Source: Polyangiales bacterium
Lineage (GTDB): Bacteria; Myxococcota_A; Polyangia; Polyangiales; Houyiibacteriaceae
Direction: 5' to 3'
Assembly (NCBI GenBank): GCA_046351215.1
Contig: JAXLYX010000019.1
Coordinates: 1 to 64,000 of the forward strand
Length of the DNA stretch: 64,000 bases
Part shown: one piece after another, positions 1 through 64,000 of the stretch
How the letters are laid out: every line of letters starts with the position of its first letter
Numbering within the stretch: the stretch's first letter is position 1
Position numbers and translations under genes: made by a program
The notes under the pieces: generated by a model
The model's input: the letters and a program-made list of their open reading frames with translations, nothing else
What the model was told of the DNA's origin: nothing
The model's database searches: none

Positions 1-2011
1 CGCCGCGATCCCGGCGGCCTTCGAGTCGGACGAGTACCGGACGCGCCGCGAGGCGATCGAGGCCCCGTTCAAGGACCGGGGCGAGACGGCCGTCGACTCC
101 GTGGCCACGCTGGCGGCCGCGCGCTCGATCGCGTTCGAGGAGACCGACACCGGCTTCCAGATCCAGGCGATGAAGGACGGCGAGAAGCTCTCGGACGAGG
201 AGGCCGAGAAGCTCCCCGAGGCCGAGAAGCAGCGGCTCGACGAGGCCATGGACGAGGTGGGGGCCCAGATCGAGAAGCTCTTCGACGAGGTGCCGCGCTG
301 GCAGAAGGACCTCCGCGACGCCGTGCGCGTGCTCGACCGGCAGACGGTGAAGACCGTCGTCGACCACCACATCGAGGACGTCCGCCGCCACCACGACGAT
401 CTGCCCGAGGTGAAGGCCTTCCTCGACCGCGTGTACCAGGACCTGCTCGAGGAGCTGCCCGACGTCGTCGGGGCCGCGGCCGCGCCCTCCGAGGGAGGGC
501 CGTCCGAGCCCGAGGCCCAGGTCCTCTCGCGATGCCGGATCAACGTGCTCGTCGAGCACGGGGGCAAGACGGGCGCGCCCGTCGTCGTCGAGGACCATCC
601 GACGATCTCGAACCTCTTCGGTCGCATCGAGCACGTCTCGCGGCAGGGCGCCCTCTCGACCGACTTCGCGCTGATCAAGGCCGGCTCCCTCCACCGCGCG
701 AGCGGGGGCTACCTCATCGTCGACGTCGAGAAGCTGATCGAGACCCCGAACGCCTGGGACCAGCTCAAGCGCGCCTTCCGTGCCCAGGAGGTGCGGATGG
801 AGATCCCGGACGAGATCTTCCTCGCCCAGGGAGGCGCCGTCTCGCTCACGCCGGAGCCGATCCCCTTCGACGTGAAGATCGTCTTCGTCGGCGAGCGCGC
901 GACCTACTACGTCATGGCCGAGCTCGATCGCGAGCTCGACGAGCACGTGAAGGTCATCGCGGACTTCGAGGACGACGTGCCCCGCACGGCGGAGACCGAG
1001 CTCGCCTACGCGCGCCTCTGCGCGAAGCTCATCAAGCAGAAGTCGCTCCGGCCCTTCGATCGGACCGCGGTGGCGCGGGCCGTCGAGCGCGCGGCCGAGC
1101 GGGCGGAGGACGCCTACCGGCTCACCACGAACCTGAGGTGGCTCGCGGACCTGCTCGTCGAAGCCGACCACCACGCCGAGCTCGCGGGTCGGGACGTCGT
1201 CGTCCGCGCCGACGTCGAAGCCGCGCTCGAGGGGCGCGCGAGCCGTGCAGGCCGCCTCCGGGCGATCTCGCTCGAGCAGGTCCGGAACGGGATCGTGACG
1301 CTCGACGTGAACGGATCGATCGTCGGGCAGATCAACGCGCTCGCCGTCATCTCGCTCGGCGACTTCGCGTTCGGCCGCGCGTCGCGGGTCACCTGCCGCG
1401 TGCGCGTCGGTCGCGGCCAGGTGGTCGACATCGATCGCGAGGTCGCGCTCACCGGTCCGATCCACTCGAAGGGCGTGCTGATCCTCCAGGGCTATCTCGG
1501 TGGGACGTACGGCCACGACCACCCGCTCTCGGTCGCCGCGAGCCTGGTCTTCGAGCAGAACTACGAGGGCATCGAGGGCGACAGCGCGTCGCTGGCCGAG
1601 CTGCTCTGCCTCCTCTCGGCGCTCGCCGACATCCCCGTCCGGCAGCAGATCGCGGTCACCGGCGCCATCGACCAGCGCGGTCGGGTGCAAGCGGTCGGCG
1701 GGCTGAACGAGAAGATCGAGGGCTTCTACGACTCCTGCCGGGAGCTCGGGGGCGTCGACGGACATGCCGTCGCGATCCCGGCCTCGAACGTCCGCCACCT
1801 CATGCTTCGCCCCGACGTCGTCGAGGCCGCCCGGGCCGGTCGCTTCCAGGTCATCCCCGTGACCACGGTGGACGAGGCGATCGAGCTCGTGACCGGCGTC
1901 CCCGCGGGTCGGCCATCCCCCGATGGGCGCTACCCGGACGGCAGCTTCCACGCGCGGGTGGCGACGAGGCTCCGCGGCTTCGCGAAGGCCGGGGGCGGCG
2001 CCTTGGGCTGA
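1..2011 (+). CDS. Lon-like (S16 family) protease, 5'-truncated by the window edge. The frame is open to position 2.
   Basis: C-terminal Lon proteolytic domain motifs: 'EGDSASLAELLCLLSAL' (Ser nucleophile) and 'TGAIDQRGRVQAVGGLNEKIEG' (Lys of the Ser-Lys dyad). No in-frame stop upstream of the GTG at 101, so the gene continues beyond the window. Confidence 0.7.
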   Translation, partial: AAIPAAFESDEYRTRREAIEAPFKDRGETAVDSVATLAAARSIAFEETDTGFQIQAMKDGEKLSDEEAEKLPEAEKQRLDEAMDEVGAQIEKLFDEVPRWQKDLRDAVRVLDRQTVKTVVDHHIEDVRRHHDDLPEVKAFLDRVYQDLLEELPDVVGAAAAPSEGGPSEPEAQVLSRCRINVLVEHGGKTGAPVVVEDHPTISNLFGRIEHVSRQGALSTDFALIKAGSLHRASGGYLIVDVEKLIETPNAWDQLKRAFRAQEVRMEIPDEIFLAQGGAVSLTPEPIPFDVKIVFVGERATYYVMAELDRELDEHVKVIADFEDDVPRTAETELAYARLCAKLIKQKSLRPFDRTAVARAVERAAERAEDAYRLTTNLRWLADLLVEADHHAELAGRDVVVRADVEAALEGRASRAGRLRAISLEQVRNGIVTLDVNGSIVGQINALAVISLGDFAFGRASRVTCRVRVGRGQVVDIDREVALTGPIHSKGVLILQGYLGGTYGHDHPLSVAASLVFEQNYEGIEGDSASLAELLCLLSALADIPVRQQIAVTGAIDQRGRVQAVGGLNEKIEGFYDSCRELGGVDGHAVAIPASNVRHLMLRPDVVEAARAGRFQVIPVTTVDEAIELVTGVPAGRPSPDGRYPDGSFHARVATRLRGFAKAGGGALG

Positions 2012-2063
2012 GGCCCCTCCCCAGGCGCCGGGGGCGTGGTTATCGATCGGGAACGAGGTTCCC

Positions 2064-2486
2064 GTGATCGTCGTCTGTCCGTCCTGCCAATCGAAGGTCC
2101 GAGTGCCCGAGAGCCGTCTCGGGGAGACGTCGCGGTGCGCGCGCTGCAAGGGCTCGCTGACGCCCCTCGAGCGCCCGATCGCCATCGCGAGCGAAGCGGA
2201 GTTCGAGGCGCTCGTCCGCGAGTCGTCGCTGCCCGTGATCGTCGACTTCTGGGCGCCCTGGTGCGGTCCGTGCCGCATGGTCGCGCCCGAGATCGAGAAG
2301 CTCGCGCTGGCGCGCAAGGGGAGGGCGGTCGTCGTGAAGGTGAACACCGACGAGCTCCCGACGCTCGGTCAGCGCCATGCGATCGCGAGCATCCCGACCG
2401 TGGCGGTCTTCCACCACGGCCGGGAGAAGCATCGGATCAGCGGCGCGATGAGCGCGGGCCAGATGGCGAGCGCGCTCGGCCTCTAG
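2064..2486 (+). CDS. trxC: Thioredoxin 2-type thioredoxin with N-terminal zinc-ribbon
   Basis: N-terminal 'CPSCQ...CARCK' double CxxC; 'WAPWCGPCR' thioredoxin active site. GTG start at 2064 preceded by 'GGAACGAGG'. The ORF-track frame starts at 1923, but that N-terminus is low-complexity. Confidence 0.8.
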   Translation: MIVVCPSCQSKVRVPESRLGETSRCARCKGSLTPLERPIAIASEAEFEALVRESSLPVIVDFWAPWCGPCRMVAPEIEKLALARKGRAVVVKVNTDELPTLGQRHAIASIPTVAVFHHGREKHRISGAMSAGQMASALGL

Positions 2487-2492
2487 CCGCGG

Positions 2493-4022
2493 TCAGTGCA
2501 GGACCGCGGGCTTGCGCGCGGCCGTGCTCTCGGGTGACGCCGCCTCGCGGGCGCCGACGCGGACCTTGGCCTTCTCGAACTCCATCACGCCGTCGTCGAC
2601 CGGCCCGTTGCGGAGCTTCACGACGTCGACGAGGTAGTTCATGCCGAGCTTCCAGGGCCACTTCGAGCCCTGGCGCGGCAGGCCGCCGATCGAGCGTTGG
2701 ACGTAGCCGGCGCCGAAGTCGAGGAGCGGGGTGCGCTTCATCGACGCGTCGCGGTTGCGCGGCACGAAGACGTCGTACCCCTTCTCGTCCATGTGATGGA
2801 GGAGCCGGCAGAAGTACTCCGAGACGAGGTCCGCCTTCAGCGTCCACGACGAGTTCGTGTAGCCGATCGTGAAGCAGGAGTTCGGCACGTCGCTCAGCAT
2901 CATGCCCTTGTAGGTCATGGTGTCGGCGAGGCTCACCAGGCGCCCGTCCACCCGGAGCTCGGCGCCGCCCATCATCTGGAGCGTGAAGCCCGTGGCGGAG
3001 ACGATGATGTCCGCCTCGAGCTCCTGGCCCGACGCGAGCTTCACGCCCTTCTCGGTGAACGTCTCGATGGTGTCCGTGACGATCGAGACCTTGCCCTCGC
3101 GGATCGTGCGGAACAGGTCGCCGTCGGGAACGGCGCAGAGCCGCTGATCCCACGGGTTGTACCGGGGCTTGAAGTGCGTATCGATGTCGTAGCCGGGCGG
3201 GAGCTGCTGCTCGAGCATCTTCCGGATGCCCTTCTTCACGAGCTCCGGACGCCGCTGGCTCATCTGGTAGACGGCGAGGTTCAGGAGCACGTTCTTCCAG
3301 CGCGTGATCGAGTAGGCGACCTCCTCGGGGAGGACCTTCCGCATCGCGCCGGCGAGCGGATCCTTGCCCGGCACCGTGACGATGTACGTCGGCGAGCGCT
3401 GGAGCATCGTCACGTGCGCGGCCTCGTCGGCCATCGAGGGCACGAGGGTGACGGCCGTCGCACCGCTGCCGATCACGAGGACCTTCTTGCCGCGGTAGTC
3501 GAGCTTGTCCGGCCAGAACTGCGGGTGGATCAGCTGTCCCTGGTAGCGGGCCATGCCGGGCCAATCGGGCGTGTAGCCCTTGTCGTAGCGGTAGTAGCCG
3601 CTGCAGTTGTAGACGAAGCTCGCCGTGAGCTTCACCCGCTCGCCGGTGTCGGTGCGCTCGGCCTCGACGGTCCAGCGACGGTCGGCCGACGACCAATCCG
3701 CACGCACGACCTTGTGGTGGAAGCGGATCTTCCGATCGATGCCGGCCTCGCGCGCCGTGTCGCGGATGTACTCGAGGATCGTCGGCCCGTCGGCGAGCGC
3801 CTTCTCGCCCGTGTAGGGACGGAAGCGGTAGCCGAGCGTGTACATGTCGGAGTCGGAGCGGATGCCCGGATAGCGGAAGAGATCCCACGTGCCTCCGATC
3901 ACGTCGCGCGCCTCGAGGATGGCGTACGACTTCGTGGGGCAATCGTGCTGGAGCTGATGCGCGGCTCCGATGCCCGAGAGTCCCGCGCCCACGATCAGCA
4001 CGTCGACGTGTTCTTGGCCCAT
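2493..4022 (-). CDS. FAD-dependent flavin-containing / Baeyer-Villiger-type monooxygenase
   Basis: 'VLIVGAGLSGIGAA' FAD dinucleotide fold and a second 'VLVIGSGATAV' NADPH fold. 'FxGxxxHxxxW'-like region 'FRYPGIRSDSDMY'. ATG at 4022 preceded by AAGGAG. Confidence 0.8.
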   Translation of the reverse strand: MGQEHVDVLIVGAGLSGIGAAHQLQHDCPTKSYAILEARDVIGGTWDLFRYPGIRSDSDMYTLGYRFRPYTGEKALADGPTILEYIRDTAREAGIDRKIRFHHKVVRADWSSADRRWTVEAERTDTGERVKLTASFVYNCSGYYRYDKGYTPDWPGMARYQGQLIHPQFWPDKLDYRGKKVLVIGSGATAVTLVPSMADEAAHVTMLQRSPTYIVTVPGKDPLAGAMRKVLPEEVAYSITRWKNVLLNLAVYQMSQRRPELVKKGIRKMLEQQLPPGYDIDTHFKPRYNPWDQRLCAVPDGDLFRTIREGKVSIVTDTIETFTEKGVKLASGQELEADIIVSATGFTLQMMGGAELRVDGRLVSLADTMTYKGMMLSDVPNSCFTIGYTNSSWTLKADLVSEYFCRLLHHMDEKGYDVFVPRNRDASMKRTPLLDFGAGYVQRSIGGLPRQGSKWPWKLGMNYLVDVVKLRNGPVDDGVMEFEKAKVRVGAREAASPESTAARKPAVLH

Positions 4023-4072
4023 CCCCGACTCCTTGGCTGGGTCCCCTCGGGGACCGACCGATTCCTGTGCTA

Positions 4073-4087
4073 TTGACTTATAGTCAA
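4073..4087. promoter_or_regulatory. AT-rich 6-3-6 inverted repeat TTGACT-tat-AGTCAA, about 50 bp upstream of the monooxygenase start. Candidate operator/promoter element.
   Basis: Perfect 6-bp arms in an otherwise about 70% GC region. It sits in the flotillin-terminator / monooxygenase-promoter intergenic space. Confidence 0.3.
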
Positions 4088-4122
4088 CGGCGGCGGGCGT
4101 CAAGGGGGCGGTCCGAGGGCGG

Positions 4123-4156
4123 GGCGGGAAAGGCCGGCCGCCGCACCCGAGGATGC
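4123..4156 (-). terminator. Stem-loop (13-bp perfect inverted repeat GCCGGCCGCCGCA / TGCGGCGGCCGGC, 8-nt loop) immediately downstream of the flotillin stop
   Basis: Perfect inverted repeat seen directly in the sequence 16 bp after the stop codon of the minus-strand flotillin gene. There is no U-tract, but GC-rich genomes often lack one. Confidence 0.45.
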
Positions 4157-4171
4157 GGCGGCCGGCACGGT

Positions 4172-6013
4172 TCAGGCGGCTCGATCGTCACCGTCGGAGG
4201 GGGCCCGGACCTCGGGGATCGGACGGCTCTCCTCCTCGCCGCGGCTCACGGTCGGCTCCTCGACCACCTGGGTCGGGCCCGGCCCCGCGGTGGAGCCGAG
4301 CCGGGCGGCGGCCGCCGTGGCGAGGGTGCCGAGCCCCGCGACGAGCTCCCGCGTGCCGTCTCCGGCCTGCGCGAAGAAGCCGTTCACGACCTCGGCCGCC
4401 GACTGGCCCCGGATCAGCGACTCGGCGATGCGGGCGACGTCGTCGGTCGTTCCGTACAGGTTCGCCTGCATCTTCGTGAAGAGGCTGGCCTGCGCGTTGG
4501 CGACCGCCACCCGGACCTCCTTCTCGGCTTCGATGCGGAGCTTCGCGAGCTCGAACTCCTGGGCGACGCGACCGTGCTGCTCCCGGGCCTCGAGCTCGCG
4601 GCGCACGACGGTGTCGATGCGATCGCGCTCGACCTCGACCTCCGCGCGGCGCACCTCGATCGGGATCATCGCACGGACCTTCTCGCCGCCCGCCCGCAGC
4701 CTCTCGGCCTCGGCGTCCGCTTCGGCGCGCTTGCGCGTGGCCTCGGCCTCCGCGTCGGCCGCGACGCGGCGCGCTTCCGCCTGCTTCGCGAGCGTGTAGG
4801 CCTCGGCGTCCGCGCGGCGCTGCTCACCGACGTACGCCATCTCGGCCTCCGCCTCGGCGGCGAGCACCTTCTGCACCTTGCCTCGCTCGGCGTCCTCGCG
4901 GACGCGGACGGTCTCGACCTGCTGGCGCGCACGCTCGCGCAGCGCCTCCGCCTCGGCGAGGGCCTGCTCCGCAGCCGCACGACGACGCTCGGCCTCCGCG
5001 ATCCGCTCCTGCTTCTCGCGCTCGGCCACCTCGATCGCCTGCTCCTCGGCGCGAGCGGCGATCGCGAGCGCCTGCCGCTTCTCTAGGTCCGCGAGGTCCA
5101 TCTGGCGCCGCGCCGCGATGGTCTCGAGGTGGGCGTCACGGGTGGTCGACGCACGGACCCTCTCCACCTCGGCCCGCTGCCGGGCCTCGGCCTCGTTCTC
5201 CACGCGCTCGAGCTCGAGCACCTGGCTGCGGGCCACGACGTCCTGCTCCTTGCGCACCTTCTCTCCTTCCCGCACGAGGCGGTTCCTCTCCGTGAGGTTC
5301 AGCTGGGTGATCTCGGCGATCTTGCGGCGACCCTGGGCGTCGAAGATGTTGCCGTCCCGGAGGAAGCTCTCGTCGGTCTGGTCGAGGCGAGAGATCGTGA
5401 CCGTCTCGAGCACGAGACCGTTGCTCCGGAGGTCCTCGCCGACGAGACGGACGACCTCGTTCAGGAACTCGTCACGCTCCGAGTTGAGCTCTTCGAGCGT
5501 GCGGCTCGCGGCGGCCGTACGGAGCGCCGAGACCAGCTTGTCCTCGACGAGGGCCTTCACCTCCGGCGAGCGGCTCATGCGGTCGCCGAGCGAGCGAGAG
5601 GCCTGGAGGATGCTCTCGGCGTCCGGCTGCACTCGGACGAAGAACTCCGCGCGGACGTCCGCACGGAGCTTGTCGCTCGTGATGAGGGCGTCCTCGTTCT
5701 CGCGGCAGACCTCGAGCTTGATCGTCTGGAGCGAGACACGTACGAGCTCGTGGACGAACGGCACGACGAGCGCGCCGCCGTCGCGCACGACGCGCGCTCC
5801 TCCGAGGCCCGTCCGGACGAAGGCCTCGTTGGCCTTCGTGCGCTGGAAGAGCTTCGTGATGGTGGCGAGCACGGTCGTGGCGGCGAGCACGAGCGTGCCC
5901 GTGCCGGCGAAGACCGCGGTCTCCGCCGCGCCGAGGGGTTGTCCCACCACACGCGCGATCACGGGCGTCGCGACCAACGCGATACCGAAGAGAGTGGCGA
6001 GCCAGGCTGTCAT
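4172..6013 (-). CDS. Flotillin-like SPFH/band-7 domain protein (YqiK/FloA family) with a long Ala/Glu/Arg-rich coiled-coil region
   Basis: N-terminal TM segment, SPFH domain ('ETVTISRLDQTDESFLRDGNIFDAQGRRKIAEITQ'), then EA-repeat coiled-coil ('AEAEARQRAEVERVRA...'). ATG at 6013 overlaps the NfeD stop (ATGA). The rest of the 1021-aa ORF-track frame upstream is an artefact. Confidence 0.8.
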   Translation of the reverse strand: MTAWLATLFGIALVATPVIARVVGQPLGAAETAVFAGTGTLVLAATTVLATITKLFQRTKANEAFVRTGLGGARVVRDGGALVVPFVHELVRVSLQTIKLEVCRENEDALITSDKLRADVRAEFFVRVQPDAESILQASRSLGDRMSRSPEVKALVEDKLVSALRTAAASRTLEELNSERDEFLNEVVRLVGEDLRSNGLVLETVTISRLDQTDESFLRDGNIFDAQGRRKIAEITQLNLTERNRLVREGEKVRKEQDVVARSQVLELERVENEAEARQRAEVERVRASTTRDAHLETIAARRQMDLADLEKRQALAIAARAEEQAIEVAEREKQERIAEAERRRAAAEQALAEAEALRERARQQVETVRVREDAERGKVQKVLAAEAEAEMAYVGEQRRADAEAYTLAKQAEARRVAADAEAEATRKRAEADAEAERLRAGGEKVRAMIPIEVRRAEVEVERDRIDTVVRRELEAREQHGRVAQEFELAKLRIEAEKEVRVAVANAQASLFTKMQANLYGTTDDVARIAESLIRGQSAAEVVNGFFAQAGDGTRELVAGLGTLATAAAARLGSTAGPGPTQVVEEPTVSRGEEESRPIPEVRAPSDGDDRAA

Positions 6014-6672
6014 CGATGGTTCTCCGTTTCTGGATCGACCGGGGGCGAGAGCGCCTCCGGTGGAAGGGGGACGACGAGGTCGCGGTGCCGGCTCCGGTCG
6101 TGGTCGACCACCAGCACGTGCGCGCCCACGGGCGGCAGCGGCTCCTCGCTCTCGACGGGGACGCGCAGCTCCGTTCCGTCGTCGTGGCGGACGCGGATCA
6201 CGCCTTCCGAGGCCGAGAGACGCAGCACGACCACGCCGACGCGTCCGCGCCGCTCGGAAGGGGACGAAGCGTAGGTCTCGACGCTCGGGATCATGGAGGC
6301 CACGAGTCGGGTGAAGACCGGATTCACGGTCACCGCGAGCACCGATGCGAGGACGACCGACACCCACGCATCGATCGGTCTCGGCAGGAACGACGGGGTC
6401 ACGGTCGCGAGCAACCAGCCGCTCGCGCCGAAGAGGGCCGAGAGGCCGAAGAGACCCACGACCACCGGCACGCGTCCGAGGCCGACGATCGACAGCAGGG
6501 CTGGCAGCGGGGACGAGCCCGCACCGTCCGCGTCGCCGTCGCCGTCGCCGTCGCCATCCGCGTCGCCATCCGCGTCGCCCGTGGCCGCGCCGAGCACCGC
6601 GCCGACGGAGAGGAGGACCGAGGCGGCGAGCGCGATCGCGAAGAGCCATTCGTGCGCACGGAGGGGATGCAT
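6010..6672 (-). CDS. NfeD-like membrane protein (YqiJ family), partner of flotillin
   Basis: Hydrophobic N-terminus 'EWLFAIALAASVLLSVGAVLGAA', OB-fold-like C-terminus, and position immediately upstream of and translationally coupled to flotillin. Contains a (DG/DA) repeat 'DADGDADGDGDGDGDADG'. ATG at 6672 with a GAGGT Shine-Dalgarno sequence. Confidence 0.6.
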   Translation of the reverse strand: MHPLRAHEWLFAIALAASVLLSVGAVLGAATGDADGDADGDGDGDGDADGAGSSPLPALLSIVGLGRVPVVVGLFGLSALFGASGWLLATVTPSFLPRPIDAWVSVVLASVLAVTVNPVFTRLVASMIPSVETYASSPSERRGRVGVVVLRLSASEGVIRVRHDDGTELRVPVESEEPLPPVGAHVLVVDHDRSRHRDLVVPLPPEALSPPVDPETENHR

Positions 6673-6694
6673 GGAGACCTCGACTCCCGACTGA

Positions 6695-6711
6695 GCAAGC
6701 GCGATGCCAAG
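6695..6711 (-). promoter_or_regulatory. Sigma-54 (-24/-12) type promoter for the NfeD-flotillin operon
   Basis: The minus strand reads CTTGGCATCGCGCTTGCTCAG. TGGCAT-N5-TTGCT matches the TGGCAC-N5-TTGCW consensus with exact GG-N10-GC spacing. Lies 20-40 bp upstream of the NfeD start, divergent from a sigma-54 activator gene. Confidence 0.45.
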
Positions 6712-6782
6712 CGATGAGAGCTCTTCGTGTCTGCTGAATCCGCCTAGAGAAGGTCGACGCGCGTTCGATTCGCCTAGGTGGA

Positions 6783-8195
6783 ATGCATCGTCCGATGCAA
6801 GATGCACGGATGCCGCGAGCCGTCCCCCGTTCCGTCGCACGCAGCGTCGAGAGGCTGCTCGGCAATCCACTCGATGTCCCCGCGGACGAGCGGGAGGAAG
6901 CCGTCCGGACGATCTCCCGAGCGTCGCCGTCCGGCCTCTCGGAGTGGGCCGCGGCGCTCGGCGCCGAGCCGGTCGCGCTCGCGGTCGCGGTGTCCGCCAT
7001 CGGAGCCGGCCGGGAGCCCTCCGAGGCCCTCGTGGCCGCGAGGTCGGTCCTCCGCGAGCCGAAGTCCGCGCCGCTCGCCTCCGAGCTCGTGCGGATCGCG
7101 TCCGCGTCGAGCCGGTGCACGTCGGCCCTCGCGGCGATCGCGGGCGAGAGCGACGCGCTCACGGAGCTCCGTCGGGCCACGTGGGGGGCCTGTTTCGGGC
7201 GCTCGATGCTCCACGCCCGCCACGTCGCCCGCGTCATCCGCGATCACGACGTGCTCGTCACCGGGGAGACCGGCACGGGCAAGGAGCTCGTCGCCGAGGC
7301 CATCCTCGCGGGGGCCTTCGGGCCGGTCGACGCGGGGCCTCCGCCGAGGGCGGCGCTCAACGTCGCGGCCGTCCCCGAGACGCTGGTGGAGAGCGAGCTC
7401 TTCGGGCACCGACGCGGGGCGTTCACGGGCGCGACAGCCGATCGCCGCGGTCTGATCCGCTCGGTCGACGGGGGCTGCCTCTTCCTCGACGAGGTCGGCG
7501 AGCTCCCGCCGACCGTGCAGGCGAAGCTCCTCCGCGTCATCGAGACCGACCGAGTCCAGGCGATCGGCTCGGACGTCACGCATGCGGTCGACGTCCGCTT
7601 CGTCGGGGCCACGCACCGGGATCTCCGGGCGGCGATCGAGGCCGGCACGTTCCGCGAGGACCTCTACCAGCGCCTCGCGGGCACCGTCCTCCACGTGCCG
7701 CCGCTGCGCGAGCGCCCCGGGGACGTCGTGGCGATCGGCGAGCGGTTCCTCGAAGAGATCCCCCTCGGTGGTCCCATGGCGGCGGAGATCGCTCGAGTGC
7801 GCCGCTGGCTCCACGGCGACGAAGCCCGCCGCCACGCCTATCCCGGCAACGTCCGCCAGCTCAAGAACGCGCTGCGGAACCTCCTGCTCGGGCTGCCGCA
7901 CGCCCTCTCCGAGGCGCCCGCGTCGCCCGCCCTCCGGGCCTCCTTCGCGGGCGAGGTCGTGCCGGAGCGGATCCGGGGCGGCAGCGCGACGTTGGCCGAG
8001 GTGGAGGCTTGGTACGCGCATCGGGCGCTCGAGGCCTCGCGCGGGAACGTCGCGGCCGCCGCCCGTCTCCTCGGCATCGACCGGACCACCCTCGCCCGCA
8101 AGCAGCGGAGCTTCGCGGGAGCCGGCGTCGGGGGCTCGGAGACGGGCGGAGGGGAGCTCAGGGGACGAGGGAGACCCGGAACCTCCGGCCCTTGA
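6783..8195 (+). CDS. Sigma-54-dependent transcriptional activator (AAA+ enhancer-binding protein with C-terminal Fis-type HTH). N-terminal domain of unknown sensory type.
   Basis: 'VLVTGETGTGKELVA' Walker A, 'GAFTGA' sigma-54 contact motif ('RRGAFTGATAD'), 'GNVRQLKN' sensor II region, C-terminal HTH. The start could be the ATG at 6783, 6795 or 6810. Confidence 0.8.
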   Translation: MHRPMQDARMPRAVPRSVARSVERLLGNPLDVPADEREEAVRTISRASPSGLSEWAAALGAEPVALAVAVSAIGAGREPSEALVAARSVLREPKSAPLASELVRIASASSRCTSALAAIAGESDALTELRRATWGACFGRSMLHARHVARVIRDHDVLVTGETGTGKELVAEAILAGAFGPVDAGPPPRAALNVAAVPETLVESELFGHRRGAFTGATADRRGLIRSVDGGCLFLDEVGELPPTVQAKLLRVIETDRVQAIGSDVTHAVDVRFVGATHRDLRAAIEAGTFREDLYQRLAGTVLHVPPLRERPGDVVAIGERFLEEIPLGGPMAAEIARVRRWLHGDEARRHAYPGNVRQLKNALRNLLLGLPHALSEAPASPALRASFAGEVVPERIRGGSATLAEVEAWYAHRALEASRGNVAAAARLLGIDRTTLARKQRSFAGAGVGGSETGGGELRGRGRPGTSGP

Positions 8196-9561
8196 TGCGC
8201 CCGTTCGAGAGACTCTCGAGGGCCCGCCCGGAGACGCGCTTCGAGACCGCGACGTAGGCGAAGTGGTCGTGGATCTCGATCTTCCCGACGTCGCTCGCGT
8301 CGAGCCCGCCGGCCTCGCCCGTCAGCGCGCCGAGGATGTCCCCGGGCCGGACTTTCTCCTTCCGACCCCCCGAGATGCGGAGGGTGTCCATGCGGGCCTC
8401 CCCTGGCTCGACGGACGCCGTGTCCCCTTCGTCGCGTGCCTCGCCCGTGCCGAGCGGGGCGCGCTCGATCGCGAGGCCGAGCCGCTCCTCGAGCGCCGCG
8501 AGCTTCGAGGCTTCGCGAGGCGTGACCAGCGAGATCGCGAGCCCTTCCTTCCCGGCCCGACCGGTGCGGCCGATCCGATGCACGTAGACCTCGGGCTGCG
8601 GGGCCAGCTCGTAGTCGACCACGAGGTCGAGCCCCTCGATGTCGAGACCGCGCGCGGCGACATCGGTGGCGACGAGGATGCGCGTGCTCCCGTTGCGGAA
8701 CTTCGCCATCACCGTGTCGCGCTGGAACTGCTCGAGGTCGCCGTGCAGGCCCTCGGCGCTCCGTCCCGCGCGGCGGAGCGCGGCCTCCACCTCCACGACG
8801 GTCGCCTTGAAATTGCAGAAGACGAGAGCCGATTCGTGGGGATGCGCCGCGAGCACGTCGATCAGCGCGCCGAGCTTCCGGTCCGCGGGCACGACGTGGG
8901 CGCGTTTCTCGATGTGGGCTCCCTGGCCCGCTTCGTCCTCGACCGTGACGCGCACCGGATCGCGCTGGAACGCCCGGCTCATCGCGTCGAACGAGGGCGG
9001 GAACGTCGCCGAGAAGAAGACGCTCTGACGCGCCCTCGGGAGGGCGTCGAGCACCTCGTTCATGTCGCGCTCGAACCCCATGTCGAGCATCCGGTCGGCC
9101 TCGTCGAGCACGACGGTCGCGACGTTCCGGGCATCGAGGGTGCCCCGACGGAGGAGGTCGAGGACGCGGCCCGGCGTGCCCACGGCGACGTGCGCCCCCT
9201 TCTCGAGCGCGCTCTCCTGCGGCCTGATCGGCTGGCCCCCGGCGAGCACGAGGACCTGCAGCCCGGGGAGCCGGCGCCCGAACGTGCGCATCGCGCGAGC
9301 GACCTGCGCGCAGAGCTCGCGCGTCGGACAGAGCACGAGCGCCTGAAGCTCGCGACCCTCGAGCCGGACCTTCTCGAGGATCGGGAGGGCGAAGGCGGCC
9401 GTCTTGCCGCTGCCCGTCCGCGACCGCCCGACGAGGTCCCTTCCCGCGAGCAGCGGCGGGATGCTCTGCTCCTGGATGGGCGTGAGTCGCTCGAATCCGA
9501 GCTCCTCCAGCACCGAGAGCAGCGGCGGTGAGAGGGGAAGCGTCCGGAATTCGCTGGGCAT
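8158..9561 (-). CDS. dbpA: DEAD-box ATP-dependent RNA helicase with C-terminal DbpA-type RNA-binding domain
   Basis: Q-motif/'GSGKT' Walker A, 'DEAD', 'SAT', 'HRIGRTGRAG' motifs. C-terminal domain 'LRISGGRKEKVRPGDILGAL...' resembles the DbpA RNA-binding domain. ATG at 9561. The remaining 700 aa of the ORF-track frame is antisense to ilvD. Confidence 0.85.
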   Translation of the reverse strand: MPSEFRTLPLSPPLLSVLEELGFERLTPIQEQSIPPLLAGRDLVGRSRTGSGKTAAFALPILEKVRLEGRELQALVLCPTRELCAQVARAMRTFGRRLPGLQVLVLAGGQPIRPQESALEKGAHVAVGTPGRVLDLLRRGTLDARNVATVVLDEADRMLDMGFERDMNEVLDALPRARQSVFFSATFPPSFDAMSRAFQRDPVRVTVEDEAGQGAHIEKRAHVVPADRKLGALIDVLAAHPHESALVFCNFKATVVEVEAALRRAGRSAEGLHGDLEQFQRDTVMAKFRNGSTRILVATDVAARGLDIEGLDLVVDYELAPQPEVYVHRIGRTGRAGKEGLAISLVTPREASKLAALEERLGLAIERAPLGTGEARDEGDTASVEPGEARMDTLRISGGRKEKVRPGDILGALTGEAGGLDASDVGKIEIHDHFAYVAVSKRVSGRALESLSNGRIKGRRFRVSLVP

Positions 9562-9768
9562 CGTGGCGGAGGGTAGCGCGCCCGGGATCCCGGCGCCTTC
9601 GCGGGGCCTCGACGGAGGGCGGGAAGGCCTGCCCGATCCCACGGAAAACCCGAACCTCCCCCGTCGCCTGGCTTCCGTCGCCGTCTCGTGAATCCTATAT
9701 GTCCCCCTGCGGACCTCCCGCCTGCCCGAGGCCGGGTACGTCCGCCCACCCGAGACCGCGAGATCGAG

Positions 9769-11598
9769 ATGCCTGCCTACCGTTCCAAGACCTCCACGTT
9801 CGGCCGCAACATGGCGGGGGCCCGCGCCCTCTGGCGCGCCACCGGCATGAAGGACGGAGACTTCGGGAAGCCCATCATCGCGGTCGTCAATTCGTTCACC
9901 CAGTTCGTCCCGGGCCACGTCCACCTCAAGGACCTCGGCCAGCTCGTCTGCCGCGCCGTCGAGGACGCCGGCGGCGTCGCCAAGGAGTTCAACACGATCG
10001 CCGTCGACGACGGCATCGCGATGGGCCACGACGGCATGCTCTACAGCCTGCCCTCGCGCGACGTGATCGCGGACTCGGTCGAGTACATGGCGAACGCCCA
10101 CACGGCCGACGCCCTCGTCTGCATCTCGAACTGCGACAAGATCACCCCGGGCATGCTCATGGCCGCGATGCGCCTGAACATCCCGGCGATCTTCGTGTCC
10201 GGCGGTCCGATGGAGGCCGGCAAGACGAAGCTGTCGAAGCATCGCCTCGACCTCGTCGACGCGATGGTCATGGCCGCCGATCCGAAGGTCGACGACGCGA
10301 CGGTCGCCGAGGTCGAGCGCAGCGCGTGTCCGACCTGCGGCTCCTGCTCCGGCATGTTCACCGCCAACTCGATGAACTGCCTGACGGAGGCCCTCGGCCT
10401 CTCGCTGCCGGGCAACGGCACGACGCTCGCGACGCACTCGGACCGCAAGCGCCTCTTCCTCGAGGCCGGCGCGCGCATCGTCGAGCTCGCGCGTCGCTAC
10501 TACGAGCAGGGGGACACGAGCGTGCTCCCGCGCTCGATCGGCAGCTTCCAGGCGTTCGAGAACGCGATCGCGCTCGACATCGCGATGGGCGGCTCGACCA
10601 ACACGATCCTCCACCTCCTCGCGGCGGCGCAGGAGGCCGAGGTCCCGTTCACGATGACCGACATCGATCGCATGTCGCGTCGCGTGCCGAACCTCGCGAA
10701 GGTCGCACCGGCCACGCAGAAGTACCACATCGAGGACGTGCACCGCGCGGGCGGGATCATGGCCATCCTGGGCGAGCTCGATCGCGCCGGCCTCCTCCAC
10801 CGCGACGTCCCGACGGTGCACTCGCGCACGCTCGGCGAGGCGATCGATCGCTGGGACGTGAAGCGCACGGACGACCCGGCCGTGCACGAATTCTTCCGCG
10901 CGGGACCCGCGGGCATCCCGACGCAGGTCGCGTTCAGCCAGTCGACGCGCTGGCCGGACCTCGACCTCGATCGCGCCGAGGGCTGCATCCGCGACCTCGA
11001 GCACGCGTACTCGAGGGACGGCGGCCTCGCGGTGCTCTACGGCAACCTCGCGCCGGACGGCTGCGTCGTGAAGACGGCGGGCGTCGACGAGGGCAACCTC
11101 TTCTTCGAGGGGCCCGCGCACGTCTGCGAGAGCCAGGAGGACGCGGTCGCGGACATCCTCGAGGATCGCGTGAAGGCGGGCGACGTCGTCGTCGTGCGCT
11201 ACGAGGGCCCGAAGGGCGGCCCCGGCATGCAGGAGATGCTCTATCCGACGAGCTACCTGAAGTCGAAGGGCCTCGGGAAGGCCTGCGCGCTCGTCACCGA
11301 CGGGCGCTTCTCGGGAGGCACGAGCGGCCTCTCGATCGGCCACGTCTCGCCCGAGGCCGCGAGCGGCGGGAACGTCGCCCTCGTGCGCGATGGCGATCCG
11401 ATCCGCATCGACATCCCGAACCGGAGGATCGAGCTGCTCGTCTCCGCGGAGGAGCTCGAGGCGCGTCGCAAGACCTGCGCCTTCAAGCCCTCGAAGGTCC
11501 GTCCGCGCAAGGTCTCGGCCGCGCTCAAGGCCTACGCCCTGCTCGCGACGAGCGCCGACAAGGGCGCCGTCCGCGACCTCTCGAAGCTCGAGGGCTGA
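9769..11598 (+). CDS. ilvD: Dihydroxy-acid dehydratase
   Basis: N-terminus '[27 protein letters not shown]...[21 protein letters not shown]' is near-identical to the canonical IlvD N-terminus. '[11 protein letters not shown]' and 'SGGTSG' Fe-S ligand regions are present. Confidence 0.9.
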
Positions 11599-11635
11599 GC
11601 GGCTCGGACCGTCGGCGGGTCGGACCGTCGGCGGC

Positions 11636-12640
11636 TCAGACCGCCGGCGGCTCGGAGCGCCTCGCCACGTGGGCGCGCTCCTTCGCCGCATACATGCGCT
11701 GGTCCGCGAGCGCGATCAGCATGTCGACGCTGCCGACCTCCGCGCTGTTCGCGAGGCCGATGCTGAGCGTCGGCGCGTCGGGGAGCCCCTCGAGGTTCTT
11801 CGAGACGCGCTCGCGGATACGTTCCGCGATGTTCTCCGCGTGGGCATAGTCGGTGTCGACGACGACGACGAGGAATTCGTCGCCGCCGTACCGGCCGACG
11901 AAATCGCCCGGACGAAGGGCGTCGCGGATGCCGCGGGCCACGAGTCGGAGGACCTCGTCGCCCCGGGCGTGCCCGTAGCGATCATTGATCTCCTTGAAGC
12001 GGTCGAGGTCGACGAAGAGGAGCGTGAGCGGCCGACCGTTGCCCTTCGAGTGCGCGAGCATCTCGGTCAGGCCCTCGACCACGTACGGGCGGCTCGCCAC
12101 GCCCGTGAGCTCGTCCGTCTGCACCTTCGCGAGCAGCGCCTCGCGTCCCGACGCGTGGTACGTCTCGAGCGCGAGCTCGAGGTCGAAGGCGACCACGCGG
12201 CCGAGCGTCACGAGCAGCTCGGCTGCCCGTCCCGGCTCCGCACGGACGAGGGATTGCGCGAGCAACGCCTCGAGCTTGGCGAAGGCCCCGACGTAGAAGC
12301 TCGGAGCGATGCCGAGCAAGGCGTGCGTCTTGCCGACGCGCAGACGGGTCTCGACGTAGTCGAGGCGGTCGATGCCCTTGCCGAGCGTGCGGAGGTAGCG
12401 GCGGAGGTGCCTACGGAGCGTCGCGCGGCGATGCGACTCCGCGAGATGCGGGGCGAGCGCCGTCTCGGTCGCGACGTGGTCGAGGAACGCCCCGATGGTC
12501 GAGTCGAGCTCCGCCTCGTACGCCGCGCGGATGCGATCGAGGCGCTCCTGGTCGGTGCGCTCGAAACCGAAGAACGAGAGTCGCCGCCGGAGCTCCTCGT
12601 CGGAGATCCCGTGGCGCTCGCACTCCGAGAAGCCGCTCAT
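11636..12640 (-). CDS. Diguanylate cyclase (GGDEF) with N-terminal globin-coupled-sensor-like domain
   Basis: C-terminal 'RYGGDEF' active site with 'LLFVDLDRFKEIND' upstream. The N-terminal about 160 aa contains 'VGKTHALLGIAPSFYVGAF', resembling the proximal-His region of globin-coupled sensors (HemAT/DosC-like). Confidence 0.7.
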   Translation of the reverse strand: MSGFSECERHGISDEELRRRLSFFGFERTDQERLDRIRAAYEAELDSTIGAFLDHVATETALAPHLAESHRRATLRRHLRRYLRTLGKGIDRLDYVETRLRVGKTHALLGIAPSFYVGAFAKLEALLAQSLVRAEPGRAAELLVTLGRVVAFDLELALETYHASGREALLAKVQTDELTGVASRPYVVEGLTEMLAHSKGNGRPLTLLFVDLDRFKEINDRYGHARGDEVLRLVARGIRDALRPGDFVGRYGGDEFLVVVVDTDYAHAENIAERIRERVSKNLEGLPDAPTLSIGLANSAEVGSVDMLIALADQRMYAAKERAHVARRSEPPAV

Positions 12641-12660
12641 GGTCGAAGCCTACCACCGTC

Positions 12661-13692
12661 TCAGGGGGAGTCCGGCCCCCACGGCAGGGGCCCGAGGAGT
12701 TCGCGGAACGGTGCGCCCCAGCCCCTCATCTCCTGCGTCTCCACTCCACGGGCCGCGAGCCAGCGGGAGACGAAGGCCTCGTCGGCAGCGCGCGCCGTGC
12801 CCGGCGCGCTCGCCGTGCGGACGAACGTGTGCCGGCGAAGCGCGCGATCGAGCGAGCGCCGACGCTTCTCCGGGTCTTCCCCGTTCCACTGGCGCTCCTT
12901 GTCCGCGACGAAGAGGTGGCGCCGGACCCCGAGCCACCGGGCCAGGTTCACGTCGGTCATCGAGAGCCCGACGAAGACGCAATGGCTGTCGTGGAGCGCC
13001 TCGAGGAGCACCCGGTTCGGGAAGGAGCTCGGGGAGGCGACCGTGGCCCAGTACTGCTCGTCGGTGAAGACGAGGCAGTCGGGAGCGTCGGGATAGGAGC
13101 GCGGCTCCCCGGGGAGGAAGCCGTGGACGTGGTAGACGGGGATCGGGGGCCGGCCGCCGAAGCCCCGCTCCCGGCGGATGTGGGCGCTCTCGCGCGAGAT
13201 CGGCCAGAGGACCGGGGCCGATTTCGAGCGGCCCTTCGCGTTCGCCGCCCGCTCGAGGAGGTCGTCCGCGTTGAAGGTGATGACGCGCGTGACGTGGCGT
13301 TCGGGCCGCGCCTGATCCCGGGCGAGCGTCTCCACCAGCGCCGAGAGCGTGCTCCCCTTCGGCCCCTTCACGTCGGCGTACATGGCGTCCGCGAGGAGCT
13401 TCGCGAAGGCGGAACGCCCCGTCGCGGGCGCGGCCTTCCGGGCACGGCGTTCCTTCCGCTCGAGCTCGTCCTCGAGCGCCTCGAACGCGATCTGCAGGGC
13501 GAGCGGATGCGGAGCGGGATGTGCCCAGGGCTCGCTCACCCAGGCGGGAGGCTCTTCGCCGCGAATTTCCCGGAAGACCCGCCCCACGAGGGCGGGCCAG
13601 GACGGGATCCCGCTCTCCATCGAGACGCCGGCTCCGAGCACGAGCGTGACGGGGCTCTCGGGCAGGCTGCGGGAGACGAGGGGCTTGTGCAT
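12661..13692 (-). CDS. Stand-alone SIR2-like domain protein (SIR2_2 / DHS-like NAD-binding family)
   Basis: 'VTLVLGAGVSMESGIPSWPAL' (GAG-S...P-W), 'VITFNADDLLE' (VITTNYDxLLE-like) and 'VYHVHGFL' (catalytic-His-like HG). ATG at 13692. Ends 20 bp upstream of the GGDEF gene start. Confidence 0.6.
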   Translation of the reverse strand: MHKPLVSRSLPESPVTLVLGAGVSMESGIPSWPALVGRVFREIRGEEPPAWVSEPWAHPAPHPLALQIAFEALEDELERKERRARKAAPATGRSAFAKLLADAMYADVKGPKGSTLSALVETLARDQARPERHVTRVITFNADDLLERAANAKGRSKSAPVLWPISRESAHIRRERGFGGRPPIPVYHVHGFLPGEPRSYPDAPDCLVFTDEQYWATVASPSSFPNRVLLEALHDSHCVFVGLSMTDVNLARWLGVRRHLFVADKERQWNGEDPEKRRRSLDRALRRHTFVRTASAPGTARAADEAFVSRWLAARGVETQEMRGWGAPFRELLGPLPWGPDSP

Positions 13693-13754
13693 CGTGCCCG
13701 AGGCTATCCCCCCGCGGGGTGGGGGTCGAGCGTCCGGCGCCGACGCGGCTCCTC

Positions 13755-16114
<2,360 letters not shown>

Positions 16115-16145
16115 CTCCCGCGAATCCCCCGAAAAACCCCAAGGA

Positions 16146-16864
16146 ATGCCGTGCCCCGCGGTTGACATCGCAGGGGCACGGCGCTTGACTCCGACCGTGC
16201 CGCGTTCCCCGAAGCCCATCCGCATCGCCCCCTCCATCCTCTCGGCCGACTTCGGTCGCCTCGCCGAGGAGGTCGCCGCCGTCGATCGCGCCGGAGCCGA
16301 CTGGATCCACGTCGACGTGATGGACGGGCGCTTCGTCCCGAACATCACGATCGGGCCGCTGGTCGTCGAGGCGGTGCGCCGCGCCACGACGAAGCCGCTC
16401 GACGTCCACCTGATGATCGTCGAGCCGGAGAAGTACGTCGAGGACTTCGCCAAGGCGGGCTCGGACATCATCACCGTGCACGCCGAGGCCTGCACCCACC
16501 TCCACCGCACGCTCCAGCAGATCAAGTCCCTGGGGAAGCGCGCCGGCGTCTCGCTGAATCCGCACACCTCCGAGGACTGCCTCCGCTACGTGATGGACCT
16601 GGTCGACCTCGTCCTCGTGATGAGCGTGAACCCGGGCTTCGGAGGCCAGGCCTACATCCCCTCGGCGGGCGAGAAGCTCGCTCGCATCCGCGCCATGATC
16701 GACGCCACCGGCCGCGACATCGACCTCGAGGTCGACGGCGGCGTGAAGCCCGGCACCGCGCACCGCGTGATCGAGGCCGGCGCCGACGCCATCGTGGCCG
16801 GCTCCGCGGTGTTCGGGGCGAAGGACTACGCCGCGGCGATCCGAGCCATCCGAGAGGACCGCCC

Positions 16865-16868
<4 letters not shown>
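16146..16868 (+). CDS. rpe: Ribulose-phosphate 3-epimerase
   Basis: '[13 protein letters not shown]', '[12 protein letters not shown]', 'VDGG' motifs. True start may be the in-frame TTG (16185) or GTG (16197) downstream of the hairpin. Confidence 0.85.
16148..16182. terminator. 10-bp perfect inverted repeat GCCGTGCCCC / GGGGCACGGC with a 15-nt loop containing TTGACA, between metY and rpe. Could be a terminator-like hairpin or a protein-binding site.
   Basis: Inverted repeat seen directly in sequence, 34 bp after the metY stop and overlapping the first possible rpe start. Confidence 0.35.
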
Positions 16869-18249
<1,381 letters not shown>

Positions 18250-18253
<4 letters not shown>

Positions 18254-19200
18254 AGATCCTCGTCCTCGGGGCCGGGGCGGTGGGGCAGGTCTTCGCGACG
18301 CACCTCCGCCGCAGCGGTGCGTACGTCGCCCTCTACGTGAAGCCGAAGCATGCCGAGGCCTGCCAGCGCGGCCTCACGCTCTACAGCCATCGGCTCTTCC
18401 GCCGGCACACGGTCGAGACCCTGCACCCCGACGACGTCTACACGACGCTCGACGAGGTCGCGGGGCAGCGCTGGGATCAGGTCTGGCTCTGCGTCTCGAC
18501 CGCCGCGCTCGAGGGCGAATGGCTCGATCCGCTGCTCGAGGCGATCGGCGACGCGACCCTCGTCTGCCCACAGCCGGGCCTGCACGTGCTCGAGAGGGTC
18601 TCGCACATCGTGCCGCCCCAGCAGGTGGTCTCCGGCACGATCGGGTTCATGAGCTACCAGGCGCCGCTGCCCGGCGAGGCGCTCGATCCCGGCGTCGCCT
18701 ACCTCTTCCCGCCGCTCGGTGCGAGCCGCTTCAGCGGCCATCCGGATCGCGTGGATCCGGTCGTCGCGGCGCTCCGGCGCGGCGGATGCCCGGCGCGCGT
18801 CGTGCGCGACGCGCGGGCGACGCTCGCCTATTCCTCGGCCTTCCTCCTGCCCCACGTCGCCGCGCTCGAGGGCGCCGGTTGGACCTTCGAGGATCTCCGG
18901 CACGGCCCGTGGCTCCGCCTCGCTTCGCGCGCATGCGCCGAGGCCATGCGGGTGGTGCGCACCGAGCTCGGCGTACGCCTCCCCTGGTACCGGATCTTCG
19001 CCCAACCGACGCTCGTGCGGATCGCGACGTTGGTCCTGCCGATCCTCCTGCCCTTCGACGTCGAGCGCTTCGCCCGGTACCACTTCACGAAGATCGGGGA
19101 TCAGAACCGCCTCGTGATGCAGGGTCTGTACGAAGGCGCACGTCAGCACGGCATCGAAGCTCCGGGGCTCACCGAGCTCTACGAGCGCGTCTACGGCTGA
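18250..19200 (+). CDS. Ketopantoate reductase (ApbA/PanE) family oxidoreductase
   Basis: N-terminal Rossmann 'MKILVLGAGAVGQVFA'. Size and overall pattern fit the KPR family. ATGA overlap with the upstream activator. Confidence 0.6.
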
Positions 19201-19295
19201 GGGGGCGCCGAGTCGCGTCGACGGCCGGCCCGCGCCCTTCCTCCTGACGGAAGGGGCCGTCCCGTGCGACCCTTCGAGGGGACCGGAGGATCGAC

Positions 19296-21716
19296 GTGAG
19301 GACTGGCCGGGCGGCCTATGTTCGAGAGGGGCTCCTCTTGGCCGTGACGTACTTCGTCTCGGGGTACCTCGGGCTGCGCCTCGCGACCATCGGGGGCGCC
19401 GTCACGCTCTTCTGGCCGCCGACCGGCCTCTCCATCGCGGTGCTCACCGCGCGCGGCCTCGGGCTCTTCCCCTTCGTCATGGTCGGCTCGTTCGCGGTGA
19501 ACCTCGTCGCGATGGGCGACGTGCCGACGAGCCTCTTGGTCTGCGTCGGGAACACGCTCGAGGCGGTGCTCGGCGCGACGTTGCTCCGGGGCCCCTTCGC
19601 GATCCGTCCGGACTTCGGCCGACAGCGCGACGTCCTCGCGCTCGGCGCCGCGACCGCGCTCGCTTCGCTGGTCGCCGCCGCCATCGGCGCGACGGCCCTT
19701 CGCATGCGTGGGGTCTCCCTGCCGTTCGAGCAGATCGCGCGCGTGTGGTGGATGGGGGACGCCGCCTCGGGCCTCGCGGTCGCGCCGGCCGTGCTCACCT
19801 GGCTCGCGCCGGAGACGGAGATGCGCCGCGTCTCGAGGCGTTTCCTCGTCCTCTTCGGCCTCGGCGTCGCCGTCAGCATCGCGTTCGTCTTCCTGATCCG
19901 GTTCGCCGAGCCGCGCACCGCGCACCCCTTCCTCTCGCTGCCCTTCGGCTTCGTCGTGGTCGCCGCGCTGCGGCTCGGACCGCGCGGCGCGACGACGACG
20001 CTCCTCGCGGTCGCCGCGGTGGCCGTCGTCGGCACGGCCGACGGCCGTGGGCCCTACGCGGACGCCGATCCCCAGGTCTCGATGCGACTCGTCTGGAGCG
20101 GTATCGCGATCGCGTCCGTGGCCATGCTCCTCCTCTCGTCGGTGGTCGCCGAGCGCGTCCGCGCCCAGGCGGCCCACGAGGCGGTGCAGGCGCGCTTCGC
20201 GGCGGCGTTCGAGCACGCGCCCGTCGGCATCGCGCTCGTGGATCTCGGTCCTCGGTTCGTGCTCGTGAACTCGAGGCTCGCGGAGATCCTCGGCCGACGG
20301 CCCGACGAGCTCGTGGGCACCTCGGTCGACGACGTGCTCGGGCGCGGCGTCCGCCGGGAGATCGCCCACGCCCTCTCGGACGCCATCGCGGCCGGGGCTC
20401 CGTACGCCGAGGCCAGCGTCGAGGTCGTGGGCGCCCACGGGGTCAAGCACCGCTGCGACGTCCGCTTCACCGTGCTCAGCGAGGCGGACGAGGTCGTCGG
20501 CTTCGTGGCGCACGTCGAGGACGTCACCGATCGCGACAAGGATCGCCGCGAGCGCGCCGCCCTCGAGCGCCGCGTGGTCGAGGCGCAGCGCATGGAGAGC
20601 ATCGGCAGCCTCGCGGGGGGCGTCGCGCACGACTTCAACAACATGCTCCAGGCGATCCTCGGGAACATCGATCTGGCGCGGGCGGCGATCCGCCGCGGAC
20701 AGGAAGCGGAGCGCTACCTCGTCCGCGCCTCCGATGCGGGCGATCGGGCGGCACGGCTCACGCAGCAGCTCCTCACCTTCAGCCGGCGACGCCCGGCGGA
20801 GCTCGAGGTCCTCGATCTCGCCGAGACCGTGGAGTCCGTGAGCTCGATGATCCGTCGTCTCCTCCCCGAGAGCATCCACCTCGAGCTCGAGCTCCCGCCC
20901 AAGCCGGTCTGGGTGCGCGCGGACGCGGGGCAGGTCGAGCAGGTCGTCATGAACCTCGTAGTGAACGCGCGGGACGCGATGCCGTCGGGAGGGCGCGTCG
21001 TCGTCTCCGTCGCCGAGCTCGTGGGCGGCCCGAAGCCGGTAGCCGAGCTGCGCGTGGAGGACGAAGGAGAGGGCATCGCTCCCGCCGTGCGGCAGCGGAT
21101 GTTCGATCCCTTCTTCACGACCAAGCCGCTCGGAAAGGGCACGGGTCTCGGCCTCTCCGTCGTCTACGGGATCGTGACGGATCACGGAGGGACGGTCGAC
21201 GTCGACTCGACCTACGGGAAGGGGGCCGCGTTCGTCGTGCGTCTGCCGATGACGGGACCTCCCGAGCGACGCGAGCGTCCGCGCTCGGAGCGGCCGAAGA
21301 CCGAGACGGGCGTCGAACGGATCCTCGTCGTCGAGGACGAGGAGGTCGTCCGCAACGTCGTCCACTCGATCCTCGAGGACGCCGGCTACGACGTGGTCGT
21401 CGCGTCGAACGGGAAGGAGGCCCTGGAGCTCCTCGCGCAGGATGCCGAGGTCGATCTCGTGGTCCTCGACGTCGTCATGCCCGTGCTCGGCGGGAGGCCC
21501 ACGTACGAACGCCTGCGCGTCCTGCATCCGACGATCCCCGTCCTCTTCACGAGCGGCTACGCGGACGACGAGCTCGGGCCGGACTTCCTCGAGCACGAGA
21601 AGATCCGCATCCTCCGCAAGCCCTACGATCGGAGCACGCTGCTCGCGCGGGTCCGGGAGCGCCTCGACTCCGCGGCGGCCGAGGCGCCGTCCGACTCCGT
21701 GCCGCCTCCGGCCTGA
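19296..21716 (+). CDS. Hybrid sensor histidine kinase: N-terminal multi-TM (MASE1-like) domain, PAS, HisKA, HATPase_c and C-terminal receiver
   Basis: About 8 predicted TM helices, then 'HDFNNMLQAI' H-box, 'DEGEGI'/'GTGLGLS' ATPase motifs. Receiver with 'LVVLDVVMP' and 'LFTSGY'. GTG start. Confidence 0.8.
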   Translation: MRTGRAAYVREGLLLAVTYFVSGYLGLRLATIGGAVTLFWPPTGLSIAVLTARGLGLFPFVMVGSFAVNLVAMGDVPTSLLVCVGNTLEAVLGATLLRGPFAIRPDFGRQRDVLALGAATALASLVAAAIGATALRMRGVSLPFEQIARVWWMGDAASGLAVAPAVLTWLAPETEMRRVSRRFLVLFGLGVAVSIAFVFLIRFAEPRTAHPFLSLPFGFVVVAALRLGPRGATTTLLAVAAVAVVGTADGRGPYADADPQVSMRLVWSGIAIASVAMLLLSSVVAERVRAQAAHEAVQARFAAAFEHAPVGIALVDLGPRFVLVNSRLAEILGRRPDELVGTSVDDVLGRGVRREIAHALSDAIAAGAPYAEASVEVVGAHGVKHRCDVRFTVLSEADEVVGFVAHVEDVTDRDKDRRERAALERRVVEAQRMESIGSLAGGVAHDFNNMLQAILGNIDLARAAIRRGQEAERYLVRASDAGDRAARLTQQLLTFSRRRPAELEVLDLAETVESVSSMIRRLLPESIHLELELPPKPVWVRADAGQVEQVVMNLVVNARDAMPSGGRVVVSVAELVGGPKPVAELRVEDEGEGIAPAVRQRMFDPFFTTKPLGKGTGLGLSVVYGIVTDHGGTVDVDSTYGKGAAFVVRLPMTGPPERRERPRSERPKTETGVERILVVEDEEVVRNVVHSILEDAGYDVVVASNGKEALELLAQDAEVDLVVLDVVMPVLGGRPTYERLRVLHPTIPVLFTSGYADDELGPDFLEHEKIRILRKPYDRSTLLARVRERLDSAAAEAPSDSVPPPA

Positions 21717-21718
21717 GG

Positions 21719-24436
21719 TCAGCCGGTGTTGCGGAGGCCTGCCGCGATGCCGTTGATCGTCAGCAGGATCGCCCGGTCGAGGCTCTCGGGCACGGCCTCG
21801 CCCTTCGACGCGAGCTCCCGCTTGCGTCGCAAGAGCTCGACCTGCACGAAGCTCATCGGATCCACGTAGGGGTTCCGGAGCTCGATGGAGCGGGCCAGCA
21901 CGGGCTGCTTGGAGAGGAGCGAGTCGGTGTCCTCGATGCGCTCGATCGCTCGCACGGCGCGCGTGTGATCGAGGGCGATCCGGCCGAACATGCGAGCGCC
22001 GAGCTCGCGGTCCGGCACGAGCGAGGCGTAGTGCTGGGCGATGCGCATGTCGGCCACGGCGAGGGCCACCGCCATCGCGTCGACCGTCGTCGCGAAGAAG
22101 GGCCAGCGTGCCTTCATCCGACGGGCGAAGTCGACGCCTCGGGTGGAGAGCAGGTGCTCGAGGGCCTCGCCGCCGCCGAACCAGCCGGGTACGTTCTGTC
22201 GGGACTGCGTCCAGGCGAAGACCCACGGGATCGCGCGCAGGTCCTCGAGGGAGGCCGCGCCCGTCCGTCGCGCGGGACGGGAGCCGATCGGGAGCGCGCC
22301 GATCTCCGAGAGCGGCGTGGAGGCCGTGTAGTACTCGAGGAAGTCGGGATCGCGCACGAGCCCTCGGTACGCTGCGAGCGCGACCTTCGACAGCTCGGCG
22401 AACGCCGACTCGTACTCGGCGAGCTCGCTCTCGTCGGGATAGTCGGTCACGAGGGAGGCGACGATCACGCCGCCCGCCGTCTGCTCGAGGTTCCGCTCGG
22501 CGACCTCCGGCAGGAGGTACTTCCAGCCGATGACCTCGCCCTGCTCGGTGATCTTGAAGCGGCCGGCGATCGACCCGGGTGGAAGACCCTCGATCGCGCG
22601 GCGCGAAGGCCCTCCGCCGCGGCCGATCGACCCTCCGCGGCCGTGGAAGACGCGGATCGCGATGCCGTGGCGATCGCCCACGTCGACGAGCCGCTTCTGG
22701 GCCTCGTAGAGGGCGAACGAAGACGAGAGGATGCCCGCGTCCTTGTTCGAGTCGGAGTAGCCGATCATCACCTCCTGCACGTTCCCGCGCAGCCCGAGGT
22801 AGGTCCGGTACACCGGATCCGCGAACGCGGTGTCGAGCTCGCGGGGGCAGCGTTCGAGGTCGTCGAGGGTCTCGAAGAGAGGGACGACGGAGACGTCCGC
22901 GATGCCTTCCTCGGGCCGGTACACGCCGGCGATCCGCGCGAGCACGAGCGTCGCGAGAAGGTCCTCGTGGCCGTGGGCCATGCTGAGGATGAAGGACTCG
23001 GCGCTCTCCCGCGTGACCCGGGCGCGCATCGCGGAGACCGCTTCGAGCGCGCGCATGCCCGGGCAGTCGGGGCGGGCGGGGACGCGCCTCTCGACCAGCG
23101 CGGCATGGAGCGTCCCGGCGTCCGCGGTGCGCCCTTCCGGGAGCCAGAGGGCCCTCGCCACGGCCTCGCGCACCCAATGCGAGCCCACCCGGATGTCGAG
23201 GCGCGCGAAATGGAAGCCGAAGACCTCGACCTGGCGCCTCAGCGAGCGCACCTGCCGGAGGCCCGCGTTCGTGCCGCGGTTCGCGGCGAGCGAGCGCTCG
23301 ATCACGCGCAGGTCCGCCACGAGCTCGGCCGGCGACGCGTAGCCGTGGGAGGCCTCGACCTTCTCGCCCGCGCGACCGCGGACGAAGCCGTCCCTCGTCG
23401 CCCGGAGGCGGGCTTCCATCCAGCGCAGCTTCCGGCGGTAGGGCTCCCGATCCGTGCGCGGATCCTGGTAGGCCGCGAGCTCCGGGAGCGCGTCGTGATC
23501 GGCGGCGATCGAGGCCCTCAGCTCGTCGCTCACGTCGACGCGGACGAGGCTCTGGGAGAGGACCTCGCCGAGCTCCTCGAGCCGCGCGAGGTGCTGACCC
23601 GTGGCGCGGGCCGCGAACGCGTAGGCGGTGTCGAGCGCGACCTCGGGAGTGACGTTCGGATTCCCGTCCATGTCGGCTCCGACCCACGAGCCGAAGCGGA
23701 GGAACGACGGGATCTCGAGGGTGCCCCCGAACGCGCCGGAGAGGCTCTCCTCGACCGACTCGTAGAAGCGGGGCACGAGCGGGTAGAGGATCTCCTCGAG
23801 GTAGAAGAGGACGTTCTTCACCTCGTCGCCGACGCGGGGCTTCGCATGCCTGATCTCGTCCGTCTGCCAGAGGATCGCGATCTCCTCCCGGAGCCTCCGC
23901 TCGACGTCGCGGCGCTCGGCCGGCGTCAGCGCGACGAGCTCGAGCCGCTCGAGCAGGTCGGTGATGCGCCGATGCTTCTCGAGGACCGTGCTCCGCTGCG
24001 CCTCGGTGGGATGGGCCGTGAAGACGAGCTCGATCGAGAGGTCCCGGAGGGTCTCCTCGAGCGTCTCCCGCGAGACGCGGCCCGAGAGCCGGCGGAAGTG
24101 ATCGGCGAGGTCCCCGGCCTGGGTCGTCCCCGCGTGGCCGTGGGCGCGGCGGCGCCGCACGCGGTGGTACTGCTCGGCCAGGTTCACGAGCTGGAAGTAG
24201 TGGGCGAACGCCCGTGCCACGCGCTCGGCGGTCGCGACGTCGAGCTCCGCGACCGCCGCTCGGAGGGCGTCGTCGAGCGCGTCCTCGCGCTCCGTCGTCC
24301 GACGTTCCTTCGCCAGGCCGCGGAGGCGCTCCTCGAGGGCGAGGAGCCCGTCCCCCTCGAGCTCGACCAGGGTGTCGCCCAGGATCGTCCCGAGGAAGGA
24401 GACGTTCCGTCGCAGGGGTTCGAACGCGTCCGTCAT
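21719..24436 (-). CDS. ppc: Phosphoenolpyruvate carboxylase
   Basis: 'VFTAHPTE', 'GYSDSNKDAG', 'FHGRGGSIGRGGGP' signature motifs and terminal 'NTG'. Convergent with the kinase with a 2-bp gap. Confidence 0.9.
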   Translation of the reverse strand: MTDAFEPLRRNVSFLGTILGDTLVELEGDGLLALEERLRGLAKERRTTEREDALDDALRAAVAELDVATAERVARAFAHYFQLVNLAEQYHRVRRRRAHGHAGTTQAGDLADHFRRLSGRVSRETLEETLRDLSIELVFTAHPTEAQRSTVLEKHRRITDLLERLELVALTPAERRDVERRLREEIAILWQTDEIRHAKPRVGDEVKNVLFYLEEILYPLVPRFYESVEESLSGAFGGTLEIPSFLRFGSWVGADMDGNPNVTPEVALDTAYAFAARATGQHLARLEELGEVLSQSLVRVDVSDELRASIAADHDALPELAAYQDPRTDREPYRRKLRWMEARLRATRDGFVRGRAGEKVEASHGYASPAELVADLRVIERSLAANRGTNAGLRQVRSLRRQVEVFGFHFARLDIRVGSHWVREAVARALWLPEGRTADAGTLHAALVERRVPARPDCPGMRALEAVSAMRARVTRESAESFILSMAHGHEDLLATLVLARIAGVYRPEEGIADVSVVPLFETLDDLERCPRELDTAFADPVYRTYLGLRGNVQEVMIGYSDSNKDAGILSSSFALYEAQKRLVDVGDRHGIAIRVFHGRGGSIGRGGGPSRRAIEGLPPGSIAGRFKITEQGEVIGWKYLLPEVAERNLEQTAGGVIVASLVTDYPDESELAEYESAFAELSKVALAAYRGLVRDPDFLEYYTASTPLSEIGALPIGSRPARRTGAASLEDLRAIPWVFAWTQSRQNVPGWFGGGEALEHLLSTRGVDFARRMKARWPFFATTVDAMAVALAVADMRIAQHYASLVPDRELGARMFGRIALDHTRAVRAIERIEDTDSLLSKQPVLARSIELRNPYVDPMSFVQVELLRRKRELASKGEAVPESLDRAILLTINGIAAGLRNTG

Positions 24437-24495
24437 GGAAGACGCGTAGGGCCGCGCCGCGAGGGCCGCAACTCGTCGCGCGGAAGGCGGCCGCC

Positions 24496-24945
24496 TCAGC
24501 CCTCGACGCCGCGCCCGGTCCTCGCGCGATCGGCGAACGGGGTCTCGCGCCCGTCCTCCGGACGCCGATAGCGCATCGATCCGGCGCGGTCGGAGCTCGG
24601 CCCCGTGTCGCTGTCGCCTTGGACGGGGGGACGCGGACCCCTCCTTCCCCGGGCCGGATCGGCGTCGGGGCCCGTGTCCGTGTCGGACACGCTCGAGCCC
24701 CCGTCGGGCGTCGTTCCCGCGTCCGGCGGAGCGCCGCCGGTCGGGGCCGCGCCCGCATCCGGCGTACCCGCTCGCCTCCGCCGCGAGGGGGCGGCCTGCG
24801 CGGGCGAGGCGACGCTCGCGAGACCCACCGCCGCGGCCGCGGCCCCGAGGACGGTGGCGCCGACCAAGGACAGCGCGGTGCGCCTTCCGACGTGCGTGGA
24901 GGATTCGATCTCGTCCGGGTGGAGGGTCTTCGTCGTGCGAGGCAT
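24496..24945 (-). CDS. Hypothetical small secreted protein (signal/TM then Pro/Gly/Asp-rich disordered tail)
   Basis: 'GRRTALSLVGATVLGAAAAAVGLASVASPAQAA' signal-like segment. Located 60 bp upstream of ppc on the same strand. The low-complexity tail makes the call weak. Confidence 0.3.
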   Translation of the reverse strand: MPRTTKTLHPDEIESSTHVGRRTALSLVGATVLGAAAAAVGLASVASPAQAAPSRRRRAGTPDAGAAPTGGAPPDAGTTPDGGSSVSDTDTGPDADPARGRRGPRPPVQGDSDTGPSSDRAGSMRYRRPEDGRETPFADRARTGRGVEG

Positions 24946-24995
24946 CGCGCGACGCTACCAGAGCCGCCTCGGCGCCGACATCCCCGGGGAGGGGC

Positions 24996-26243
24996 TCAGT
25001 GGAGGGGGATCTCGCCGTGGACCTTGCGCTCGTGCTTCAGCATCTGCTGCACGGCCAGCATGGTCCCCGCCACGAACGAGCCGAAGATCGCGATGATCAC
25101 GTAGATCGAGAGCTCCGCGTAGAGCAGGGCCGAGTAGCCGGCCGTCATCGCGATGATGCTCAGGTTCTCGTTGAAGTTCTGGACCGAGATCGACTGTCCG
25201 GCGTTCATCAGAACGTGGCCGCGGTGCTGGAGCAGCGCGTTCATCGGCACGACGAAGAAACCGCCTAGCCCGCCGACGATCACCATCAGCACGAGGGCGA
25301 CCGCCACGCTCTTCACGGGGATCATCAGGATGACGAAGAGGCCCATGAAGATCCCGACCGGGACCACCTTCACGGCGTCTTTCAGCGAGAGGCGGCGGGC
25401 CGCGACGACCGCGCCGAGCGCGACGCCGACCGCGACGACCGCCTGGAGCTTGCTCGCCTTGGCGAGCGGTATGCCCATCGCGATCTCGAGCCAGCGGATC
25501 ACGATGAACTGGAGGGTGGCGCCCGCGCCCCAGAAGAGCGTGGTCACGGTGAGCGAGATGCGGCCGTAGGGATCGCGCCAGAGCGCGAGGAAGCAGTGGC
25601 CGAACTCCTTCAGCATCGTGCCGGGGTGCCGGAGGAAGGGGCGCATCTCGACGCCCGTGAGGGGGACGAAGAGGTTGATGATCGCCGCCACGATGTACAC
25701 GAAGGCGAGCGCGCCGATCGCGAGCTGGGCTCCGCTCGTGATCCCCGTGTCGAAGCCGGGGAGATCGATCGACTGCAGGAAGAGGATCGCGTCCTCGCCG
25801 ATGAGCATGCCGCCCGTCACCACGCCGAGGATGATCGCGGCGACCGTCAGGCCCTCGATCCATCCGTTCGCGACGACGAGCTGCTCCGCCGGGAGCAGCT
25901 CGGTGAGGATGCCGTACTTGGCCGGCGAGTACGCGGCCGCGCCGAAGCCGACCACCGCGTACGCGGCGATCGGCGAGACCCCGAAGTACATCGCGAGGCA
26001 GCCGACGATCTTGATGCCGTTCGAGATGAACATCACACGGCCCTTGGGCTGCGAGTCCGCGAACGCGCCGACGAAGGGCGCGAGCACGACGTACGACACC
26101 GTGAAGAAGAGCTTCAGGTGGGGCGTGAGCCACGGGGCCGCGGCCTGCTCCTCGAGCATCTTCATGGCAGCGACCAGGAGGGCGTTGTCGGCGAGCGCGG
26201 AGAAGAACTGCGCCGCCATGATCGTGTAGAAACCGCGCTTCAT
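24996..26243 (-). CDS. lplT: Lysophospholipid transporter (MFS)
   Basis: Strong similarity to canonical LplT, from 'IMAAQFFSALADNALL' through 'AAYSPAKYGIL' and 'FWGAGATLQF' to 'GGFFVVPMNALLQ'. Start at the M of 'MKRGFYTIM'. Alternative ATGs at 26261 and 26312. Confidence 0.8.
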   Translation of the reverse strand: MKRGFYTIMAAQFFSALADNALLVAAMKMLEEQAAAPWLTPHLKLFFTVSYVVLAPFVGAFADSQPKGRVMFISNGIKIVGCLAMYFGVSPIAAYAVVGFGAAAYSPAKYGILTELLPAEQLVVANGWIEGLTVAAIILGVVTGGMLIGEDAILFLQSIDLPGFDTGITSGAQLAIGALAFVYIVAAIINLFVPLTGVEMRPFLRHPGTMLKEFGHCFLALWRDPYGRISLTVTTLFWGAGATLQFIVIRWLEIAMGIPLAKASKLQAVVAVGVALGAVVAARRLSLKDAVKVVPVGIFMGLFVILMIPVKSVAVALVLMVIVGGLGGFFVVPMNALLQHRGHVLMNAGQSISVQNFNENLSIIAMTAGYSALLYAELSIYVIIAIFGSFVAGTMLAVQQMLKHERKVHGEIPLH

Positions 26244-26316
26244 CGGGGAGGGCGCCCGCATCCTGACCCAGATCGGGGCGGGAGGCGACCTGCGCCGGGA
26301 AAAGGCGGTCACGCCG

Positions 26317-27567
26317 GTGAGCGGCTATACTCGGCGGGCCGTGCGCGCCTCGACGATCCCCCCGATCCTCGCCCTCGTCTCCGCGCTCGCCTTCGTCCCG
26401 CGCCTCGGCGCCGAGGACCTCGTCCCCGCACCCCCCTCCACCCGCTCGGTCGAGCTCGTCGACCGGCACGTGCCCGTCTACGCCGAGCCCCGCGACGGCG
26501 CTCGCAGGCGCGGGACCGTGGCCCTCGGGACGCGCCTGCCCTACCTGCGCCGCGTGTCCGGCTCCGGCTGCGAGACCGGGGTCTGGGTCGAGGTCGGGCC
26601 CTCCCTCTTCGCCTGCGAGGAGCTGGTTCGATACTCCGCCCTCGAGCCCGCCGGCGTGCCCCAGCCGCCGATGGCGGCGGGTGCGCTCCTGCCGTTCCAG
26701 TACGTCTTCGTCCGTGACGACGGCGCGCATGGGTATGCCGAGCCGAGTCACTATTTCGCGGACGATTTCGTCGAGACCTTCGGCGAGGGCTTCGGCCTCG
26801 TGATGCTCGGACAGCGCACGCTCGAGGGCGTCTCCTTCGTGAGACTCCACCGGGGCACGTGGGTCTCCTCCGAGTCGGTGTCGCGCGTGCGCGGGAGCAG
26901 CTTCGAGGGCACGGCCCTCTCGGAGGGAAAGCCGCTCGACTTCGCCTTCGTCCGCACTCCACGCGCGATCGTCGCGAGCGCGCCCGGCGGACGCACCATC
27001 CGTCGGGCCGGGCGCCGCGAGATCGTCACCGTCGCCGCGGTGGAGGGCGCGTGGGCGCTGCTCGCCGACGGGACCGCGATCCGCCTCGAGGATCTGAACC
27101 GCCCCGAGCTCGCCCAGCGACCCGAGGGCGTCGAGGGCCACGAGCGTTGGATCGACGTCAGCGTCTCGGAGCAGGTGCTCGTGGCCTACGAAGGCGATCG
27201 TCCCGTCTTCGTGACGCTCGTCTCCACCGGCGCGCGGAGGCCCCACAGCGAGACCCCGATCGGCACCTTCCGCATCTGGGCCAAGCTGGCCACGTCGGAC
27301 ATGGGGAACACCGAGGATGCGGGCGCCGAGTCCTACTACCTGATCGAGAACGTGCCCTGGGTGCAGTTCTTCGAGGGCGCCAACGGCCTCCACGCCGCCT
27401 TCTGGCACGACGACTTCGGCCATCGCCGCAGCCACGGCTGCGTGAACCTCTCGCCGAAGGACGCGCGCTTCCTCTTCGGCTTCACCGCACCCACGGTTCC
27501 GGACGGGTACGAGGCCTACCTACCCACCGCCGACGAGCGACCGACCGTCGTCCGCGTCCGGGAGTGA
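26317..27567 (+). CDS. L,D-transpeptidase (YkuD domain) with signal peptide
   Basis: Catalytic 'SHGCVNLSPKDARFLF' motif (His/Cys). N-terminal signal sequence. GTG start. Confidence 0.75.
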   Translation: MSGYTRRAVRASTIPPILALVSALAFVPRLGAEDLVPAPPSTRSVELVDRHVPVYAEPRDGARRRGTVALGTRLPYLRRVSGSGCETGVWVEVGPSLFACEELVRYSALEPAGVPQPPMAAGALLPFQYVFVRDDGAHGYAEPSHYFADDFVETFGEGFGLVMLGQRTLEGVSFVRLHRGTWVSSESVSRVRGSSFEGTALSEGKPLDFAFVRTPRAIVASAPGGRTIRRAGRREIVTVAAVEGAWALLADGTAIRLEDLNRPELAQRPEGVEGHERWIDVSVSEQVLVAYEGDRPVFVTLVSTGARRPHSETPIGTFRIWAKLATSDMGNTEDAGAESYYLIENVPWVQFFEGANGLHAAFWHDDFGHRRSHGCVNLSPKDARFLFGFTAPTVPDGYEAYLPTADERPTVVRVRE

Positions 27568-27631
27568 CGCATTCCTGTGGAACCGCCCAGGTCCTGCCTG
27601 TAAATTCGCGAGCCTGGTCACGGAGCGCGCC

Positions 27632-28483
27632 TTGGAACTGCGGTTCGAGAAGTACGAAGGCATCGGCAACGACTTCCTCGTCGTCGACGGGAACGACGAG
27701 GCCGCGCGGGCGCTCTCGCCCGAGGTCGTCCGCGCGCTCTGCGATCGCCATCGCGGCGTGGGAGGCGACGGCGTCCTGATCGTCGGGACGACCCCTCGGC
27801 TCTCGATGCGTGTCATCAACGCCGACGGCTCGATCCCCGAGATGTGCGGCAACGGTCTCCGCTGCGTCGCGCTGCACGTGCGACGCGCCGGCCTCTCGGC
27901 CTCGCCCTCGTTCGTCGTCGACACGGACGCGGGCCCGCACGAATGCCACGTCTCTTCCGCGGACGTGGAGGCCCTCGTCGAGGTCGAGATGCGCGTGCCG
28001 ACGCTCGTGCCCTCCGCCGTGCCCGTGGTCTCGGACGGGCCGCTCGTCGACGGGACCTTCCCGGTCGACGATCGTTCCCTCGCCGTCACCTGCGTGTCGA
28101 TGGGCAATCCGCACGTCGTCACCTTCGACGACGTGGGCGACGCCCGCTTCTCGCTCGGCCCCCGCCTCGAGCGCGATCCGCGCTTCCCCGAGGGCGTGAA
28201 CGTCGGCTTCGCGCGCCCGCGCGGCGACGGAGGCCTCGTCCTCCACGTCTTCGAGCGCGGCGCGGGCTGGACCGAGGCGTGCGGCACCGGCGCGTGCGCG
28301 GCGGCCGTCGCGGCGGTCGAGACCGGTCGCGCGGCGCGCGGCACGCCCATCCCCGTGCGCCTCCCGGGCGGCGAGCTCGTGATCCGCGTGGGCGCCGAGG
28401 GCGAGCGCGTGCGCATGACCGGCCCGGCCCGTCACGTCTTCTCCGGGCGCGTCGACCTCTCGCGCTTCGGCGGAGGCCGATGA
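27632..28483 (+). CDS. dapF: Diaminopimelate epimerase
   Basis: 'GIGNDFLVVDG', 'EMCGNGLRCV' and 'CGTGACAAA' (two catalytic Cys). TTG start at 27632 is the most upstream in-frame start. Confidence 0.85.
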   Translation: MELRFEKYEGIGNDFLVVDGNDEAARALSPEVVRALCDRHRGVGGDGVLIVGTTPRLSMRVINADGSIPEMCGNGLRCVALHVRRAGLSASPSFVVDTDAGPHECHVSSADVEALVEVEMRVPTLVPSAVPVVSDGPLVDGTFPVDDRSLAVTCVSMGNPHVVTFDDVGDARFSLGPRLERDPRFPEGVNVGFARPRGDGGLVLHVFERGAGWTEACGTGACAAAVAAVETGRAARGTPIPVRLPGGELVIRVGAEGERVRMTGPARHVFSGRVDLSRFGGGR

Positions 28484-30339
28484 CCACGCCGAAGCTGCGC
28501 ATCCTCCTCGTCGCCGCGAGCCCCCAGGACGCGCGCTTCGCGCAGCGCGTGCTCGAAGACCACGGCGACGAGGTGCGCATCTCGGACGAGGCGAAGGACG
28601 CGCTCGCGCACCTCGCCCGCCAGCACTTCGACGTCGCGATGATCTCCCTCTCGCTCCCGAGGGGCGACGGGCTCGCGCTCGTGCACCACGTCCGCGCGCT
28701 CCATCCGAACGTCGACGTCATCGTGATGAGCCCGCCCACGGCGATCGAGGAGACCGCGCATGCGATCGCGCTCGGCGTGCTGCAGAGCGTGCTGCTCCCG
28801 CTCTCGGGCGATGCCGTGCTCGTCGCGGCCGATCGCGCCCGCGAGCGACGCATCCTCGTCGCCGAGCGCGCGCGCCTCGCGGCGCAGGAGGCCATGAGCC
28901 GGCGCCGCACGGCGACCTACGCGCGATGCGCCGCCTTCGTCGCCGAGACCGACGTGCGCGAGGTGGCGCAGCTCGTCCTCGACGCCTGCGCGGGCGAGCT
29001 CGATTGCAGCGCGGCCGGCGCGTACGTCGCTTCCCACGGCGGCGACGGCTTCTTCCTCGCCGCGACGCTCGGGAAGGCGGACGACCTTCCTCGGCGGCTC
29101 GAGGATCGCGAGCTCGCCTCCATCGATCCGACGGTTCCCGTCGTCGAGGAGGAAGGGCGCGTGCGGCTCGTCCTGCTCGGAGACTCCGATCTCGTCGGCG
29201 TGATCGAGCTCGTGCCCCGCACCTTCCCGATCGCGGACGAGCCTCGCGAGGGGCTCGAGATCATCGCCGGGCTCGGGACCGCGGCCCTCGTCGCGGCGCG
29301 CAAGGTCGACGCCATCGCGCGCACGGGCATCAAGGACCCGGACACGAGCGCCTACACCTTCGCGTACTTCGGCGAGGTGGCGGGTCGCGAGATCGACCGG
29401 GCCGCCCGCTACAAGCGTCGCTTCGCGCTGCTCACGCTCTCGTTCGACGCGCTCGAGGAGCGTCGGGACCGCCTCTCGCCGAAGGATCTCGTCGCCTTCC
29501 GCCGTGCCCTCACGGACTCCATCCTCGAGGCCGTGAAGGACTCCGACGTCGTCGCGCGCGTCGAGGACGACGAGTACTACGTGCTCCTCCCCGAGACGGG
29601 CCTGCTCGGAGCGCTCTCGACGCGGCGCCGGATCCGCGCGCGCTGCGCGGCGCTCGCCCTCTCCGACGGCCTCGCGCGCGACGCCTACGAGCCGATGGTC
29701 GGCATCGCGACCTACCCGGCCGACGGCCTCGACCTCGGTCGTCTCCTCCGCCTGAGCCGGCGGCGCGCCGAGCGCTCGCGTCGTGGCGTCTTCCGCCGCC
29801 TCGGCTTCGCCGACCGTCCGTTCTGGGAGTGCATCGACCAGTTGCTCGACCACGCCTCGCAGGTCGGCGCCGGCGCCGACATGATGCCCGACTCGATCCG
29901 TCGCGCGCAGGACGAGGTCTCGCTCTCGCGCCATGCGCAGATGAACCCCACGCTCCTGCTCCGCCTCGCGAGCCAGCTGGCCGGCGACGCCGTCCGCTTC
30001 CGAGCGCCGGGCACCATCTACGTCTCGGGCGACTCCCAGGTCGCGCAGGCCGTCGCCCAGGCCGTCGACGTGAAGGACGCCGGCTCGATCCGCGTCTGGG
30101 CCGTCGGGAGCGATCCCAGCGGACCGGTCGGTCGCATCGCGCTCCCGGTCGACGATCGGCGGATCGGCGACCAGGTCCTCTTCCTCTCGCTCACCGAGCT
30201 CGGAGGCTACGTGCTCGCGGCGCGCCCGCTCGCCCAGGGCGGCTTCGTCGCCTTCCACTCCTCCGATCTCGACCTCGTCGACGGGCTCGTCACGCAGTTC
30301 CAGGCCGCCTACCACCTGCAGCCGGAGGTCGGCGAATGA
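28480..30339 (+). CDS. Response regulator: receiver domain plus degenerate GGDEF-like domain
   Basis: Receiver 'LRILLVAASPQDARF...DVAMISLSLPRGDG'. C-terminal GGDEF fold with 'RVEDDEYYVLLPETG' in place of GG[DE]EF. ATG overlaps the dapF stop (ATGA), GGAGG Shine-Dalgarno sequence. Confidence 0.7.
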   Translation: MTTPKLRILLVAASPQDARFAQRVLEDHGDEVRISDEAKDALAHLARQHFDVAMISLSLPRGDGLALVHHVRALHPNVDVIVMSPPTAIEETAHAIALGVLQSVLLPLSGDAVLVAADRARERRILVAERARLAAQEAMSRRRTATYARCAAFVAETDVREVAQLVLDACAGELDCSAAGAYVASHGGDGFFLAATLGKADDLPRRLEDRELASIDPTVPVVEEEGRVRLVLLGDSDLVGVIELVPRTFPIADEPREGLEIIAGLGTAALVAARKVDAIARTGIKDPDTSAYTFAYFGEVAGREIDRAARYKRRFALLTLSFDALEERRDRLSPKDLVAFRRALTDSILEAVKDSDVVARVEDDEYYVLLPETGLLGALSTRRRIRARCAALALSDGLARDAYEPMVGIATYPADGLDLGRLLRLSRRRAERSRRGVFRRLGFADRPFWECIDQLLDHASQVGAGADMMPDSIRRAQDEVSLSRHAQMNPTLLLRLASQLAGDAVRFRAPGTIYVSGDSQVAQAVAQAVDVKDAGSIRVWAVGSDPSGPVGRIALPVDDRRIGDQVLFLSLTELGGYVLAARPLAQGGFVAFHSSDLDLVDGLVTQFQAAYHLQPEVGE

Positions 30340-31742
30340 GCCAGGACGGCGGACGGATCCTCGTGGTCGATTCCGACTACGACACGCTCGATGCCCTGGC
30401 CACGGCGCTGCGCGGGCGCGGACACCACGTGGCCCTCGCCACCGACGGACGGCTCGGTCTGCAGAGCGCCGTCGAGATCGCGGCCGAGGTGATCATCGTC
30501 GACCGCGACGTGCAGGTCTTCGACATCCGCACCTTCCTCGACGTGCTGCGGGACAACCCGAAGACGGCCCACGCCCGCATGTTCGTCATGGGCAAGGGCG
30601 ACGTCGCGCACATCGCGTCGATCGACGGACGCGCCGAGCCGTTGGTCAAGCCCTTCAACGCCAACGAGATCTCCGCGCGCATCGACGAGATCCTCCGCGC
30701 GAAGCGGGCGCCGAAGCGCGAGCCCGAGCTCAAGGGCGACCTCTCGCAGGTCGCGCTCTTCGACCTGCTCCAGGTGTTCGCCGTGAACCACCGCACGGGC
30801 AAGCTCCGCGTCGAGAGCGAGAGCGCGGCCGGCGAGATCTGGCTGCGCGACGGTCGGATCGTCGACGCGACCCAGGGCTACGCCACCGGAGAGAAGGCCT
30901 TCTACCGGATCCTCGCCGTGACACGCGGGCAGTTCGTCTTCCTGCCCGGGCTCGAGCACAGCGAGGCCCGCATCGAGGCGAGCACCGAGTCGCTCCTGAT
31001 GGAGGGCGCGCGGCGCGTGGACGAGGTGGCACGGCTTCGATCGCAGCTGCCCGAGCTCTCGGCGACGATCACCGTCGGCGCCATGACGTCGATCCCGCCC
31101 GGCCTCTCGGCCGACGTCGCGCTCCGCCTCGACGAGCCGCGCGCGATCGAGGAGCTGCTCGACGTGCTGCCCGAGCACGATCTCGAGATCCTCGCGGCGG
31201 TGCGCGATCTCCTCGCCGGCGGGCAGGTCGTCGTCCACGACGTGAACGCGAAGGTCGCGTTCTGCGACCCGGACGAATTGACGGCCCTCTCGGCCGCGAC
31301 GCTCCGCATCCGTCGAGGCGGCGCGGAGGGACCGGCCCGCGTCGGCGTGATCGCACCCCGCGCCCTCGATCTCGGTCGATTCGCGCGGGCGCTCGCCTCG
31401 GTCCGGGAGTACCTGCCGAGCGCCGAGCCTCCCGTCCTCGTCGGCTCCGGCCCGATGGGTGTGATGGGCACGGTCCGGCTAGGGACGACGGAGCTCGAGC
31501 TCTTCGCGCTCCCCTACGAGTCGCCCTACCGCCCCCTGTGGGGCGCGCTCCTCGGATCCTCCACGGTCGTCGTGCACCTCGGCGTCGAGGTCGTCGCGGA
31601 CGACGTGAACGAAGCGCTCCGCGACCTCGACATCCGCATCGTTCGCTCGAAGTCGGGCTACGAGCGCGTGTCGGGGGCCATCGATCTCCTCCGCGACGCG
31701 CTCGGCGCCGCGGCGGGACGGGCCTACGCCGCCCCGAGGTAG
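30336..31742 (+). CDS. Response regulator receiver protein with DUF4388 domain
   Basis: Receiver 'RILVVDSDYD...EVIIVDRDV', followed by 'GDLSQVALFDLLQVFAVNHRTGKLRV', typical of DUF4388. ATGA overlap with the upstream gene. Confidence 0.7.
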   Translation: MSQDGGRILVVDSDYDTLDALATALRGRGHHVALATDGRLGLQSAVEIAAEVIIVDRDVQVFDIRTFLDVLRDNPKTAHARMFVMGKGDVAHIASIDGRAEPLVKPFNANEISARIDEILRAKRAPKREPELKGDLSQVALFDLLQVFAVNHRTGKLRVESESAAGEIWLRDGRIVDATQGYATGEKAFYRILAVTRGQFVFLPGLEHSEARIEASTESLLMEGARRVDEVARLRSQLPELSATITVGAMTSIPPGLSADVALRLDEPRAIEELLDVLPEHDLEILAAVRDLLAGGQVVVHDVNAKVAFCDPDELTALSAATLRIRRGGAEGPARVGVIAPRALDLGRFARALASVREYLPSAEPPVLVGSGPMGVMGTVRLGTTELELFALPYESPYRPLWGALLGSSTVVVHLGVEVVADDVNEALRDLDIRIVRSKSGYERVSGAIDLLRDALGAAAGRAYAAPR

Positions 31743-33301
31743 ATCTTCAGCGTGTCCGCCGCGGCCTTCCGGTCGAAGGGCGAATCGGCGAGCTCGGAGC
31801 GCGTCGAGATCTTCGCGAAGAGCTCGTCGAGGTAGTGGTAGAAGTCCGTGCACTCGGCCACGGATTCGTCGAGGCGCGCCGGGTCGAGCAGGTCCACGTC
31901 GCGGAGCGACTCGAGCGCCGCGAGGAAGCGATCGAGACGCTGGTAGTCGGAGAGCCTCACGAGCTGGTAGCCGATCGCGCGGAAGTGCACCAGGAATTCG
32001 CGGACGAACTGGAAGCTCGCCGAGCCCACCCACCGGTCCGGATCGGACGGCGCCGCGTGGGCCTTCGCGAGGAAGGCGCGGAGGATCTGCGTGAACATCC
32101 AGACGTCACGGCGCAGCCGCTCGCTCGTCGCGCGTCGCACGCCGAGGTCGTCGTCGAGGATGGGCGGAGGCCGCGTCGGCTCGAGCTCCCGGCAGAGCGT
32201 CGCGATCGCGTGGTGGATCGCGCTGCGGAGGCTCGCGGAGGCCAGGCGGAGCTGCCGAGCGAGCTCGTCGTCGGCGACCGCGTCGTCCGGAGCCGGGAGA
32301 TCCCGTTCGAAGACGCGGCGCACCTCGACGCGCAGCGTGGTCGCGAGGCTCTCGAGCGAGCGGCGTAGCGAGACGAGGTCGCTCGCCTGCGAGACCAGGA
32401 GGTCGTAGCGCTCGTGCATGAGGGAGGCGGGCGTCGCGAGCAGCTCCCGCTCGAAGCCCGCGGCCATGCGATCCCCGGCGCGACCCGTGAGGAAGCGGGC
32501 GAGCGCGCGGAGGTCGCTGCGCAGCACCGAGAGCACCACGTACGAGCGACGCGTGGTCTCCGGCTTCTCGGCGTATTCCTCGACGAGGCGCAGGTAGCGG
32601 AGCGCCCGGAAGAGGGCGAGGAAGCAGAGGGCCGAGACGCGGTGCGCGGCGTCGTTCTCGACGCGGTGCAGGATCTCGAGGACCTCGGCGTTCCGTATCC
32701 GGTCGAACTCCGTGCGGAACTCGAGCGTGACGAGGGGGTTGAAGTAGGTGTTGCGCCCGATCTCCCGGACGACGGTGCCGAGCAGGGCGACGTAGAGACG
32801 ATGCGGGATGCGGCCGAGGCGGAGCATGCCGTCGGCCATCTCGAGGAAGCTCGAGAAGGTGTTCCGCAGGAGGAAGAGCGACTCCTCCGGCGTGTCCTGC
32901 GTGAGCTGCTCCTGGATCAGTCGGCTGCGCTCGGAGTCCTCGGGCAGGACCGACTCGAGGTAGCGGCTGAAGACGTAGGCGCGATCCTTCGGTCCGAGCA
33001 GCGCGCGGACCTGCGTGATCGATTCGTCGAGCGCGTCGCGGACGATCCGCAGCTCGTCGTGGAAGTCGTGCGCGACGGCCGCGGTCTTGCGCACCGGACC
33101 CGGATGGTTCCTCGGGTTCCCGAAGCAGGCGAAGCCCTTGAGGAGCATCTCGAGCTCGAAGAGGGTCTCCTCCTTCCGATCCCAGGGAAGGGAGGTGTAC
33201 CAACTGTCGCGGATCTCTCCCTGTTCGCGACGGAGGCCGCGGGTGTCCCGGAGCAGGTTCGCGTAGACGTCGCGGGACGGCAGCGAGATGGCGCGCGGCA
33301 T
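31724..33301 (-). CDS. Hypothetical protein (525 aa, predicted all-alpha), no recognisable motif
   Basis: Long ORF with non-repetitive, non-low-complexity sequence. Same strand as and 17 bp downstream of the SRPBCC-domain gene. 19-bp convergent overlap with the DUF4388 response regulator gene. Confidence 0.5.
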   Translation of the reverse strand: MPRAISLPSRDVYANLLRDTRGLRREQGEIRDSWYTSLPWDRKEETLFELEMLLKGFACFGNPRNHPGPVRKTAAVAHDFHDELRIVRDALDESITQVRALLGPKDRAYVFSRYLESVLPEDSERSRLIQEQLTQDTPEESLFLLRNTFSSFLEMADGMLRLGRIPHRLYVALLGTVVREIGRNTYFNPLVTLEFRTEFDRIRNAEVLEILHRVENDAAHRVSALCFLALFRALRYLRLVEEYAEKPETTRRSYVVLSVLRSDLRALARFLTGRAGDRMAAGFERELLATPASLMHERYDLLVSQASDLVSLRRSLESLATTLRVEVRRVFERDLPAPDDAVADDELARQLRLASASLRSAIHHAIATLCRELEPTRPPPILDDDLGVRRATSERLRRDVWMFTQILRAFLAKAHAAPSDPDRWVGSASFQFVREFLVHFRAIGYQLVRLSDYQRLDRFLAALESLRDVDLLDPARLDESVAECTDFYHYLDELFAKISTRSELADSPFDRKAAADTLKIYLGAA

Positions 33302-33317
33302 GGGGGCCGCGATCCTA

Positions 33318-34397
33318 TCAATGCAGGCTGGCCCCGGCTACGGGCGTCGCGAAGGGGGCGACACCGCGGTCGAAGCCCTGCCGCACGGCACGGACCAGGG
33401 CCGCGTCCGGCTCGGGCCGTGGTGCGAAGGGACGCCGGGACGGAGGCTCGACGAGGACGGCCGCGAGGTGCTCGCCGAGCTCGTAGACGTCGGCCCGGAA
33501 TCGCGCGGGATCGCAGAGCCCGCGGTAGCTGGCCGCGTGGAGCTCGAGCACGAGCTTCGGCAGCTCGCCGTCCGCGAACGCCGCGAGGGCTCGCCGGCCC
33601 AGCTGGGCCACGGTGTCTTCGGGGCGCACGGTGGCGAAGGCGCGGGCGTACGCCGGAGCCACCGCGCCGCTCGAACGCCCGAGGCTGCGCGCGAGGCTCG
33701 CCTCGAAGCCCTGCGCGATCGGCGGCAGGAGCCGGAGGACGAAGCCGGGCTGGAGATAGACCTCGCCCCGGCGGACCTCGTCGACCACGGCGTGGATCGC
33801 GAGGGCGAGGCCGGTCGCCATGCCGGCGCGGTCGTCGTTCGTGGCGCGGAGCTCCTCGGCCAGGGCGACGAGCCGCTCCTCGGCGCGTTCCGCCTCGAGC
33901 CGGAGGGCCGGGAGCCGGGGGGCCTCGTCGAGATCCCGTCGCGGGGGGTACGGGCTCGCCGTCCGCACCTGGGAGGAGAGCTCGACCAGGCGATCCAGGC
34001 TCGACGCGAGCTCGTGGCCGAGGTGCAGACGGGCCGGGAGCGAGAGCAGGGGGCCGCGGAGGTCGACCTCGACCTTCCACTCCACGCGGGTCCGGTTCGG
34101 GCCGAGGGGTCGGAGGACGACCTCCGTGCGATGCCCGCGTATCACACCCGAGCCCACGGCCCGGAACCCGAGGCGCCGCCCCGGCTCCGCATCGACCACC
34201 ACCTCCTCGAGGCTGCCGTGCCGGCCGGGGAGCCCGACGGAGCGGAGGGCGCCGATACCGTTCGGATGCCCGCCGTCCCCCGGCGCGACCGTGCGGATGG
34301 GCGAGGTCGACCAGCGGTTCAAGGCCGACGGGTCGACGAGGAGCCCGAAGGCCACGGCCGGGCTGCAGGCGAGATCGCGATGGAGCTGGAAGAGCAT
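33318..34397 (-). CDS. SRPBCC (START/Bet v1/polyketide-cyclase-like) ligand-binding domain protein with C-terminal helical extension
   Basis: N-terminal about 150 aa 'SPAVAFGLLVDPSALNRWST...RLGFRAVGSGVIRGHRTEVVLRPLGPNRTRVEW' is typical of the SRPBCC fold. Located downstream of squalene monooxygenase. Confidence 0.5.
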   Translation of the reverse strand: MLFQLHRDLACSPAVAFGLLVDPSALNRWSTSPIRTVAPGDGGHPNGIGALRSVGLPGRHGSLEEVVVDAEPGRRLGFRAVGSGVIRGHRTEVVLRPLGPNRTRVEWKVEVDLRGPLLSLPARLHLGHELASSLDRLVELSSQVRTASPYPPRRDLDEAPRLPALRLEAERAEERLVALAEELRATNDDRAGMATGLALAIHAVVDEVRRGEVYLQPGFVLRLLPPIAQGFEASLARSLGRSSGAVAPAYARAFATVRPEDTVAQLGRRALAAFADGELPKLVLELHAASYRGLCDPARFRADVYELGEHLAAVLVEPPSRRPFAPRPEPDAALVRAVRQGFDRGVAPFATPVAGASLH

Positions 34398-34693
34398 CGG
34401 CGACCGAGGTTAGCGCGATCGCGGCCCCTCATCCCGTCCCGACGGCCCGTCGCTCAGCCGCCGAGCTGGCAGAAGGCGTGGACGACGGCGAGGCCGGACG
34501 AGAAGAGGAGGAGGGCCAGCGCGACGCGGGGCATGGGAACCGGGCACTTCTTGGCGCTGGGTTCGACCTGGGGGAGCTCGAGGGCTTCTTGCGTCAGGGT
34601 CATGGCCACCTCGCGACCCAGAGGGTCACGCGCGGAGAACTGGGCCCAGCCGCCCCGATCGGCAAGGGGAGGCTCGGCCGAGGTCCACGAGGG

Positions 34694-36223
34694 TCACGAA
34701 ATTCCGGCCGGGGTGGGGCGCGCCGTGACGCTCCGCTCCACCGGCACCCTGCGTTTCGCCCCGGCCGGCGCGGGAGGAGGGAGGCTCCCTCGGGCCGCGA
34801 CGGCGGCGGCGACCGCGAGAGCGCTCGCCTCGACTTTCTCGGTGGTCAAACGAATCAGGGAGAGGAGGGTGGCGAGCCGGTCGAGGAGCGCCCCCTGCTC
34901 GCGTACGACGGCATAGTACGCGGCGAGGCCGAAGACGCGGACGTACTCCTCGGCGAAGTGGGTGACCGCGACGTCGTCCCCCGAGAGCAGCGCCATGGAA
35001 GCGCGTCGCGCGCGTTCGCTGCGTCGCCAGTAGGCGAAGATCCCCTCGCGCATCGCTCGCGTCGCCGGGGACGCCGCGAGGAAGACCTCGTAGAGCGCGT
35101 CCGTGAGGATCTCGCGCGTCCGCACGAAGGGCGTGCGGGCTTCTTCGTACGCGAGCAGCGCGTCGGCCTGCGTGGGCTCGTCCGCGAGCGCTTCGACCAG
35201 CGCGACGACGTCGTTCGCGCAGACCGTCATGCCGGAGGCCGTGAGCGGATGCGAGCAGCCGGCCGCGTCTCCCACGAGCGCCGCGCCGTCGACCACGGCG
35301 CGCGGCACGCGGATCTTGTGGTTGCCGCAGACCTCGAGCTCGCCCGCGTCGATCGCACGGAGCATGGAGCTCCGCAGCGGCTCCGGCACGACGGGCACGT
35401 AGCGGGCTCGGAGCGTGTCGGCGAGCGCCTTCCGATCCTTGTCGAGCGAGGAGGGGACGTCGATGCACATGCGGACGCGCCCTCCGCCGATCGGATAGGC
35501 GAGCACGGGCCCGGGTGCCCCGAGGAATACGTGGCCGTGTCCCTCGAGGGGGAGCTCGGTGTCCTCGCAGAGCACGGCGACGGTGAACGAGAGCAGCTCG
35601 CTCTTCTCGTCGAGGCCGAGCAGCCCGCGCAGCCGTGAGTGCCTCCCTTCGGCCACGACGACGAGGGGTGCGCGGAGCTCCCGCCCGTCGGCGAGACGCA
35701 CGCCGACGACCCGGCCTCGTTCGCGGAGGACATCGGCGACCTTGGTCCCGAGCTCCATCGACACTCCGTCGAGCGCCGAGACCACGCGGCGCAGGGTCGA
35801 GACCATGTCGCGATGATCCATCGCGATCCCGGTCGCCTCGCCTGTGCCCGAGGCGGGGTACGGAAGCGGCAGCGGGGCCTCGTCCGGTCGCGTCGCGACG
35901 GCGAATCCGACGACGGGCACGCCGCCCGCCCCGAGCATCGGCGCGTGCAGCCCGAGGGACGCGAGCACGCGAGCCCCGCGCGGATGGATCAGCTCGCCGC
36001 GGAAGCGCGGGTCCGGGCCCCTGCGTGCCTCGATCAACGTGACGTTCGTGCCCCGCTTCGCGAGCGCGGCCGCCGCCACGAGTCCCGTGAACCCGCCTCC
36101 GACCACGATCGCCGTGCTCGTCTCCCCACGTCCGCGTCCTTCGTCCGAGCTCGAGAAATCCACGTGCACCTCGCCTTCGTTCGTCGAGAAAAGCGATTGA
36201 AAGGCTACGCACGTCACGGGCAT
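34694..36223 (-). CDS. Squalene monooxygenase (squalene epoxidase)-like FAD-dependent oxygenase
   Basis: 'IVVGGGFTGLVAAAAL' FAD fold, 'GDAAGCSHPLTASGMTVCANDV' (squalene-epoxidase-type GD...HP-L-T-G-G-M-T-V motif). Start taken as the ATG at 36223 ('MPVTCVAF'). The TTG at 36247 or an internal GTG are alternatives. The 748-aa overlapping frame is an artefact. Confidence 0.7.
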   Translation of the reverse strand: MPVTCVAFQSLFSTNEGEVHVDFSSSDEGRGRGETSTAIVVGGGFTGLVAAAALAKRGTNVTLIEARRGPDPRFRGELIHPRGARVLASLGLHAPMLGAGGVPVVGFAVATRPDEAPLPLPYPASGTGEATGIAMDHRDMVSTLRRVVSALDGVSMELGTKVADVLRERGRVVGVRLADGRELRAPLVVVAEGRHSRLRGLLGLDEKSELLSFTVAVLCEDTELPLEGHGHVFLGAPGPVLAYPIGGGRVRMCIDVPSSLDKDRKALADTLRARYVPVVPEPLRSSMLRAIDAGELEVCGNHKIRVPRAVVDGAALVGDAAGCSHPLTASGMTVCANDVVALVEALADEPTQADALLAYEEARTPFVRTREILTDALYEVFLAASPATRAMREGIFAYWRRSERARRASMALLSGDDVAVTHFAEEYVRVFGLAAYYAVVREQGALLDRLATLLSLIRLTTEKVEASALAVAAAVAARGSLPPPAPAGAKRRVPVERSVTARPTPAGIS

Positions 36224-36258
36224 TCGCCACGAGAATCGGTGTAGCAAGCGTTCGCCTC

Positions 36259-36345
36259 GAAACGTGTTCCTCGGCCCTGTCGGACAGGATGAATGTGCAT
36301 CGAAACGTGTTCTCTCGCGCGTCCGGTCGTCCGTGGAACGTGTTC
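36259..36345. promoter_or_regulatory. Three direct copies of GAAACGTGTTC (third copy GGAACGTGTTC) at 36259, 36302 and 36336, in the divergent squalene-monooxygenase / squalene-synthase promoter region
   Basis: Repeats seen directly in sequence, spaced 43 and 34 bp apart, in the 230-bp divergent intergenic region. Candidate transcription-factor binding sites. Confidence 0.35.
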
Positions 36346-36475
36346 ACCGGATCTGCCTCGGAACCGCCCGCCGGATGACACCGGTTCAATCGTGTATCCC
36401 GACGGCTCGCCCGCGTCTTCCGCGGTTCGCCCGAATCCCCGGAGGGGCGTCTTGAAGACGGGCTCGCGGCGGACG

Positions 36476-37417
36476 ATGAGAGGGGCGCTCGCAACGAGAG
36501 GGGAACCCGTGGCCGACCTCGACCAGCTCCTGAAAGAGACCAGCCGTACCTTCGCGCTCGCCATCCCGCTCCTTCCGGAGCCGTACCGGCGCGAGGTGAC
36601 GATCGCGTACCTGCTCTTCCGGATCGCCGACACCTTCGAGGACGCGACCCACTGGGCGCGCGAAGAGCGGATCGCGGCCCTCGAGCGCTTCGTCGAGCTC
36701 CTGCGCGCCCGCGATCGCGACGGGCTCGTGGCCGCCACGAAGCAGTGGCTCGAGCGGAGCCCCAGCGACCACGCGGGCTACCTCGAGCTCCTCGCGGAGA
36801 CGCCCGCGGTCTACGACGCCCTCGAGGCGGTCCGCTCCGAGGCGCGCGTCGCGATCGTGCACCACACGGCACGCACCGCCCTCGGCATGGCGGACGTCGT
36901 CCGCAGGGCCGATGCGCGCGGCTCGCTCGCCCTCGACGATCTCGAGGACCTCCGCCACTACTGCTACCTCGTGGCCGGCATCGTGGGCGAGCTGCTCACC
37001 GATCTCTTCGTCATCCCGCCGAGCCCGGCGGCTCGCGTCTCGCGCATCCTCCGGGAGCACGACGTCGCGTTCGGCGAGGGGCTGCAGCTCGTGAACATCC
37101 TCAAGGACGCCGACGACGACGCGAAGGAAGGCAGGACGTACCTGCCCGCCGGGGTCGCCCGGAGCGAGGTGCTCGGGCTCGCTCGCGCCGACCTCGAGCG
37201 CGCCCGTCTCTACGTCCTCGCCCTGCAGGCGGCGAAGGCCGAGCCTGGCGTCGTCGCCTTCACCGCGCTCCCGGTCCTCCTCGCCCGCGCGACCCTCGAC
37301 AAGTTGGAGGTCGAAGGACCCGGAGCGAAGATCCCGAGGTCCGAGGTCGTCGAGCTGCTCTTCGGGCTGCAGGGGGCGTTGTCGCGGGGAGAAGAGGCGA
37401 TACCCCTCAAGAACTGA
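36476..37417 (+). CDS. Squalene synthase (trans-isoprenyl diphosphate synthase, head-to-head; eukaryotic-type)
   Basis: 'LLKETSRTFALAIPLLPEPYRREVTIAYLLFRIADTFED' (domains I/II, close to the eukaryotic 'SRSFAAVI...YLVLRALDTVEDD'), 'YCYLVAGIVGELLT' and 'GEGLQLVNILKDADDDAKEGRTYLP'. Start ATG at 36476. The ORF-track frame opens at 36293, but that N-terminus is Pro/Arg-rich. Confidence 0.8.
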   Translation: MRGALATRGEPVADLDQLLKETSRTFALAIPLLPEPYRREVTIAYLLFRIADTFEDATHWAREERIAALERFVELLRARDRDGLVAATKQWLERSPSDHAGYLELLAETPAVYDALEAVRSEARVAIVHHTARTALGMADVVRRADARGSLALDDLEDLRHYCYLVAGIVGELLTDLFVIPPSPAARVSRILREHDVAFGEGLQLVNILKDADDDAKEGRTYLPAGVARSEVLGLARADLERARLYVLALQAAKAEPGVVAFTALPVLLARATLDKLEVEGPGAKIPRSEVVELLFGLQGALSRGEEAIPLKN

Positions 37418-37425
37418 GGGAAGAG

Positions 37426-37548
37426 ACGTGCACGTGCACGATCCTCGTTCACGTGCACGGGCCGTCGTGCACGTGCACGTGCACGGTTCGCGTGCACGTG
37501 GACGGTTCGCGTGCGCGTGCACGATTTGCGTGGACGTGCACGCATCTC
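37426..37548. repeat. Dense tandem array of GTGCACG / CACGTG units: (CGTGCA)n followed by about three imperfect 19-bp units of the type GTTCGCGTGCACGTGGACG
   Basis: Directly visible: 'gacgtgcacgtgcacg...cacgtgcacgg...cgtgcacgtgcacgtgcacggttcgcgtgcacgtggacggttcgcgtgcgcgtgcacgatttgcgtggacgtgcacg'. Lies between the squalene synthase stop and the start of the GST-fusion gene. Confidence 0.6.
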
Positions 37549-37567
37549 GGGGTGCTAGCGTCGAGCG

Positions 37568-38572
37568 ATGTCCTCCCTCGAGCTCCTGATCGCGAACAAG
37601 AACGTCTCCTCCTGGTCGCTGAGGGCGTACCTCGCGCTCTCCGTGGCAGGGATTCCCTTCCGGGAGACGAGGATCCCCGAGCACCTCGACGAGTCGCGGA
37701 AGTGGCTCGACGCGAAGAGCCCGTCGGGGAAGGTGCCCGTGCTGATCGACGGGGACCTCGTGATCCACGAGTCGCTCGCGATCCTCGAGTACCTCGCCGA
37801 GCTCTTCCCCGAGAAGAAGCTCTGGCCGGAGGATCGGAAGGCACGAGCCTGGGCGCGGGCGATCGCCTCCGAGATGCACGGGGGCTTCGGCGAGCTCCGG
37901 CGGAACCTGACGATGAATCTCGCGCGGCGCGAGGTCCGGGGGGAGCTCGATCCGGGCACGCAGCGCGAGGTCGATCGGATCGGGGAGATCGTCCGCGAGA
38001 CGCGTGCGAGGTTCGGCGAGGGCGGTCCGTTCCTCTTCGGCGCCTTCACGAACGCGGACGCGATGTTCGCTCCCGTCGCGTGCCGGTTCCGGACCTACGG
38101 CCTCCCGCTCGATCCCGTCACGAAGGCGTGGTGCGAGGCGATCTACGAGCTGCCGGCGCTCCGGCGGTGGGAGGCGGACGCGCTCCGCGAGGCCGAGACC
38201 GAGCCGATGATCCTCGGCGTCGGTCAGCGCGTGGACGTGCGGCCGGCCGACTACGAGCATCCGCGTCCTTCGTGGGCCGTGATCTTCGCGTCGAAGCTGA
38301 GGCAGGGGGACCCCGACTACGCCGGAGTCGCGGCGCGCATGGTCGAGCTCGCGAAGTCGTCTCCGGGCTGCCTCGGGATGGAGAGCGCGCGTGGCCCCGA
38401 CGGTCTCGGGATCACGGTCTGCTACTGGTCCTCGCCCGAGGCGATCGCCGCGTTTCGGGCGGACCTCGAGCACGCCGAGGCGCAGCGCAAGGGACGCGAG
38501 CGGTTCTACGAGGGCTTCCACCTCGTCGTGGCACGCGTGGACCGCGAGTCGCGCTTCGGAAGCCTCGCCTGA
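37568..38572 (+). CDS. Glutathione S-transferase fused to a C-terminal ABM (antibiotic-biosynthesis-monooxygenase / Dabb-like) domain
   Basis: GST N-domain 'SSWSLRAYLAL...GKVPVLIDGDLVIHESLAILEYL'. C-terminal about 100 aa 'GCLGMESARGPDGLGITVCYWSSPEAIAAFRADLEHAEAQRKGRERFYEGFHLVVARV' is ABM-like. Confidence 0.65.
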   Translation: MSSLELLIANKNVSSWSLRAYLALSVAGIPFRETRIPEHLDESRKWLDAKSPSGKVPVLIDGDLVIHESLAILEYLAELFPEKKLWPEDRKARAWARAIASEMHGGFGELRRNLTMNLARREVRGELDPGTQREVDRIGEIVRETRARFGEGGPFLFGAFTNADAMFAPVACRFRTYGLPLDPVTKAWCEAIYELPALRRWEADALREAETEPMILGVGQRVDVRPADYEHPRPSWAVIFASKLRQGDPDYAGVAARMVELAKSSPGCLGMESARGPDGLGITVCYWSSPEAIAAFRADLEHAEAQRKGRERFYEGFHLVVARVDRESRFGSLA

Positions 38573-38636
38573 AGGGGGGCGCGCGAGCCGCTCGTTCCCC
38601 CTCTGGCGGCCCGCCGTCTCCCGACTACGATGCGGC

Positions 38637-40742
38637 ATGCCCAGGGAAGCCCGTTCGAAGCAGGAGAAGGAGCTCGAGACCCTCGCCGAGGAGATCCGGT
38701 ACCACGAGGCCGCGTACCGTCGCGGCGAGCCCGAGATCCCGGACGGAGCCTTCGACGACCTCGTCGATCGCTACGAGCAGCTCGCCGAGTCGCTCGGGGT
38801 GCCACTCGCGCAGCGGGTCACGGCGAGGCCGGGCGCCGAGCACACGGAGGGCTTCGAGCAGGTCGCGCACCGCGTGCCGATGCTCTCGCTCGAGAAGCTC
38901 ACGCCGAGCAAGAAGGACGGGAGCGGGGGCTCCCTCGGGCTGCGCGAGCAGCTCCTGCAATGGGTGACGAGGCGGCGCAAGGACCTCGAGCTCGCGGCGC
39001 ACGGACGGCTCGAGCTCTGCGTCGAGCCGAAGATCGACGGGATCTCGATGTCCCTCCTCTACCAGGACGGGAAGCTCGTCCGCGCCGTCACGCGCGGCGA
39101 CGGAGAGAAGGGCGACGTGATCACGGCCCAGGTGCGGGCCGCCCGCGCCGTCCCCGAGCGTCTCGAGGGCACGAGCCGCGGCGAGGTCGAGATCCGTGGC
39201 GAGCTCTACTTCCCGCTCGACGCCTTCCACCGCCACAACGAGGCGCTCGCGGCACGCGGCGAGAAGACGCTCGTGAATCCCCGCAACGGCTGCGCGGGGC
39301 TCATGAAGCGTAAGGATCCCTCGGGGCTCGAGGGGATCGGCATCCGCTCGTTCCTCTACCAGGTCCCCTGGGCCCAGGGAGTCCATCTGCCCCCGACCCA
39401 GCACGCGACGCTCGAATGGCTCCGCGCGCACGGAGGCGACGTCTACCTCGACCTCGTGCACGTGACCGACGACGTGGACGCCGCGCTGGCGTTCTGCGAG
39501 GGCTTCGCCGAGAAGCGCGGCACCCTGCCCTACGACATCGACGGGATGGTCCTGAAGGTCGACGAGCTCAAGCACTACGGCGCGCTCGGCATGACCGGAC
39601 ACCATCCGCACTGGGGCGTCGCCTACAAGTTCCCGCCCGAGCGGAAGGCGACGAAGCTCGAGGACATCGTCGTGCAGGTCGGGAAGTCGGGGAAGCTCAC
39701 GCCGGTCGCCGTGCTCGAGCCGGTCTTCGTCGCCGGCACGACCGTGAGCCGCGCCTCGCTGCACAATTTCGTCGAGCTCGCGCGCAAGGACGTGCGCGTC
39801 GGCGATCGCGTCTTCGTCGAGAAGGCCGGCGAGATCATCCCCCAGGTCGTCGGCGTCGACCTCGAGGCGCGGCCCCACGGGACGCACGAATTCCATCCGC
39901 CCACGAAGTGCCCGACCTGCGGGACGCCCGTCGTCGCCGAGGACATCTTCGTCTACTGCCCGAACCCCGCCTGCCCCGATCAGGTGCGTGAGCGTCTCGT
40001 CCACTTCGCGAGCCGGCATGCGATGGACATCGACGGGCTCGGCGAGGCGGTCGTGAACCTCCTCGTCGACGAGCTCGGCGTGCGCTCGCCCGACGACATC
40101 TACCGGCTCGACGCGGCGAAGGTCGCGGAGCTCCCGCGCATGGGGAAGAAGAGCGCAGCCAACCTGATGCGCGCGATCGAGACGTCGAAGTCGAGGGGTC
40201 TCGCGCGCGTCCTCGTCGCCCTGGCCATCCGCCACGTCGGCGAGACGATGGCGGAGGAGCTCGCACGCTACTTCGGCTCGATGGTCGCGCTCCTCGAGAT
40301 GGCGCATCGATACGACTCCGGGGACGCCGAGGCGGTGCGTCTCTTCGCGCCCGAGAAGTCGGGAGAGCGCGGAGCCATCGAGGGGCTCGCGAAGAAGAGC
40401 GCCGACAGCATCTTCCGCGAGCTCTCGTCCCCGCAGGTCCGTCGCGTCATCGCGGGCCTCGCCGAGGCGGGCCTCGTGATGACGGCGGAGAAGCGCTCGG
40501 TGGTCGCCGTCGAAGGGGTGGCGGGCAAGGCCTTCGTCCTCACGGGCACGCTGCCCACGCTGAAGCGCGACGAGGCCGCCGCGAAGATCAAGCAAGCGGG
40601 CGGCAAGGTCTCCGGCTCGGTGTCGAAGAAGACGAGCTACGTCGTCGTCGGCGCCGAGGCCGGCAGCAAGCTCGCCGACGCCGAGGCGCTGGGAATCCCG
40701 ACGATCGACGAGGCCGAGCTCCTCCGCATGTTGGGGGAGTGA
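38637..40742 (+). CDS. ligA: NAD-dependent DNA ligase
   Basis: Adenylation 'EPKIDGISMSLLY' (KxDG), 'CPTCGTPVV...CPNPACP' Zn finger, HhH and C-terminal BRCT ('FVLTGTLPTLKRDEAAAKIKQAGGKVSGSVSKKTSYVVVG'). Confidence 0.9.
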   Translation: MPREARSKQEKELETLAEEIRYHEAAYRRGEPEIPDGAFDDLVDRYEQLAESLGVPLAQRVTARPGAEHTEGFEQVAHRVPMLSLEKLTPSKKDGSGGSLGLREQLLQWVTRRRKDLELAAHGRLELCVEPKIDGISMSLLYQDGKLVRAVTRGDGEKGDVITAQVRAARAVPERLEGTSRGEVEIRGELYFPLDAFHRHNEALAARGEKTLVNPRNGCAGLMKRKDPSGLEGIGIRSFLYQVPWAQGVHLPPTQHATLEWLRAHGGDVYLDLVHVTDDVDAALAFCEGFAEKRGTLPYDIDGMVLKVDELKHYGALGMTGHHPHWGVAYKFPPERKATKLEDIVVQVGKSGKLTPVAVLEPVFVAGTTVSRASLHNFVELARKDVRVGDRVFVEKAGEIIPQVVGVDLEARPHGTHEFHPPTKCPTCGTPVVAEDIFVYCPNPACPDQVRERLVHFASRHAMDIDGLGEAVVNLLVDELGVRSPDDIYRLDAAKVAELPRMGKKSAANLMRAIETSKSRGLARVLVALAIRHVGETMAEELARYFGSMVALLEMAHRYDSGDAEAVRLFAPEKSGERGAIEGLAKKSADSIFRELSSPQVRRVIAGLAEAGLVMTAEKRSVVAVEGVAGKAFVLTGTLPTLKRDEAAAKIKQAGGKVSGSVSKKTSYVVVGAEAGSKLADAEALGIPTIDEAELLRMLGE

Positions 40743-40849
40743 GGGGCGGGCGAGCGACGATCTTCGTCCGTGCCCGAGGAGGGGTGGCCTTGTCGGCCAG
40801 TCGGCCGACCCTAACGTGTAGGGAAACGTAGCATTCAGCCGGTTTTCCG

Positions 40850-41659
40850 ATGCGCCCCCTCCTCGCCGTCGTCCTCGCCTTCCTCTTCCTCGCCGTCCAC
40901 GCCTACGCCCAGGTCCCTCCCACGACCACGGATCCCCGGGCCGTGATGGAAGCCTCGTACCGTCTCGACGCGGGCGATCGCCTGGTCGCCCGCGTCCGGA
41001 TGACGATCACCGACGCGCAGGGCCGTGCCCGCGTTCGCGAGGTCGTGCTCCGCGCGATGGAGTTCCAGGGCGGTCGCAAGACGCTCATGCTCTTCGAGAG
41101 CCCGGCGGACGTCCGCAACACGGGGCTGCTCTCGATCGACCACGACGAAGGCTCCCGGCGCGACGAGCAATGGCTCTACCTCCCGAGCCTGCATCGCGCG
41201 ACGCGCATCGCGGCCTCGCGTCGCTCCGGCTCCTTCGTCGGCTCCGACTTCAGCTTCGCGGATCTCACGGCGGCCGATCCCGACGAGTACGAGCTGCGCA
41301 TGGTGCAGGCGGACGTCGCGGTGAACGGCGAGCCCTGCTGGCGCATCGAGGCCACGCCGCGCACGCCCGCCATCCGCGAGGAGACGGGCTACGAGAAGAT
41401 CGAGGTCTGGATCTCGAAGCGCAGCCTGCTGGCGATCCGGACGAAGGCGACGATGGGGCAGGGGAGGGCGAAGTACGTCGCGCTCGAGGACGTGCGCCGC
41501 GTCGACGGCATCTGGACCGCGCATCGGGTCGTCGCCCGCACCGTCCGCAACGACCAGCTCGAATCGCAGACGGTGCTCGAACGCCGCGACGTGCGGTACG
41601 GTGATGCGACCGTGACCGAAGCCGACTTCACCGTGCAGCGCCTCGAGCGGGGACTCTAG
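40850..41659 (+). CDS. Secreted LolA-like / outer-membrane-lipoprotein-sorting-family protein
   Basis: Signal peptide 'MRPLLAVVLAFLFLAVHAYA'. Size (269 aa) and pattern are typical of small LolA-fold proteins encoded beside MMPL/RND exporters. Family assignment by recall only. Confidence 0.5.
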   Translation: MRPLLAVVLAFLFLAVHAYAQVPPTTTDPRAVMEASYRLDAGDRLVARVRMTITDAQGRARVREVVLRAMEFQGGRKTLMLFESPADVRNTGLLSIDHDEGSRRDEQWLYLPSLHRATRIAASRRSGSFVGSDFSFADLTAADPDEYELRMVQADVAVNGEPCWRIEATPRTPAIREETGYEKIEVWISKRSLLAIRTKATMGQGRAKYVALEDVRRVDGIWTAHRVVARTVRNDQLESQTVLERRDVRYGDATVTEADFTVQRLERGL

Positions 41660-41664
41660 CGTCC

Positions 41665-43170
41665 ATGCGCCTCGGTGCGCTCCTCCCCCCGCTGCTCGTC
41701 GCGGCGTGCTTCGTGTCGTCCGCCGCTCGCGCGCAGACGGTGGAGAGCGCGAGCGATGCCGTCGGCTGGGGCGAGAGCGCGTCCGACGAGAGCGCGGGCG
41801 ATGCGGTCGGCTGGGGCGGGGGCGAGGCCACGACCGCCGAGTCGCCTTCCGAGCCCGTCGACGAGGCTTCCGCGGAGCGTGCGACCTCCGTCGGAGGCAC
41901 GGTCCGCGGCGACGGCGCGATGTGGACCGAGCGTCTCGGCGACAACGGCTTCGCGAAGGCGCGATTCTCCTACGATCTCTGGCTCCGCCATCGGCTGCGG
42001 CGAGGTCGGCTCGTCCTCGGGCTGCACGGCGAGCAGGACTTCGCCTACCTCTACGAGCCCGAGACCTACGATCAGCCGACGATCGACGTCTACGGGTCGG
42101 TGATCCGTGCGGGGGAGAGCTACCTCGCGCTCGAGACCGCGAACGCCGAGCTCGCGATCGGCACGCAGGTCGTCAATTGGGGCCACGGCGAGATGCTCTC
42201 GGTCGTCGATCTCGTGAATCCGCGCGACATGCGCGAGCCCGGCTTGATGGACCCGATGGACGTGCGCATCCCGGCCCTGATGAGCCGAGGCTCGTGGACG
42301 AACGGCCGCACGCGGCTCGAATTCCTCTGGCTCCACGAGGCCTACTTCCGCCTGCGCCCGCCGCCCTTCGGGACGTGGAGCCTCGTCCGCACGGCCGTGC
42401 TCACGGATCCGACCATCGCGATGACGCCGTTCCCTTCCTACGTCGACACCCGCGACGTCTACTGGCAGCAGAGCCCGCGACGCGTGTCGGTGGAGAGTCA
42501 GCAGGTGTTCGCGCGGGTGACACGGACGCTCGGACCGGTCGACCTCGGCTTCTACGCGGCCGACTACCTCGACCCGATCGGCACGGCGACGTTGCCCGAG
42601 GCGAGCGCCTGGGCGAACGCGGCCGTGTACGTGCCCCTCGACCATCTGCGCACGAACACGATCGGCGCCTCCGTCTCGTTCGTGCACCGGGATCTCTCGG
42701 GCTGGCTCGAGGTCGGCTGCGACATCCGGCGCCCGGTGAACACGGTGGATTTCGCCACGTTCGGCATCGGCACGGAGCGGCGCACGCTCTTCCGCTGGAC
42801 GCTCGGCGTCCGCTACCAGGGGCTCCGCGACACGACGATCGCCCTCGAATACGGGCAGGGAACGCAGCAGGGGCCCGGCGGGAGCGACTACCCGCTGCTC
42901 GTGCCGATCTTCCCCGCGACGCTCGCCGCGCGCGTCGAACGGAGCTTCGCACGGGAGCGATTGCGCGCGATGATCGTGGCCGCGCTCAACGGCGAGCACT
43001 TGGCGGGAGGTGGCTTCGCGCGCGCGCAGCTCGCCTACGTGCCGATCGACGGACTGACTCTCTCGATCGGCTACGCGATCTACTTCCCGACCGACACACC
43101 GTCCCTCGTCTGGGGCTTCACGACGAACGATCGCTTGATGGTCGGAGTCCGTTACGATTTCGCTCGTTGA
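41665..43170 (+). CDS. Secreted protein, probable outer-membrane beta-barrel (DUF1302-like?)
   Basis: Signal peptide 'MRLGALLPPLLVAACFVSSAARAQ'. Alternating beta-strand-like composition. The C-terminus 'GVRYDFAR' lacks a terminal Phe, so the barrel call is tentative. Confidence 0.45.
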   Translation: MRLGALLPPLLVAACFVSSAARAQTVESASDAVGWGESASDESAGDAVGWGGGEATTAESPSEPVDEASAERATSVGGTVRGDGAMWTERLGDNGFAKARFSYDLWLRHRLRRGRLVLGLHGEQDFAYLYEPETYDQPTIDVYGSVIRAGESYLALETANAELAIGTQVVNWGHGEMLSVVDLVNPRDMREPGLMDPMDVRIPALMSRGSWTNGRTRLEFLWLHEAYFRLRPPPFGTWSLVRTAVLTDPTIAMTPFPSYVDTRDVYWQQSPRRVSVESQQVFARVTRTLGPVDLGFYAADYLDPIGTATLPEASAWANAAVYVPLDHLRTNTIGASVSFVHRDLSGWLEVGCDIRRPVNTVDFATFGIGTERRTLFRWTLGVRYQGLRDTTIALEYGQGTQQGPGGSDYPLLVPIFPATLAARVERSFARERLRAMIVAALNGEHLAGGGFARAQLAYVPIDGLTLSIGYAIYFPTDTPSLVWGFTTNDRLMVGVRYDFAR

Positions 43171-43281
43171 CCTTGCTTTCCCGACTCCGGCCACTTGTCC
43201 GGATGTAGGTATGGCTCCTACGTGGTGGCACGAGCCGAGCCGACGCGGCTCCTCGCGTGGAACGCACGGGAAAGGAATTCC

Positions 43282-43569
43282 ATGACCGGCAGCCCCATCC
43301 ATCCGACGGACGACGGCCTCGCGGTCGAATGGCTGATGTCGCTCCTCGCTTCCACCGGGGACATCTACGTCCGTCCCATCGCCGGCGGTCCGACGATGGA
43401 GACGTCGCTGCGCGAGGAGCTCGGGCTCGACTCCATCGGGATGGTGGGCGTCTTCTACGCGGTGGTCGACGAGCTCGGTCTCGACGCCGACGAGCGCGTC
43501 GTGGCGGACTGGCGCACGGTCGCCGACGTGGTGCGCTTCGCACGGAGCGGAGCCGAAGGAGCGGCATGA
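43282..43569 (+). CDS. Acyl carrier protein
   Basis: 'LGLDSIGMVGV' phosphopantetheine-attachment (DSx) motif, 95 aa, strong Shine-Dalgarno GGGAAAGGAA. Stop overlaps the next gene (ATGA). Confidence 0.75.
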   Translation: MTGSPIHPTDDGLAVEWLMSLLASTGDIYVRPIAGGPTMETSLREELGLDSIGMVGVFYAVVDELGLDADERVVADWRTVADVVRFARSGAEGAA

Positions 43570-44981
43570 CGAACGCGCCTCCGTGGAAGACGGTCGCGCT
43601 CGATCCCGATGGACGTCGGCGCAGCGAGCCGATCCTCGCAGGGCTCCCCGAGGTGCCTCCGCTCTCGGTCGTCGTGCTCGCCGTCGCCGATCCCGCGTTC
43701 CTGGTGGCGGGCTACGAAGCGGTGCTCGCCCGGGAGGCGATCCCGCTGCTCCTGCACGGCACCACGCCGCTCGCGCTCGCGCGGCGGATGGTCGAGCGGG
43801 TCGGCGCCGCGGCCCTCCTGCATGCGCCCCTCGAGGGGGATCCCCACGTCGAGACCGCCCCGGCGGGAAAGGCCCGACTGCCGGAGCGCGGACATCTGCT
43901 CTGCACGAGCGGCACGACGAGCAAGTCGGGCGAGCCGAAGGTCTACTTCTTCCCCGAGGCCCGGGCCGAGGCGAACGCCCGCGCGCATCTCGCTTCCCTC
44001 GGCCTCGCCGACGCGCGCGGTCTCCGCATCCTCCTGCCGCTGCCCGTGAGCCACGCGTTCGGTCTCGTCTGCGGACATCTCGCGGCGCGGGCGACGGGCT
44101 CGACGCTCCTCGCGTTCACGAGCACGCCCGATCCCGCGACGTTGCTCGAGGTCGCGGCGCGCGAGCAAGCCCAGGTGCTCCACCTGACCCCGCCCATGGT
44201 GCGACTGCTCGCGCGGCGTCACGCGCGCAGAGCCGCCCCCGCGCTGCCCGAGCTCTCGCTCGTCGGCGTGGGCTCGGCGCCGAGCACGGCGGGCGAGATA
44301 CGAACGCTCCACCGGCTCTTCCCCGCGTCGCGCATCGTCGCGACGTACGGGCTCACGGAATGCGGACCCCGCGTGGCGACGTTCCAGGCCGGGACCGCCG
44401 AGCATCCCTCGATGCTCCTCGACGTCGACGACGCCGCGCAGGTGCCCCTCGGCGAGCCGCTCGCGGGCGTCCGGCTCGCGCTCGAGGACACAGGCTCCGA
44501 TGGCGTCGGAGAGCTCGTCGTGCACACGCCTTACGTCGCCACCGGACGCCTCGTCGACGGCGCGCTCGAGCCCATGCCCGCCGGTCCCTTCCGGACGCGA
44601 GACGCCGCGCGTCGCGAGGCCTACGGCGGGATCACCCTCCTCGGTCGCATGGACGGAACCATCGTCCGAGGCGGGACCAACGTGTATCCGACGAACGTCG
44701 AGCCGCTCGTCGAGGACGTGGCAGGCGTCACCGGCGTCTGCCTCGTCGGTCAGCGCTCCCCGACCTACGGAGAGGTCCCCGTGCTCGTCTGCGAGGTCGC
44801 GGCCGGGACGCACGAAGAAGAGCTCCGTCGGTCGATCGAGGCGCGGCTCGCCGACGAGCTCCCGCCGACCGATCGCCCCGTCGAGATCCGCTTCGTGCGC
44901 ACGCTGCCGCGCACCTCGCTCGGCAAGGTGATCCGCGCCGAGGTGAAGTCCAGGCTGGAGGCCCCGCATGGCTCTTGGTGA
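43566..44981 (+). CDS. AMP-dependent synthetase/ligase (adenylate-forming enzyme, short form)
   Basis: 'LLCTSGTTSKSGEPK' (AMP-binding motif I), 'ATYGLTECG', 'GELVVHTPYVATG', 'TRDAARREAYGGITLLGRMD' (motif with hinge Asp), 'SLGKV' terminal Lys. Confidence 0.75.
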   Translation: MTNAPPWKTVALDPDGRRRSEPILAGLPEVPPLSVVVLAVADPAFLVAGYEAVLAREAIPLLLHGTTPLALARRMVERVGAAALLHAPLEGDPHVETAPAGKARLPERGHLLCTSGTTSKSGEPKVYFFPEARAEANARAHLASLGLADARGLRILLPLPVSHAFGLVCGHLAARATGSTLLAFTSTPDPATLLEVAAREQAQVLHLTPPMVRLLARRHARRAAPALPELSLVGVGSAPSTAGEIRTLHRLFPASRIVATYGLTECGPRVATFQAGTAEHPSMLLDVDDAAQVPLGEPLAGVRLALEDTGSDGVGELVVHTPYVATGRLVDGALEPMPAGPFRTRDAARREAYGGITLLGRMDGTIVRGGTNVYPTNVEPLVEDVAGVTGVCLVGQRSPTYGEVPVLVCEVAAGTHEEELRRSIEARLADELPPTDRPVEIRFVRTLPRTSLGKVIRAEVKSRLEAPHGSW

Positions 44982-45999
44982 TCGGCACGCCTCGCTCGGC
45001 GGGAAGGGCGTCGCGATCCGCGGCATCGCCCATCGCCTCGGCTCGCGGAAGGTGACGAACCAGGACATCATCGACGAGCATCGCATCCGCCTGAAGGACG
45101 CGTGGGTGCGCGAGAACATCGGCATCTCCGAGCGCCATTGGGTCGGGCCGCACGAGTCGACCGCGACGATGGCGGCGGAGGTCTGCGCCGAGCTCGTCGG
45201 GAACGCGGGGCTCGCGCCGGCGGCAGTCGATCGCCTGATCGTGGCGACCGTCTCTCCCGAGGTGATCACGCCCTCGACCGCCTGCATCACGCAGTCGATC
45301 TTCGCGCCGGGCACGGCCTTCCCCTGCATGGATCTCGTCGCCGCCTGCGGAGGCTTCCTCTACGCGCTCGACGTCGGCAGGCGCTGCGTACAGACGGGCG
45401 ATCGGAACGTCCTCGTCGTCGCCTCGGAGGTGCGGAGCGCCTTCCTCGACAAGCAGGATCGGCGCACGGTGATGCTCTTCGGCGACGGCGCCGCGGGCGT
45501 GCTCCTCACGCCGGCCCGAGAGGGCGAGGTCGGCATCGTCGACACCCGCCTCTTCGCGGACGGTCGCTTCTGGGAGGCGATCTCGGTGCCGGCAGGCGGC
45601 GTGCGGCGGCCTGCGTCCGCGGAGACGGTCGCGGAGAAGGCCCACTCGATCACGATGAAGGACGGAGCCGCGATCTTCGAGCGAGCCGTCGCCGAGATGA
45701 CGGAGCTCGTGAAGGCGATGGTGCTCGGCCACGGCGCCACGCTCGACGAGGTCGACTTCTTCGTCTTCCACCAGGCCAGCGTGAACATCGTGAGGCGCGT
45801 GCTCGAGGCCCTCGGGATCCCCGAGGAGAAGACCTGGATCAACTTCCCCCGCGTCGGGAACTGCACCGCCGCTTCCGTGCCGATCGCGCTCTCCGAGGCC
45901 GTGCGCGCAGGTCGGGTGAAGCGGGGCGATCTCGTGTGCTCCGTCGCGACCGGAGGTGGGTTCACCGCCGGGACGGCGCTCTTCCGCTGGGAGGTCTGA
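44968..45999 (+). CDS. FabH-like 3-oxoacyl-ACP synthase III / OleA-like thiolase-fold condensing enzyme
   Basis: Cys-His-Asn triad contexts 'MDLVAACGGFLYAL', 'FVFHQASVNI', 'RVGNCTAASVPIAL'. 343 aa. Confidence 0.85.
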   Translation: MALGDRHASLGGKGVAIRGIAHRLGSRKVTNQDIIDEHRIRLKDAWVRENIGISERHWVGPHESTATMAAEVCAELVGNAGLAPAAVDRLIVATVSPEVITPSTACITQSIFAPGTAFPCMDLVAACGGFLYALDVGRRCVQTGDRNVLVVASEVRSAFLDKQDRRTVMLFGDGAAGVLLTPAREGEVGIVDTRLFADGRFWEAISVPAGGVRRPASAETVAEKAHSITMKDGAAIFERAVAEMTELVKAMVLGHGATLDEVDFFVFHQASVNIVRRVLEALGIPEEKTWINFPRVGNCTAASVPIALSEAVRAGRVKRGDLVCSVATGGGFTAGTALFRWEV

Positions 46000-46000
46000 C

Positions 46001-46828
46001 ATGAAGGGAACGCGACGCATCGAGGACTGTCGGGTGTGGGTGACGGGCGGGCGCCGCGGTCTCGGATACGCGTTCGCCGCGCATTTCGCCTCGCTCGGAG
46101 CCGAGGTCCACATCACCTCCCGCGAGCCGGGGAGCGCGGCCGCCGTCGAGGCCGTCGACTCCCTCGCCCACGCGGCGCGCGCCCACGCGGTCGGCCACGG
46201 CACGCAGGCGAAGCCCGTCACGGTCCACGGCCTCGACATGGCCGATCCCGCGAGCCTCGACGCGCTCTCGGACGCGATCCGCCACCATCCGCCGCACGTC
46301 CTCGTCCACGCGGCCCACGTCTTCGCCGACCACGTGCCGATCGTCGGTCGGAAGCCGGAGGACTTCGCCCGAGGTCTCTCGTCGAACGTCGTCTCCGCCT
46401 ACACGATCCTCCGCTCCGCGGCGCGCGCCATGGCGCGCGAGGGGCTCGGACGCATCCTCGTCGTGGGCAGCTTCGCGACGGTGAAGCCGGGCCTCGGACA
46501 GGTCGGCTACGTGACGGAGAAGGCGGCGCTCGAGGGCATGGTCCGCTCCTTCGCCGCGGAGTTCGCGGCGCGCGGCGTCCACGTGAACGTCGTGCATCCG
46601 GGCATCTGCGACACCGAGAACGTCCGCGACCGCGTGCCCGAGGTGATCCGCGACGCGTACGCCGCACGGACCAGCGCCGGGAGGCTGCTCTCGCCGAAGG
46701 AGGTCGTGCTCGCGTCGTTCTCGCTGTGCGATCCCCGGCACGCCGGGATCACGGGCCAGTCGCTCGCGATCACGGGCGGCGCCGATCTCGCGGGCCTCGT
46801 GGCCGGCACCTCGGGGGCGGAGACGTGA
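46001..46828 (+). CDS. Short-chain dehydrogenase/reductase (SDR), ketoreductase-like
   Basis: 'VWVTGGRRGLGYAFA' dinucleotide fold, 'YVTEKAALEGM' (YxxxK), 'VHPGICDT'. GGGAGG Shine-Dalgarno sequence, 1-nt gap after the KAS III stop. Confidence 0.8.
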   Translation: MKGTRRIEDCRVWVTGGRRGLGYAFAAHFASLGAEVHITSREPGSAAAVEAVDSLAHAARAHAVGHGTQAKPVTVHGLDMADPASLDALSDAIRHHPPHVLVHAAHVFADHVPIVGRKPEDFARGLSSNVVSAYTILRSAARAMAREGLGRILVVGSFATVKPGLGQVGYVTEKAALEGMVRSFAAEFAARGVHVNVVHPGICDTENVRDRVPEVIRDAYAARTSAGRLLSPKEVVLASFSLCDPRHAGITGQSLAITGGADLAGLVAGTSGAET

Positions 46829-47637
46829 GCACGCGCGGCGCGATCGTCCGCTCCATCGTGCTCTTGCCCCCGCTCGGCCACGACGCGGCGCTCTACGCGC
46901 CGCTCGCGCGCGCGATCGGCGATCGGCTCGAGGTCGTCGCGCTCGACTATCCCGGCTTCGGCGAGGAGCCACAGGGCTTCGACTACGAGGCTCCCGAGCT
47001 CCTCGAACGGCTCGCCGGGCACTTCGCCCAACGCATCGACTCGCTCGGGATCGAGCCGGTCTTCCTCGGCGGCGTCTCGCTCGGCGGCACGCTCTCCTTC
47101 CCCCTGGGCTCGAGGCTCGCGCGAGCGCCCGAGGGAAGGCTCCTCCTCGCGTCGGGAGGTCTTCCCGTGGCGATGGTCCGGAAGGACGCCGTGCGCACGG
47201 CGATGAACGAGCTCGGCGCCGTCGGCTTCGCGCGCAGGCACCTCGGGCTCGACCATCCGGACCTCGACGCGTCGAGCCTGCGGACCCACATCGGTCGCAT
47301 GACGGAAGACGTCGCGCGCTACTTCGAGCACTACTTCCACACGACGTGGGAGGGTCCGGCGTTCGAAGCCCGCGCGAACGCCTCCGTCGCGATGCTGAGA
47401 GCCGCCCTCGACGTCGACTTCCGCGAGGCGATGCGCGATCCACGCCCCCGTTCGGTGGTGATCTGGGGCGACCGCGATCGGATCTTCTCGCGATCGTTCG
47501 TCGACCGTCTCGTCGCGACGCTCGCACGCCCTTCGCTCCACGTCCTCGACGGCGTGGGGCACTACCCCCCGCTCGAGGCTCCCGACGAGGTCGCACGGAT
47601 CGTCGTCGAGGCCCTAGAAGGAAAGGCAGAAGCATGA
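46825..47637 (+). CDS. Alpha/beta-hydrolase fold protein (thioesterase/OleB-like?)
   Basis: 'FLGGVSLGG' nucleophile elbow (GxSxG), C-terminal 'LDGVGHYPPLE' His. GTGA overlap with the SDR gene. Confidence 0.7.
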   Translation: MSTRGAIVRSIVLLPPLGHDAALYAPLARAIGDRLEVVALDYPGFGEEPQGFDYEAPELLERLAGHFAQRIDSLGIEPVFLGGVSLGGTLSFPLGSRLARAPEGRLLLASGGLPVAMVRKDAVRTAMNELGAVGFARRHLGLDHPDLDASSLRTHIGRMTEDVARYFEHYFHTTWEGPAFEARANASVAMLRAALDVDFREAMRDPRPRSVVIWGDRDRIFSRSFVDRLVATLARPSLHVLDGVGHYPPLEAPDEVARIVVEALEGKAEA

Positions 47638-48326
47638 CCGACCACAGCAGCCATCCCGTGATCGCCCGGTTCGATCGCGTCCTCGAGGAGGCGGTCGGCC
47701 GGATCGAGGACAGTCCCTTCGTGAAGGACCTCGCCGCCGGCAAGCGCGTGCTCCCCCTCTACGAGGCCTATCTGCGCGAGGCGTACCATTTCGTGCGCCT
47801 GACCTCGTCGTTCACGCCGCTCGCGGCGCGGCGCATGGATCCGGAGCTCCTCGGCCTCCGCCAGTGGATCCTCCACCACTCGGCCCACGAGATGGGTCAC
47901 GAGCTGATGGCGCTCCAGGACCTCGAGCTCCTCGGCCAGTCGCGCGAGTCGGTGAAGGCGAGCCAGCCGCGCCCCGGCACCTGGCAGTGGGTCCACTTCT
48001 TCTACTACCAGGTCGTCGAGCGTCCGCCGTTCGCCGCCATGGGCGTCCTCTACTTCCTCGAGGGGATGGCCGCGAAGCTCGCGCCCATCGTCGTGCAGCA
48101 GGTGCTGCCCTCGCTCGAGGGCGAGAAGAAGCGGGCGACGCTCTTCGTGCGCGAGCACGGCGAGCTCGACCTCGAGCACACGGACGAGCAGAAGGACGTG
48201 CTCGTGAAGTACTGCACGAATCCGTTCGACCAGGACGTCGTCTGCGAGACGATCCTGCAGGCCAGCTACGCCAAGCGCGCGATGATCGATCACATCGCCG
48301 AGACCGTGGGGAACCGAGCGCCATGA
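47634..48326 (+). CDS. Heme-oxygenase-like fold protein (TenA/PqqC/CADD-type; candidate HO-like non-heme di-iron oxidase)
   Basis: 230 aa, all-helical composition with carboxylate/His pairs 'HHSAHEMGHE', 'YFLEGMAAK', 'VREHGELDLEHTDE'. ATGA overlap on both sides. Family call is pattern-based and tentative. Confidence 0.5.
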   Translation: MTDHSSHPVIARFDRVLEEAVGRIEDSPFVKDLAAGKRVLPLYEAYLREAYHFVRLTSSFTPLAARRMDPELLGLRQWILHHSAHEMGHELMALQDLELLGQSRESVKASQPRPGTWQWVHFFYYQVVERPPFAAMGVLYFLEGMAAKLAPIVVQQVLPSLEGEKKRATLFVREHGELDLEHTDEQKDVLVKYCTNPFDQDVVCETILQASYAKRAMIDHIAETVGNRAP

Positions 48327-48559
48327 CCGTCACCGAATCCGACCTCAAGAAGATGATCTCGGCGATCTGCCGCGTGCCCGAGGAACGCATCGCGCGCGAG
48401 ACGCGCTTCGTCGCCGACCTCCACATGGACTCGCTCGCGAGCCTCGATCTCCTCACGGAGCTCGAGGAGGTCCACGGCGTCGTGATCACGCAGGAGGAGG
48501 CACGCCACCTCCAGACCTTCGGTCACCTGCTCGATTTCCTCGAGAAGCGCGAAGACTGA
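48323..48559 (+). CDS. Acyl carrier protein (second copy)
   Basis: 'ADLHMDSLASLDLLTELEE' DSL motif, 78 aa. ATGA overlap with the upstream gene. Confidence 0.75.
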   Translation: MTVTESDLKKMISAICRVPEERIARETRFVADLHMDSLASLDLLTELEEVHGVVITQEEARHLQTFGHLLDFLEKRED

Positions 48560-48563
48560 GCCC

Positions 48564-51140
48564 GTGTCGTCCCTCGATCCCACGAGCGTGCTCGGACGCG
48601 CGGAGAGCTTCTTCCGCGCCTGGGCGCGCGTGGTCGTCCGCCATCCGAAGCTGGTGCTCTTCCTCTCCCTGCTCTTCACGGCGGGCATGGGGGTGCTCGC
48701 CGGGACGAGGCTGCGCGTCGACAACAGCACGGAGGGATTGCTCGGCTCCGATTCGCCGTCGATGGGCGTGCTCGACGCCCTCACGCGCGACTTCGGACCG
48801 GACAAATCCTTCGTGATCGTGGTCGAGGGCGACGTCTTCTCGAGACCCTTCCTCGAGAAGCTGAGCCGATTCCACCATGCGCTCGAGGGGCTCGAGCTGG
48901 AGCTCCCGACGCTCGGCCTCGACCGGCAGGCGCGGCGTGCGCTCGCGCGCGGCGAGGCCGTCGAGGCACGGGTCGTGCGGGAGCGCAGCGAGCCGGTCGC
49001 GGCCTCCGACGATCCCTTCGCCGGTATCGAGGGTTTCGACGCGCCCGCGGCCGGAGCGGCTCCCGCCGTGCCCCGTCCGACCCGCGGCGCCCACGTCGTC
49101 TTCGAGGACGTGACCTCGCTCGTGAACGTCCGCGACACCTCGTGGCAGGACGGTTCGCTCGCGATCGAGGAGCTGCTCGAGACCATCCCGTCCGACGGCG
49201 AGCTCCCCGCGTTCCGTCGTCGTGTGCTCGCAAACCCCTCCTTGGTCGGCGAGGTGGTCGATCGCGGGGGGAGGAACGCCGTCCTGCTCGTCCGCCTCCG
49301 TCCGATGGACGAGAAGGACTCCGCGAAGGTCCGGGACCGCCTCGGCGCTCTCGCGCGCTCGTACGAGGCGCCCGGGTTCCACGTCCGGATCGGCGGCATC
49401 GCCTCCCTCGAGGTCGCGCTGAACCGGATCATGGAGCGCGACATCTCGGTGGTCTTCTCGGCCGCGCTCGTCGTGATGCTCGGCCTCCTCTACTTCCTCT
49501 TCCGCAGCGTCTACGGCGTCGTCGGTCCCATCCTCGTCGTGCTCCTCTCGGTGGTCGCGACGCTCGGAGCGATGGCCCTCTTCGACGCGCCGATGACGGG
49601 CGTGACGAGCGTGCTCTCGTCCTTCCTCCTCATCATCGGCCTCGCGGATGCCGTCCACGTGCAGACGGCCTATCGCGACCTGCGGCGGAAGGGGGCCGGC
49701 AACGAGGACGCGATCGTCGAGGCGATCGCCGAGGCCGCCTGGCCGATCGCCTTCACGGCGATCACCGACGTCGCCGGTCTCCTCTCCTTCCGCACCTCGA
49801 GCCTCCGCTCGGTGCAGGACATGGGGACCTACGCCTCCTTCGGCATCACGGTGGCGTTCGTCCACTCGCTCTGCTTCCTGCCGGCCTTCCTCACCTTCCA
49901 TCGGAAGGCGACGCTCGGCGAGGAGCGGTCCGCCGCGAAGAAGGACGCTCTCGATCGCTTCCTCGGGCGCTGCGAGGCGGCGTCGCGGCCGGTGTACCGC
50001 GACGGTGTGGTCTCGCGTCGGCGCAGGAACCTCGTGCTCTTCGCGACCGCGGGGCTCACCGTCCTCGCGCTCTTCGGCTCGGCGAGGATCCGCGCCCACC
50101 ACGATCCCCTGAGCTGGCTCCCTCGCTCGAACCCCGACCGGCAGATCACCGAATACCTCGACCATCACCTCGGAGGCTCGGGCACGGTCTCGATCGTGGT
50201 GACGGCCGCGCCGGGGCATACCGTGCGCGAGCGCGACCTCTTGCTCCGCCTCGAGCGTCTCGAGCGTCACGTGCTCGCGTATCGGGCCGCGGACGATCAC
50301 CGTCCGATCGCGACGCACGTCTCGAGCGTCCTCGACCTCGTCCGCGAGAGCTGGATGGCGGTGCACGACGACGAGGCCAGGTACCGTGTCCTCCCCGATA
50401 CGCAGCAGGGCGTGAGCGACACCTTCACGCTCATCGAGGGCGCGGGTCCGCACGAGCTCTCGAAGATCGTGACGGCCGATTTCGAGAAGACGGTGATGAC
50501 GGTCCGCGTCCGTTGGCGCGAGGCGGGGGCGTACATCCCCTTCACGAGGCATGTCGAAGAGGGCGTCCGCCGCTACGTCGGGAATGCCGCACGCATCGAG
50601 CTCACGGGTACGGTGCCCGCGAACTACGAGGTCGTCTCCTCGCTGAACTCGGACCTCCTCTCGAGCTTCGGGACGGCCCTCCTCAGCATCGCGATCACGA
50701 TGATCCTCGTCGTCTGGGACGTGAAGCTCGGGCTGCTCTCGCTCGTGCCGAACCTCCTCCCGATCCTGATGATGTCCGGCCTGATGGGAGCGCTCGGGAT
50801 CCCACTCGACCTCATGAGCCTGCTCGTCGGCTCGATCGCGATGGGCCTCGTCGTGGACGACACGATCCACGTGCTCCACTACTACACGATGAAGAAGGAC
50901 GAGCTCGGTCCCGAGCGGGCGGTCCGCTTCCTCTTCGAGTCGACCGGGAGGGCCCTCGTCGGCACGAGCGTGACGCTCTCCGCGGGCTTCCTGCTCTACG
51001 TGCTCGCGACGATGAGCAACGTGCAGCGCTTCGGCGGGCTGCTCGGCGCGACGATCCTCCTCGCGCTCTTCGGCGACCTCCTGATCACGCCGGCGCTCCT
51101 GCGCACGATCGCGGAGGGCGAGCCGCTGCCGGAGGACTAG
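48564..51140 (+). CDS. MMPL/RND-superfamily lipid exporter (12 TM, two periplasmic loops)
   Basis: Two blocks of about 6 TM helices each ('VVFSAALVVMLGLLYFLF...LIIGLADAVHV' and 'LLSIAITMILVVWDV...VDDTIHVLHYY'), about 860 aa. GTG start 5 bp after the ACP stop. Confidence 0.8.
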   Translation: MSSLDPTSVLGRAESFFRAWARVVVRHPKLVLFLSLLFTAGMGVLAGTRLRVDNSTEGLLGSDSPSMGVLDALTRDFGPDKSFVIVVEGDVFSRPFLEKLSRFHHALEGLELELPTLGLDRQARRALARGEAVEARVVRERSEPVAASDDPFAGIEGFDAPAAGAAPAVPRPTRGAHVVFEDVTSLVNVRDTSWQDGSLAIEELLETIPSDGELPAFRRRVLANPSLVGEVVDRGGRNAVLLVRLRPMDEKDSAKVRDRLGALARSYEAPGFHVRIGGIASLEVALNRIMERDISVVFSAALVVMLGLLYFLFRSVYGVVGPILVVLLSVVATLGAMALFDAPMTGVTSVLSSFLLIIGLADAVHVQTAYRDLRRKGAGNEDAIVEAIAEAAWPIAFTAITDVAGLLSFRTSSLRSVQDMGTYASFGITVAFVHSLCFLPAFLTFHRKATLGEERSAAKKDALDRFLGRCEAASRPVYRDGVVSRRRRNLVLFATAGLTVLALFGSARIRAHHDPLSWLPRSNPDRQITEYLDHHLGGSGTVSIVVTAAPGHTVRERDLLLRLERLERHVLAYRAADDHRPIATHVSSVLDLVRESWMAVHDDEARYRVLPDTQQGVSDTFTLIEGAGPHELSKIVTADFEKTVMTVRVRWREAGAYIPFTRHVEEGVRRYVGNAARIELTGTVPANYEVVSSLNSDLLSSFGTALLSIAITMILVVWDVKLGLLSLVPNLLPILMMSGLMGALGIPLDLMSLLVGSIAMGLVVDDTIHVLHYYTMKKDELGPERAVRFLFESTGRALVGTSVTLSAGFLLYVLATMSNVQRFGGLLGATILLALFGDLLITPALLRTIAEGEPLPED

Positions 51141-51144
51141 CCGA

Positions 51145-52584
51145 TCAGAACTCGAGCGAGCTTCCGAGGTAGAGGCTCACGGCGTACGTGGAGCTCTTCG
51201 TGGTCTGGCCGGGCAGGGCGCAGAAGTTCACGCCGACGGCGGCGAGGCAGCGCGTGTCGTAGCCGACGGCGAGGCTGCGGACCGAGCCGGATCCGCCCGC
51301 GAAGCGGAGGGAGAGCGTCGTGCCGAACACGAGCGGCTTCTCGCGAGGCGCGGGCGCTCCCTCGGCGGGCGGCTCGACCGGGTCCGGGCTCCCTCGGAGG
51401 TAGGTGCGGGTCTGGAGGCCCACGGTGAAGCCGTAGAGGCTCACCGGGCTGTTGAGCCCTCCGTTGGGTTGATCGGTGCGATTGGTGAACACGCCGCCGC
51501 CGATCGAGAGGCCGCGGCTCACCTCGTGGATCATTCCCGCACGTACGTTCCACGTGGGCGAGAGGTCGACGAGGAGCTCCTTGTTCTCGAGACCCATGCG
51601 GTACTCGAATTCCACGTCGATCCAGCCGTGGTCGTAGTACCACGCGAAGCCGCCCGTGATCTGGAGCGGCTGGAGCAGACCGAAGCCCCCGTTGGGACGC
51701 ACGGGAGAGACCGACGAGGTCGAGACTGCCGCGCCGGGATCGCCGGGATAGAGGACATTCGGCGGCGCGACGAACGACACGGTCGTCGCGATGCGTTGCT
51801 CGGGCGTCTCGGCGATCACCATGGCGGGGCCCCGCAGCATCAGACCGAAGCGGAGCTGCGGGAGGATCTCCCACTGCAGGCCGACTCCCGGCTGGATGCC
51901 CCAGCGGATGGGGGAATCCTTGATCTGCTCCGTGACGCCCGCCTGGTACCCGCCCGTGACGCTCATCGTCACGACCTGGTTGTTCACGTAGCTCTCGTAG
52001 ATCCCGTAGAGGTGGAATCCGAGGCGGAGCTTCGGAGTGACGGACCATCCGAGGGTCGGCCCGACGTGGTAGCGCACCCGGTTCTGATCCGAGTCGTAGT
52101 ACGAGAGGATGTCGAGCTGGCCGTAGTAGGGATCCTCGACCTGCGCCGAGAAATCCGCCGACAGCCAGCCGTAGCCGTATTGGGTCACGAAGACGCCGAG
52201 CCCGAGCGTCAAGCCCGGCTTCAGCGCCGTCGCCATCACGACGCTCGGCGAGAGGATCAGTACCTGCGTCGACGAGAGGTCCTGGGCCTCGAGCTGCTGG
52301 CCGTCGATCTGGAACGCGAAGCCATCGTCGACGTGGTCGAAGCGGATCCCGTAGAGCGACGCGCTCACGTTGAACTTCGTGCGTCGGTTCAGGGCGAGGC
52401 CCGCCGGGTTGTACCAGGCCGAGCCGGGATCGCTCGACGTCGCCACGACGGCTCCGGCGGCGACCGCGCCCTCGTCGCCCTGCGCGAAGGAATAGCCGTC
52501 GGCGCGCGCGATGGCGGGAGCCGTCACGCACGACGCCGCCGCGAGGGCGATGGCCGCCCACCTCCCGATCCGCTTTCCGTGCAT
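51145..52584 (-). CDS. FadL/OmpP1-like outer-membrane hydrophobic-compound transport protein
   Basis: Signal peptide 'RWAAIALAAASCVTAPAIARA', beta-rich sequence, C-terminal '...LYLGSSLEF' ending in Phe. Convergent with the MMPL gene (4-bp gap). Confidence 0.6.
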   Translation of the reverse strand: MHGKRIGRWAAIALAAASCVTAPAIARADGYSFAQGDEGAVAAGAVVATSSDPGSAWYNPAGLALNRRTKFNVSASLYGIRFDHVDDGFAFQIDGQQLEAQDLSSTQVLILSPSVVMATALKPGLTLGLGVFVTQYGYGWLSADFSAQVEDPYYGQLDILSYYDSDQNRVRYHVGPTLGWSVTPKLRLGFHLYGIYESYVNNQVVTMSVTGGYQAGVTEQIKDSPIRWGIQPGVGLQWEILPQLRFGLMLRGPAMVIAETPEQRIATTVSFVAPPNVLYPGDPGAAVSTSSVSPVRPNGGFGLLQPLQITGGFAWYYDHGWIDVEFEYRMGLENKELLVDLSPTWNVRAGMIHEVSRGLSIGGGVFTNRTDQPNGGLNSPVSLYGFTVGLQTRTYLRGSPDPVEPPAEGAPAPREKPLVFGTTLSLRFAGGSGSVRSLAVGYDTRCLAAVGVNFCALPGQTTKSSTYAVSLYLGSSLEF

Positions 52585-52705
52585 CGCTCGCCTCCCGTCG
52601 GAGGAACGGTATCCGAGTCCGCGTCGGGTGTCGTGGGCGGAGAAGGGCGCGACCGTCGCCCGGCGGACCCAAGAGGGTTCGAGCCGCCGGCGGACTCCTG
52701 AGCCC

Positions 52706-53170
52706 TCAGCCGATCCGCGCCAGCAAGCCCCCCTTCGAGACGGGCTCGCCGGCGGCGACCGGCAGCGCGATCACCGTGCCCGCCGTCGGAGCGGCGATCT
52801 CGAGCTCCATCTTCATCAGCTCGACGACGAGGAGCGGCTGACCCTTCGTCACGACGTCGCCGACCGCGACGAGGAGGCGCGCGACCGTGCCGGCGGTCTT
52901 CGCCTTCACGGTCCCGTCGCTCGACTCGCCCGAGGCGCGTGCGCCGGGGCCCGCGCCGCCGCCCGGCTCGAGCGGACCGAACCGACGCGTCGCGGAGCCG
53001 GTCTGCTCGACGTCGAGCCAGAGCTTGCCGTGGGCGTCCCGCGAGGCCCGCGTCCGACGTCCGTCCGCGTGGAAGAGCAGGAACGCGCTCGGCCCGAGCC
53101 GGAGCACCCGGAGGACACCCGGGAGACGAGCGAGCTCGGAATCGCTCAGGATCGATGCGCGAGCTTCCAT
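52706..53170 (-). CDS. Biotinyl (biotin carboxyl carrier) domain ORF, probably the C-terminal part of the acyl-CoA carboxylase alpha subunit, displaced into another frame
   Basis: 'PLLVVELMKMELEIAAPTAGTV' (E-[AL]-M-K-M biotinylation motif) at the C-terminus. First ATG at 53170 overlaps the biotin-carboxylase ORF by 25 nt in another frame. Confidence 0.5.
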   Translation of the reverse strand: MEARASILSDSELARLPGVLRVLRLGPSAFLLFHADGRRTRASRDAHGKLWLDVEQTGSATRRFGPLEPGGGAGPGARASGESSDGTVKAKTAGTVARLLVAVGDVVTKGQPLLVVELMKMELEIAAPTAGTVIALPVAAGEPVSKGGLLARIG

Positions 53171-54612
53171 CGCAGCCCTCCTCCGGGATGGCCCGTCGTT
53201 CGCGTGGGTTCGTGCAGATCCTCGACGAGGAGCGACTCGGCGGCGAAGCCCGGCGGCGTGCTCTCTTCCGTCAGCGCTCCGAGGTCCTTCTCGAGCGTGC
53301 GCGTGTCGTGCACGTCGCCCGCGAAGGGCGGATGCGCGGCGAGCGCGCGCAGGAGGTCGAGGTTCGTCCGCACCCCGTGCACGTGCGCGTGATCGAGCGC
53401 GTGGGCGAGGCGCGAGAGCGCGTCGGCGCGGTCGTGTCCCTGCACGATCAGCTTCGCGATCATCGGATCGTAGTGGGGCGCGATGCTCGCTCCCTCGCGC
53501 ACAGCGAGGTCCCAGCGGACGAAGGGCATCGAGGGGAGGTCGAGGTGGTGCACGAGGCCGGCATCGGGCGCGAAGCCGTTCGCGGGATCCTCGGCATAGA
53601 GCCTCGCCTGGATCGCGTGCCCGCGCGGCGCGAGCGGATGCATCATCAGCTCCTCGCGACGGATGCCGAGGGCCTCGCGGAGCTGCCATTCGACGAGGTC
53701 GATGCCGAGGCGGAGCTCCGTGACGGGATGCTCCACCTGGATGCGCGGATTCATCTCGAGGAAGTAGATCCGGCCTTCGTCGGGCGCGTGGAGCAGCTCG
53801 ATCGTCCCCGCGTTCCGGTAGCCGCGCCTCGCGAGCGCCGCTGCGAGCGCTCCGTACACCGGCTCGAGGAGGGCGAGCGCAGCGTCCGAGGCGGGCCCCT
53901 CCTCGATGACCTTCTGGTGGTTGCGCTGCAGGCTGCAGTCGCGGCTGTCGAGGATGCGGACCCCGTCGCCGAGCACGCCGAAGACCTGCAGCTCCACGTG
54001 GCGCGCGTGGACGAGGTAGCGCTCGGCGAGCAGCGAGTCGTCCGAGAAGAGCTCCTTCGCCCGACGCCGCAGCTTCGCCACGGCCTCGTCGAAGCCCTCG
54101 GGGCGCTCGACGACGAGGTTGCCGCGGCCTCCGCCGCCCGCGCTCGCTTTGAGCAGCAAGGGAAACGCCTCCGCCGGAGGCCGGACGAAGCCGCCCGCGC
54201 CGTCGGGCTCGAGAGGGATCCCGAGGTCGGCGAGGCCCGCGTCGCGCGCGAGCGCCTTCGCCGTGACCTTGTGGGCCATCTCCTCGAGGACCTCGGCGGG
54301 AGGTCCGACGAAGACCGCTCCCGCTTCGGCGACCGCTCGCGCGAGCGAGGCCGATTCCGAGAGGAAGCCGTAGCCCGGATAGACGTGGGTCGCCCCGGTC
54401 GCGGCGATCGTCGCGCGGAGCACGTCGAGGTCGTTGAACGAGCGCGAGGCCTCGGACGCGCCGTGGAGATGGAGGGCGTCGGCGACGCGGGCCGCCGGCG
54501 TTTCGACGTCGGCGGGCGTGAGGAAGAGGACGGTCGGCACGCCGAGGCGACGGGCCGCGAGGCAGGCGCGGAGCGCGATCTCGCCACGGTTCCAGACGAG
54601 GAGGCGCGTCAT
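53146..54612 (-). CDS. Biotin carboxylase (ATP-grasp) component of an acyl-CoA carboxylase
   Basis: 'MTRLLVWNRGEIALR', 'HVYPGYGFLSE', 'GGGGRG' (here 'ASAGGGGRGN'), 'EMNPRIQVEHPVTE'. ATGA overlap with the upstream acyl-CoA dehydrogenase stop. 488 aa, ends where the biotinyl-domain ORF begins. Confidence 0.85.
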   Translation of the reverse strand: MTRLLVWNRGEIALRACLAARRLGVPTVLFLTPADVETPAARVADALHLHGASEASRSFNDLDVLRATIAATGATHVYPGYGFLSESASLARAVAEAGAVFVGPPAEVLEEMAHKVTAKALARDAGLADLGIPLEPDGAGGFVRPPAEAFPLLLKASAGGGGRGNLVVERPEGFDEAVAKLRRRAKELFSDDSLLAERYLVHARHVELQVFGVLGDGVRILDSRDCSLQRNHQKVIEEGPASDAALALLEPVYGALAAALARRGYRNAGTIELLHAPDEGRIYFLEMNPRIQVEHPVTELRLGIDLVEWQLREALGIRREELMMHPLAPRGHAIQARLYAEDPANGFAPDAGLVHHLDLPSMPFVRWDLAVREGASIAPHYDPMIAKLIVQGHDRADALSRLAHALDHAHVHGVRTNLDLLRALAAHPPFAGDVHDTRTLEKDLGALTEESTPPGFAAESLLVEDLHEPTRTTGHPGGGLRWKLAHRS

Positions 54613-56393
54613 GCGAGCGAGACCTCGGGCGCGAAGCCGAACGAGCGCCCGCCGGCGACGTGGAAGGGGACGAACGAGAAGAGCCGAGCGTCGTCCGCGA
54701 GGAGGACGAGGAGCCGATCGACCTTCGCCTCCGAGTCGCGATCGACGGGATCCTCGAGGAACGCGGTCGGCTCCCGGCGCACGAGCCCGCTCTCCTCGAG
54801 CAGGAGGCGGAGCGCGAGCGAGGCGACGTCGGCCTCCCCGAGCCCGGCCTCGAGGCGTGGACCCGCCGCCGCCGCGAGGTGCACGAGACACGCGCCCGCG
54901 AAGAGGTAGGCGTAGCGGCTCGCGAGGACGGCGAACGCGGGCGAGGAGGGCTCCACGTTCCTCGACTCGAGCACCCGGACCTCCGCGTCGAGCGCCCTGC
55001 GCGCGGAGAGCAGCTCGCGCGCACGCTCGGCGAGGCGGTACTCGGCGTCCTGCCCGGCTCGGCCCGTCAGGATCTCCACGGACTCGTCGAGCCCGCCGAG
55101 CACGTCGTCGGAGCCCCGGTTGCTCGTGCGGAGGCGCGAGCGATCGAAGGGCTCGAGCGGCGCGTGCACGTCGGCGGCGGTGCGCGCGCGCGTGCCCATC
55201 GCCGGGCCGAGGTTCTTGCGTTCCTCGGCGCGGGCGGCCGCGATGCGCGGGAGCTGCGCGGCGACGATCGAGCGGTTCACGCTCGAGCTCCCGTCGAAGA
55301 GGGGGATGAGCTGCGCGTCGCGCGAGAGCTTCGTGAAGGCCGCGTACGGCCCCTCGCGGAAGTAGTGGCGGGCCCCGAGGACGACGGAGCACTCGCGGAT
55401 CGCCTCGTTCGCGAGCTCGGGGACCAGCATCTTCACGATGGCGCTCGTCACGCTCATCTGCTCGGGCAGGACCGAGAGCGAGCGCGTGCCGACGGTCGCG
55501 AGCGCGTCGGCGACGAGGATCCGGAGGAACGAGTCCCGGAGGCTCGTCCGCACCGTCTCGAGCGCGTAGACGTGCGCACCGTAGAGGTGCCGGCGTCGGG
55601 CGAAGTCGAGCGTCATGCGGAGCGCCGTGTCGGCGGCCCCGAGCGAGAACGCCGCGCACATCGTGCGGGAGACCTGCATCGTCTTCAGCACGAGGTCGAG
55701 GCCGTGGCCCTCCTTGCCCACGATCGCGGTCTCGGGGACGAAGGTCCCGCGGAAGCCGAGCCCGCTGATGTCGGCGCCGCGGATGCCCTGCGTCTTGATC
55801 TTCGGCACGGCGACGAGCGAGGTGGGATCGACCTCTTCCTTGTCGACGAAGACGATCGAGAAGCCGCGGTTCCCACCGTCGGCGCTCGTCCTCGCGTGGA
55901 CCGAGAGGTACCGACCGCGCGTCGCGTTGTTGATCGCCCACTTCGTCCCGTCGAGCACGTAGCCGTGCGGGACCTTGCGCGCCGTCACGCGGTTGCCGTT
56001 CAGGTCGCTCCCGTGGTCCTCCTCGGTGAGCGCGAGCGAGCCGCTGTGACCTGCGAGCAGGAGCGAAGCGAGGTGCGCGCGCTGTGCGTCCGTGCCGCCG
56101 AGCCAGACGGGGAGGGCTCCGAGGAGGCATTGACCCGCCGCGATCGCCGCCGCGAGGTCACGACGCGCGACGACGCGGCCGAGCGCGAGGAGGTGATCGA
56201 AGCGGGCGAGCCTTCCGCCGACGTCGACGGGGACGAAATTGCGGAAGTAGCCGGACTCGACGAGCGCGTCGAACGCGGCCTGCGGGAAGCGATCGGCCTC
56301 GTCGGCCTCGAGGGCGGCCGCGAAGCCAGAGGGCCCTGCGGCCGAGGGATCGCCGAGGGCGCTCTCGAGCGCCTCGGCCTCGTCACGGATGGG
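54609..56393 (-). CDS. Acyl-CoA dehydrogenase family protein (long form, about 594 aa)
   Basis: ACAD middle/C-terminal patterns 'GTKWAINNATRGRYLSV', 'VPKIKTQGIRGADISGLGFRGTFVP', 'LGAADTALRMTLDFARRRHLYG'. C-terminal extension present. Confidence 0.75.
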   Translation of the reverse strand, partial: PIRDEAEALESALGDPSAAGPSGFAAALEADEADRFPQAAFDALVESGYFRNFVPVDVGGRLARFDHLLALGRVVARRDLAAAIAAGQCLLGALPVWLGGTDAQRAHLASLLLAGHSGSLALTEEDHGSDLNGNRVTARKVPHGYVLDGTKWAINNATRGRYLSVHARTSADGGNRGFSIVFVDKEEVDPTSLVAVPKIKTQGIRGADISGLGFRGTFVPETAIVGKEGHGLDLVLKTMQVSRTMCAAFSLGAADTALRMTLDFARRRHLYGAHVYALETVRTSLRDSFLRILVADALATVGTRSLSVLPEQMSVTSAIVKMLVPELANEAIRECSVVLGARHYFREGPYAAFTKLSRDAQLIPLFDGSSSVNRSIVAAQLPRIAAARAEERKNLGPAMGTRARTAADVHAPLEPFDRSRLRTSNRGSDDVLGGLDESVEILTGRAGQDAEYRLAERARELLSARRALDAEVRVLESRNVEPSSPAFAVLASRYAYLFAGACLVHLAAAAGPRLEAGLGEADVASLALRLLLEESGLVRREPTAFLEDPVDRDSEAKVDRLLVLLADDARLFSFVPFHVAGGRSFGFAPEVSLA

Positions 56394-57360
56394 GTCCACC
56401 ATCGTCCACGTCCTCCGAGAAGAGAGAGGGGAGCTCGGCGCCGAGCGTCGCGGAGGCGGCGCGGGCGAGACCCTCCCAGAGATCCGAGCGTCGCCCCGCG
56501 ACGTGCGGCGTGAGCAGCACGCGGGGATGGGCGAGGAGCGCGCCGTCGGCCGGGTAGGGCTCCGGCGTCGCGACGTCCGCGAGGTAGCGCGCCTCCGGGG
56601 CACGCTCGAGGAAGGCGAGCAGGTCGTCTTCGCGGAGCAGATCGCCGCGGGCGACGTTCACCACGATCGCTCCCCGAGGGAGGCGCTCGAAGAAGCGCTC
56701 GGTCGAGAAGAGCGCGCGCGACTCGCCGGTGCTCGGCAGCGCGAGGACGACGACGTCCCCGTGCGCGACGACCGCCTCCGTCTCGTCGAAGCCGTGGATC
56801 CGGGGCTCGTGCGCGCTCGCCTCGTGGGGCGTGTGCGAGACGACGTGGACCTCGCGGAAGAGGGGGCGGAGGCGGGCGACGACGCCTCGGCCGACGTGCC
56901 CGTGTCCGAAGACGACGGCTTCCATCGTGCGTGGATCGCGCGCGACCTCGTGCGCGGCCGGAGCCCAGCCGGCGCCGAGGCTGCCCGAGAGGACGCCGCG
57001 GAGCCCGGCGAGCACGAGGAAGAGCGCGTGGTCCGCGACCGAGTCCGCGTTCACGCCCGCGGCGGAGTCGAAGCGGATGGCGAGGCCCGCCTTGTTCGTG
57101 GCGGTCTCCCAGCCTTCCGGCACTCCGGCCTGGAGGAAATACGCATAGCGGAGACGCTCCGAACGCTTCGCGAAGCTCGGTGGGAGCGCCCAGCCGACGT
57201 AGACGTCCGCGTTCCGGAGCGCGGCGCCGAGCCCCGCGACCTCGCGAACGACCTCGAGCGCGAAGCCCGCGGGCAGGGCGGCCCGGAGCGCCGCCTCGAA
57301 GGAGGCGGGCAGGTCGAAGAAGGGGTCGCGGCTCGACGCGTGGAGGACGACGTTCGGCAC
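56383..57360 (-). CDS. D-isomer-specific 2-hydroxyacid dehydrogenase family protein
   Basis: 'VVFGHGHVGRGVVARL' NAD fold, 'VNVARGDLL', 'LLTPHVAGRR' (catalytic His). Confidence 0.8.
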   Translation of the reverse strand: MPNVVLHASSRDPFFDLPASFEAALRAALPAGFALEVVREVAGLGAALRNADVYVGWALPPSFAKRSERLRYAYFLQAGVPEGWETATNKAGLAIRFDSAAGVNADSVADHALFLVLAGLRGVLSGSLGAGWAPAAHEVARDPRTMEAVVFGHGHVGRGVVARLRPLFREVHVVSHTPHEASAHEPRIHGFDETEAVVAHGDVVVLALPSTGESRALFSTERFFERLPRGAIVVNVARGDLLREDDLLAFLERAPEARYLADVATPEPYPADGALLAHPRVLLTPHVAGRRSDLWEGLARAASATLGAELPSLFSEDVDDGGPHP

Positions 57361-57414
57361 TTTACGCCTTTGAGGGAATGCGGAGTAATCCTATCGGGTC
57401 GCCAGTGTAGGTTC

Positions 57415-58830
57415 ATGACTTCGCCGAAGACACTCCCCATGCGTCCGGAAGCCTGGATCGACGCCCTCGTCGATCCGGGCTCCTTCCTGCCCATCCAATC
57501 CGCTCCCCCGGGCGCCGAAGGCTGTGCGTACGGTCCCGAGGTGGTGACGGGCCTCGCGCGCGTGCGCGGCCGACCGATCGCCGTCTACGCGATCGATCCC
57601 CAGGTCGACAAAGGCTTCGTCACGTCGCGGGGCGCGATCAAGATCCGCTCCTTGATGGATCGGGCCGAGCAGCTCGGGGTGCCGATCGTCGCCTTCCTCG
57701 CCTCGGCGGGCGTCTCGGTCGAGGAGGGCCTCGCGAGCGGCGATGCCTACACGCGCGTGATCACGGCGAACATCCGCCTCTCGGGCGTCGTCCCGCAGCT
57801 CGCCGTCGTGATGGGCGTGACGATGGGCGCGCCCGCGTACTCCGCGACGCTCATGGACTTCGTGCTCTTCCACAAGTCGCGGAGCCATCTGATGGTCACG
57901 GCGCCCGCGGTCGTGCAGCGCATGCTCGGTCAGAGCCCCACGCTCGCCGAGCTCGGTGGCGCGGACTTGCACGCGACCAAGACCGGAATCGTCGACTTCG
58001 TCGATCCGGCTCCGCTGGTGCAGATCGAACGCACGAAGGAGCTCCTCGCCTACCTTCCGTCGAATCGACTCGAGGACGTGCCTCCGCGCTCCGCACGCGA
58101 GCCGAGCGAGGCCCTTCCGGCGATCCCGTCGCGCCCCGACGTCGCCTTCGATGCGACGACGATGCTCGCCGGGCTCCTCGACGGCTCGCGCTTCTTCGAG
58201 GTCGGCGAGGGCATCGGAGGCGCGATCCTCGTCGGCTTCGGCAGCCTCGGAGGCCACGTCGTCGGTCTCGTCGCGAACCAGAGCCTCGTCGGCAGCGGCG
58301 CGATCGACGCGGATGCCGCACGGAAGGCCGCTCGCTTCCTGCGGATCTGCGACGCGTACAACGTCCCGGTGCTGAACCTCATCGACGTGCCGGGCTTCAT
58401 GCCCGGGGCCGAGGAGGAATCGAAGGGCCTGCTCCGCCATGGCGCGGCGCTCTGCCAGGCGATGTACACCTCGGTTCCCCGCCTGAGCGTCGTGGTGCGC
58501 AAGTGCTACGGCGCGGCGGCCTTCGTGATGCTCCAGACGAAGAGCCAGGAAGGGGACGTCGTCCTCGCCCTCGAGGGGAGCCGCATCGCCGTGATGGGCT
58601 TCGACGCGGCGAAGCACGTCGTCTACCCGGACGCGACGGAGCCCGAGGACGAGCTCCGCGAGCGCTACTACCGCGACTACGAATCCCCCGCGAACGCCTT
58701 CCGCCAGGGGCTCGTCGACGAGATCGTCGCTCCGCAGGCGATCCGCGAGCGCCTCGTCCAACACCTCGGCTGGCTCGCGCGCAAGAAGGACCGGCCCCAG
58801 GTCGCGCGTCGCCACCTCATCGCGCCCTGA
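57415..58830 (+). CDS. Acyl-CoA carboxylase carboxyltransferase subunit (propionyl-/methylmalonyl-CoA carboxyltransferase family)
   Basis: Two crotonase-like halves with 'GGADLHATKTGIVDFV', 'GGAILVGFGSLGG', 'PVLNLIDVPGFMPG'. Divergent from the biotin carboxylase / acyl-CoA dehydrogenase operon across a 54-bp intergenic region. Confidence 0.85.
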   Translation: MTSPKTLPMRPEAWIDALVDPGSFLPIQSAPPGAEGCAYGPEVVTGLARVRGRPIAVYAIDPQVDKGFVTSRGAIKIRSLMDRAEQLGVPIVAFLASAGVSVEEGLASGDAYTRVITANIRLSGVVPQLAVVMGVTMGAPAYSATLMDFVLFHKSRSHLMVTAPAVVQRMLGQSPTLAELGGADLHATKTGIVDFVDPAPLVQIERTKELLAYLPSNRLEDVPPRSAREPSEALPAIPSRPDVAFDATTMLAGLLDGSRFFEVGEGIGGAILVGFGSLGGHVVGLVANQSLVGSGAIDADAARKAARFLRICDAYNVPVLNLIDVPGFMPGAEEESKGLLRHGAALCQAMYTSVPRLSVVVRKCYGAAAFVMLQTKSQEGDVVLALEGSRIAVMGFDAAKHVVYPDATEPEDELRERYYRDYESPANAFRQGLVDEIVAPQAIRERLVQHLGWLARKKDRPQVARRHLIAP

Positions 58831-58836
58831 GGAGCC

Positions 58837-60333
58837 TCACCAGGGGACGGGCTTGTAGTCCTTGAGGAAGAGGCCGTAGAAGTGCTCGCCCGTGTTCGCC
58901 CCGTGGAAAATCGGGTCGACGATGCGGGCGGCTCCGTCGACGATGTCGAGCGGGGGATGGAAGCCGGTCTCGACCGTCTTCCGCTCCGCGAGGTGCGCCG
59001 GATCCTCGTCCGTCACCCAGCCCGTGTCGACGCTGTTCATGTGGATCCCGTCCTTCACGTAATCGTGCGCGGAGGTGCGGGTCATCATGTTGAGCGCGGC
59101 CTTCGCCATGTTCGTGTGCGGATGGCGATCGGTCTTGTACGTCCGGTAGAACTGCCCCTCCATCGCCGAGACGTTGACGATGTGCTTGTCCCGCTCGGGC
59201 GTGCGGAGCATCAGGGGCTTGAGCCGGGCGTTCATCACGAAGGGCGCGATCGCGTTCACGAGCTGCACCTCGAGCAGCTCCACCGTGGGCACCTCGGCGA
59301 GGGTGAGGCGCCAGCTGTTCACGCGGCGGAGGTCGCGCTGCTGGAGGTCCGCGTCGAGCGAGCCTTCGGGGAAGATCGCCCCTCCCCGCAGGTGGTCCTC
59401 GTCGAGGAGCGCGAGCTGCGAGAGCTCGGCCGCATGCGTGAGGCCGACCGCCAGGGGCGCGCTGCCGGCGACGGAGAGCGAGGCTCCCTCCACCATGTCG
59501 GGCGCGGCCAGCGTCCCCCGGACGTCCGCGGGGAGCGCCTCGGCCGATTGCCGCTCGGCTTCGAGCAGATGCGCGTAGAAGCCCGCCGGCCGACGCACGG
59601 TCTGGCAGGCGTTGTGGATGACGTGATCGAGCCTCGGCTCGGTCTCGAGCAGGTGCGCACAGAAGGCCTCGACGCTCGGCGTGTGCCGCAGATCGAGGCC
59701 GTGGATCGAGAGCCGATCGCGGAATCCCGCGTAGTCCGGCTCGCGCGCGTAGCGGAGCGCGGCGTCCTTCGGGAAGCGCGTCGTCACGATCACGCGGGCT
59801 CCCGCGCGGAGGAGGAGCATCGACGCCTGGTAGCCGATCTTCACCCGGGCGCCGGTGATCAGCACGGTGCGGCCGCGCAGATCGGCGGTCTGGCTCCGCT
59901 TCGCGAAGTTGAAGTCACCGCACTCGCCGCACATCTGATCGTAGAAGGAATGCGCCGTGCGGTAGCGGACCTTGCAGACGTAGCACTTCCGCTCTTCGAA
60001 CAGCTCGCGCTCCTCCTCGGCCTCCACGGGCGGAGGGAGGATCGGTCCCGGCCCCGGCGTCACGAAGACGGGCGCGCTCCTGAGGGTGCGGATGCCCGTG
60101 GACGAGAGGACGCGCTCGTCCGCGTCCTTCACGCGCTGCTTGTCGCGCTTGCGGAAGGCCTTCGCCGTCGCCCGCTTCGCCTGGGCATCCGGGAAGAGGA
60201 ACTCCCCGGCGGCGTGCATCAGCCGATGGCGCGTCTCGTCGTCGATGCCCACGAGACGCGTGCGGTCCTCCGCCATCGCCTCGAGGAAGGCGAGGGCGGC
60301 TTCGGCCTGCGCTTGCAAGGGCGGCTTCGTCAC
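58837..60333 (-). CDS. SDR-family oxidoreductase with N-terminal Cys4 zinc-ribbon extension
   Basis: 'CYVCKVRYRTAHSFYDQMCGECGDFNFAKR' (CxxC...CxxC), then 'VLITGARVKIGYQASMLLL' Rossmann and 'YRTYKTDRHPHTNMAKAALN' (YxxxK). Confidence 0.7.
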   Translation of the reverse strand: MTKPPLQAQAEAALAFLEAMAEDRTRLVGIDDETRHRLMHAAGEFLFPDAQAKRATAKAFRKRDKQRVKDADERVLSSTGIRTLRSAPVFVTPGPGPILPPPVEAEEERELFEERKCYVCKVRYRTAHSFYDQMCGECGDFNFAKRSQTADLRGRTVLITGARVKIGYQASMLLLRAGARVIVTTRFPKDAALRYAREPDYAGFRDRLSIHGLDLRHTPSVEAFCAHLLETEPRLDHVIHNACQTVRRPAGFYAHLLEAERQSAEALPADVRGTLAAPDMVEGASLSVAGSAPLAVGLTHAAELSQLALLDEDHLRGGAIFPEGSLDADLQQRDLRRVNSWRLTLAEVPTVELLEVQLVNAIAPFVMNARLKPLMLRTPERDKHIVNVSAMEGQFYRTYKTDRHPHTNMAKAALNMMTRTSAHDYVKDGIHMNSVDTGWVTDEDPAHLAERKTVETGFHPPLDIVDGAARIVDPIFHGANTGEHFYGLFLKDYKPVPW

Positions 60334-60360
60334 GCGCGCGGGCTAGCACGATCGGAGGGG

Positions 60361-60792
60361 CTAGGCCCGGGGACACCATCCGCCGCCGCGTTGGCGCGTC
60401 CGATGCTCGGGACGCAGCTCGCTCCGCGCGTCGGCCGAGAGCAGCTCGCAGGGCTCGAACCAATGGAGGGTGCGCGCCTCCTCGAGGAGGGGAGGGATCT
60501 CGCCCTCGAACTCGGCGATCTCGGGACAGCGTGCATGCCAGAGCGCGAGCGGATCGGGCACGTCGGCGAAGCAGAGGACCTCCTTCACGCCGCCGTTGCA
60601 GTTCGTCGCGACGACGAGGACGGGGCCGGGAAGGAGGCTCGGGGGCTGCGCGACGCGGAGGATCACGTCGTGGTGGAACTCGCCCTGCGCGTGGTGGGCG
60701 ACGAGGTCGAAGCGGCCGACGTGGGCGTGGAGAAGCTCGAGCAACGAGCCGAGGGTCAGGGTGGAAGCGAGGGTTTCGACGAAGGAAGGCAT
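60361..60792 (-). CDS. Hypothetical protein (143 aa)
   Basis: Non-repetitive ORF upstream of the zinc-ribbon SDR on the same strand. No recognisable motif. Could be a GC-driven artefact. Confidence 0.3.
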   Translation of the reverse strand: MPSFVETLASTLTLGSLLELLHAHVGRFDLVAHHAQGEFHHDVILRVAQPPSLLPGPVLVVATNCNGGVKEVLCFADVPDPLALWHARCPEIAEFEGEIPPLLEEARTLHWFEPCELLSADARSELRPEHRTRQRGGGWCPRA

Positions 60793-61058
60793 GTCCCGAT
60801 CTACGTCCGACGCCTCGCCGGCATTCCCGTAGCGCAGGATACGGACACCGCGTCATCCGAGAGTTACGACGCACGGACGAGGACGAGCGGCCGACGAATC
60901 CCCCAATCATTCCGATGGCAATTGACCGGGACGGACAGGAAATCCCAGCCCTGGGGTGTTCCTGTCGACGACACGGTCCTACACGGTCACCAGCGCCTCG
61001 GGGGCCCCGGCCCCCCGCGCGAACGACGGCCTCGCGGCCGTATCCTCGATCGAGACCG

Positions 61059-61859
61059 ATGAACAAGGCCCTCCCGATCGTCTTCGACGTCCTCTACTGG
61101 CTCTTCTTCGTCGTCGTGTACACGGCGGCCGGGGCCGCGGGGCTCGGCGTCGCCTCGGCGCTCTGGGGCTCGTCGCTCGGTGCGCACGCCTTCGCGATCG
61201 CGCTCGGGTGGATCGTCTTCCTCCACGCGTTCGTCGTCGTCCTCGGCCTGCTCCGGCTCCTCGTGCAGCCCGCGCTCGAGGAAGGCGTTTCGCCGATCGG
61301 CGCGAACAAGGGCTACGTGGCCTGGGGCTTCCACTCGGTCTTCCAGGGCCTCTACCTCGCGGCGCCGTTCCGCGAGCAGATCCACTTCCTCTTCACGCTG
61401 CGCTACCTGCACTACCGCCTCTCGGGGATGAAGCTCCATCTCTCGAACGTGATCGGCACGGGCGCCGAGCTCCGGCAGGTCGAGCTGATCGAGATCGGCG
61501 AGAAGACGGTGATCGGCATCCGCGCGGCGATGAGCTGCCACCTCAACGCCGACGGGAAGTCGCATCGTCAGGCGCGCATCCGCGTCGGGCGCGAGAGCCT
61601 GATCGGTGCGCTCGCGCAGATCGGTCCGGGCGTCACGATCGGCGATCGCTGCGTGATCGGGGCCTCGAGCACGATCTCGCCCGACGTGCGGATCGGGAAC
61701 GACGTGAAGATGGGGCCCGGGTGCATCGTGCGCTCGGGCCTGACGGTCGGTGACGGTGCGCGCCTCGCCGCCGGCTCGATCGTCGTCTCCGACGTGCCGG
61801 CCGGAGCCTCGCTCGCCGGCAATCCCGCGGTGCCGCTCGTCAAGGAGGCCTCGCGATGA
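61059..61859 (+). CDS. Membrane-anchored hexapeptide-repeat (left-handed beta-helix) acyl/acetyltransferase
   Basis: Two N-terminal TM helices, then hexapeptide repeats 'IGEKTVIGIRAAM', 'IGDRCVIGASSTI', 'IGNDVKMGPGCIV', 'VGDGARLAAGSIV'. Confidence 0.7.
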   Translation: MNKALPIVFDVLYWLFFVVVYTAAGAAGLGVASALWGSSLGAHAFAIALGWIVFLHAFVVVLGLLRLLVQPALEEGVSPIGANKGYVAWGFHSVFQGLYLAAPFREQIHFLFTLRYLHYRLSGMKLHLSNVIGTGAELRQVELIEIGEKTVIGIRAAMSCHLNADGKSHRQARIRVGRESLIGALAQIGPGVTIGDRCVIGASSTISPDVRIGNDVKMGPGCIVRSGLTVGDGARLAAGSIVVSDVPAGASLAGNPAVPLVKEASR

Positions 61860-63397
61860 GCCTTCGTCCTCCTCCCTTCGTGCTCCGCTTCGTCGCGCGC
61901 CGCCTCGAGGCCGAGCAGGCACGCCTGCACGCGGATGCCGAGCGCTCGCAGGACGCGCTGCTCCGGAAGATCCTGCGCCTCGCGCGCGACACCGAGCTCG
62001 GCCGCATGCTCGGCATCGCCGACGTGCGCGACTCGGCGGACTTCGCCGCGCGCATCCCGGCGCGCACGGCGAAGGATTTCCTCTCCCTCTGGGATCGCGC
62101 GGCCCGCGAGAACCCGCCAGGCGTCGTCCATCCGAAGAAGCTCGAGTACGTCGCGCTCTCGGGCGGCACGAGCGGCGTCGACAAGCTCATCCCCTTTCCG
62201 GACGAGCATTTCGCGACGATGCGTCGGTTCACGAACCACGCGTTCTTCCACGCCTTCCACGCCCTCGACGACTACACGCTGCTCTCGTCGAACATCCTCG
62301 TCACCTCGGGGCCGCCGATCCGCGAGGTCCTCCCGAGCGGCGTCACCGTGGGCTACGGCAGCGGGCTCGCGAGCGTGAAGTCGCCTCGCTTCGCACGCTC
62401 CGTGATCCGCCCCACGCCCGAGGTCCTCGGGATCCCGGGTTGGCAGGAGAAGATCGCGGGGATGGTCGACGAGAGCCTCGACCTCGACATCCGGGCGCTC
62501 ACCGGGATGCCGAACGCGGTCGTGCCGCTCCTCGAGCAGCTCCTCGCGACGGCCAGGGCGAGGGGCCGCAAGGCCGAGGTCGCGACCGACGTCTGGCCGA
62601 ACCTCCGCCTCTACGCCTTCTCCGGCTCGTCGCTCGTGCCCTGGGAGTCGCGCATCCGCGCCCTGCTCGGCGAGCGCGTCCACACCTTCGAGGTCTATTC
62701 GTCGTCCGAGGCTCCGATCGCCTTCCAGCATCGGATCGGCGAGCCGGGCCTCCTCGTCGACCTCTCCGCGACGTACCTCGAGTTCGAGCCCGTCGACGGT
62801 CCGAAGCTCCCGCGCAAGCGGATCCACGAGGTCGAGGTCGGCGTGACCTACGACATCGTCGTCACCTCCTTCGCCGGCTGCATCGCCTACAAGCTCGGCG
62901 ATCGCGTCGAGTTCCTCTCGACGGATCCCTACGTGCTCCGCTTCGCCGGTCGCGATCGCGAGGAGATGAACCTCGTGGCGGAGCATCTCGCGCTCCCGGG
63001 CTTGCGGACGGCGCTCCACGACACGGCGGCGGAGCACGGCGTACGCGTGCACCAATTCTTCGTCTGCCCTTCGAAGCCCGCCGACGAGGGCTCGGTCACG
63101 TACGAGTGGGTCGTCGAATTCGACGGTGCCGAGCCGGCCGATCGCGGAGCCTTCGTCGCCTCGCTCGATCGCCGCGTCGCGGACGGAAGCAAGATCTACG
63201 CGGCCGCGCGCAGGAACGATTCGCTCCTCGCGATGCCCCTCGTCACTGTCTTGCCGAAGGGGACGATCGAGTCCTACGTGCTCGACCGCCTCGCGTTCGG
63301 TCAATCGAAGGTCGTGCACACGTACGCCGACCGACGCGTCCCCGACGCGCTCCTCGCCTACGCGGCGGAGCGCCCTCCCGGAGCTCTTCATGGATGA
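61856..63397 (+). CDS. GH3-family (auxin-responsive-promoter-type) acyl acid amido synthetase-like adenylating enzyme
   Basis: 'YVALSGGTSGVDKLIPF' (GH3/ANL 'SSGTSG' motif), 'FFVCPSKPADEGSVTYEWVVEF', about 513 aa. ATGA overlap with the upstream transferase. Confidence 0.7.
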   Translation: MSLRPPPFVLRFVARRLEAEQARLHADAERSQDALLRKILRLARDTELGRMLGIADVRDSADFAARIPARTAKDFLSLWDRAARENPPGVVHPKKLEYVALSGGTSGVDKLIPFPDEHFATMRRFTNHAFFHAFHALDDYTLLSSNILVTSGPPIREVLPSGVTVGYGSGLASVKSPRFARSVIRPTPEVLGIPGWQEKIAGMVDESLDLDIRALTGMPNAVVPLLEQLLATARARGRKAEVATDVWPNLRLYAFSGSSLVPWESRIRALLGERVHTFEVYSSSEAPIAFQHRIGEPGLLVDLSATYLEFEPVDGPKLPRKRIHEVEVGVTYDIVVTSFAGCIAYKLGDRVEFLSTDPYVLRFAGRDREEMNLVAEHLALPGLRTALHDTAAEHGVRVHQFFVCPSKPADEGSVTYEWVVEFDGAEPADRGAFVASLDRRVADGSKIYAAARRNDSLLAMPLVTVLPKGTIESYVLDRLAFGQSKVVHTYADRRVPDALLAYAAERPPGALHG

Positions 63398-64000
63398 GAC
63401 GTTCTGCCGCATCGCCCTCCTGACGGGGCTCGTGGTCTTCACCCTCCTCGCCGTCGTGCTGCCCGTGATCCGCCATCGGATCCGCCACGGCTCCGGCACC
63501 GGCTTCGTGCTCGCCCAGGTCACGGATCCCGTCGGCAAGGTCGTCGGCGTCGCGATCACGACGAACACGAACCTCGTCGGTCTCTTCGGCTTCGTCTTCT
63601 TCTTCTTCGGCCCGGGGCCGGTCCAGGTCTGGACGTGGGTCCCCTCGGCCGTCTCCTACCTCGGCGTCGCGTGCATGGTCGCGTCGACCGCCGTGATCGT
63701 CACGGCCCAGGCGCAGATGGGGAAGCACTGGCGGATGTGCATCGACAACGTGCCGACCGGGCTCGTGACGAGCGGTCTCTTCGGCTTCGTCCGCAACCCG
63801 ATCTACCTCGGCACCATCCTCTTCAACACGGGCGTCGCGCTCCTCGCCCCGAGCCCTTGGACGCTCTGCTTCCTCTGGATGGGCGGGACGCTCGTCGCGC
63901 TCCAGGCCCGGCTCGAGGAGAAGCATCTGCTCGCGCTCCACGGCGATGCGTACCGTGCCTACGCCGCCTCGGTCGGCCGTTTCTTCCCGGGCCTCGGCAC
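63390..64000 (+). CDS. Isoprenylcysteine carboxyl methyltransferase (ICMT/PEMT) family membrane methyltransferase, 3'-truncated by the window edge
   Basis: Multi-TM protein with 'LVTSGLFGFVRNPIYLG' (ICMT/PEMT signature) and 'EEKHLLALHGDAYRAY' (conserved E...H...Y region). Start ATG overlaps the GH3 stop. No stop before position 64000. Confidence 0.7.
   Translation, partial: MDETFCRIALLTGLVVFTLLAVVLPVIRHRIRHGSGTGFVLAQVTDPVGKVVGVAITTNTNLVGLFGFVFFFFGPGPVQVWTWVPSAVSYLGVACMVASTAVIVTAQAQMGKHWRMCIDNVPTGLVTSGLFGFVRNPIYLGTILFNTGVALLAPSPWTLCFLWMGGTLVALQARLEEKHLLALHGDAYRAYAASVGRFFPGLG

Follow-up and report, generated by a model that had tools for sequence, protein, structure and literature searches.

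What a block of coupled carrier-protein, ligase and condensing-enzyme genes beside a membrane pump makes and exports was examined in a 64,000-nucleotide stretch of a Polyangiales contig (the window). The preliminary description had proposed an OleA/OleC/OleD/OleB-like enzyme set and a pathway for an unusual envelope lipid with dedicated export. A non-housekeeping lipid-type operon working on carrier proteins, joined to an RND/MMPL pump, a LolA-like protein and outer-membrane proteins, is supported here; the nature of its product is read from sequence.

Extent and conservation of the cluster

Third-position GC frame analysis, together with gene calls made independently on identical metagenome contigs, returned exactly the eleven genes first described (40850–52584), and the families of all but the FadL-like protein scored above the Pfam gathering threshold (Table 1). 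Their tight coupling was likewise confirmed: genes overlap by ATGA at 43566, 47634 and 48323 and by GTGA at 46825, the ligase and KAS III genes share 14 nt, and the remaining junctions of the block have gaps of 1 and 4 nt. The original boundaries were too narrow, however, as they enclose only about half of the cluster: conserved genes continue from 52706 through the end of the window and further. Contig L025, identical to the window over 51141–64000, reveals the remainder, in which the genes for the hexapeptide transferase, GH3 enzyme, PEMT/ICMT methyltransferase, a PaaK-like ligase and a fatty acyl-AMP ligase (FAAL) form a coupled operon. In all, the dedicated cluster spans at least 27 kb with about 25 genes, and the locus first described is its upstream half. 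The carboxylase, acyl-CoA dehydrogenase, 2-hydroxyacid dehydrogenase, hexapeptide acyltransferase, GH3, methyltransferase and FAAL had been missed in the preliminary description; the genes of this second half change the likely chemistry.

Table 1. Genes of the cluster within the window
Product	Position	Strand	Domains and remarks
LolA-like protein	40850-41659	+	periplasmic lipid or lipoprotein carrier, signal peptide
DUF1302-like secreted protein	41665-43170	+	probably outer-membrane beta-barrel, lineage-specific
ACP1 carrier protein	43282-43569	+	PP-binding
Short adenylate-forming ligase, 471 aa	43566-44981	+	AMP-binding, AMP-binding_C
FabH-type KAS III condensing enzyme	44968-45999	+	NF006829, FabH structures
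Classical SDR, probable 3-oxoacyl-ACP reductase	46001-46828	+	adh_short_C2
Alpha/beta-hydrolase	46825-47637	+	Abhydrolase_6, Thioesterase
Heme-oxygenase-like dimetal oxidase (HDO)	47634-48326	+	PF14518
ACP2 carrier protein	48323-48559	+	PP-binding
RND transporter, HAE3/MMPL type	48564-51140	+	Pfam MMPL
Secreted FadL/TodX-like outer-membrane protein, 479 aa	51145-52584	-	Toluene_X, weak assignment; convergent
Biotin carboxyl carrier protein	52706-53170	-	Biotin_lipoyl
Biotin carboxylase	53146-54612	-	Biotin_carb_N, CPSase_L_D2, Biotin_carb_C
Long acyl-CoA or acyl-ACP dehydrogenase, 597 aa	54609-56402	-	three ACAD domains
D-isomer-specific 2-hydroxyacid dehydrogenase	56383-57360	-	2-Hacid_dh_C
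Carboxyltransferase, PccB/AccD5 type, 463 aa	57439-58830	+	Carboxyl_trans
SDR-like protein with N-terminal extension, 498 aa	58837-60333	-	split adh_short matches; membership uncertain
143-aa protein	60361-60792	-	gene call from independent annotation; membership uncertain
Hexapeptide-repeat (left-handed beta-helix) acyltransferase	61059-61859	+	Hexapep
GH3-family acyl-acid amido synthetase, 513 aa	61856-63397	+	GH3 N, M and C domains
PEMT/ICMT-family membrane methyltransferase	63390-64000, continues past window	+	PEMT, ICMT; 212 aa in full

A gene-neighbourhood search, which the preliminary description had proposed, located a syntenic core in 16 loci, which belong to Sandaracinaceae, Bacteriovoracaceae/Halobacteriovoraceae, one Pseudomonadota MAG and Ketobacter. 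The conserved order is KAS III-SDR-hydrolase-(hexapeptide transferase)-HDO-ACP2, alongside the genes for the dehydrogenase and the carboxyltransferase, with FAAL, GH3, MMPL and LolA-like genes close to this core, and the gene set is conserved across three phyla. Recurrence of this order in other phyla puts the arrangement far beyond what chance would give. Of 185,579 species genomes, at least 13 carry it; the cluster is rare, and Sandaracinaceae myxobacteria share it with predatory Bacteriovoracaceae. This is not the distribution or gene content of plain, widespread fatty-acid initiation genes, and a literature search found no description of the cluster, in line with its not having been recognised at the outset.

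Condensing, reducing and hydrolysing enzymes compared with the Ole pathway

The Ole assignment was not borne out for any of the four enzymes. The KAS III, 37% identical to E. coli FabH, passes the FabH-subfamily model NF006829 (285.5; cut-off 249), with a score below cut-off for TIGR00747 (257.7; cut-off 292), and its scores of 170–190 bits against FabH structures, versus 57–61 bits against Xanthomonas OleA structures, speak against an OleA identity. Its Cys112/His244/Asn274 triad (E. coli FabH numbering), previously noted as intact, is invariant among the aligned KAS III. OleC equivalogs were absent among the best 25 NCBIfam matches of the 471-aa ligase, all of which scored at most 131 bits against OleC cut-offs of 850–900. 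The reductase, as had been stated, is a classical SDR rather than a 3beta-HSD-type OleD: it is FabG-like (32% identity to E. coli FabG; adh_short_C2, 1.6e-33), carries TGGRRGLG (TGxxxGxG) and YVTEK (YxxxK) motifs, and found no 3beta-HSD match in the profile search. The hydrolase (Abhydrolase_6, 2e-20; Thioesterase, 4e-7) resembles PcaD, PlaF and type II thioesterases and not the dehalogenase-like OleB; its PDB matches are PlaF, AidH, HsaD/BphD and RifR, and its nucleophile motif, GVSLG, is the intact GxSxG first noted. It may act as a thioesterase, acyltransferase or eliminase. Halobacteriovorax marinus has a genuine OleA with 38% identity to the Xanthomonas enzyme (PMC7064751), so this group does have real Ole thiolases, which form a protein family of their own. 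Judged by these profile and structure scores, the cluster does not encode an Ole-type pathway to hydrocarbons or beta-lactones. No FabD, FabF, FabZ or FabI-type genes were found in the cluster, which therefore encodes just a single condensation and a single ketoreduction.

Carrier loading, tailoring and transport genes

Both carrier proteins pass the Pfam PP-binding model, ACP1 at 25.2 bits (cut-off 20.8; serine motif DSI) and ACP2 at 35 bits (serine motif DSL; 33% identity to E. coli AcpP). The ACP1 orthologue lies between the carboxyltransferase and the 2-hydroxyacid dehydrogenase in most non-myxobacterial loci, and ACP1 co-varies with this dehydrogenase without exception across the loci compared. 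The distribution of the short ligase in the 16 loci mostly follows these two: loci with both usually also have it, L010 having a PaaK-like ligase instead. Among its near-full-length NCBIfam matches, the 2-oxoglutaryl-ACP ligase AmcH ranks first (116.8 bits; cut-off 370), and all core motifs are present (TSGTT/YGLTE/TRD/PRTSLGK); the short ligase is probably the enzyme that loads ACP1. ACP2 lies directly 3′ of the HDO gene in 15 of 16 loci, and is here coupled to it through an ATGA overlap. The HDO (PF14518, 54.2 bits; cut-off 28.9) retains E86, H89, E143, H175, D179 and H182, which are invariant among aligned homologues, and its AF2 model (pLDDT 93.6) gives TM scores of 0.80–0.83 to 3DDE, CADD and UndA. 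With only 7 matches at or below 1e-30 among 1.84 billion representatives, it is a member of a small, discrete orthologous group.

In the second half, the carboxyltransferase (Carboxyl_trans, 9e-90) scores 255–272 bits against PCC beta subunits versus 140 for GCC, 110–126 for MCC and 53 for GcdA, which marks it as the alpha-carboxylating PccB type by profile, and it is present in every locus that reaches its position. It is accompanied by the biotin carboxyl carrier protein (Biotin_lipoyl, 1.2e-16, plus NCBIfam BCCP models; also in L012 and L013) and a biotin carboxylase (330–367 bits to AccC-type models, below their cut-offs; 8 of 16 loci). The acyl-CoA dehydrogenase, found in 15 of 16 loci, has a core most like short-chain Bcd/AcrC (117 bits) and a C-terminal extension of about 200 aa, while the 2-hydroxyacid dehydrogenase (2-Hacid_dh_C, 1.8e-30) matches D-2-hydroxyacid and glyoxylate reductases weakly. 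The 498-aa SDR-like protein has no homologue in the other loci searched and is lineage-specific; the 143-aa protein has no Pfam or NCBIfam match. The hexapeptide acyltransferase (Hexapep, 6e-16; weak matches to LpxD, PglD/NeuD and O-acetyltransferases) has its orthologue between the hydrolase and HDO in 12 non-myxobacterial loci.

The GH3 gene, whose start overlaps the stop of the acyltransferase gene, encodes N, M and C domains each above the Pfam cut-off. Its only NCBIfam match, and closest relative, is the lyso-ornithine-lipid synthetase OlsH (5e-55), yet at 187 bits it is far below the cut-off of 620; with the hydrolase at 18.7 bits against OlsI (cut-off 385), an orthologous OlsHI pair is ruled out. 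OlsH uses ATP to form N-acyl ornithine from a free 3-hydroxy fatty acid, and its gene in Singulisphaera is accompanied by those for a methyltransferase and an alpha/beta-hydrolase O-acyltransferase (PMC12493201). GH3 genes are present in 8 loci; in L010 the enzyme carries a fused ThrC/cysteate-synthase-like PLP domain, pointing to an amino acid as acceptor. No GH3 gene was seen within 10 kb in the Bacteriovoracaceae loci L007, L014, L016 and L020, and so the enzyme may not be universal. The methyltransferase gene (PEMT, 5e-11; ICMT, 8e-9), complete on L025, overlaps the GH3 stop, and the pair recurs in L012 and L015.

Among the transport genes, the LolA-like protein (PF17131 LolA_like, 1e-43) has one N-terminal hydrophobic segment and homologues at 24–30% identity in L008, L017, L022 and L023. 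The RND transporter (Pfam MMPL, 95.7 bits) has the pattern of 12 TM segments and two large loops and is HAE3-like (TIGR00921, 240; cut-off 352), the family of the hopanoid exporter HpnN (125); of the 16 other loci, 7 have MMPL genes (22–45% identity). MMPL and LolA-like proteins have been linked elsewhere to trafficking of very hydrophobic molecules (PMC6304351). Between phyla, the transport genes are relatives at family level only (22–30% identity). The LolA-like and secreted outer-membrane partners proposed earlier stand on Pfam matches and signal peptides: the DUF1302-like protein (29.4 bits; cut-off 23.2) carries a signal peptide and is probably an outer-membrane beta-barrel. The FadL-like assignment of the 479-aa protein, the last gene of a minus-strand operon, is weak, since Toluene_X scores 26.5 bits, below the cut-off of 29.7, even with a signal peptide and a C-terminal Phe. 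FadL-type proteins usually import rather than export. Neither protein has a homologue in the other loci searched, both being lineage-specific.

Proposed pathway and product

The preferred but tentative reading, to which we give a probability of roughly 40%, is one FabH-type elongation and reduction on dedicated carriers, after which the HDO would tailor the chain oxidatively, an amino acid and a further acyl group would be attached, and an RND/LolA-like route would export the lipid. FAAL, encoded just past the window end, would load a long-chain acid onto a carrier protein, and the short ligase would load onto ACP1 a small acid, probably of the 2-hydroxy or 2-oxo type and provided by the 2-hydroxyacid dehydrogenase. 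The PccB-type carboxylase would provide a malonyl-type, possibly substituted, extender unit, the KAS III would perform a single decarboxylative Claisen condensation, and the SDR would reduce the 3-oxo group to a 3-hydroxyl. The HDO would act oxidatively on the intermediate bound to ACP2, unsaturation may come from the acyl-CoA dehydrogenase homologue, and the hydrolase would free or transfer the acyl chain; the roles given to both dehydrogenases, the carboxylase and the HDO are guesses. GH3 would then adenylate the free acid and join an amino acid to it in an OlsH-like manner, a second acyl group would come from the hexapeptide acyltransferase, and the head group would be methylated by the PEMT/ICMT enzyme. 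Finally, the HAE3-type pump would lift the lipid out of the inner membrane, and the LolA-like protein would take it through the periplasm to the receiving DUF1302-like or FadL-like barrels.

An equally good fit would be a more elaborate product, branched (mycolate-like) or otherwise, which would suit the dedicated carboxylase and the several ligases. Under the single-elongation pathway, the product would most likely be an N-acyl (3-hydroxyacyl or acyloxyacyl) amino-acid lipid, a fatty-acid-derived amphiphile for the envelope.

Gene structure and extent of the cluster

Because the G+C content of the window is 71%, raw ORF lists are useless; third-position GC profiling combined with translation recovered exactly the genes of the preliminary description, and their lengths and spacing were identical in independent gene calls from metagenome contigs encoding an identical heme-oxygenase-like dimetal oxidase (HDO). 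Eight plus-strand genes are joined from 43282 to 51140. Start and stop codons overlap as ATGA at three junctions (43566, 47634, 48323) and as GTGA at one (46825), the short ligase and KAS III genes share 14 nt, and gaps of 1 and 4 nt separate the rest. Pfam matches in the flagged block include PP-binding (twice), AMP-binding, both KAS III domains, adh_short, Abhydrolase_6, Haem_oxygenas_2 (the HDO; 2e-14), MMPL (the MMPL/RND protein; 3e-27), LolA_like PF17131 (1e-43) and DUF1302 (29 bits, above cut-off). The LolA-like and MMPL/RND genes are transcribed in the same direction as the biosynthetic genes, and catalytic motifs are intact across the flagged enzymes. Thus GC-frame profiling, independent gene calls, Pfam and motifs agree that the flagged genes are real. 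For the 'FadL-like' protein, Toluene_X scored 26.5 bits against a gathering score of 29.7 and matched residues 39-248 only, which leaves it outside FadL/TodX by Pfam, and NCBIfam gave no match either; its name is the one weak label among the flagged genes.

The limits first proposed, 40850 and 52584, proved too narrow, as related families continue directly downstream and then beyond the window end (see the table). Contig L025, from activated sludge (ERZ937806 k127_244746), had 0 mismatches to window positions 51141-64000 when compared base by base, and its operon runs in the order hexapeptide transferase, GH3, methyltransferase, PaaK/DVU_1553/FlxY-like ligase, fatty acyl-AMP ligase (FAAL) and two further proteins. 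The PaaK-like ligase (531 aa, divergent) and the FAAL (644 aa) are found only there, past the window end; the two proteins after the FAAL (257 and 188 aa) are without recognizable family, and a glyoxalase gene and a TetR gene follow. Upstream, the cluster is limited by the DNA ligase gene ligA (38637-40742), farther from which housekeeping or regulatory genes are found throughout. A promoter and terminator scan of 40600-53300 returned nothing beyond expectation. The RND and FadL-like genes are convergent (51140-51145), and as their stop codons are only 4 nt apart there is no space for a terminator hairpin between the two operons.

Features of the cluster and its upstream neighbourhood, in window positions unless stated
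Feature	Position	Strand	Basis
SRPBCC/Polyketide_cyc2 protein	33318-34397	-	
Squalene epoxidase	34694-36106	-	
Squalene/phytoene synthase-like	36509-37417	+	
ACP1	43282-43569	+	
Short ligase (471 aa)	43566-44981	+	
KAS III	44968-45999	+	
SDR	46001-46828	+	
Alpha/beta-hydrolase	46825-47637	+	
HDO	47634-48326	+	
ACP2	48323-48559	+	
RND/MMPL	48564-51140	+	
'FadL-like'	51145-52584	-	
BCCP	52706-53170	-	
Biotin carboxylase	53146-54612	-	
Acyl-CoA dehydrogenase	54609-56402	-	
2-Hydroxyacid dehydrogenase	56383-57360	-	
Carboxyltransferase	57439-58830	+	
Hexapeptide transferase	61059-61859	+	
GH3	61856-63397	+	
PEMT/ICMT methyltransferase	63390 to past window end	+	
Post-window operon part	L025 12975-17879 (window-equivalent ~64033-68937)		Identical contig

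Just upstream, separated from the cluster by a glutathione S-transferase gene and ligA, lie the squalene/phytoene synthase, epoxidase and SRPBCC genes (33318-37417), which might serve sterol or triterpenoid synthesis in a myxobacterium; the window showed no cyclase. The glutathione S-transferase (37568-38572) carries a C-terminal extension weakly similar to ABM/antibiotic-biosynthesis monooxygenase domains. The window also encodes two sigma-54-dependent activators (6810-8195 and 16865-18253, one with an FHA domain) and, at 28480-31742, a DUF4388 response regulator and a GGDEF-domain response regulator, a density of regulatory genes typical for myxobacteria.

Distribution and conserved arrangement

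Across 185,579 species (one genome per species), the cluster pattern was found in at least 13 loci, a lower bound because the scan is pattern-based: two Sandaracinaceae MAGs, nine Bacteriovoracaceae/Halobacteriovoraceae/Bdellovibrionota, one 'Pseudomonadota' MAG and one Ketobacter. Among the carriers, Bacteriovorax sp. Seq25_V and DB6_IX and Ketobacter are culturable. Homologues of the HDO are few (42-67% identity), the closest among GTDB species-representative genomes, at 66% identity, being in a Sandaracinaceae MAG. A profile search run exhaustively over 1.84 billion cluster representatives gave seven HDO matches at <=1e-30, only one of them strong and full-length (340 bits; the next full-length ones, 163 and 140 bits), and the HDO is thus a small, discrete orthologous group. 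Contigs with a window-identical HDO or hexapeptide transferase recur in many metagenome assemblies (L001-L006, L025-L027). In the first three HDO neighbourhoods read, a KAS III-SDR-hydrolase-HDO-ACP block occurred together with genes for a fatty acyl-AMP ligase, a hexapeptide acyltransferase, two dehydrogenases (a long acyl-CoA type and a D-2-hydroxyacid type) and a carboxyltransferase, the last in some cases joined by a biotin carboxylase, as well as with GH3, MMPL and LolA-like genes.

All window proteins were compared with the ORFs of 16 loci by BLASTP. The commonest layout is FAAL, 520-aa ligase, short ligase, KAS III, SDR, hydrolase, hexapeptide transferase, HDO and ACP2, with the dehydrogenase, 2-hydroxyacid dehydrogenase, ACP1 and carboxyltransferase, with or without biotin carboxylase, on the opposite strand. 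The HDO adjoins ACP2 in 15 of the 16 loci; KAS III, SDR, hydrolase and hexapeptide transferase are contiguous in one order in 12 loci; and all complete loci keep the carboxylase and the condensing enzyme together. ACP1 and the 2-hydroxyacid dehydrogenase either co-occur or are both missing in every locus, and the short ligase usually accompanies them (exceptions being L017, without a short ligase, and L010, with a PaaK-like ligase instead; L019 ends before this region), suggesting that the three form one functional sub-module. In the Sandaracinaceae-like versions (the window, L012 and L013), ACP1 adjoins the short ligase and, in the two that cover the region concerned (the window and L012), the hexapeptide transferase adjoins GH3; GH3 in turn adjoins the PEMT/ICMT gene in the window, L012 and L015.

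The DUF1302-like, FadL-like, 498-aa SDR-like and 143-aa genes had no BLASTP counterpart in the 16 loci and are lineage-specific additions. The MMPL genes recur in other loci at 22-45% identity and the LolA-like genes at 24-30%, values that suggest one type of transporter was recruited repeatedly, not that the genes are strict orthologues. Searched against the window by tblastn, genes found in other loci (the extra ligases, MFS, PALP and YceI) had no counterparts. Bacteriovoracaceae-type loci carry an extra 520-530-aa ligase (L007 3906-5498; L008 5380-6942), which is near NCBIfam PRK09274 (367-386 bits versus a cut-off of 478); it is missing from the Sandaracinaceae-like versions, and neither the window nor the part of L025 read downstream of it encodes a counterpart. 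In L010, a YceI-like lipid-binding protein gene is inserted before the HDO, and a single 928-aa protein (980-3766) fuses a threonine-synthase/cysteate-synthase-like (ThrC-like) PLP domain to GH3, suggesting local synthesis of the amino acid that GH3 joins.

Enzyme families and the fit of known pathways

With 37% identity to E. coli FabH, the KAS III scores above the cut-off of NCBIfam FabH subfamily model NF006829, and in the KAS III alignment A2 its C112, H244 and N274 (E. coli numbering) are invariant; both the Cys-His-Asn triad and the FabH fold are found. Against PDB chains (phmmer) it scored 170-190 bits for FabH, 164 for PqsD, 145 for BioZ, 104 for CorB and 57-61 for OleA (Xanthomonas 3ROW, 3S21, 4KU5 and others). 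The SDR is FabG-like, matching only adh_short and adh_short_C2 in Pfam. Housekeeping FabH, FabG and AcpP, that is, ordinary fatty-acid initiation genes, would account for the FabH subfamily match and for the 32% and 33% identities of the SDR and ACP2 to E. coli FabG and AcpP, respectively. Yet the KAS III is under the TIGR00747 cut-off (257.7 versus 292.1 bits), plsX/fabD/fabF context is lacking, the cluster has no fabD, fabF, fabZ or fabI, unlike E. coli, and the arrangement, rare at 13 of 185,579 species genomes (a minimum count), is embedded with HDO, GH3, FAAL and carboxylase genes. This reading, its probability being close to nil, was rejected on gene context and rarity.

The preliminary description had read the locus as an OleABCD-like head-to-head olefin/beta-lactone pathway with extra parts. 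The four broad activity classes are indeed shared (a thiolase fold, an adenylate-forming enzyme, a reductase and an alpha/beta-hydrolase), as is the expectation of a lipophilic envelope product, and OleC beta-lactone synthetase is the second-best NCBIfam match of the extra ligase in Bacteriovoracaceae-type loci (175-182 bits versus 850-900). OleC is ~545 aa long, and the condensation by OleA is non-decarboxylative and head-to-head. However, the family-level comparisons with OleA, OleB, OleC and OleD all failed, the four window proteins belonging to other subfamilies. The KAS III is nearer FabH than OleA and passes NF006829; OleC (NF045785/NF045786, cut-offs 850-900) is not among the best 25 NCBIfam matches of the short ligase, all <=131 bits, and the OleC-related ligase of other loci itself scores 181 bits against 850-900, with no equivalent in the window or the L025 part read; the SDR gives no 3Beta_HSD match in Pfam, whereas OleD would be of the 3beta-HSD type; and the hydrolase is not dehalogenase-like, whereas OleB would be (haloalkane dehalogenase model, 36.7 bits versus 466). 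Two ACPs plus a carboxylase indicate carrier-protein-based chemistry and imply a decarboxylative, FabH-type condensation, unlike Ole. An Ole-type pathway is therefore highly improbable on these family assignments. Halobacteriovorax marinus has a true OleA as a separate protein, which shares 38% identity with the one from Xanthomonas (PMC7064751).

The short ligase has all ANL core motifs and no informative solved relative; its best near-full-length NCBIfam match is AmcH (116.8 bits versus 370; 8e-34), the adenylate-forming ligase that puts 2-oxoglutarate on an ACP. The cispentacin pair AmcH/AmcB likewise places a short stand-alone ligase beside a small divergent ACP, but the Bacteriovorax orthologue of the short ligase matches AmcH only partly (65.8 bits), and the window cluster is without AmcF/AmcG-type ketosynthases. 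The hydrolase retains the Ser nucleophile, and its relatives are mixed (phospholipase, lactonase, C-C hydrolases and type II thioesterases; best matches PcaD, PlaF and type II thioesterases).

The HDO is placed in its family by PF14518 (54.2 bits versus 28.9), by the helical HO-like fold of its predicted AF2 model (pLDDT 93.6; TM 0.80-0.83 to 3DDE, CADD and UndA, 0.81 for UndA) and by six invariant residues, E86, H89, E143, H175, D179 and H182, three His and three carboxylates, which we take, from the UndA structure, to be the counterparts of its metal ligands. UndA, CADD, BesC, MboA and 3DDE share the fold (TM 0.70-0.83) and the three-His, three-carboxylate set, but sequence similarity to characterized HDOs is marginal and the window group differs in being encoded beside a carrier protein. 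No close characterized relative was found in the PDB profile search (MboA, 8e-6; CADD, 7e-5; UndA, 4e-4; BesC not listed), the NCBIfam CADD model scored 19.6 bits versus 200, and searching structures with the HDO model bore out its fold but indicated no specificity. Taking a function from the nearest solved HDO, 3DDE, was rejected, as 3DDE is uncharacterized and has a different gene context. That context is itself conserved in Shewanella, Pseudomonas and others (L028 8835-17462; L029 9352-14425), comprising a ~200-aa protein, the HDO, DUF3419 (BtaA-like), either an aminotransferase gene or an unknown one, and a short AMP ligase; the Shewanella version adjoins an RND pump and an NRPS, and the whole looks like another undescribed pathway.

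These enzymes could alternatively make not a membrane lipid but a secreted lipophilic specialized metabolite. Following a single round of elongation and ketoreduction, the 3-hydroxyl would be acetylated by the hexapeptide acyltransferase and then eliminated or released by the alpha/beta-hydrolase, or else a 2-hydroxyacyl-ACP1 unit would be condensed into a butenolide or tetronate-type ring, the HDO then oxidizing or decarboxylating the product. Acetylation-elimination is known from tetronate Agg4/Agg5 chemistry and sulfonation-decarboxylation from the CurM/Ols terminal-olefin synthases, and an FAAL, an ACP, one condensation and a ketoreductase form the front end of cyanobacterial olefin synthases. 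The constant KAS III-SDR-hydrolase-hexapeptide transferase order, the UndA fold and six-ligand pattern of the HDO, the potential of the short ligase, ACP1 and 2-hydroxyacid dehydrogenase to yield 2-hydroxyacyl-ACP, and an EntS-like MFS efflux gene in L008, L022 and L023 are consistent with this possible, if unlikely, alternative. However, the hexapeptide acyltransferase and Agg4 are of different families, the KAS III is nearer true FabH than the specialized KAS III enzymes of the PDB set, neither a sulfotransferase nor an FkbH-type enzyme is present, the sequence match of the HDO to UndA is only ~4e-4, and GH3 and the PEMT/ICMT methyltransferase would have no role.

The carboxyltransferase is of the PccB/AccD5 type (255-272 bits, versus 110-140 for MCC/GCC and 53 for glutaconyl-CoA decarboxylase), clearly the type predicted to carboxylate the alpha carbon; readings of the carboxylase as MCC/GCC-type (Liu/Atu) or as glutaconyl-CoA decarboxylase were rejected on this basis. 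The acyl-CoA dehydrogenase has a Bcd/AcrC-like core with a C-terminal extension of ~200 aa. The mycolic-acid system likewise combines an FAAL and the beta subunit of an acyl-CoA carboxylase with a single Claisen condensation, a single ketoreduction and an exporter of the MMPL family, and a mycolate-like branched lipid, parallel to FadD32/AccD4/Pks13/CmrA/MmpL3 in a Gram-negative setting, can be envisaged: the carboxylase would turn a long acyl thioester into an alkylmalonyl unit, which KAS III condenses with FAAL-loaded acyl-ACP and the SDR reduces to a 2-alkyl-3-hydroxy acid for conjugation and MMPL-type export. In line with it are the FAAL in the same operon system (476 bits on the generic FAAL subfamily model), the alpha-carboxylating carboxyltransferase (229-243 bits against mycobacterial AccD4/AccD5-type chains), the single condensing enzyme, ketoreductase and MMPL/RND exporter, and the retention of carboxylase with condensing enzyme in all complete loci. 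Several differences make it distinctly unlikely: the condensing enzyme is a small FabH homologue, not Pks13-like, and its use of alkylmalonyl is putative; the carboxyltransferase scores best against ordinary propionyl-CoA carboxylases, so that nothing indicates long-chain specificity; the FAAL falls well short of the FadD32 cut-off (308 versus 975 bits); FAAL, carboxyltransferase and RND protein are only superfamily relatives; and the Gram-negative host has LolA-like and beta-barrel partners. Dedicated acetyl-CoA carboxylases that boost malonyl supply are, moreover, common in polyketide clusters.

The RND pump has a 12-TM pattern and is under the cut-off of three narrower models (TIGR00921, 240.3 versus 351.9 bits; HpnN equivalog, 62 versus 1100; TIGR00833, MmpL3-like, 137 versus 875); it is a member of the superfamily, probably HAE3-like and not MmpL3-like. 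Aryl-polyene, flexirubin and xanthomonadin systems use two ACPs, a ketoreductase, a FlxY-type ligase and acyltransferases, together with LolA-like and MMPL/RND proteins, to place a lipid in the outer membrane, and in the window too LolA-like and MMPL/RND proteins are encoded with the biosynthetic genes. However, the PaaK/FlxY-like ligase scores 35.7 bits on the FlxY model (cut-off 520) and the KAS III 45.6 bits on DarB (versus 550), the condensing enzyme being FabH-type; the stretch from 40850 to where L025 ends has no KS/CLF pair, KAS I/II or dehydratase, so that no polyene is possible; and the window cluster adds HDO, GH3, carboxylase and FAAL.

Transport in the opposite direction was also considered, with the FadL-like porin, LolA-like protein and RND protein importing a hydrophobic substrate, the ligases activating it, and the dehydrogenase, carboxylase and SDR degrading it as in Atu/Liu. 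FadL-family proteins do import hydrophobic compounds, Atu/Liu clusters also combine ligase, dehydrogenase, carboxylase and SDR, and the core is present in Ketobacter, an alkane degrader. Uptake and catabolism are nonetheless improbable, given the biosynthetic hallmarks (two ACPs, a FabH-type condensing enzyme, FAAL, GH3 amide synthetase and acyltransferases), a carboxyltransferase that is not of the gamma-carboxylating MCC/GCC type, the lack of a hydratase or thiolase, and FadL-like and DUF1302-like genes that are not kept with the core. Thalassolituus induces an MMPL-LolA fusion on C28 alkane (PMC6304351), a point in favour of uptake.

Proposed product and biological meaning

The GH3 protein shows the three-domain architecture (Pfam GH3 67.7, GH3_M 36.5 and GH3_C 34.3 bits; cut-off 23.6), and its single named NCBIfam relative is OlsH (5e-55; 187 bits versus a cut-off of 620; 110.5 bits for the Bacteriovoracaceae orthologue). 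OlsH, the only characterized bacterial GH3, ligates free (3-hydroxy) fatty acids to ornithine and is encoded in Singulisphaera acidiphila with a methyltransferase and an alpha/beta-hydrolase O-acyltransferase (PMC12493201). The logic of OlsH/OlsI(/OlsG) is alike: a GH3 amide synthetase joins a free (3-hydroxy) fatty acid and an amino acid with ATP into an N-acyl amino acid, which is then O-acylated, and a methyltransferase and an acyl-transferring enzyme accompany it. The window proteins are nevertheless not orthologues, the hydrolase scoring 18.7 bits against OlsI (versus 385; 1e-3) and the methyltransferase being of the PEMT/ICMT rather than the OlsG family, and the OlsHI operon is without private ACPs, KAS III, ketoreductase, HDO, carboxylase, acyl-CoA dehydrogenase, FAAL or export apparatus.

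The cluster encodes one FabH-type condensing enzyme and one ketoreductase, with no malonyl transferase, elongating ketosynthase, dehydratase or enoyl reductase in its window part or L025; its private ACP chemistry should therefore end, after one elongation, at a 3-oxo/3-hydroxy acyl thioester. Four adenylate-forming enzymes (FAAL, short ligase, PaaK-like ligase and GH3) imply that several acids are activated, and one amide bond would be formed through adenylation. The ligase or FAAL, ACP, KAS III, SDR and hydrolase could constitute a private module supplying a free 3-hydroxy acid for GH3, whose gene is coupled in the window to the hexapeptide acyltransferase and the membrane methyltransferase; export would proceed through the HAE3-type RND pump, then the LolA-like carrier, then the barrel proteins. 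Based on the OlsH precedent, this gene coupling and the private module, the favoured product is an amino-acid lipid of N-acyl or acyloxyacyl type that leaves through the RND pump, LolA-like carrier and barrels, at a probability of about 40%. We only infer what the HDO, the carboxylase, the acyl-CoA dehydrogenase and the 2-hydroxyacid dehydrogenase together with ACP1 do; that ACP1 carries 2-oxoglutarate, glycolate or lactate and that the extender is hydroxymalonyl or alkylmalonyl is speculation.

A joint reading, doubtful as a whole, would have predatory Bacteriovoracaceae and Sandaracinaceae share an unknown class of outer-membrane lipid, made by a single FabH-type condensation with a non-standard extender (hydroxy- or alkyl-malonyl, from the PccB-type carboxylase acting on a ligase-loaded 2-hydroxy acid or fatty acid) and tailored on the carrier by the first known carrier-protein-dependent HDO. 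The 2026 HDO review mentions no carrier-protein-dependent member (PMC13108848), and an HDO that apparently works with a carrier protein may be new in kind. All parts of the cluster belong to known enzyme families, and its general kind is carrier-protein-based lipid biosynthesis with RND export. No description of the gene combination was found in the literature, nor in the 2026 HDO review or the 2025 FAAL review, and the 2026 aminolipid review, which places OlsH homologues in many orders, lists none for Myxococcota or Bdellovibrionota. Thus the initial view of a real, undescribed cluster for lipid biosynthesis and export stands, without its Ole analogy and its boundaries.

The cluster boundaries and conserved core define which DNA to express or delete. 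A function would be assigned to one branch of bacterial GH3 proteins, whose roles are almost entirely unknown beyond OlsH, and the conserved HDO-ACP pair would extend HDOs to carrier-protein-bound substrates. Should the product be an envelope lipid, the few known non-phospholipid outer-membrane lipids of Gram-negative bacteria would gain a new member, along with a candidate route for it that is complete from cytoplasm to outer membrane. The cluster looks horizontally shared between two unrelated lineages that both include predatory bacteria, which makes a role at the cell surface a testable idea.

Follow-up and report, generated by a model that had tools for sequence, protein, structure and literature searches.

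The window, by which we mean the whole stretch of DNA analysed here, comprises 64,000 nt of a Polyangiales bacterium (assembly GCA_046351215.1, contig JAXLYX010000019.1, forward strand, positions 1-64,000). Positions 47634-48326(+) hold an uninterrupted open reading frame (ORF) of 230 aa. The window is 71% GC and spurious ORFs are plentiful in it, with 74 ORFs of at least 60 aa within 16 kb. Given that the GC content of the 230-aa ORF is 0.93-0.98 at codon position 3 and 0.34-0.41 at position 2 along its whole length, and that 80 homologues of its product occur in the database, with E values as low as 1e-46, this is the true coding frame. The start codon is ATG, with a Shine-Dalgarno-like GAAGGAAAGG 5' of it. 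As described in the initial annotation, the gene is coupled by ATGA overlaps to an alpha/beta-hydrolase gene and an ACP gene; both are exact, with the hydrolase stop codon (47635-47637) overlapping the ATG (47634-47636), and the stop codon of the gene (48324-48326) overlapping the ATG of the ACP gene (48323-48325). It is confirmed as a genuine gene, which we call the HDO gene after the heme-oxygenase-like dimetal oxidase (HDO) that it is predicted to encode. It lies among the following genes:

40850-41659 (+): LolA-like periplasmic lipid or lipoprotein carrier (PF17131)
41665-43170 (+): predicted outer-membrane protein of the DUF1302 family (PF06980)
43282-43569 (+): CP1, a second small carrier protein with the motif 'LGLDSIGMV' (from the translation; start codon approximate)
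43566-44981 (+): short adenylate-forming ligase, AMP_c (PF00501, PF13193); its ATG overlaps the CP1 stop codon
44968-45999 (+): FabH-type KAS III with an intact Cys127/His/Asn triad (PRK09352, 285 bits against a cutoff of 249)
46001-46828 (+): FabG-like short-chain dehydrogenase, SDR (PF13561, PF00106; NF009466 FabG, 132 bits; TGxxxGxG and Y170xxxK)
46825-47637 (+): alpha/beta-hydrolase with GVS85LG, His246 and Asp (PF12697, PF00975), conserved in all loci
47634-48326 (+): predicted HDO, 230 aa (PF14518, AF2, Foldseek, invariant candidate ligands)
48323-48559 (+): ACP2, 78 aa, with DS36L (PF00550); ATGA overlap with the HDO gene
48564-51140 (+): MMPL/HAE3 RND-type lipid exporter (PF03176, TIGR00921), starting 4 nt past ACP2
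51145-52584 (-): FadL/TodX-like outer-membrane channel for hydrophobic compounds (PF03349, a weak match of 26.5 bits, below cutoff)
52706-54612 (-): biotin carboxylase (53146-54612) and BCCP (52706-53170), in two overlapping frames
54609-56402 (-): ACAD, a flavoprotein of the acyl-CoA/acyl-carrier-protein dehydrogenase family (PF00441, PF02770, PF02771)
56383-57360 (-): D-isomer-specific 2-hydroxyacid dehydrogenase (tblastn to the homologue in locus L009; NF041369)
57415-58830 (+): acyl-CoA carboxylase carboxyltransferase subunit (PF01039, 310 bits)
61059-61853 (+): membrane-anchored left-handed beta-helix (LbH, hexapeptide) acyltransferase with two N-terminal TM helices, like the Pls/PosA terminal domain
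61856-63397 (+): GH3-type acyl-acid amido synthetase, an OlsH homologue (PF03321, PF23571, PF23572; NF052613, 187 bits against a cutoff of 620)
63390-64000 (+): ICMT/PEMT-type membrane methyltransferase, cut by the window end (tblastn, 53% to the L004 homologue; NF040696, 54 bits, below cutoff)

Catalytic motifs are intact in the partner enzymes. ACP2 scores 49 bits against TIGR00517, below the cutoff of 70, and is therefore not the housekeeping AcpP; it is a dedicated acyl carrier protein. The homologue of CP1 in L009 matches PF00550, and CP1 is conserved as 'orf83' in 9 loci. The best specific match of AMP_c is the acyl-ACP ligase AmcH (NF058661, 117 bits, under cutoff), and the FabG-like SDR is probably a 3-ketoacyl reductase. 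The hydrolase has an intact GxS85xG/His/Asp triad and only weak similarity to OlsI, BioH and PcaD; a role as thioesterase or as O-acyltransferase is possible. For the ligase, the hydrolase and the ACAD, the closest PDB entries (aryl and fatty CoA ligases, mixed hydrolases and short-chain ACADs, respectively) are generic and uninformative.

Fold and predicted metal site

The protein matches PF14518 at 54.2 bits, above the gathering cutoff of 28.9. Its AF2 model (pLDDT 95.4, pTM 0.92) is all-helical, with 12 helices, and reaches Foldseek TM scores of 0.80-0.83 to 3DDE, CtCADD and UndA. Six residues (E86, H89, E143, H175, D179 and H182) show no variation across 45 homologues, down to 39% identity, and lie on the core helices in the pattern E-x2-H, E, H-x3-D-x2-H, a full 3-His/3-carboxylate set. 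They align residue for residue with E101/H104/E159/H194/D198/H201 of UndA and with E/H88/E142/H174/D178/H181 of CADD, and they match the published ligands of MboA, E86/H89/E143/H172/D176/H181, which are occasionally joined by D90 as an extra ligand (PMC13185094); the corresponding residue here, E90, is likewise invariant in the HDO family. Further invariant polar residues of the family are Y43, Y46, R67, R76, H82, S83 and E174, and K164/165 is conserved as well.

From the sequence alone, the initial annotation had described an all-helical 230-aa protein with the motifs 'HEMGHE' and 'EHGELDLEH', here placed at residues 85-90 and 174-182, and had named it a candidate di-iron oxidase of the heme-oxygenase-like fold, to be recognised by that fold, by a 3-His/3-carboxylate site and by the lack of a clear match to TenA/thiaminase II. 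The translation and the predicted helices agree with this description, the predicted structure has the fold, and PF14518, the fold and the invariant ligand set together support the assignment. The encoded enzyme is thus confirmed, at the level of sequence and model, as a predicted soluble HDO with a seven-helix bundle and six predicted ligands. We infer the identity of the metal and the O2 chemistry; the site is most likely di-iron. Since every characterised HDO shares less than about 20% identity with it, the type of reaction cannot be transferred by homology.

Several more specific identities were considered and rejected. TenA of B. subtilis, a thiaminase II, depends on a catalytic Cys; the match of the HDO to PF03070 is 18 bits, below the cutoff of 22, and no Cys occurs in invariant or near-invariant columns. 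No PqqC model was among the NCBIfam matches at E<=1, and pqq genes are absent from the window neighbourhood and the related loci. In CADD, Tyr27 is sacrificial and Lys152 is the amine donor; these align with a variable V/Y/L/F/C column and with V/I, respectively, and the protein scores 19.6 bits against the CADD model (TIGR04305; cutoff 200). Canonical heme oxygenase is ruled out by model scores and by missing catalytic residues.

Conservation of the gene cluster

An ACP gene lies 3' of the HDO gene in 16/16 loci from three phyla, at a spacing of -8 to +37 nt, and the 4-nt overlap of the two genes occurs in three lineages. The genes kept around this pair in Myxococcota, Bdellovibrionota and Pseudomonadota encode FabH (45-67% identity across all loci), the SDR, the alpha/beta-hydrolase, the LbH transferase, the ACAD and the carboxyltransferase; the conserved set also includes the second carrier protein, the AmcH-like ligase, the 2-hydroxyacid dehydrogenase, the OlsH-like GH3 enzyme, the ICMT-like methyltransferase, MMPL and the LolA-like protein. 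With the HDO-ACP pair present in all 16 loci, the lipid and ACP context is stronger than the initial annotation had seen. We conclude that the HDO gene is part of a lipid-making and lipid-exporting cluster of about 20 genes that is common to myxobacteria and Bdellovibrio-like predators. The cluster is also larger than the stretch first described, to which it adds the second carrier protein, ACAD, carboxylase, GH3, LbH and exporters.

The conserved gene set was found in Sandaracinaceae, in Bacteriovoracaceae/Halobacteriovoraceae and in some Pseudomonadota. The ACAD gene stands beside the HDO-ACP pair, and the carboxyltransferase is conserved, in every locus that extends far enough. Biotin carboxylase and BCCP are fused in L003 and L005-L007. 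Distant loci again contain MMPL and LolA-like genes (MMPL in L002, L003 and L016; PF17131 in L016 and L006), and loci of the L009 type have an FMN reductase. The LbH gene is immediately 5' of the HDO gene in the Bdellovibrionota and Pseudomonadota loci and, in Bdellovibrionota, overlaps it; the transferase is of the ACP-dependent type. GH3 genes also occur in L001, L004, L006, L011/12/16 and L020-26; in the window, 13 kb separate the GH3 gene from the HDO gene, and several loci have no GH3 gene within 10 kb of it. A scan seeded with the LbH gene retrieved this cluster only, and among the adequate contigs of this metagenome scan no version of the cluster without the HDO gene was seen, the Sandaracinaceae-type contigs being too short. 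The DUF1302-family and FadL/TodX-like genes are without homologues in the other loci and are restricted to the version of the cluster found in this lineage.

The ligases vary between lineages, so that the pathway is not the same in all of them: Sandaracinaceae have AMP_c alone, and the others have a FAAL together with an OleC-like enzyme, in some cases with AMP_c in addition. The quartet of AMP-ligase, thiolase, SDR and hydrolase had suggested an OleABCD olefin/beta-lactone pathway, which we rejected for the window, where FabH scores above its cutoff and there is no OleC-like ligase; the OleC-like AMP_b (207 bits against a cutoff of 900) is found only in non-myxobacterial loci.

Relationship to known enzymes

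The HDO family forms a small clade, with 9 of 1.84 billion representative proteins at E<=1e-30; the family representative scores 338 bits and the next relatives 176 or less. Many of the homologues carry the JGI label 'PQQ biosynthesis protein C'. Sister-clade HDOs are fused to acyl-adenylating enzymes, to enoyl-CoA hydratase and to FeeM N-acyl-amino-acid synthases, which links this part of the superfamily with the chemistry of activated fatty-acyl groups. No natural fusion of an HDO with a carrier protein was seen among the homologues and sister-clade proteins.

The closest solved protein is 3DDE (Sden_3740 of Shewanella denitrificans), a structural-genomics 'DUF with heme-oxygenase-like fold' (phmmer E=3e-21, profile E=1e-30, Foldseek TM 0.82). 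Both proteins have the ExxH / E / HxxxDxxH ligand pattern and the motif 'GHELMAL'. However, 3DDE lacks the segment 'SSFTPLAARR', which is invariant in the HDO family, it is a member of a distinct clade that is larger, with at least 229 proteins, and neither clade retrieved the other in separate searches. Its genomic context also differs, with FMN_bind_2, DUF3419, RND, AMP-ligase, penicillin amidase and NRPS genes and without an adjacent ACP. The two are on these grounds not members of the same orthologous group.

Among the characterised enzymes, the best fold match is to CtCADD/NePabS, self-sacrificing p-aminobenzoate synthases (TM 0.80-0.87), with which the six ligand positions are shared; their Tyr27 and Lys152 are not kept in the HDO family and the HDO locus has no folate context. 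UndA, the 1-undecene synthase of Pseudomonas, is an HDO of lipid metabolism; with O2 it turns a fatty acid into a terminal alkene and CO2 (PMC13108848). It has the same fold (TM 0.80) and aligns at all six ligands, but it is a remote relative (13-14% identity, profile E=2e-5) that acts on free C10-C14 acids, with the carboxylate on Fe1, and has no dedicated ACP or multi-gene lipid cluster. MboA, the mangotoxin acetylenase, is the second-best PDB sequence match (profile E=5e-6) and its ligand numbering is nearly identical, with D90 in place of E90 (PMC13185094). MboA differs in that its substrate is a free tripeptide, Leu-Ala-Arg, that it depends on a flavin/Fe2S2 reductase of its own, MboB, and that it is encoded in an ATP-grasp ligase context rather than with ACP and FabH.

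Two further systems resemble the cluster. In the OlsH/OlsI(/OlsG) ornithine-lipid pathway of Singulisphaera acidiphila, compared here with the cluster and not with the HDO, OlsH makes N-acyl-ornithine (PMC12493201). In both, a GH3 homologue adjoins a membrane methyltransferase, an alpha/beta-hydrolase is in the same cluster and the predicted product is of the N-acyl-amino-acid membrane lipid class; the Ols pathway, however, is without HDO, dedicated ACPs, FabH, ACAD, carboxylase, LbH and MMPL. The GH3 proteins (187, 159 and 110 bits against 620) are homologous but not equivalent to OlsH, so that equivalence of the cluster to OlsH/OlsI was rejected, as was an OlsI identity for the alpha/beta-hydrolase, the similarity of which is weak and partial (18.7-34 bits against 385). 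The azaserine cluster, compared by description only, places an HDO-family gene, that of the 'iron-containing redox enzyme' AzsE, in a carrier-protein pathway with an AMP-ligase, a carrier protein, an ACAD acting on the carrier-protein-bound substrate, a KAS III and a thioesterase, but that pathway leads to hydrazine and diazo formation and not to a lipid (PMC10445470).

Discussion

Based on these observations, we propose a pathway, partly translationally coupled, in which a specialised acyl chain would be built on dedicated carrier proteins; the order of the steps is likewise a proposal. The AmcH-like ligase would load CP1, and FabH would carry out a condensation with a malonyl or substituted malonyl unit supplied by the biotin carboxylase and carboxyltransferase of the cluster. 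The FabG-like enzyme would then reduce the keto group on ACP2, after which the HDO would oxidise the chain. The chain would be joined to an amine or amino acid by the membrane LbH transferase, by the OlsH-like GH3 amide synthetase or by both, the ICMT-like methyltransferase would possibly methylate the product, and MMPL and the LolA-like protein would move it to the cell envelope. We infer that the product of the cluster is most likely an exported lipid of the N-acyl-amino-acid type. A mycolate-like logic for the cluster (FAAL, acyl-CoA carboxylase, condensation, reductase, MMPL) and a BioZ-like dicarboxylate logic are both speculation.

We consider it rather probable that the HDO oxidises an acyl intermediate of this lipid pathway. 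It would bind two Fe(II), the substrate would trigger the reaction with O2, and the acyl intermediate, most probably on, or just freed from, the ACP of the overlapping downstream gene, would undergo a two-electron oxidation with hydroxylation, desaturation or oxidative decarboxylation as the outcome. The chance that the substrate is tethered to the ACP seems to us a little short of even. As to the reaction, we tentatively favour hydroxylation or desaturation; the oxidative decarboxylation suggested at first seems unlikely.

Putative HDOs number about 20,000 and about a dozen have been characterised, the substrates of which are in all cases free fatty acids, amino acids or a peptide (PMC13108848, PMC13185094), and every substrate-bound or structurally characterised HDO places a carboxylate or amine of its free substrate on Fe1 (PMC13108848). 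A plain acyl thioester has no group of this kind, which makes free acids and N-acyl amino acids serious rivals as substrates for the same di-iron enzyme, and the adjacency of the HDO and ACP genes may reflect co-expression only. The substrate could then be a (3-hydroxy) fatty acid freed from ACP2 by the adjacent hydrolase, in the manner of UndA, or an N-acyl amino acid from the GH3 reaction, with its alpha-carboxylate ligating Fe1. It would be hydroxylated, or decarboxylated oxidatively to give an enamide or alkene. OlsH-type GH3 enzymes take free fatty acids (PMC12493201), so that free acid must occur in the pathway; the hydrolase combines its intact Ser-His-Asp triad with type II thioesterase similarity; the sister HDOs are fused to FeeM synthases and to adenylating enzymes, the latter acting on free acids; and oxidative decarboxylation of N-acyl-tyrosines does occur in nature, though in the Fee pathway it is performed by a flavoenzyme, FeeG/CndG, and not by an HDO (PMC11959600). 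However, the linkage of the HDO to the ACP, found in all 16 loci and often as an overlap, is far tighter than that to GH3, and the gene that the HDO gene overlaps in Bdellovibrionota encodes a transferase of the ACP-dependent type. We regard a free carboxylate as a somewhat unlikely substrate. Both the HDO (pI 5.2-6.2) and the ACPs are acidic, so there is no global charge complementarity between them.

It is improbable, in our view, that the HDO instead alters an amino-acid or amine head-group precursor before lipidation, by N-oxygenation, desaturation or C-C cleavage as in HrmI, BesC, SznF and PolF. The amino-acid-conjugating GH3 enzyme and the methyltransferase of the cluster would fit such a role, as would the many invariant polar residues (R67, R76, H82, S83, E90, E174, Y43 and Y46), but there are no adjoining amino-acid biosynthetic or ATP-grasp genes, the closest partners are ACP, FabH, SDR and hydrolase, and the sister-clade fusions favour acyl over amino-acid chemistry. 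A non-redox or self-sacrificing enzyme, whether a TenA thiaminase II, a PqqC or a CADD-type p-aminobenzoate synthase, is highly improbable: the match at the level of the fold (TM 0.7-0.87), the JGI label, the weak TIGR04305 match and the conserved position of CADD Tyr43 are set against the retention of all six metal ligands in the HDO family, TenA and PqqC being metal-free, and against a genomic context of lipid metabolism rather than thiamin, PQQ or folate.

In the literature on PF14518, 'iron-containing redox enzyme' or HDO with ACP or acyl-ACP, we found neither a description of the cluster nor a carrier-protein-dependent HDO, AzsE being the only related item. It is possible, though we put it forward only tentatively, that this clade represents the first HO-like di-iron enzymes to act on a carrier-protein-tethered substrate, and that they introduce a hydroxyl group, a double bond or a decarboxylative alkene into an acyl-ACP within an undescribed pathway for an exported envelope lipid of the N-acyl-amino-acid type, almost exclusive to predatory lineages (Sandaracinaceae myxobacteria and Bacteriovoracaceae/Halobacteriovoraceae). 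With a clade in which each HDO has an obligate ACP partner, the chemistry of HDOs would come to include thioester-tethered intermediates, which is the logic of the ferritin-like acyl-ACP desaturases, and the pairing would offer a defined, testable set of substrates for deorphanising an HDO. The cluster of about 20 genes, present in three phyla and undescribed in the literature searched, connects the newly found GH3/OlsH amide-forming route with dedicated fatty-acid tailoring and MMPL/LolA-like export, and predicts an envelope lipid of myxobacteria and Bdellovibrio-like predators.

Results

Because spurious long ORFs are abundant at the 71% GC of the window (74 of at least 60 aa in 16 kb), an ORF by itself is no proof of a gene. 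The 230-aa ORF at 47634-48326 (+), encoding a putative heme-oxygenase-like dimetal oxidase (HDO), matches its initial annotation, HEMGHE spanning residues 85-90 and EHGELDLEH residues 174-182, and its GC content is 0.93-0.98 at the third codon position and 0.34-0.41 at the second. Since such codon-position composition is the signature of genuine genes in this genome, we regard the frame as settled as coding. A database search recovered 80 homologues of the protein, down to E=1e-46. The ATG is preceded by GAAGGAAAGG, and the ATGA coupling described on both sides of the gene proved to be exact: the stop codon of an alpha/beta-hydrolase gene (47635-47637) overlaps the HDO start, and the ATG of the gene for a carrier protein, ACP2, at 48323 overlaps the HDO stop (48324-48326).

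The initial annotation had also proposed an all-helical protein of the heme-oxygenase-like fold. This is borne out by a Pfam score of 54 bits against PF14518 (Haem_oxygenas_2, 'iron-containing redox enzyme'; cutoff 28.9) and by an AlphaFold2 model, built from a 45-sequence alignment, that is all-helical and very confident (pLDDT 95.4, pTM 0.92). The top PDB match of the model in Foldseek was 3DDE (TM 0.82), followed by Chlamydia CADD (0.80-0.87), UndA (0.80), BesC, TenA, and PqqC. Across the alignment, which reaches down to 39% identity, E86, H89, E143, H175, D179, and H182 are invariant, as are H82, E90, E174, R67, R76, W78, Y43, and Y46. A profile-against-PDB alignment places the first six on E-L-N-H, E, and H-x3-D-x2-H of UndA and on the CADD equivalents, so that the anticipated 3-His/3-carboxylate site is conserved at every ligand position; the aligned ligands are, by the numbering we assume, E101/H104/E159/H194/D198/H201 in UndA and E81/H88/E142/H174/D178/H181 in CADD. 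Those of MboA (E86, H89, E143, H172, D176, and H181, plus occasionally D90; PMC13185094) are numbered almost identically to ours, and D90 corresponds to the invariant E90. The protein is very probably a 3-His/3-carboxylate HDO, for which we infer metal binding and O2 chemistry from knowledge of the family.

A check for a clear TenA/thiaminase II match found none: PF03070 scores 18, below its cutoff of 22, and the family has no invariant Cys, which argues against TenA. CADD, the sole NCBIfam match, falls far below threshold (19.6 vs 200 bits), and its sacrificial residue, Tyr27, and amine donor, Lys152, align to variable or aliphatic columns of the HDO family. The protein has no match to the PqqC model and no pqq context, and we rejected all three identities.

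Gene calling in the window by GC3 framing, Pfam, and NCBIfam gave four gene groups.

Gene groups around the HDO gene
Plus-strand operon
40850-41659, +, LolA-like
41665-43170, +, DUF1302
about 43282-43569, +, carrier protein CP1 ('LGLDSIGMV')
43566-44981, +, short AmcH-like adenylating ligase (motif TSGTTSKSGEPK and C-terminal Lys kept)
44968-45999, +, FabH (285 bits vs cutoff 249; Cys127/His/Asn kept)
46001-46828, +, FabG-like short-chain dehydrogenase, SDR (TGxxxGxG and YxxxK kept)
46825-47637, +, alpha/beta-hydrolase (GVS85LG, His, Asp kept)
47634-48326, +, HDO
48323-48559, +, ACP2 (DS36L kept)
48564-51140, +, MMPL/HAE3 transporter
Minus-strand operon
57360 down to 56383, -, 2-hydroxyacid dehydrogenase
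56402 down to 54609, -, acyl-CoA dehydrogenase family flavoprotein (ACAD)
54612 down to 53146, -, biotin carboxylase
53170 down to 52706, -, BCCP
52584 down to 51145, -, FadL-like protein
Own group
57415-58830, +, carboxyltransferase
Plus-strand group
61059-61853, +, membrane left-handed beta-helix (LbH) transferase
61856-63397, +, GH3
63390 to window end, +, ICMT-like methyltransferase

All junctions from CP1 to MMPL overlap or are at most 4 nt apart. The biotin carboxylase (53146-54612) and BCCP (52706-53170) occupy separate, overlapping frames on the minus strand; a single fused protein of 575 aa is found in Bdellovibrionota loci L003 and L005-L007, and in the window either the gene is truly split or a frameshift or misassembly has broken it. 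The genes for 2-hydroxyacid dehydrogenase and carboxyltransferase diverge from starts only about 54 bp apart (57360-57415), so that their promoters, if there are two, must overlap. The interval that separates carboxyltransferase from LbH contains a 501-aa protein whose two halves are each partially SDR-like (58837-60342, -) and an ORF of 163 aa that matches no family (60361-60852, -), neither with a counterpart in related loci apart from the identical contig L018.

Elsewhere in the window, 33318-37417 holds three adjacent genes, a sterol-type set in a myxobacterium-like genome: an SRPBCC/polyketide-cyclase-like gene (-), squalene epoxidase (PF08491; 34694-36343, -), and squalene/phytoene synthase (36293-37417, +). 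In the NAD-dependent DNA ligase ORF (38391-40742, +; 783 aa) the adenylation domain begins at residue 154, and about 180 nt are shared with the GST-like ORF upstream (37559-38572); translation of ligA therefore probably starts at a later codon.

Cluster proteins were compared by tblastn with 13 genome loci, two further loci, and 10 metagenome loci. In 16 of 16 loci the next gene after HDO encodes an ACP (gap -8 to +37 nt), with the identical 4-nt overlap in the window, L004 (Pseudomonadota), and L011/12/16 (Bdellovibrionota). On every contig long enough to show them, the pair is found with FabH, SDR, hydrolase, LbH, ACAD, and carboxyltransferase; CP1, 2-hydroxyacid dehydrogenase, BC-BCCP, GH3, ICMT-like methyltransferase, MMPL, and the PF17131 LolA-like gene are recurrent, not universal. 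Bdellovibrionota and Pseudomonadota loci carry extra ligases, FAAL-type and PRK09274/OleC-like, and have LbH immediately upstream of HDO, often overlapping it. A scan seeded with the LbH protein in place of HDO found true orthologues from this cluster only and, among contigs where this is testable, no version lacking HDO. Two loci have FtsX/MacB permeases and an NADPH-FMN reductase in place of MMPL: in the Bacteriovoracaceae loci L009 (14880-17979) and L010 (6042-9145), the ACAD-2HADH-CP1-carboxyltransferase operon runs into two FtsX/MacB-type permeases, with an NADPH-dependent FMN reductase and no MMPL gene, pointing to a different route of export and to a reductase that might supply HDO with electrons.

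In a profile search of 1.84 billion representative proteins, 1611 relatives reached E<=1e-3, 618 reached E<=1e-10, and nine reached E<=1e-30; the family representative scored 338 bits and the next relatives at most 176. The clade is small, tight, and rare. Its named genomes are Sandaracinaceae (Myxococcota), Bacteriovorax, Bacteriovoracaceae, Halobacteriovoraceae, and other Bdellovibrionota, together with one Pseudomonadota MAG and Ketobacter, almost entirely predatory lineages. Metagenome contig WBZQ01008920.1 is 100% identical to the window across 3.9 kb, and in composition and best hits the window resembles Sandaracinaceae. One family member (P0035; 56% identical, 6 contigs up to 21 kb) carries the annotation of a TsaA-like (PF01980)-HDO fusion of 361 aa, and P0079, an amino-acid-permease fragment with HDO on an 882-nt contig, is probably an artefact.

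In the nearest relatives beyond the family, the HDO domain is naturally fused to acyl-adenylating enzymes (n=4), FeeM-type N-acyl-amino-acid synthases (n=2), enoyl-CoA hydratase, FkbM methyltransferase, or DUF3419. More distant HDO relatives of fusion type, apparently all uncharacterised (P0288, P0305, P0315, P0312, P0236, P0221, P0331, P0281, P0248, and P0201), show the architectures AMP-binding-HDO (about 700 aa), enoyl-CoA hydratase-HDO, FeeM/GNAT N-acyl-amino-acid synthase-HDO, FkbM methyltransferase-HDO, HDO-DUF3419, and tandem HDO-HDO. 3DDE, the nearest relative with a solved structure, comes from structural genomics, is uncharacterised, and belongs to a separate clade of at least 229 proteins; unlike our HDO, it neighbours FMN_bind_2, DUF3419, RND, AMP-ligase, penicillin amidase, and NRPS genes, with no ACP adjoining. 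The gene order at its locus (L014/L015, Shewanella denitrificans-type) is FMN_bind_2, unknown, HDO, DUF3419, unknown, RND, AMP-ligase, penicillin amidase, carrier protein, and a 2378-aa NRPS, apparently a lipopeptide or NRPS cluster and a lead to 3DDE function.

Discussion

The GH3 protein is an OlsH homologue (187 bits, under the equivalog cutoff of 620). OlsH makes N-acyl-ornithine from free fatty acid, ATP, and ornithine, and in Singulisphaera it adjoins the methyltransferase OlsG and the alpha/beta-hydrolase O-acyltransferase OlsI; the study describing it anticipates different N-acyl amino acids as products of further bacterial GH3 proteins (PMC12493201). The cluster hydrolase is weakly OlsI-like (19-34 bits vs 385). 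The LbH protein, with two N-terminal transmembrane helices, is similar to acyl-ACP transferases of the LpxA/LpxD type and to the terminal domain of Pls/PosA. Taken together, the findings on GH3, hydrolase, LbH, and fusions assign this part of the HDO superfamily to the chemistry of activated fatty-acyl and N-acyl-amino-acid lipids and lead us to predict that the product is an amide-linked lipid exported to the envelope.

We propose the following model. The AmcH-like ligase would load a dedicated acid on CP1, with FAAL loading long-chain acids in other lineages, and the cluster's own carboxylase would provide a (substituted) malonyl unit. FabH would condense the two, and the SDR would then reduce the 3-keto group on ACP2. 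HDO would bind two Fe(II) and, once substrate triggers reaction with O2, carry out a two-electron oxidation of the acyl intermediate. An amine or amino acid would next receive the chain from the LbH transferase and/or from the hydrolase with GH3, after which the ICMT-like enzyme would methylate the product and the MMPL and LolA-like proteins would export it. An Ole-type pathway was rejected, given the FabH score of the condensing enzyme and the lack of OleC in the window. The decarboxylation in the Fee pathway is likewise no precedent for an HDO, being performed by the flavoenzyme FeeG (PMC11959600).

That HDO works in the lipid pathway of the cluster we consider probable. That its substrate is tethered to ACP, as initially suggested, we hold tentatively, and oxidative decarboxylation to an alkene, the example given initially, seems improbable. 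Validated HDOs number about a dozen in a 2026 review, with free fatty or amino acids or a peptide as substrates, and all structures with bound substrate show its carboxylate or amine ligating Fe1 (PMC13108848). A simple thioester could act in this way only if its chain carried a second carboxylate or a hydroxyl, which is the main argument against tethering and makes a free acid released by the hydrolase, or an N-acyl amino acid from GH3, a real, if rather unlikely, alternative. Global charge complementarity between HDO and ACP was absent, and PDB neighbours of the partner enzymes were uninformative. The nearest literature parallel is AzsE, an uncharacterised HDO-family gene of the carrier-protein-based azaserine pathway (PMC10445470).

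With at least 19,778 putative HDOs estimated in a 2026 survey (PMC13185094), one more uncharacterised member is unsurprising in itself. We found no description of the HDO-ACP cluster in the literature searched. This HDO stands out for its obligate, often translationally coupled pairing with a dedicated ACP, for its place in a cluster conserved across three phyla, and for its own distribution, almost wholly in predatory lineages. Should an HDO reaction on an ACP-tethered substrate and a new envelope lipid be confirmed, the finding would gain further interest.
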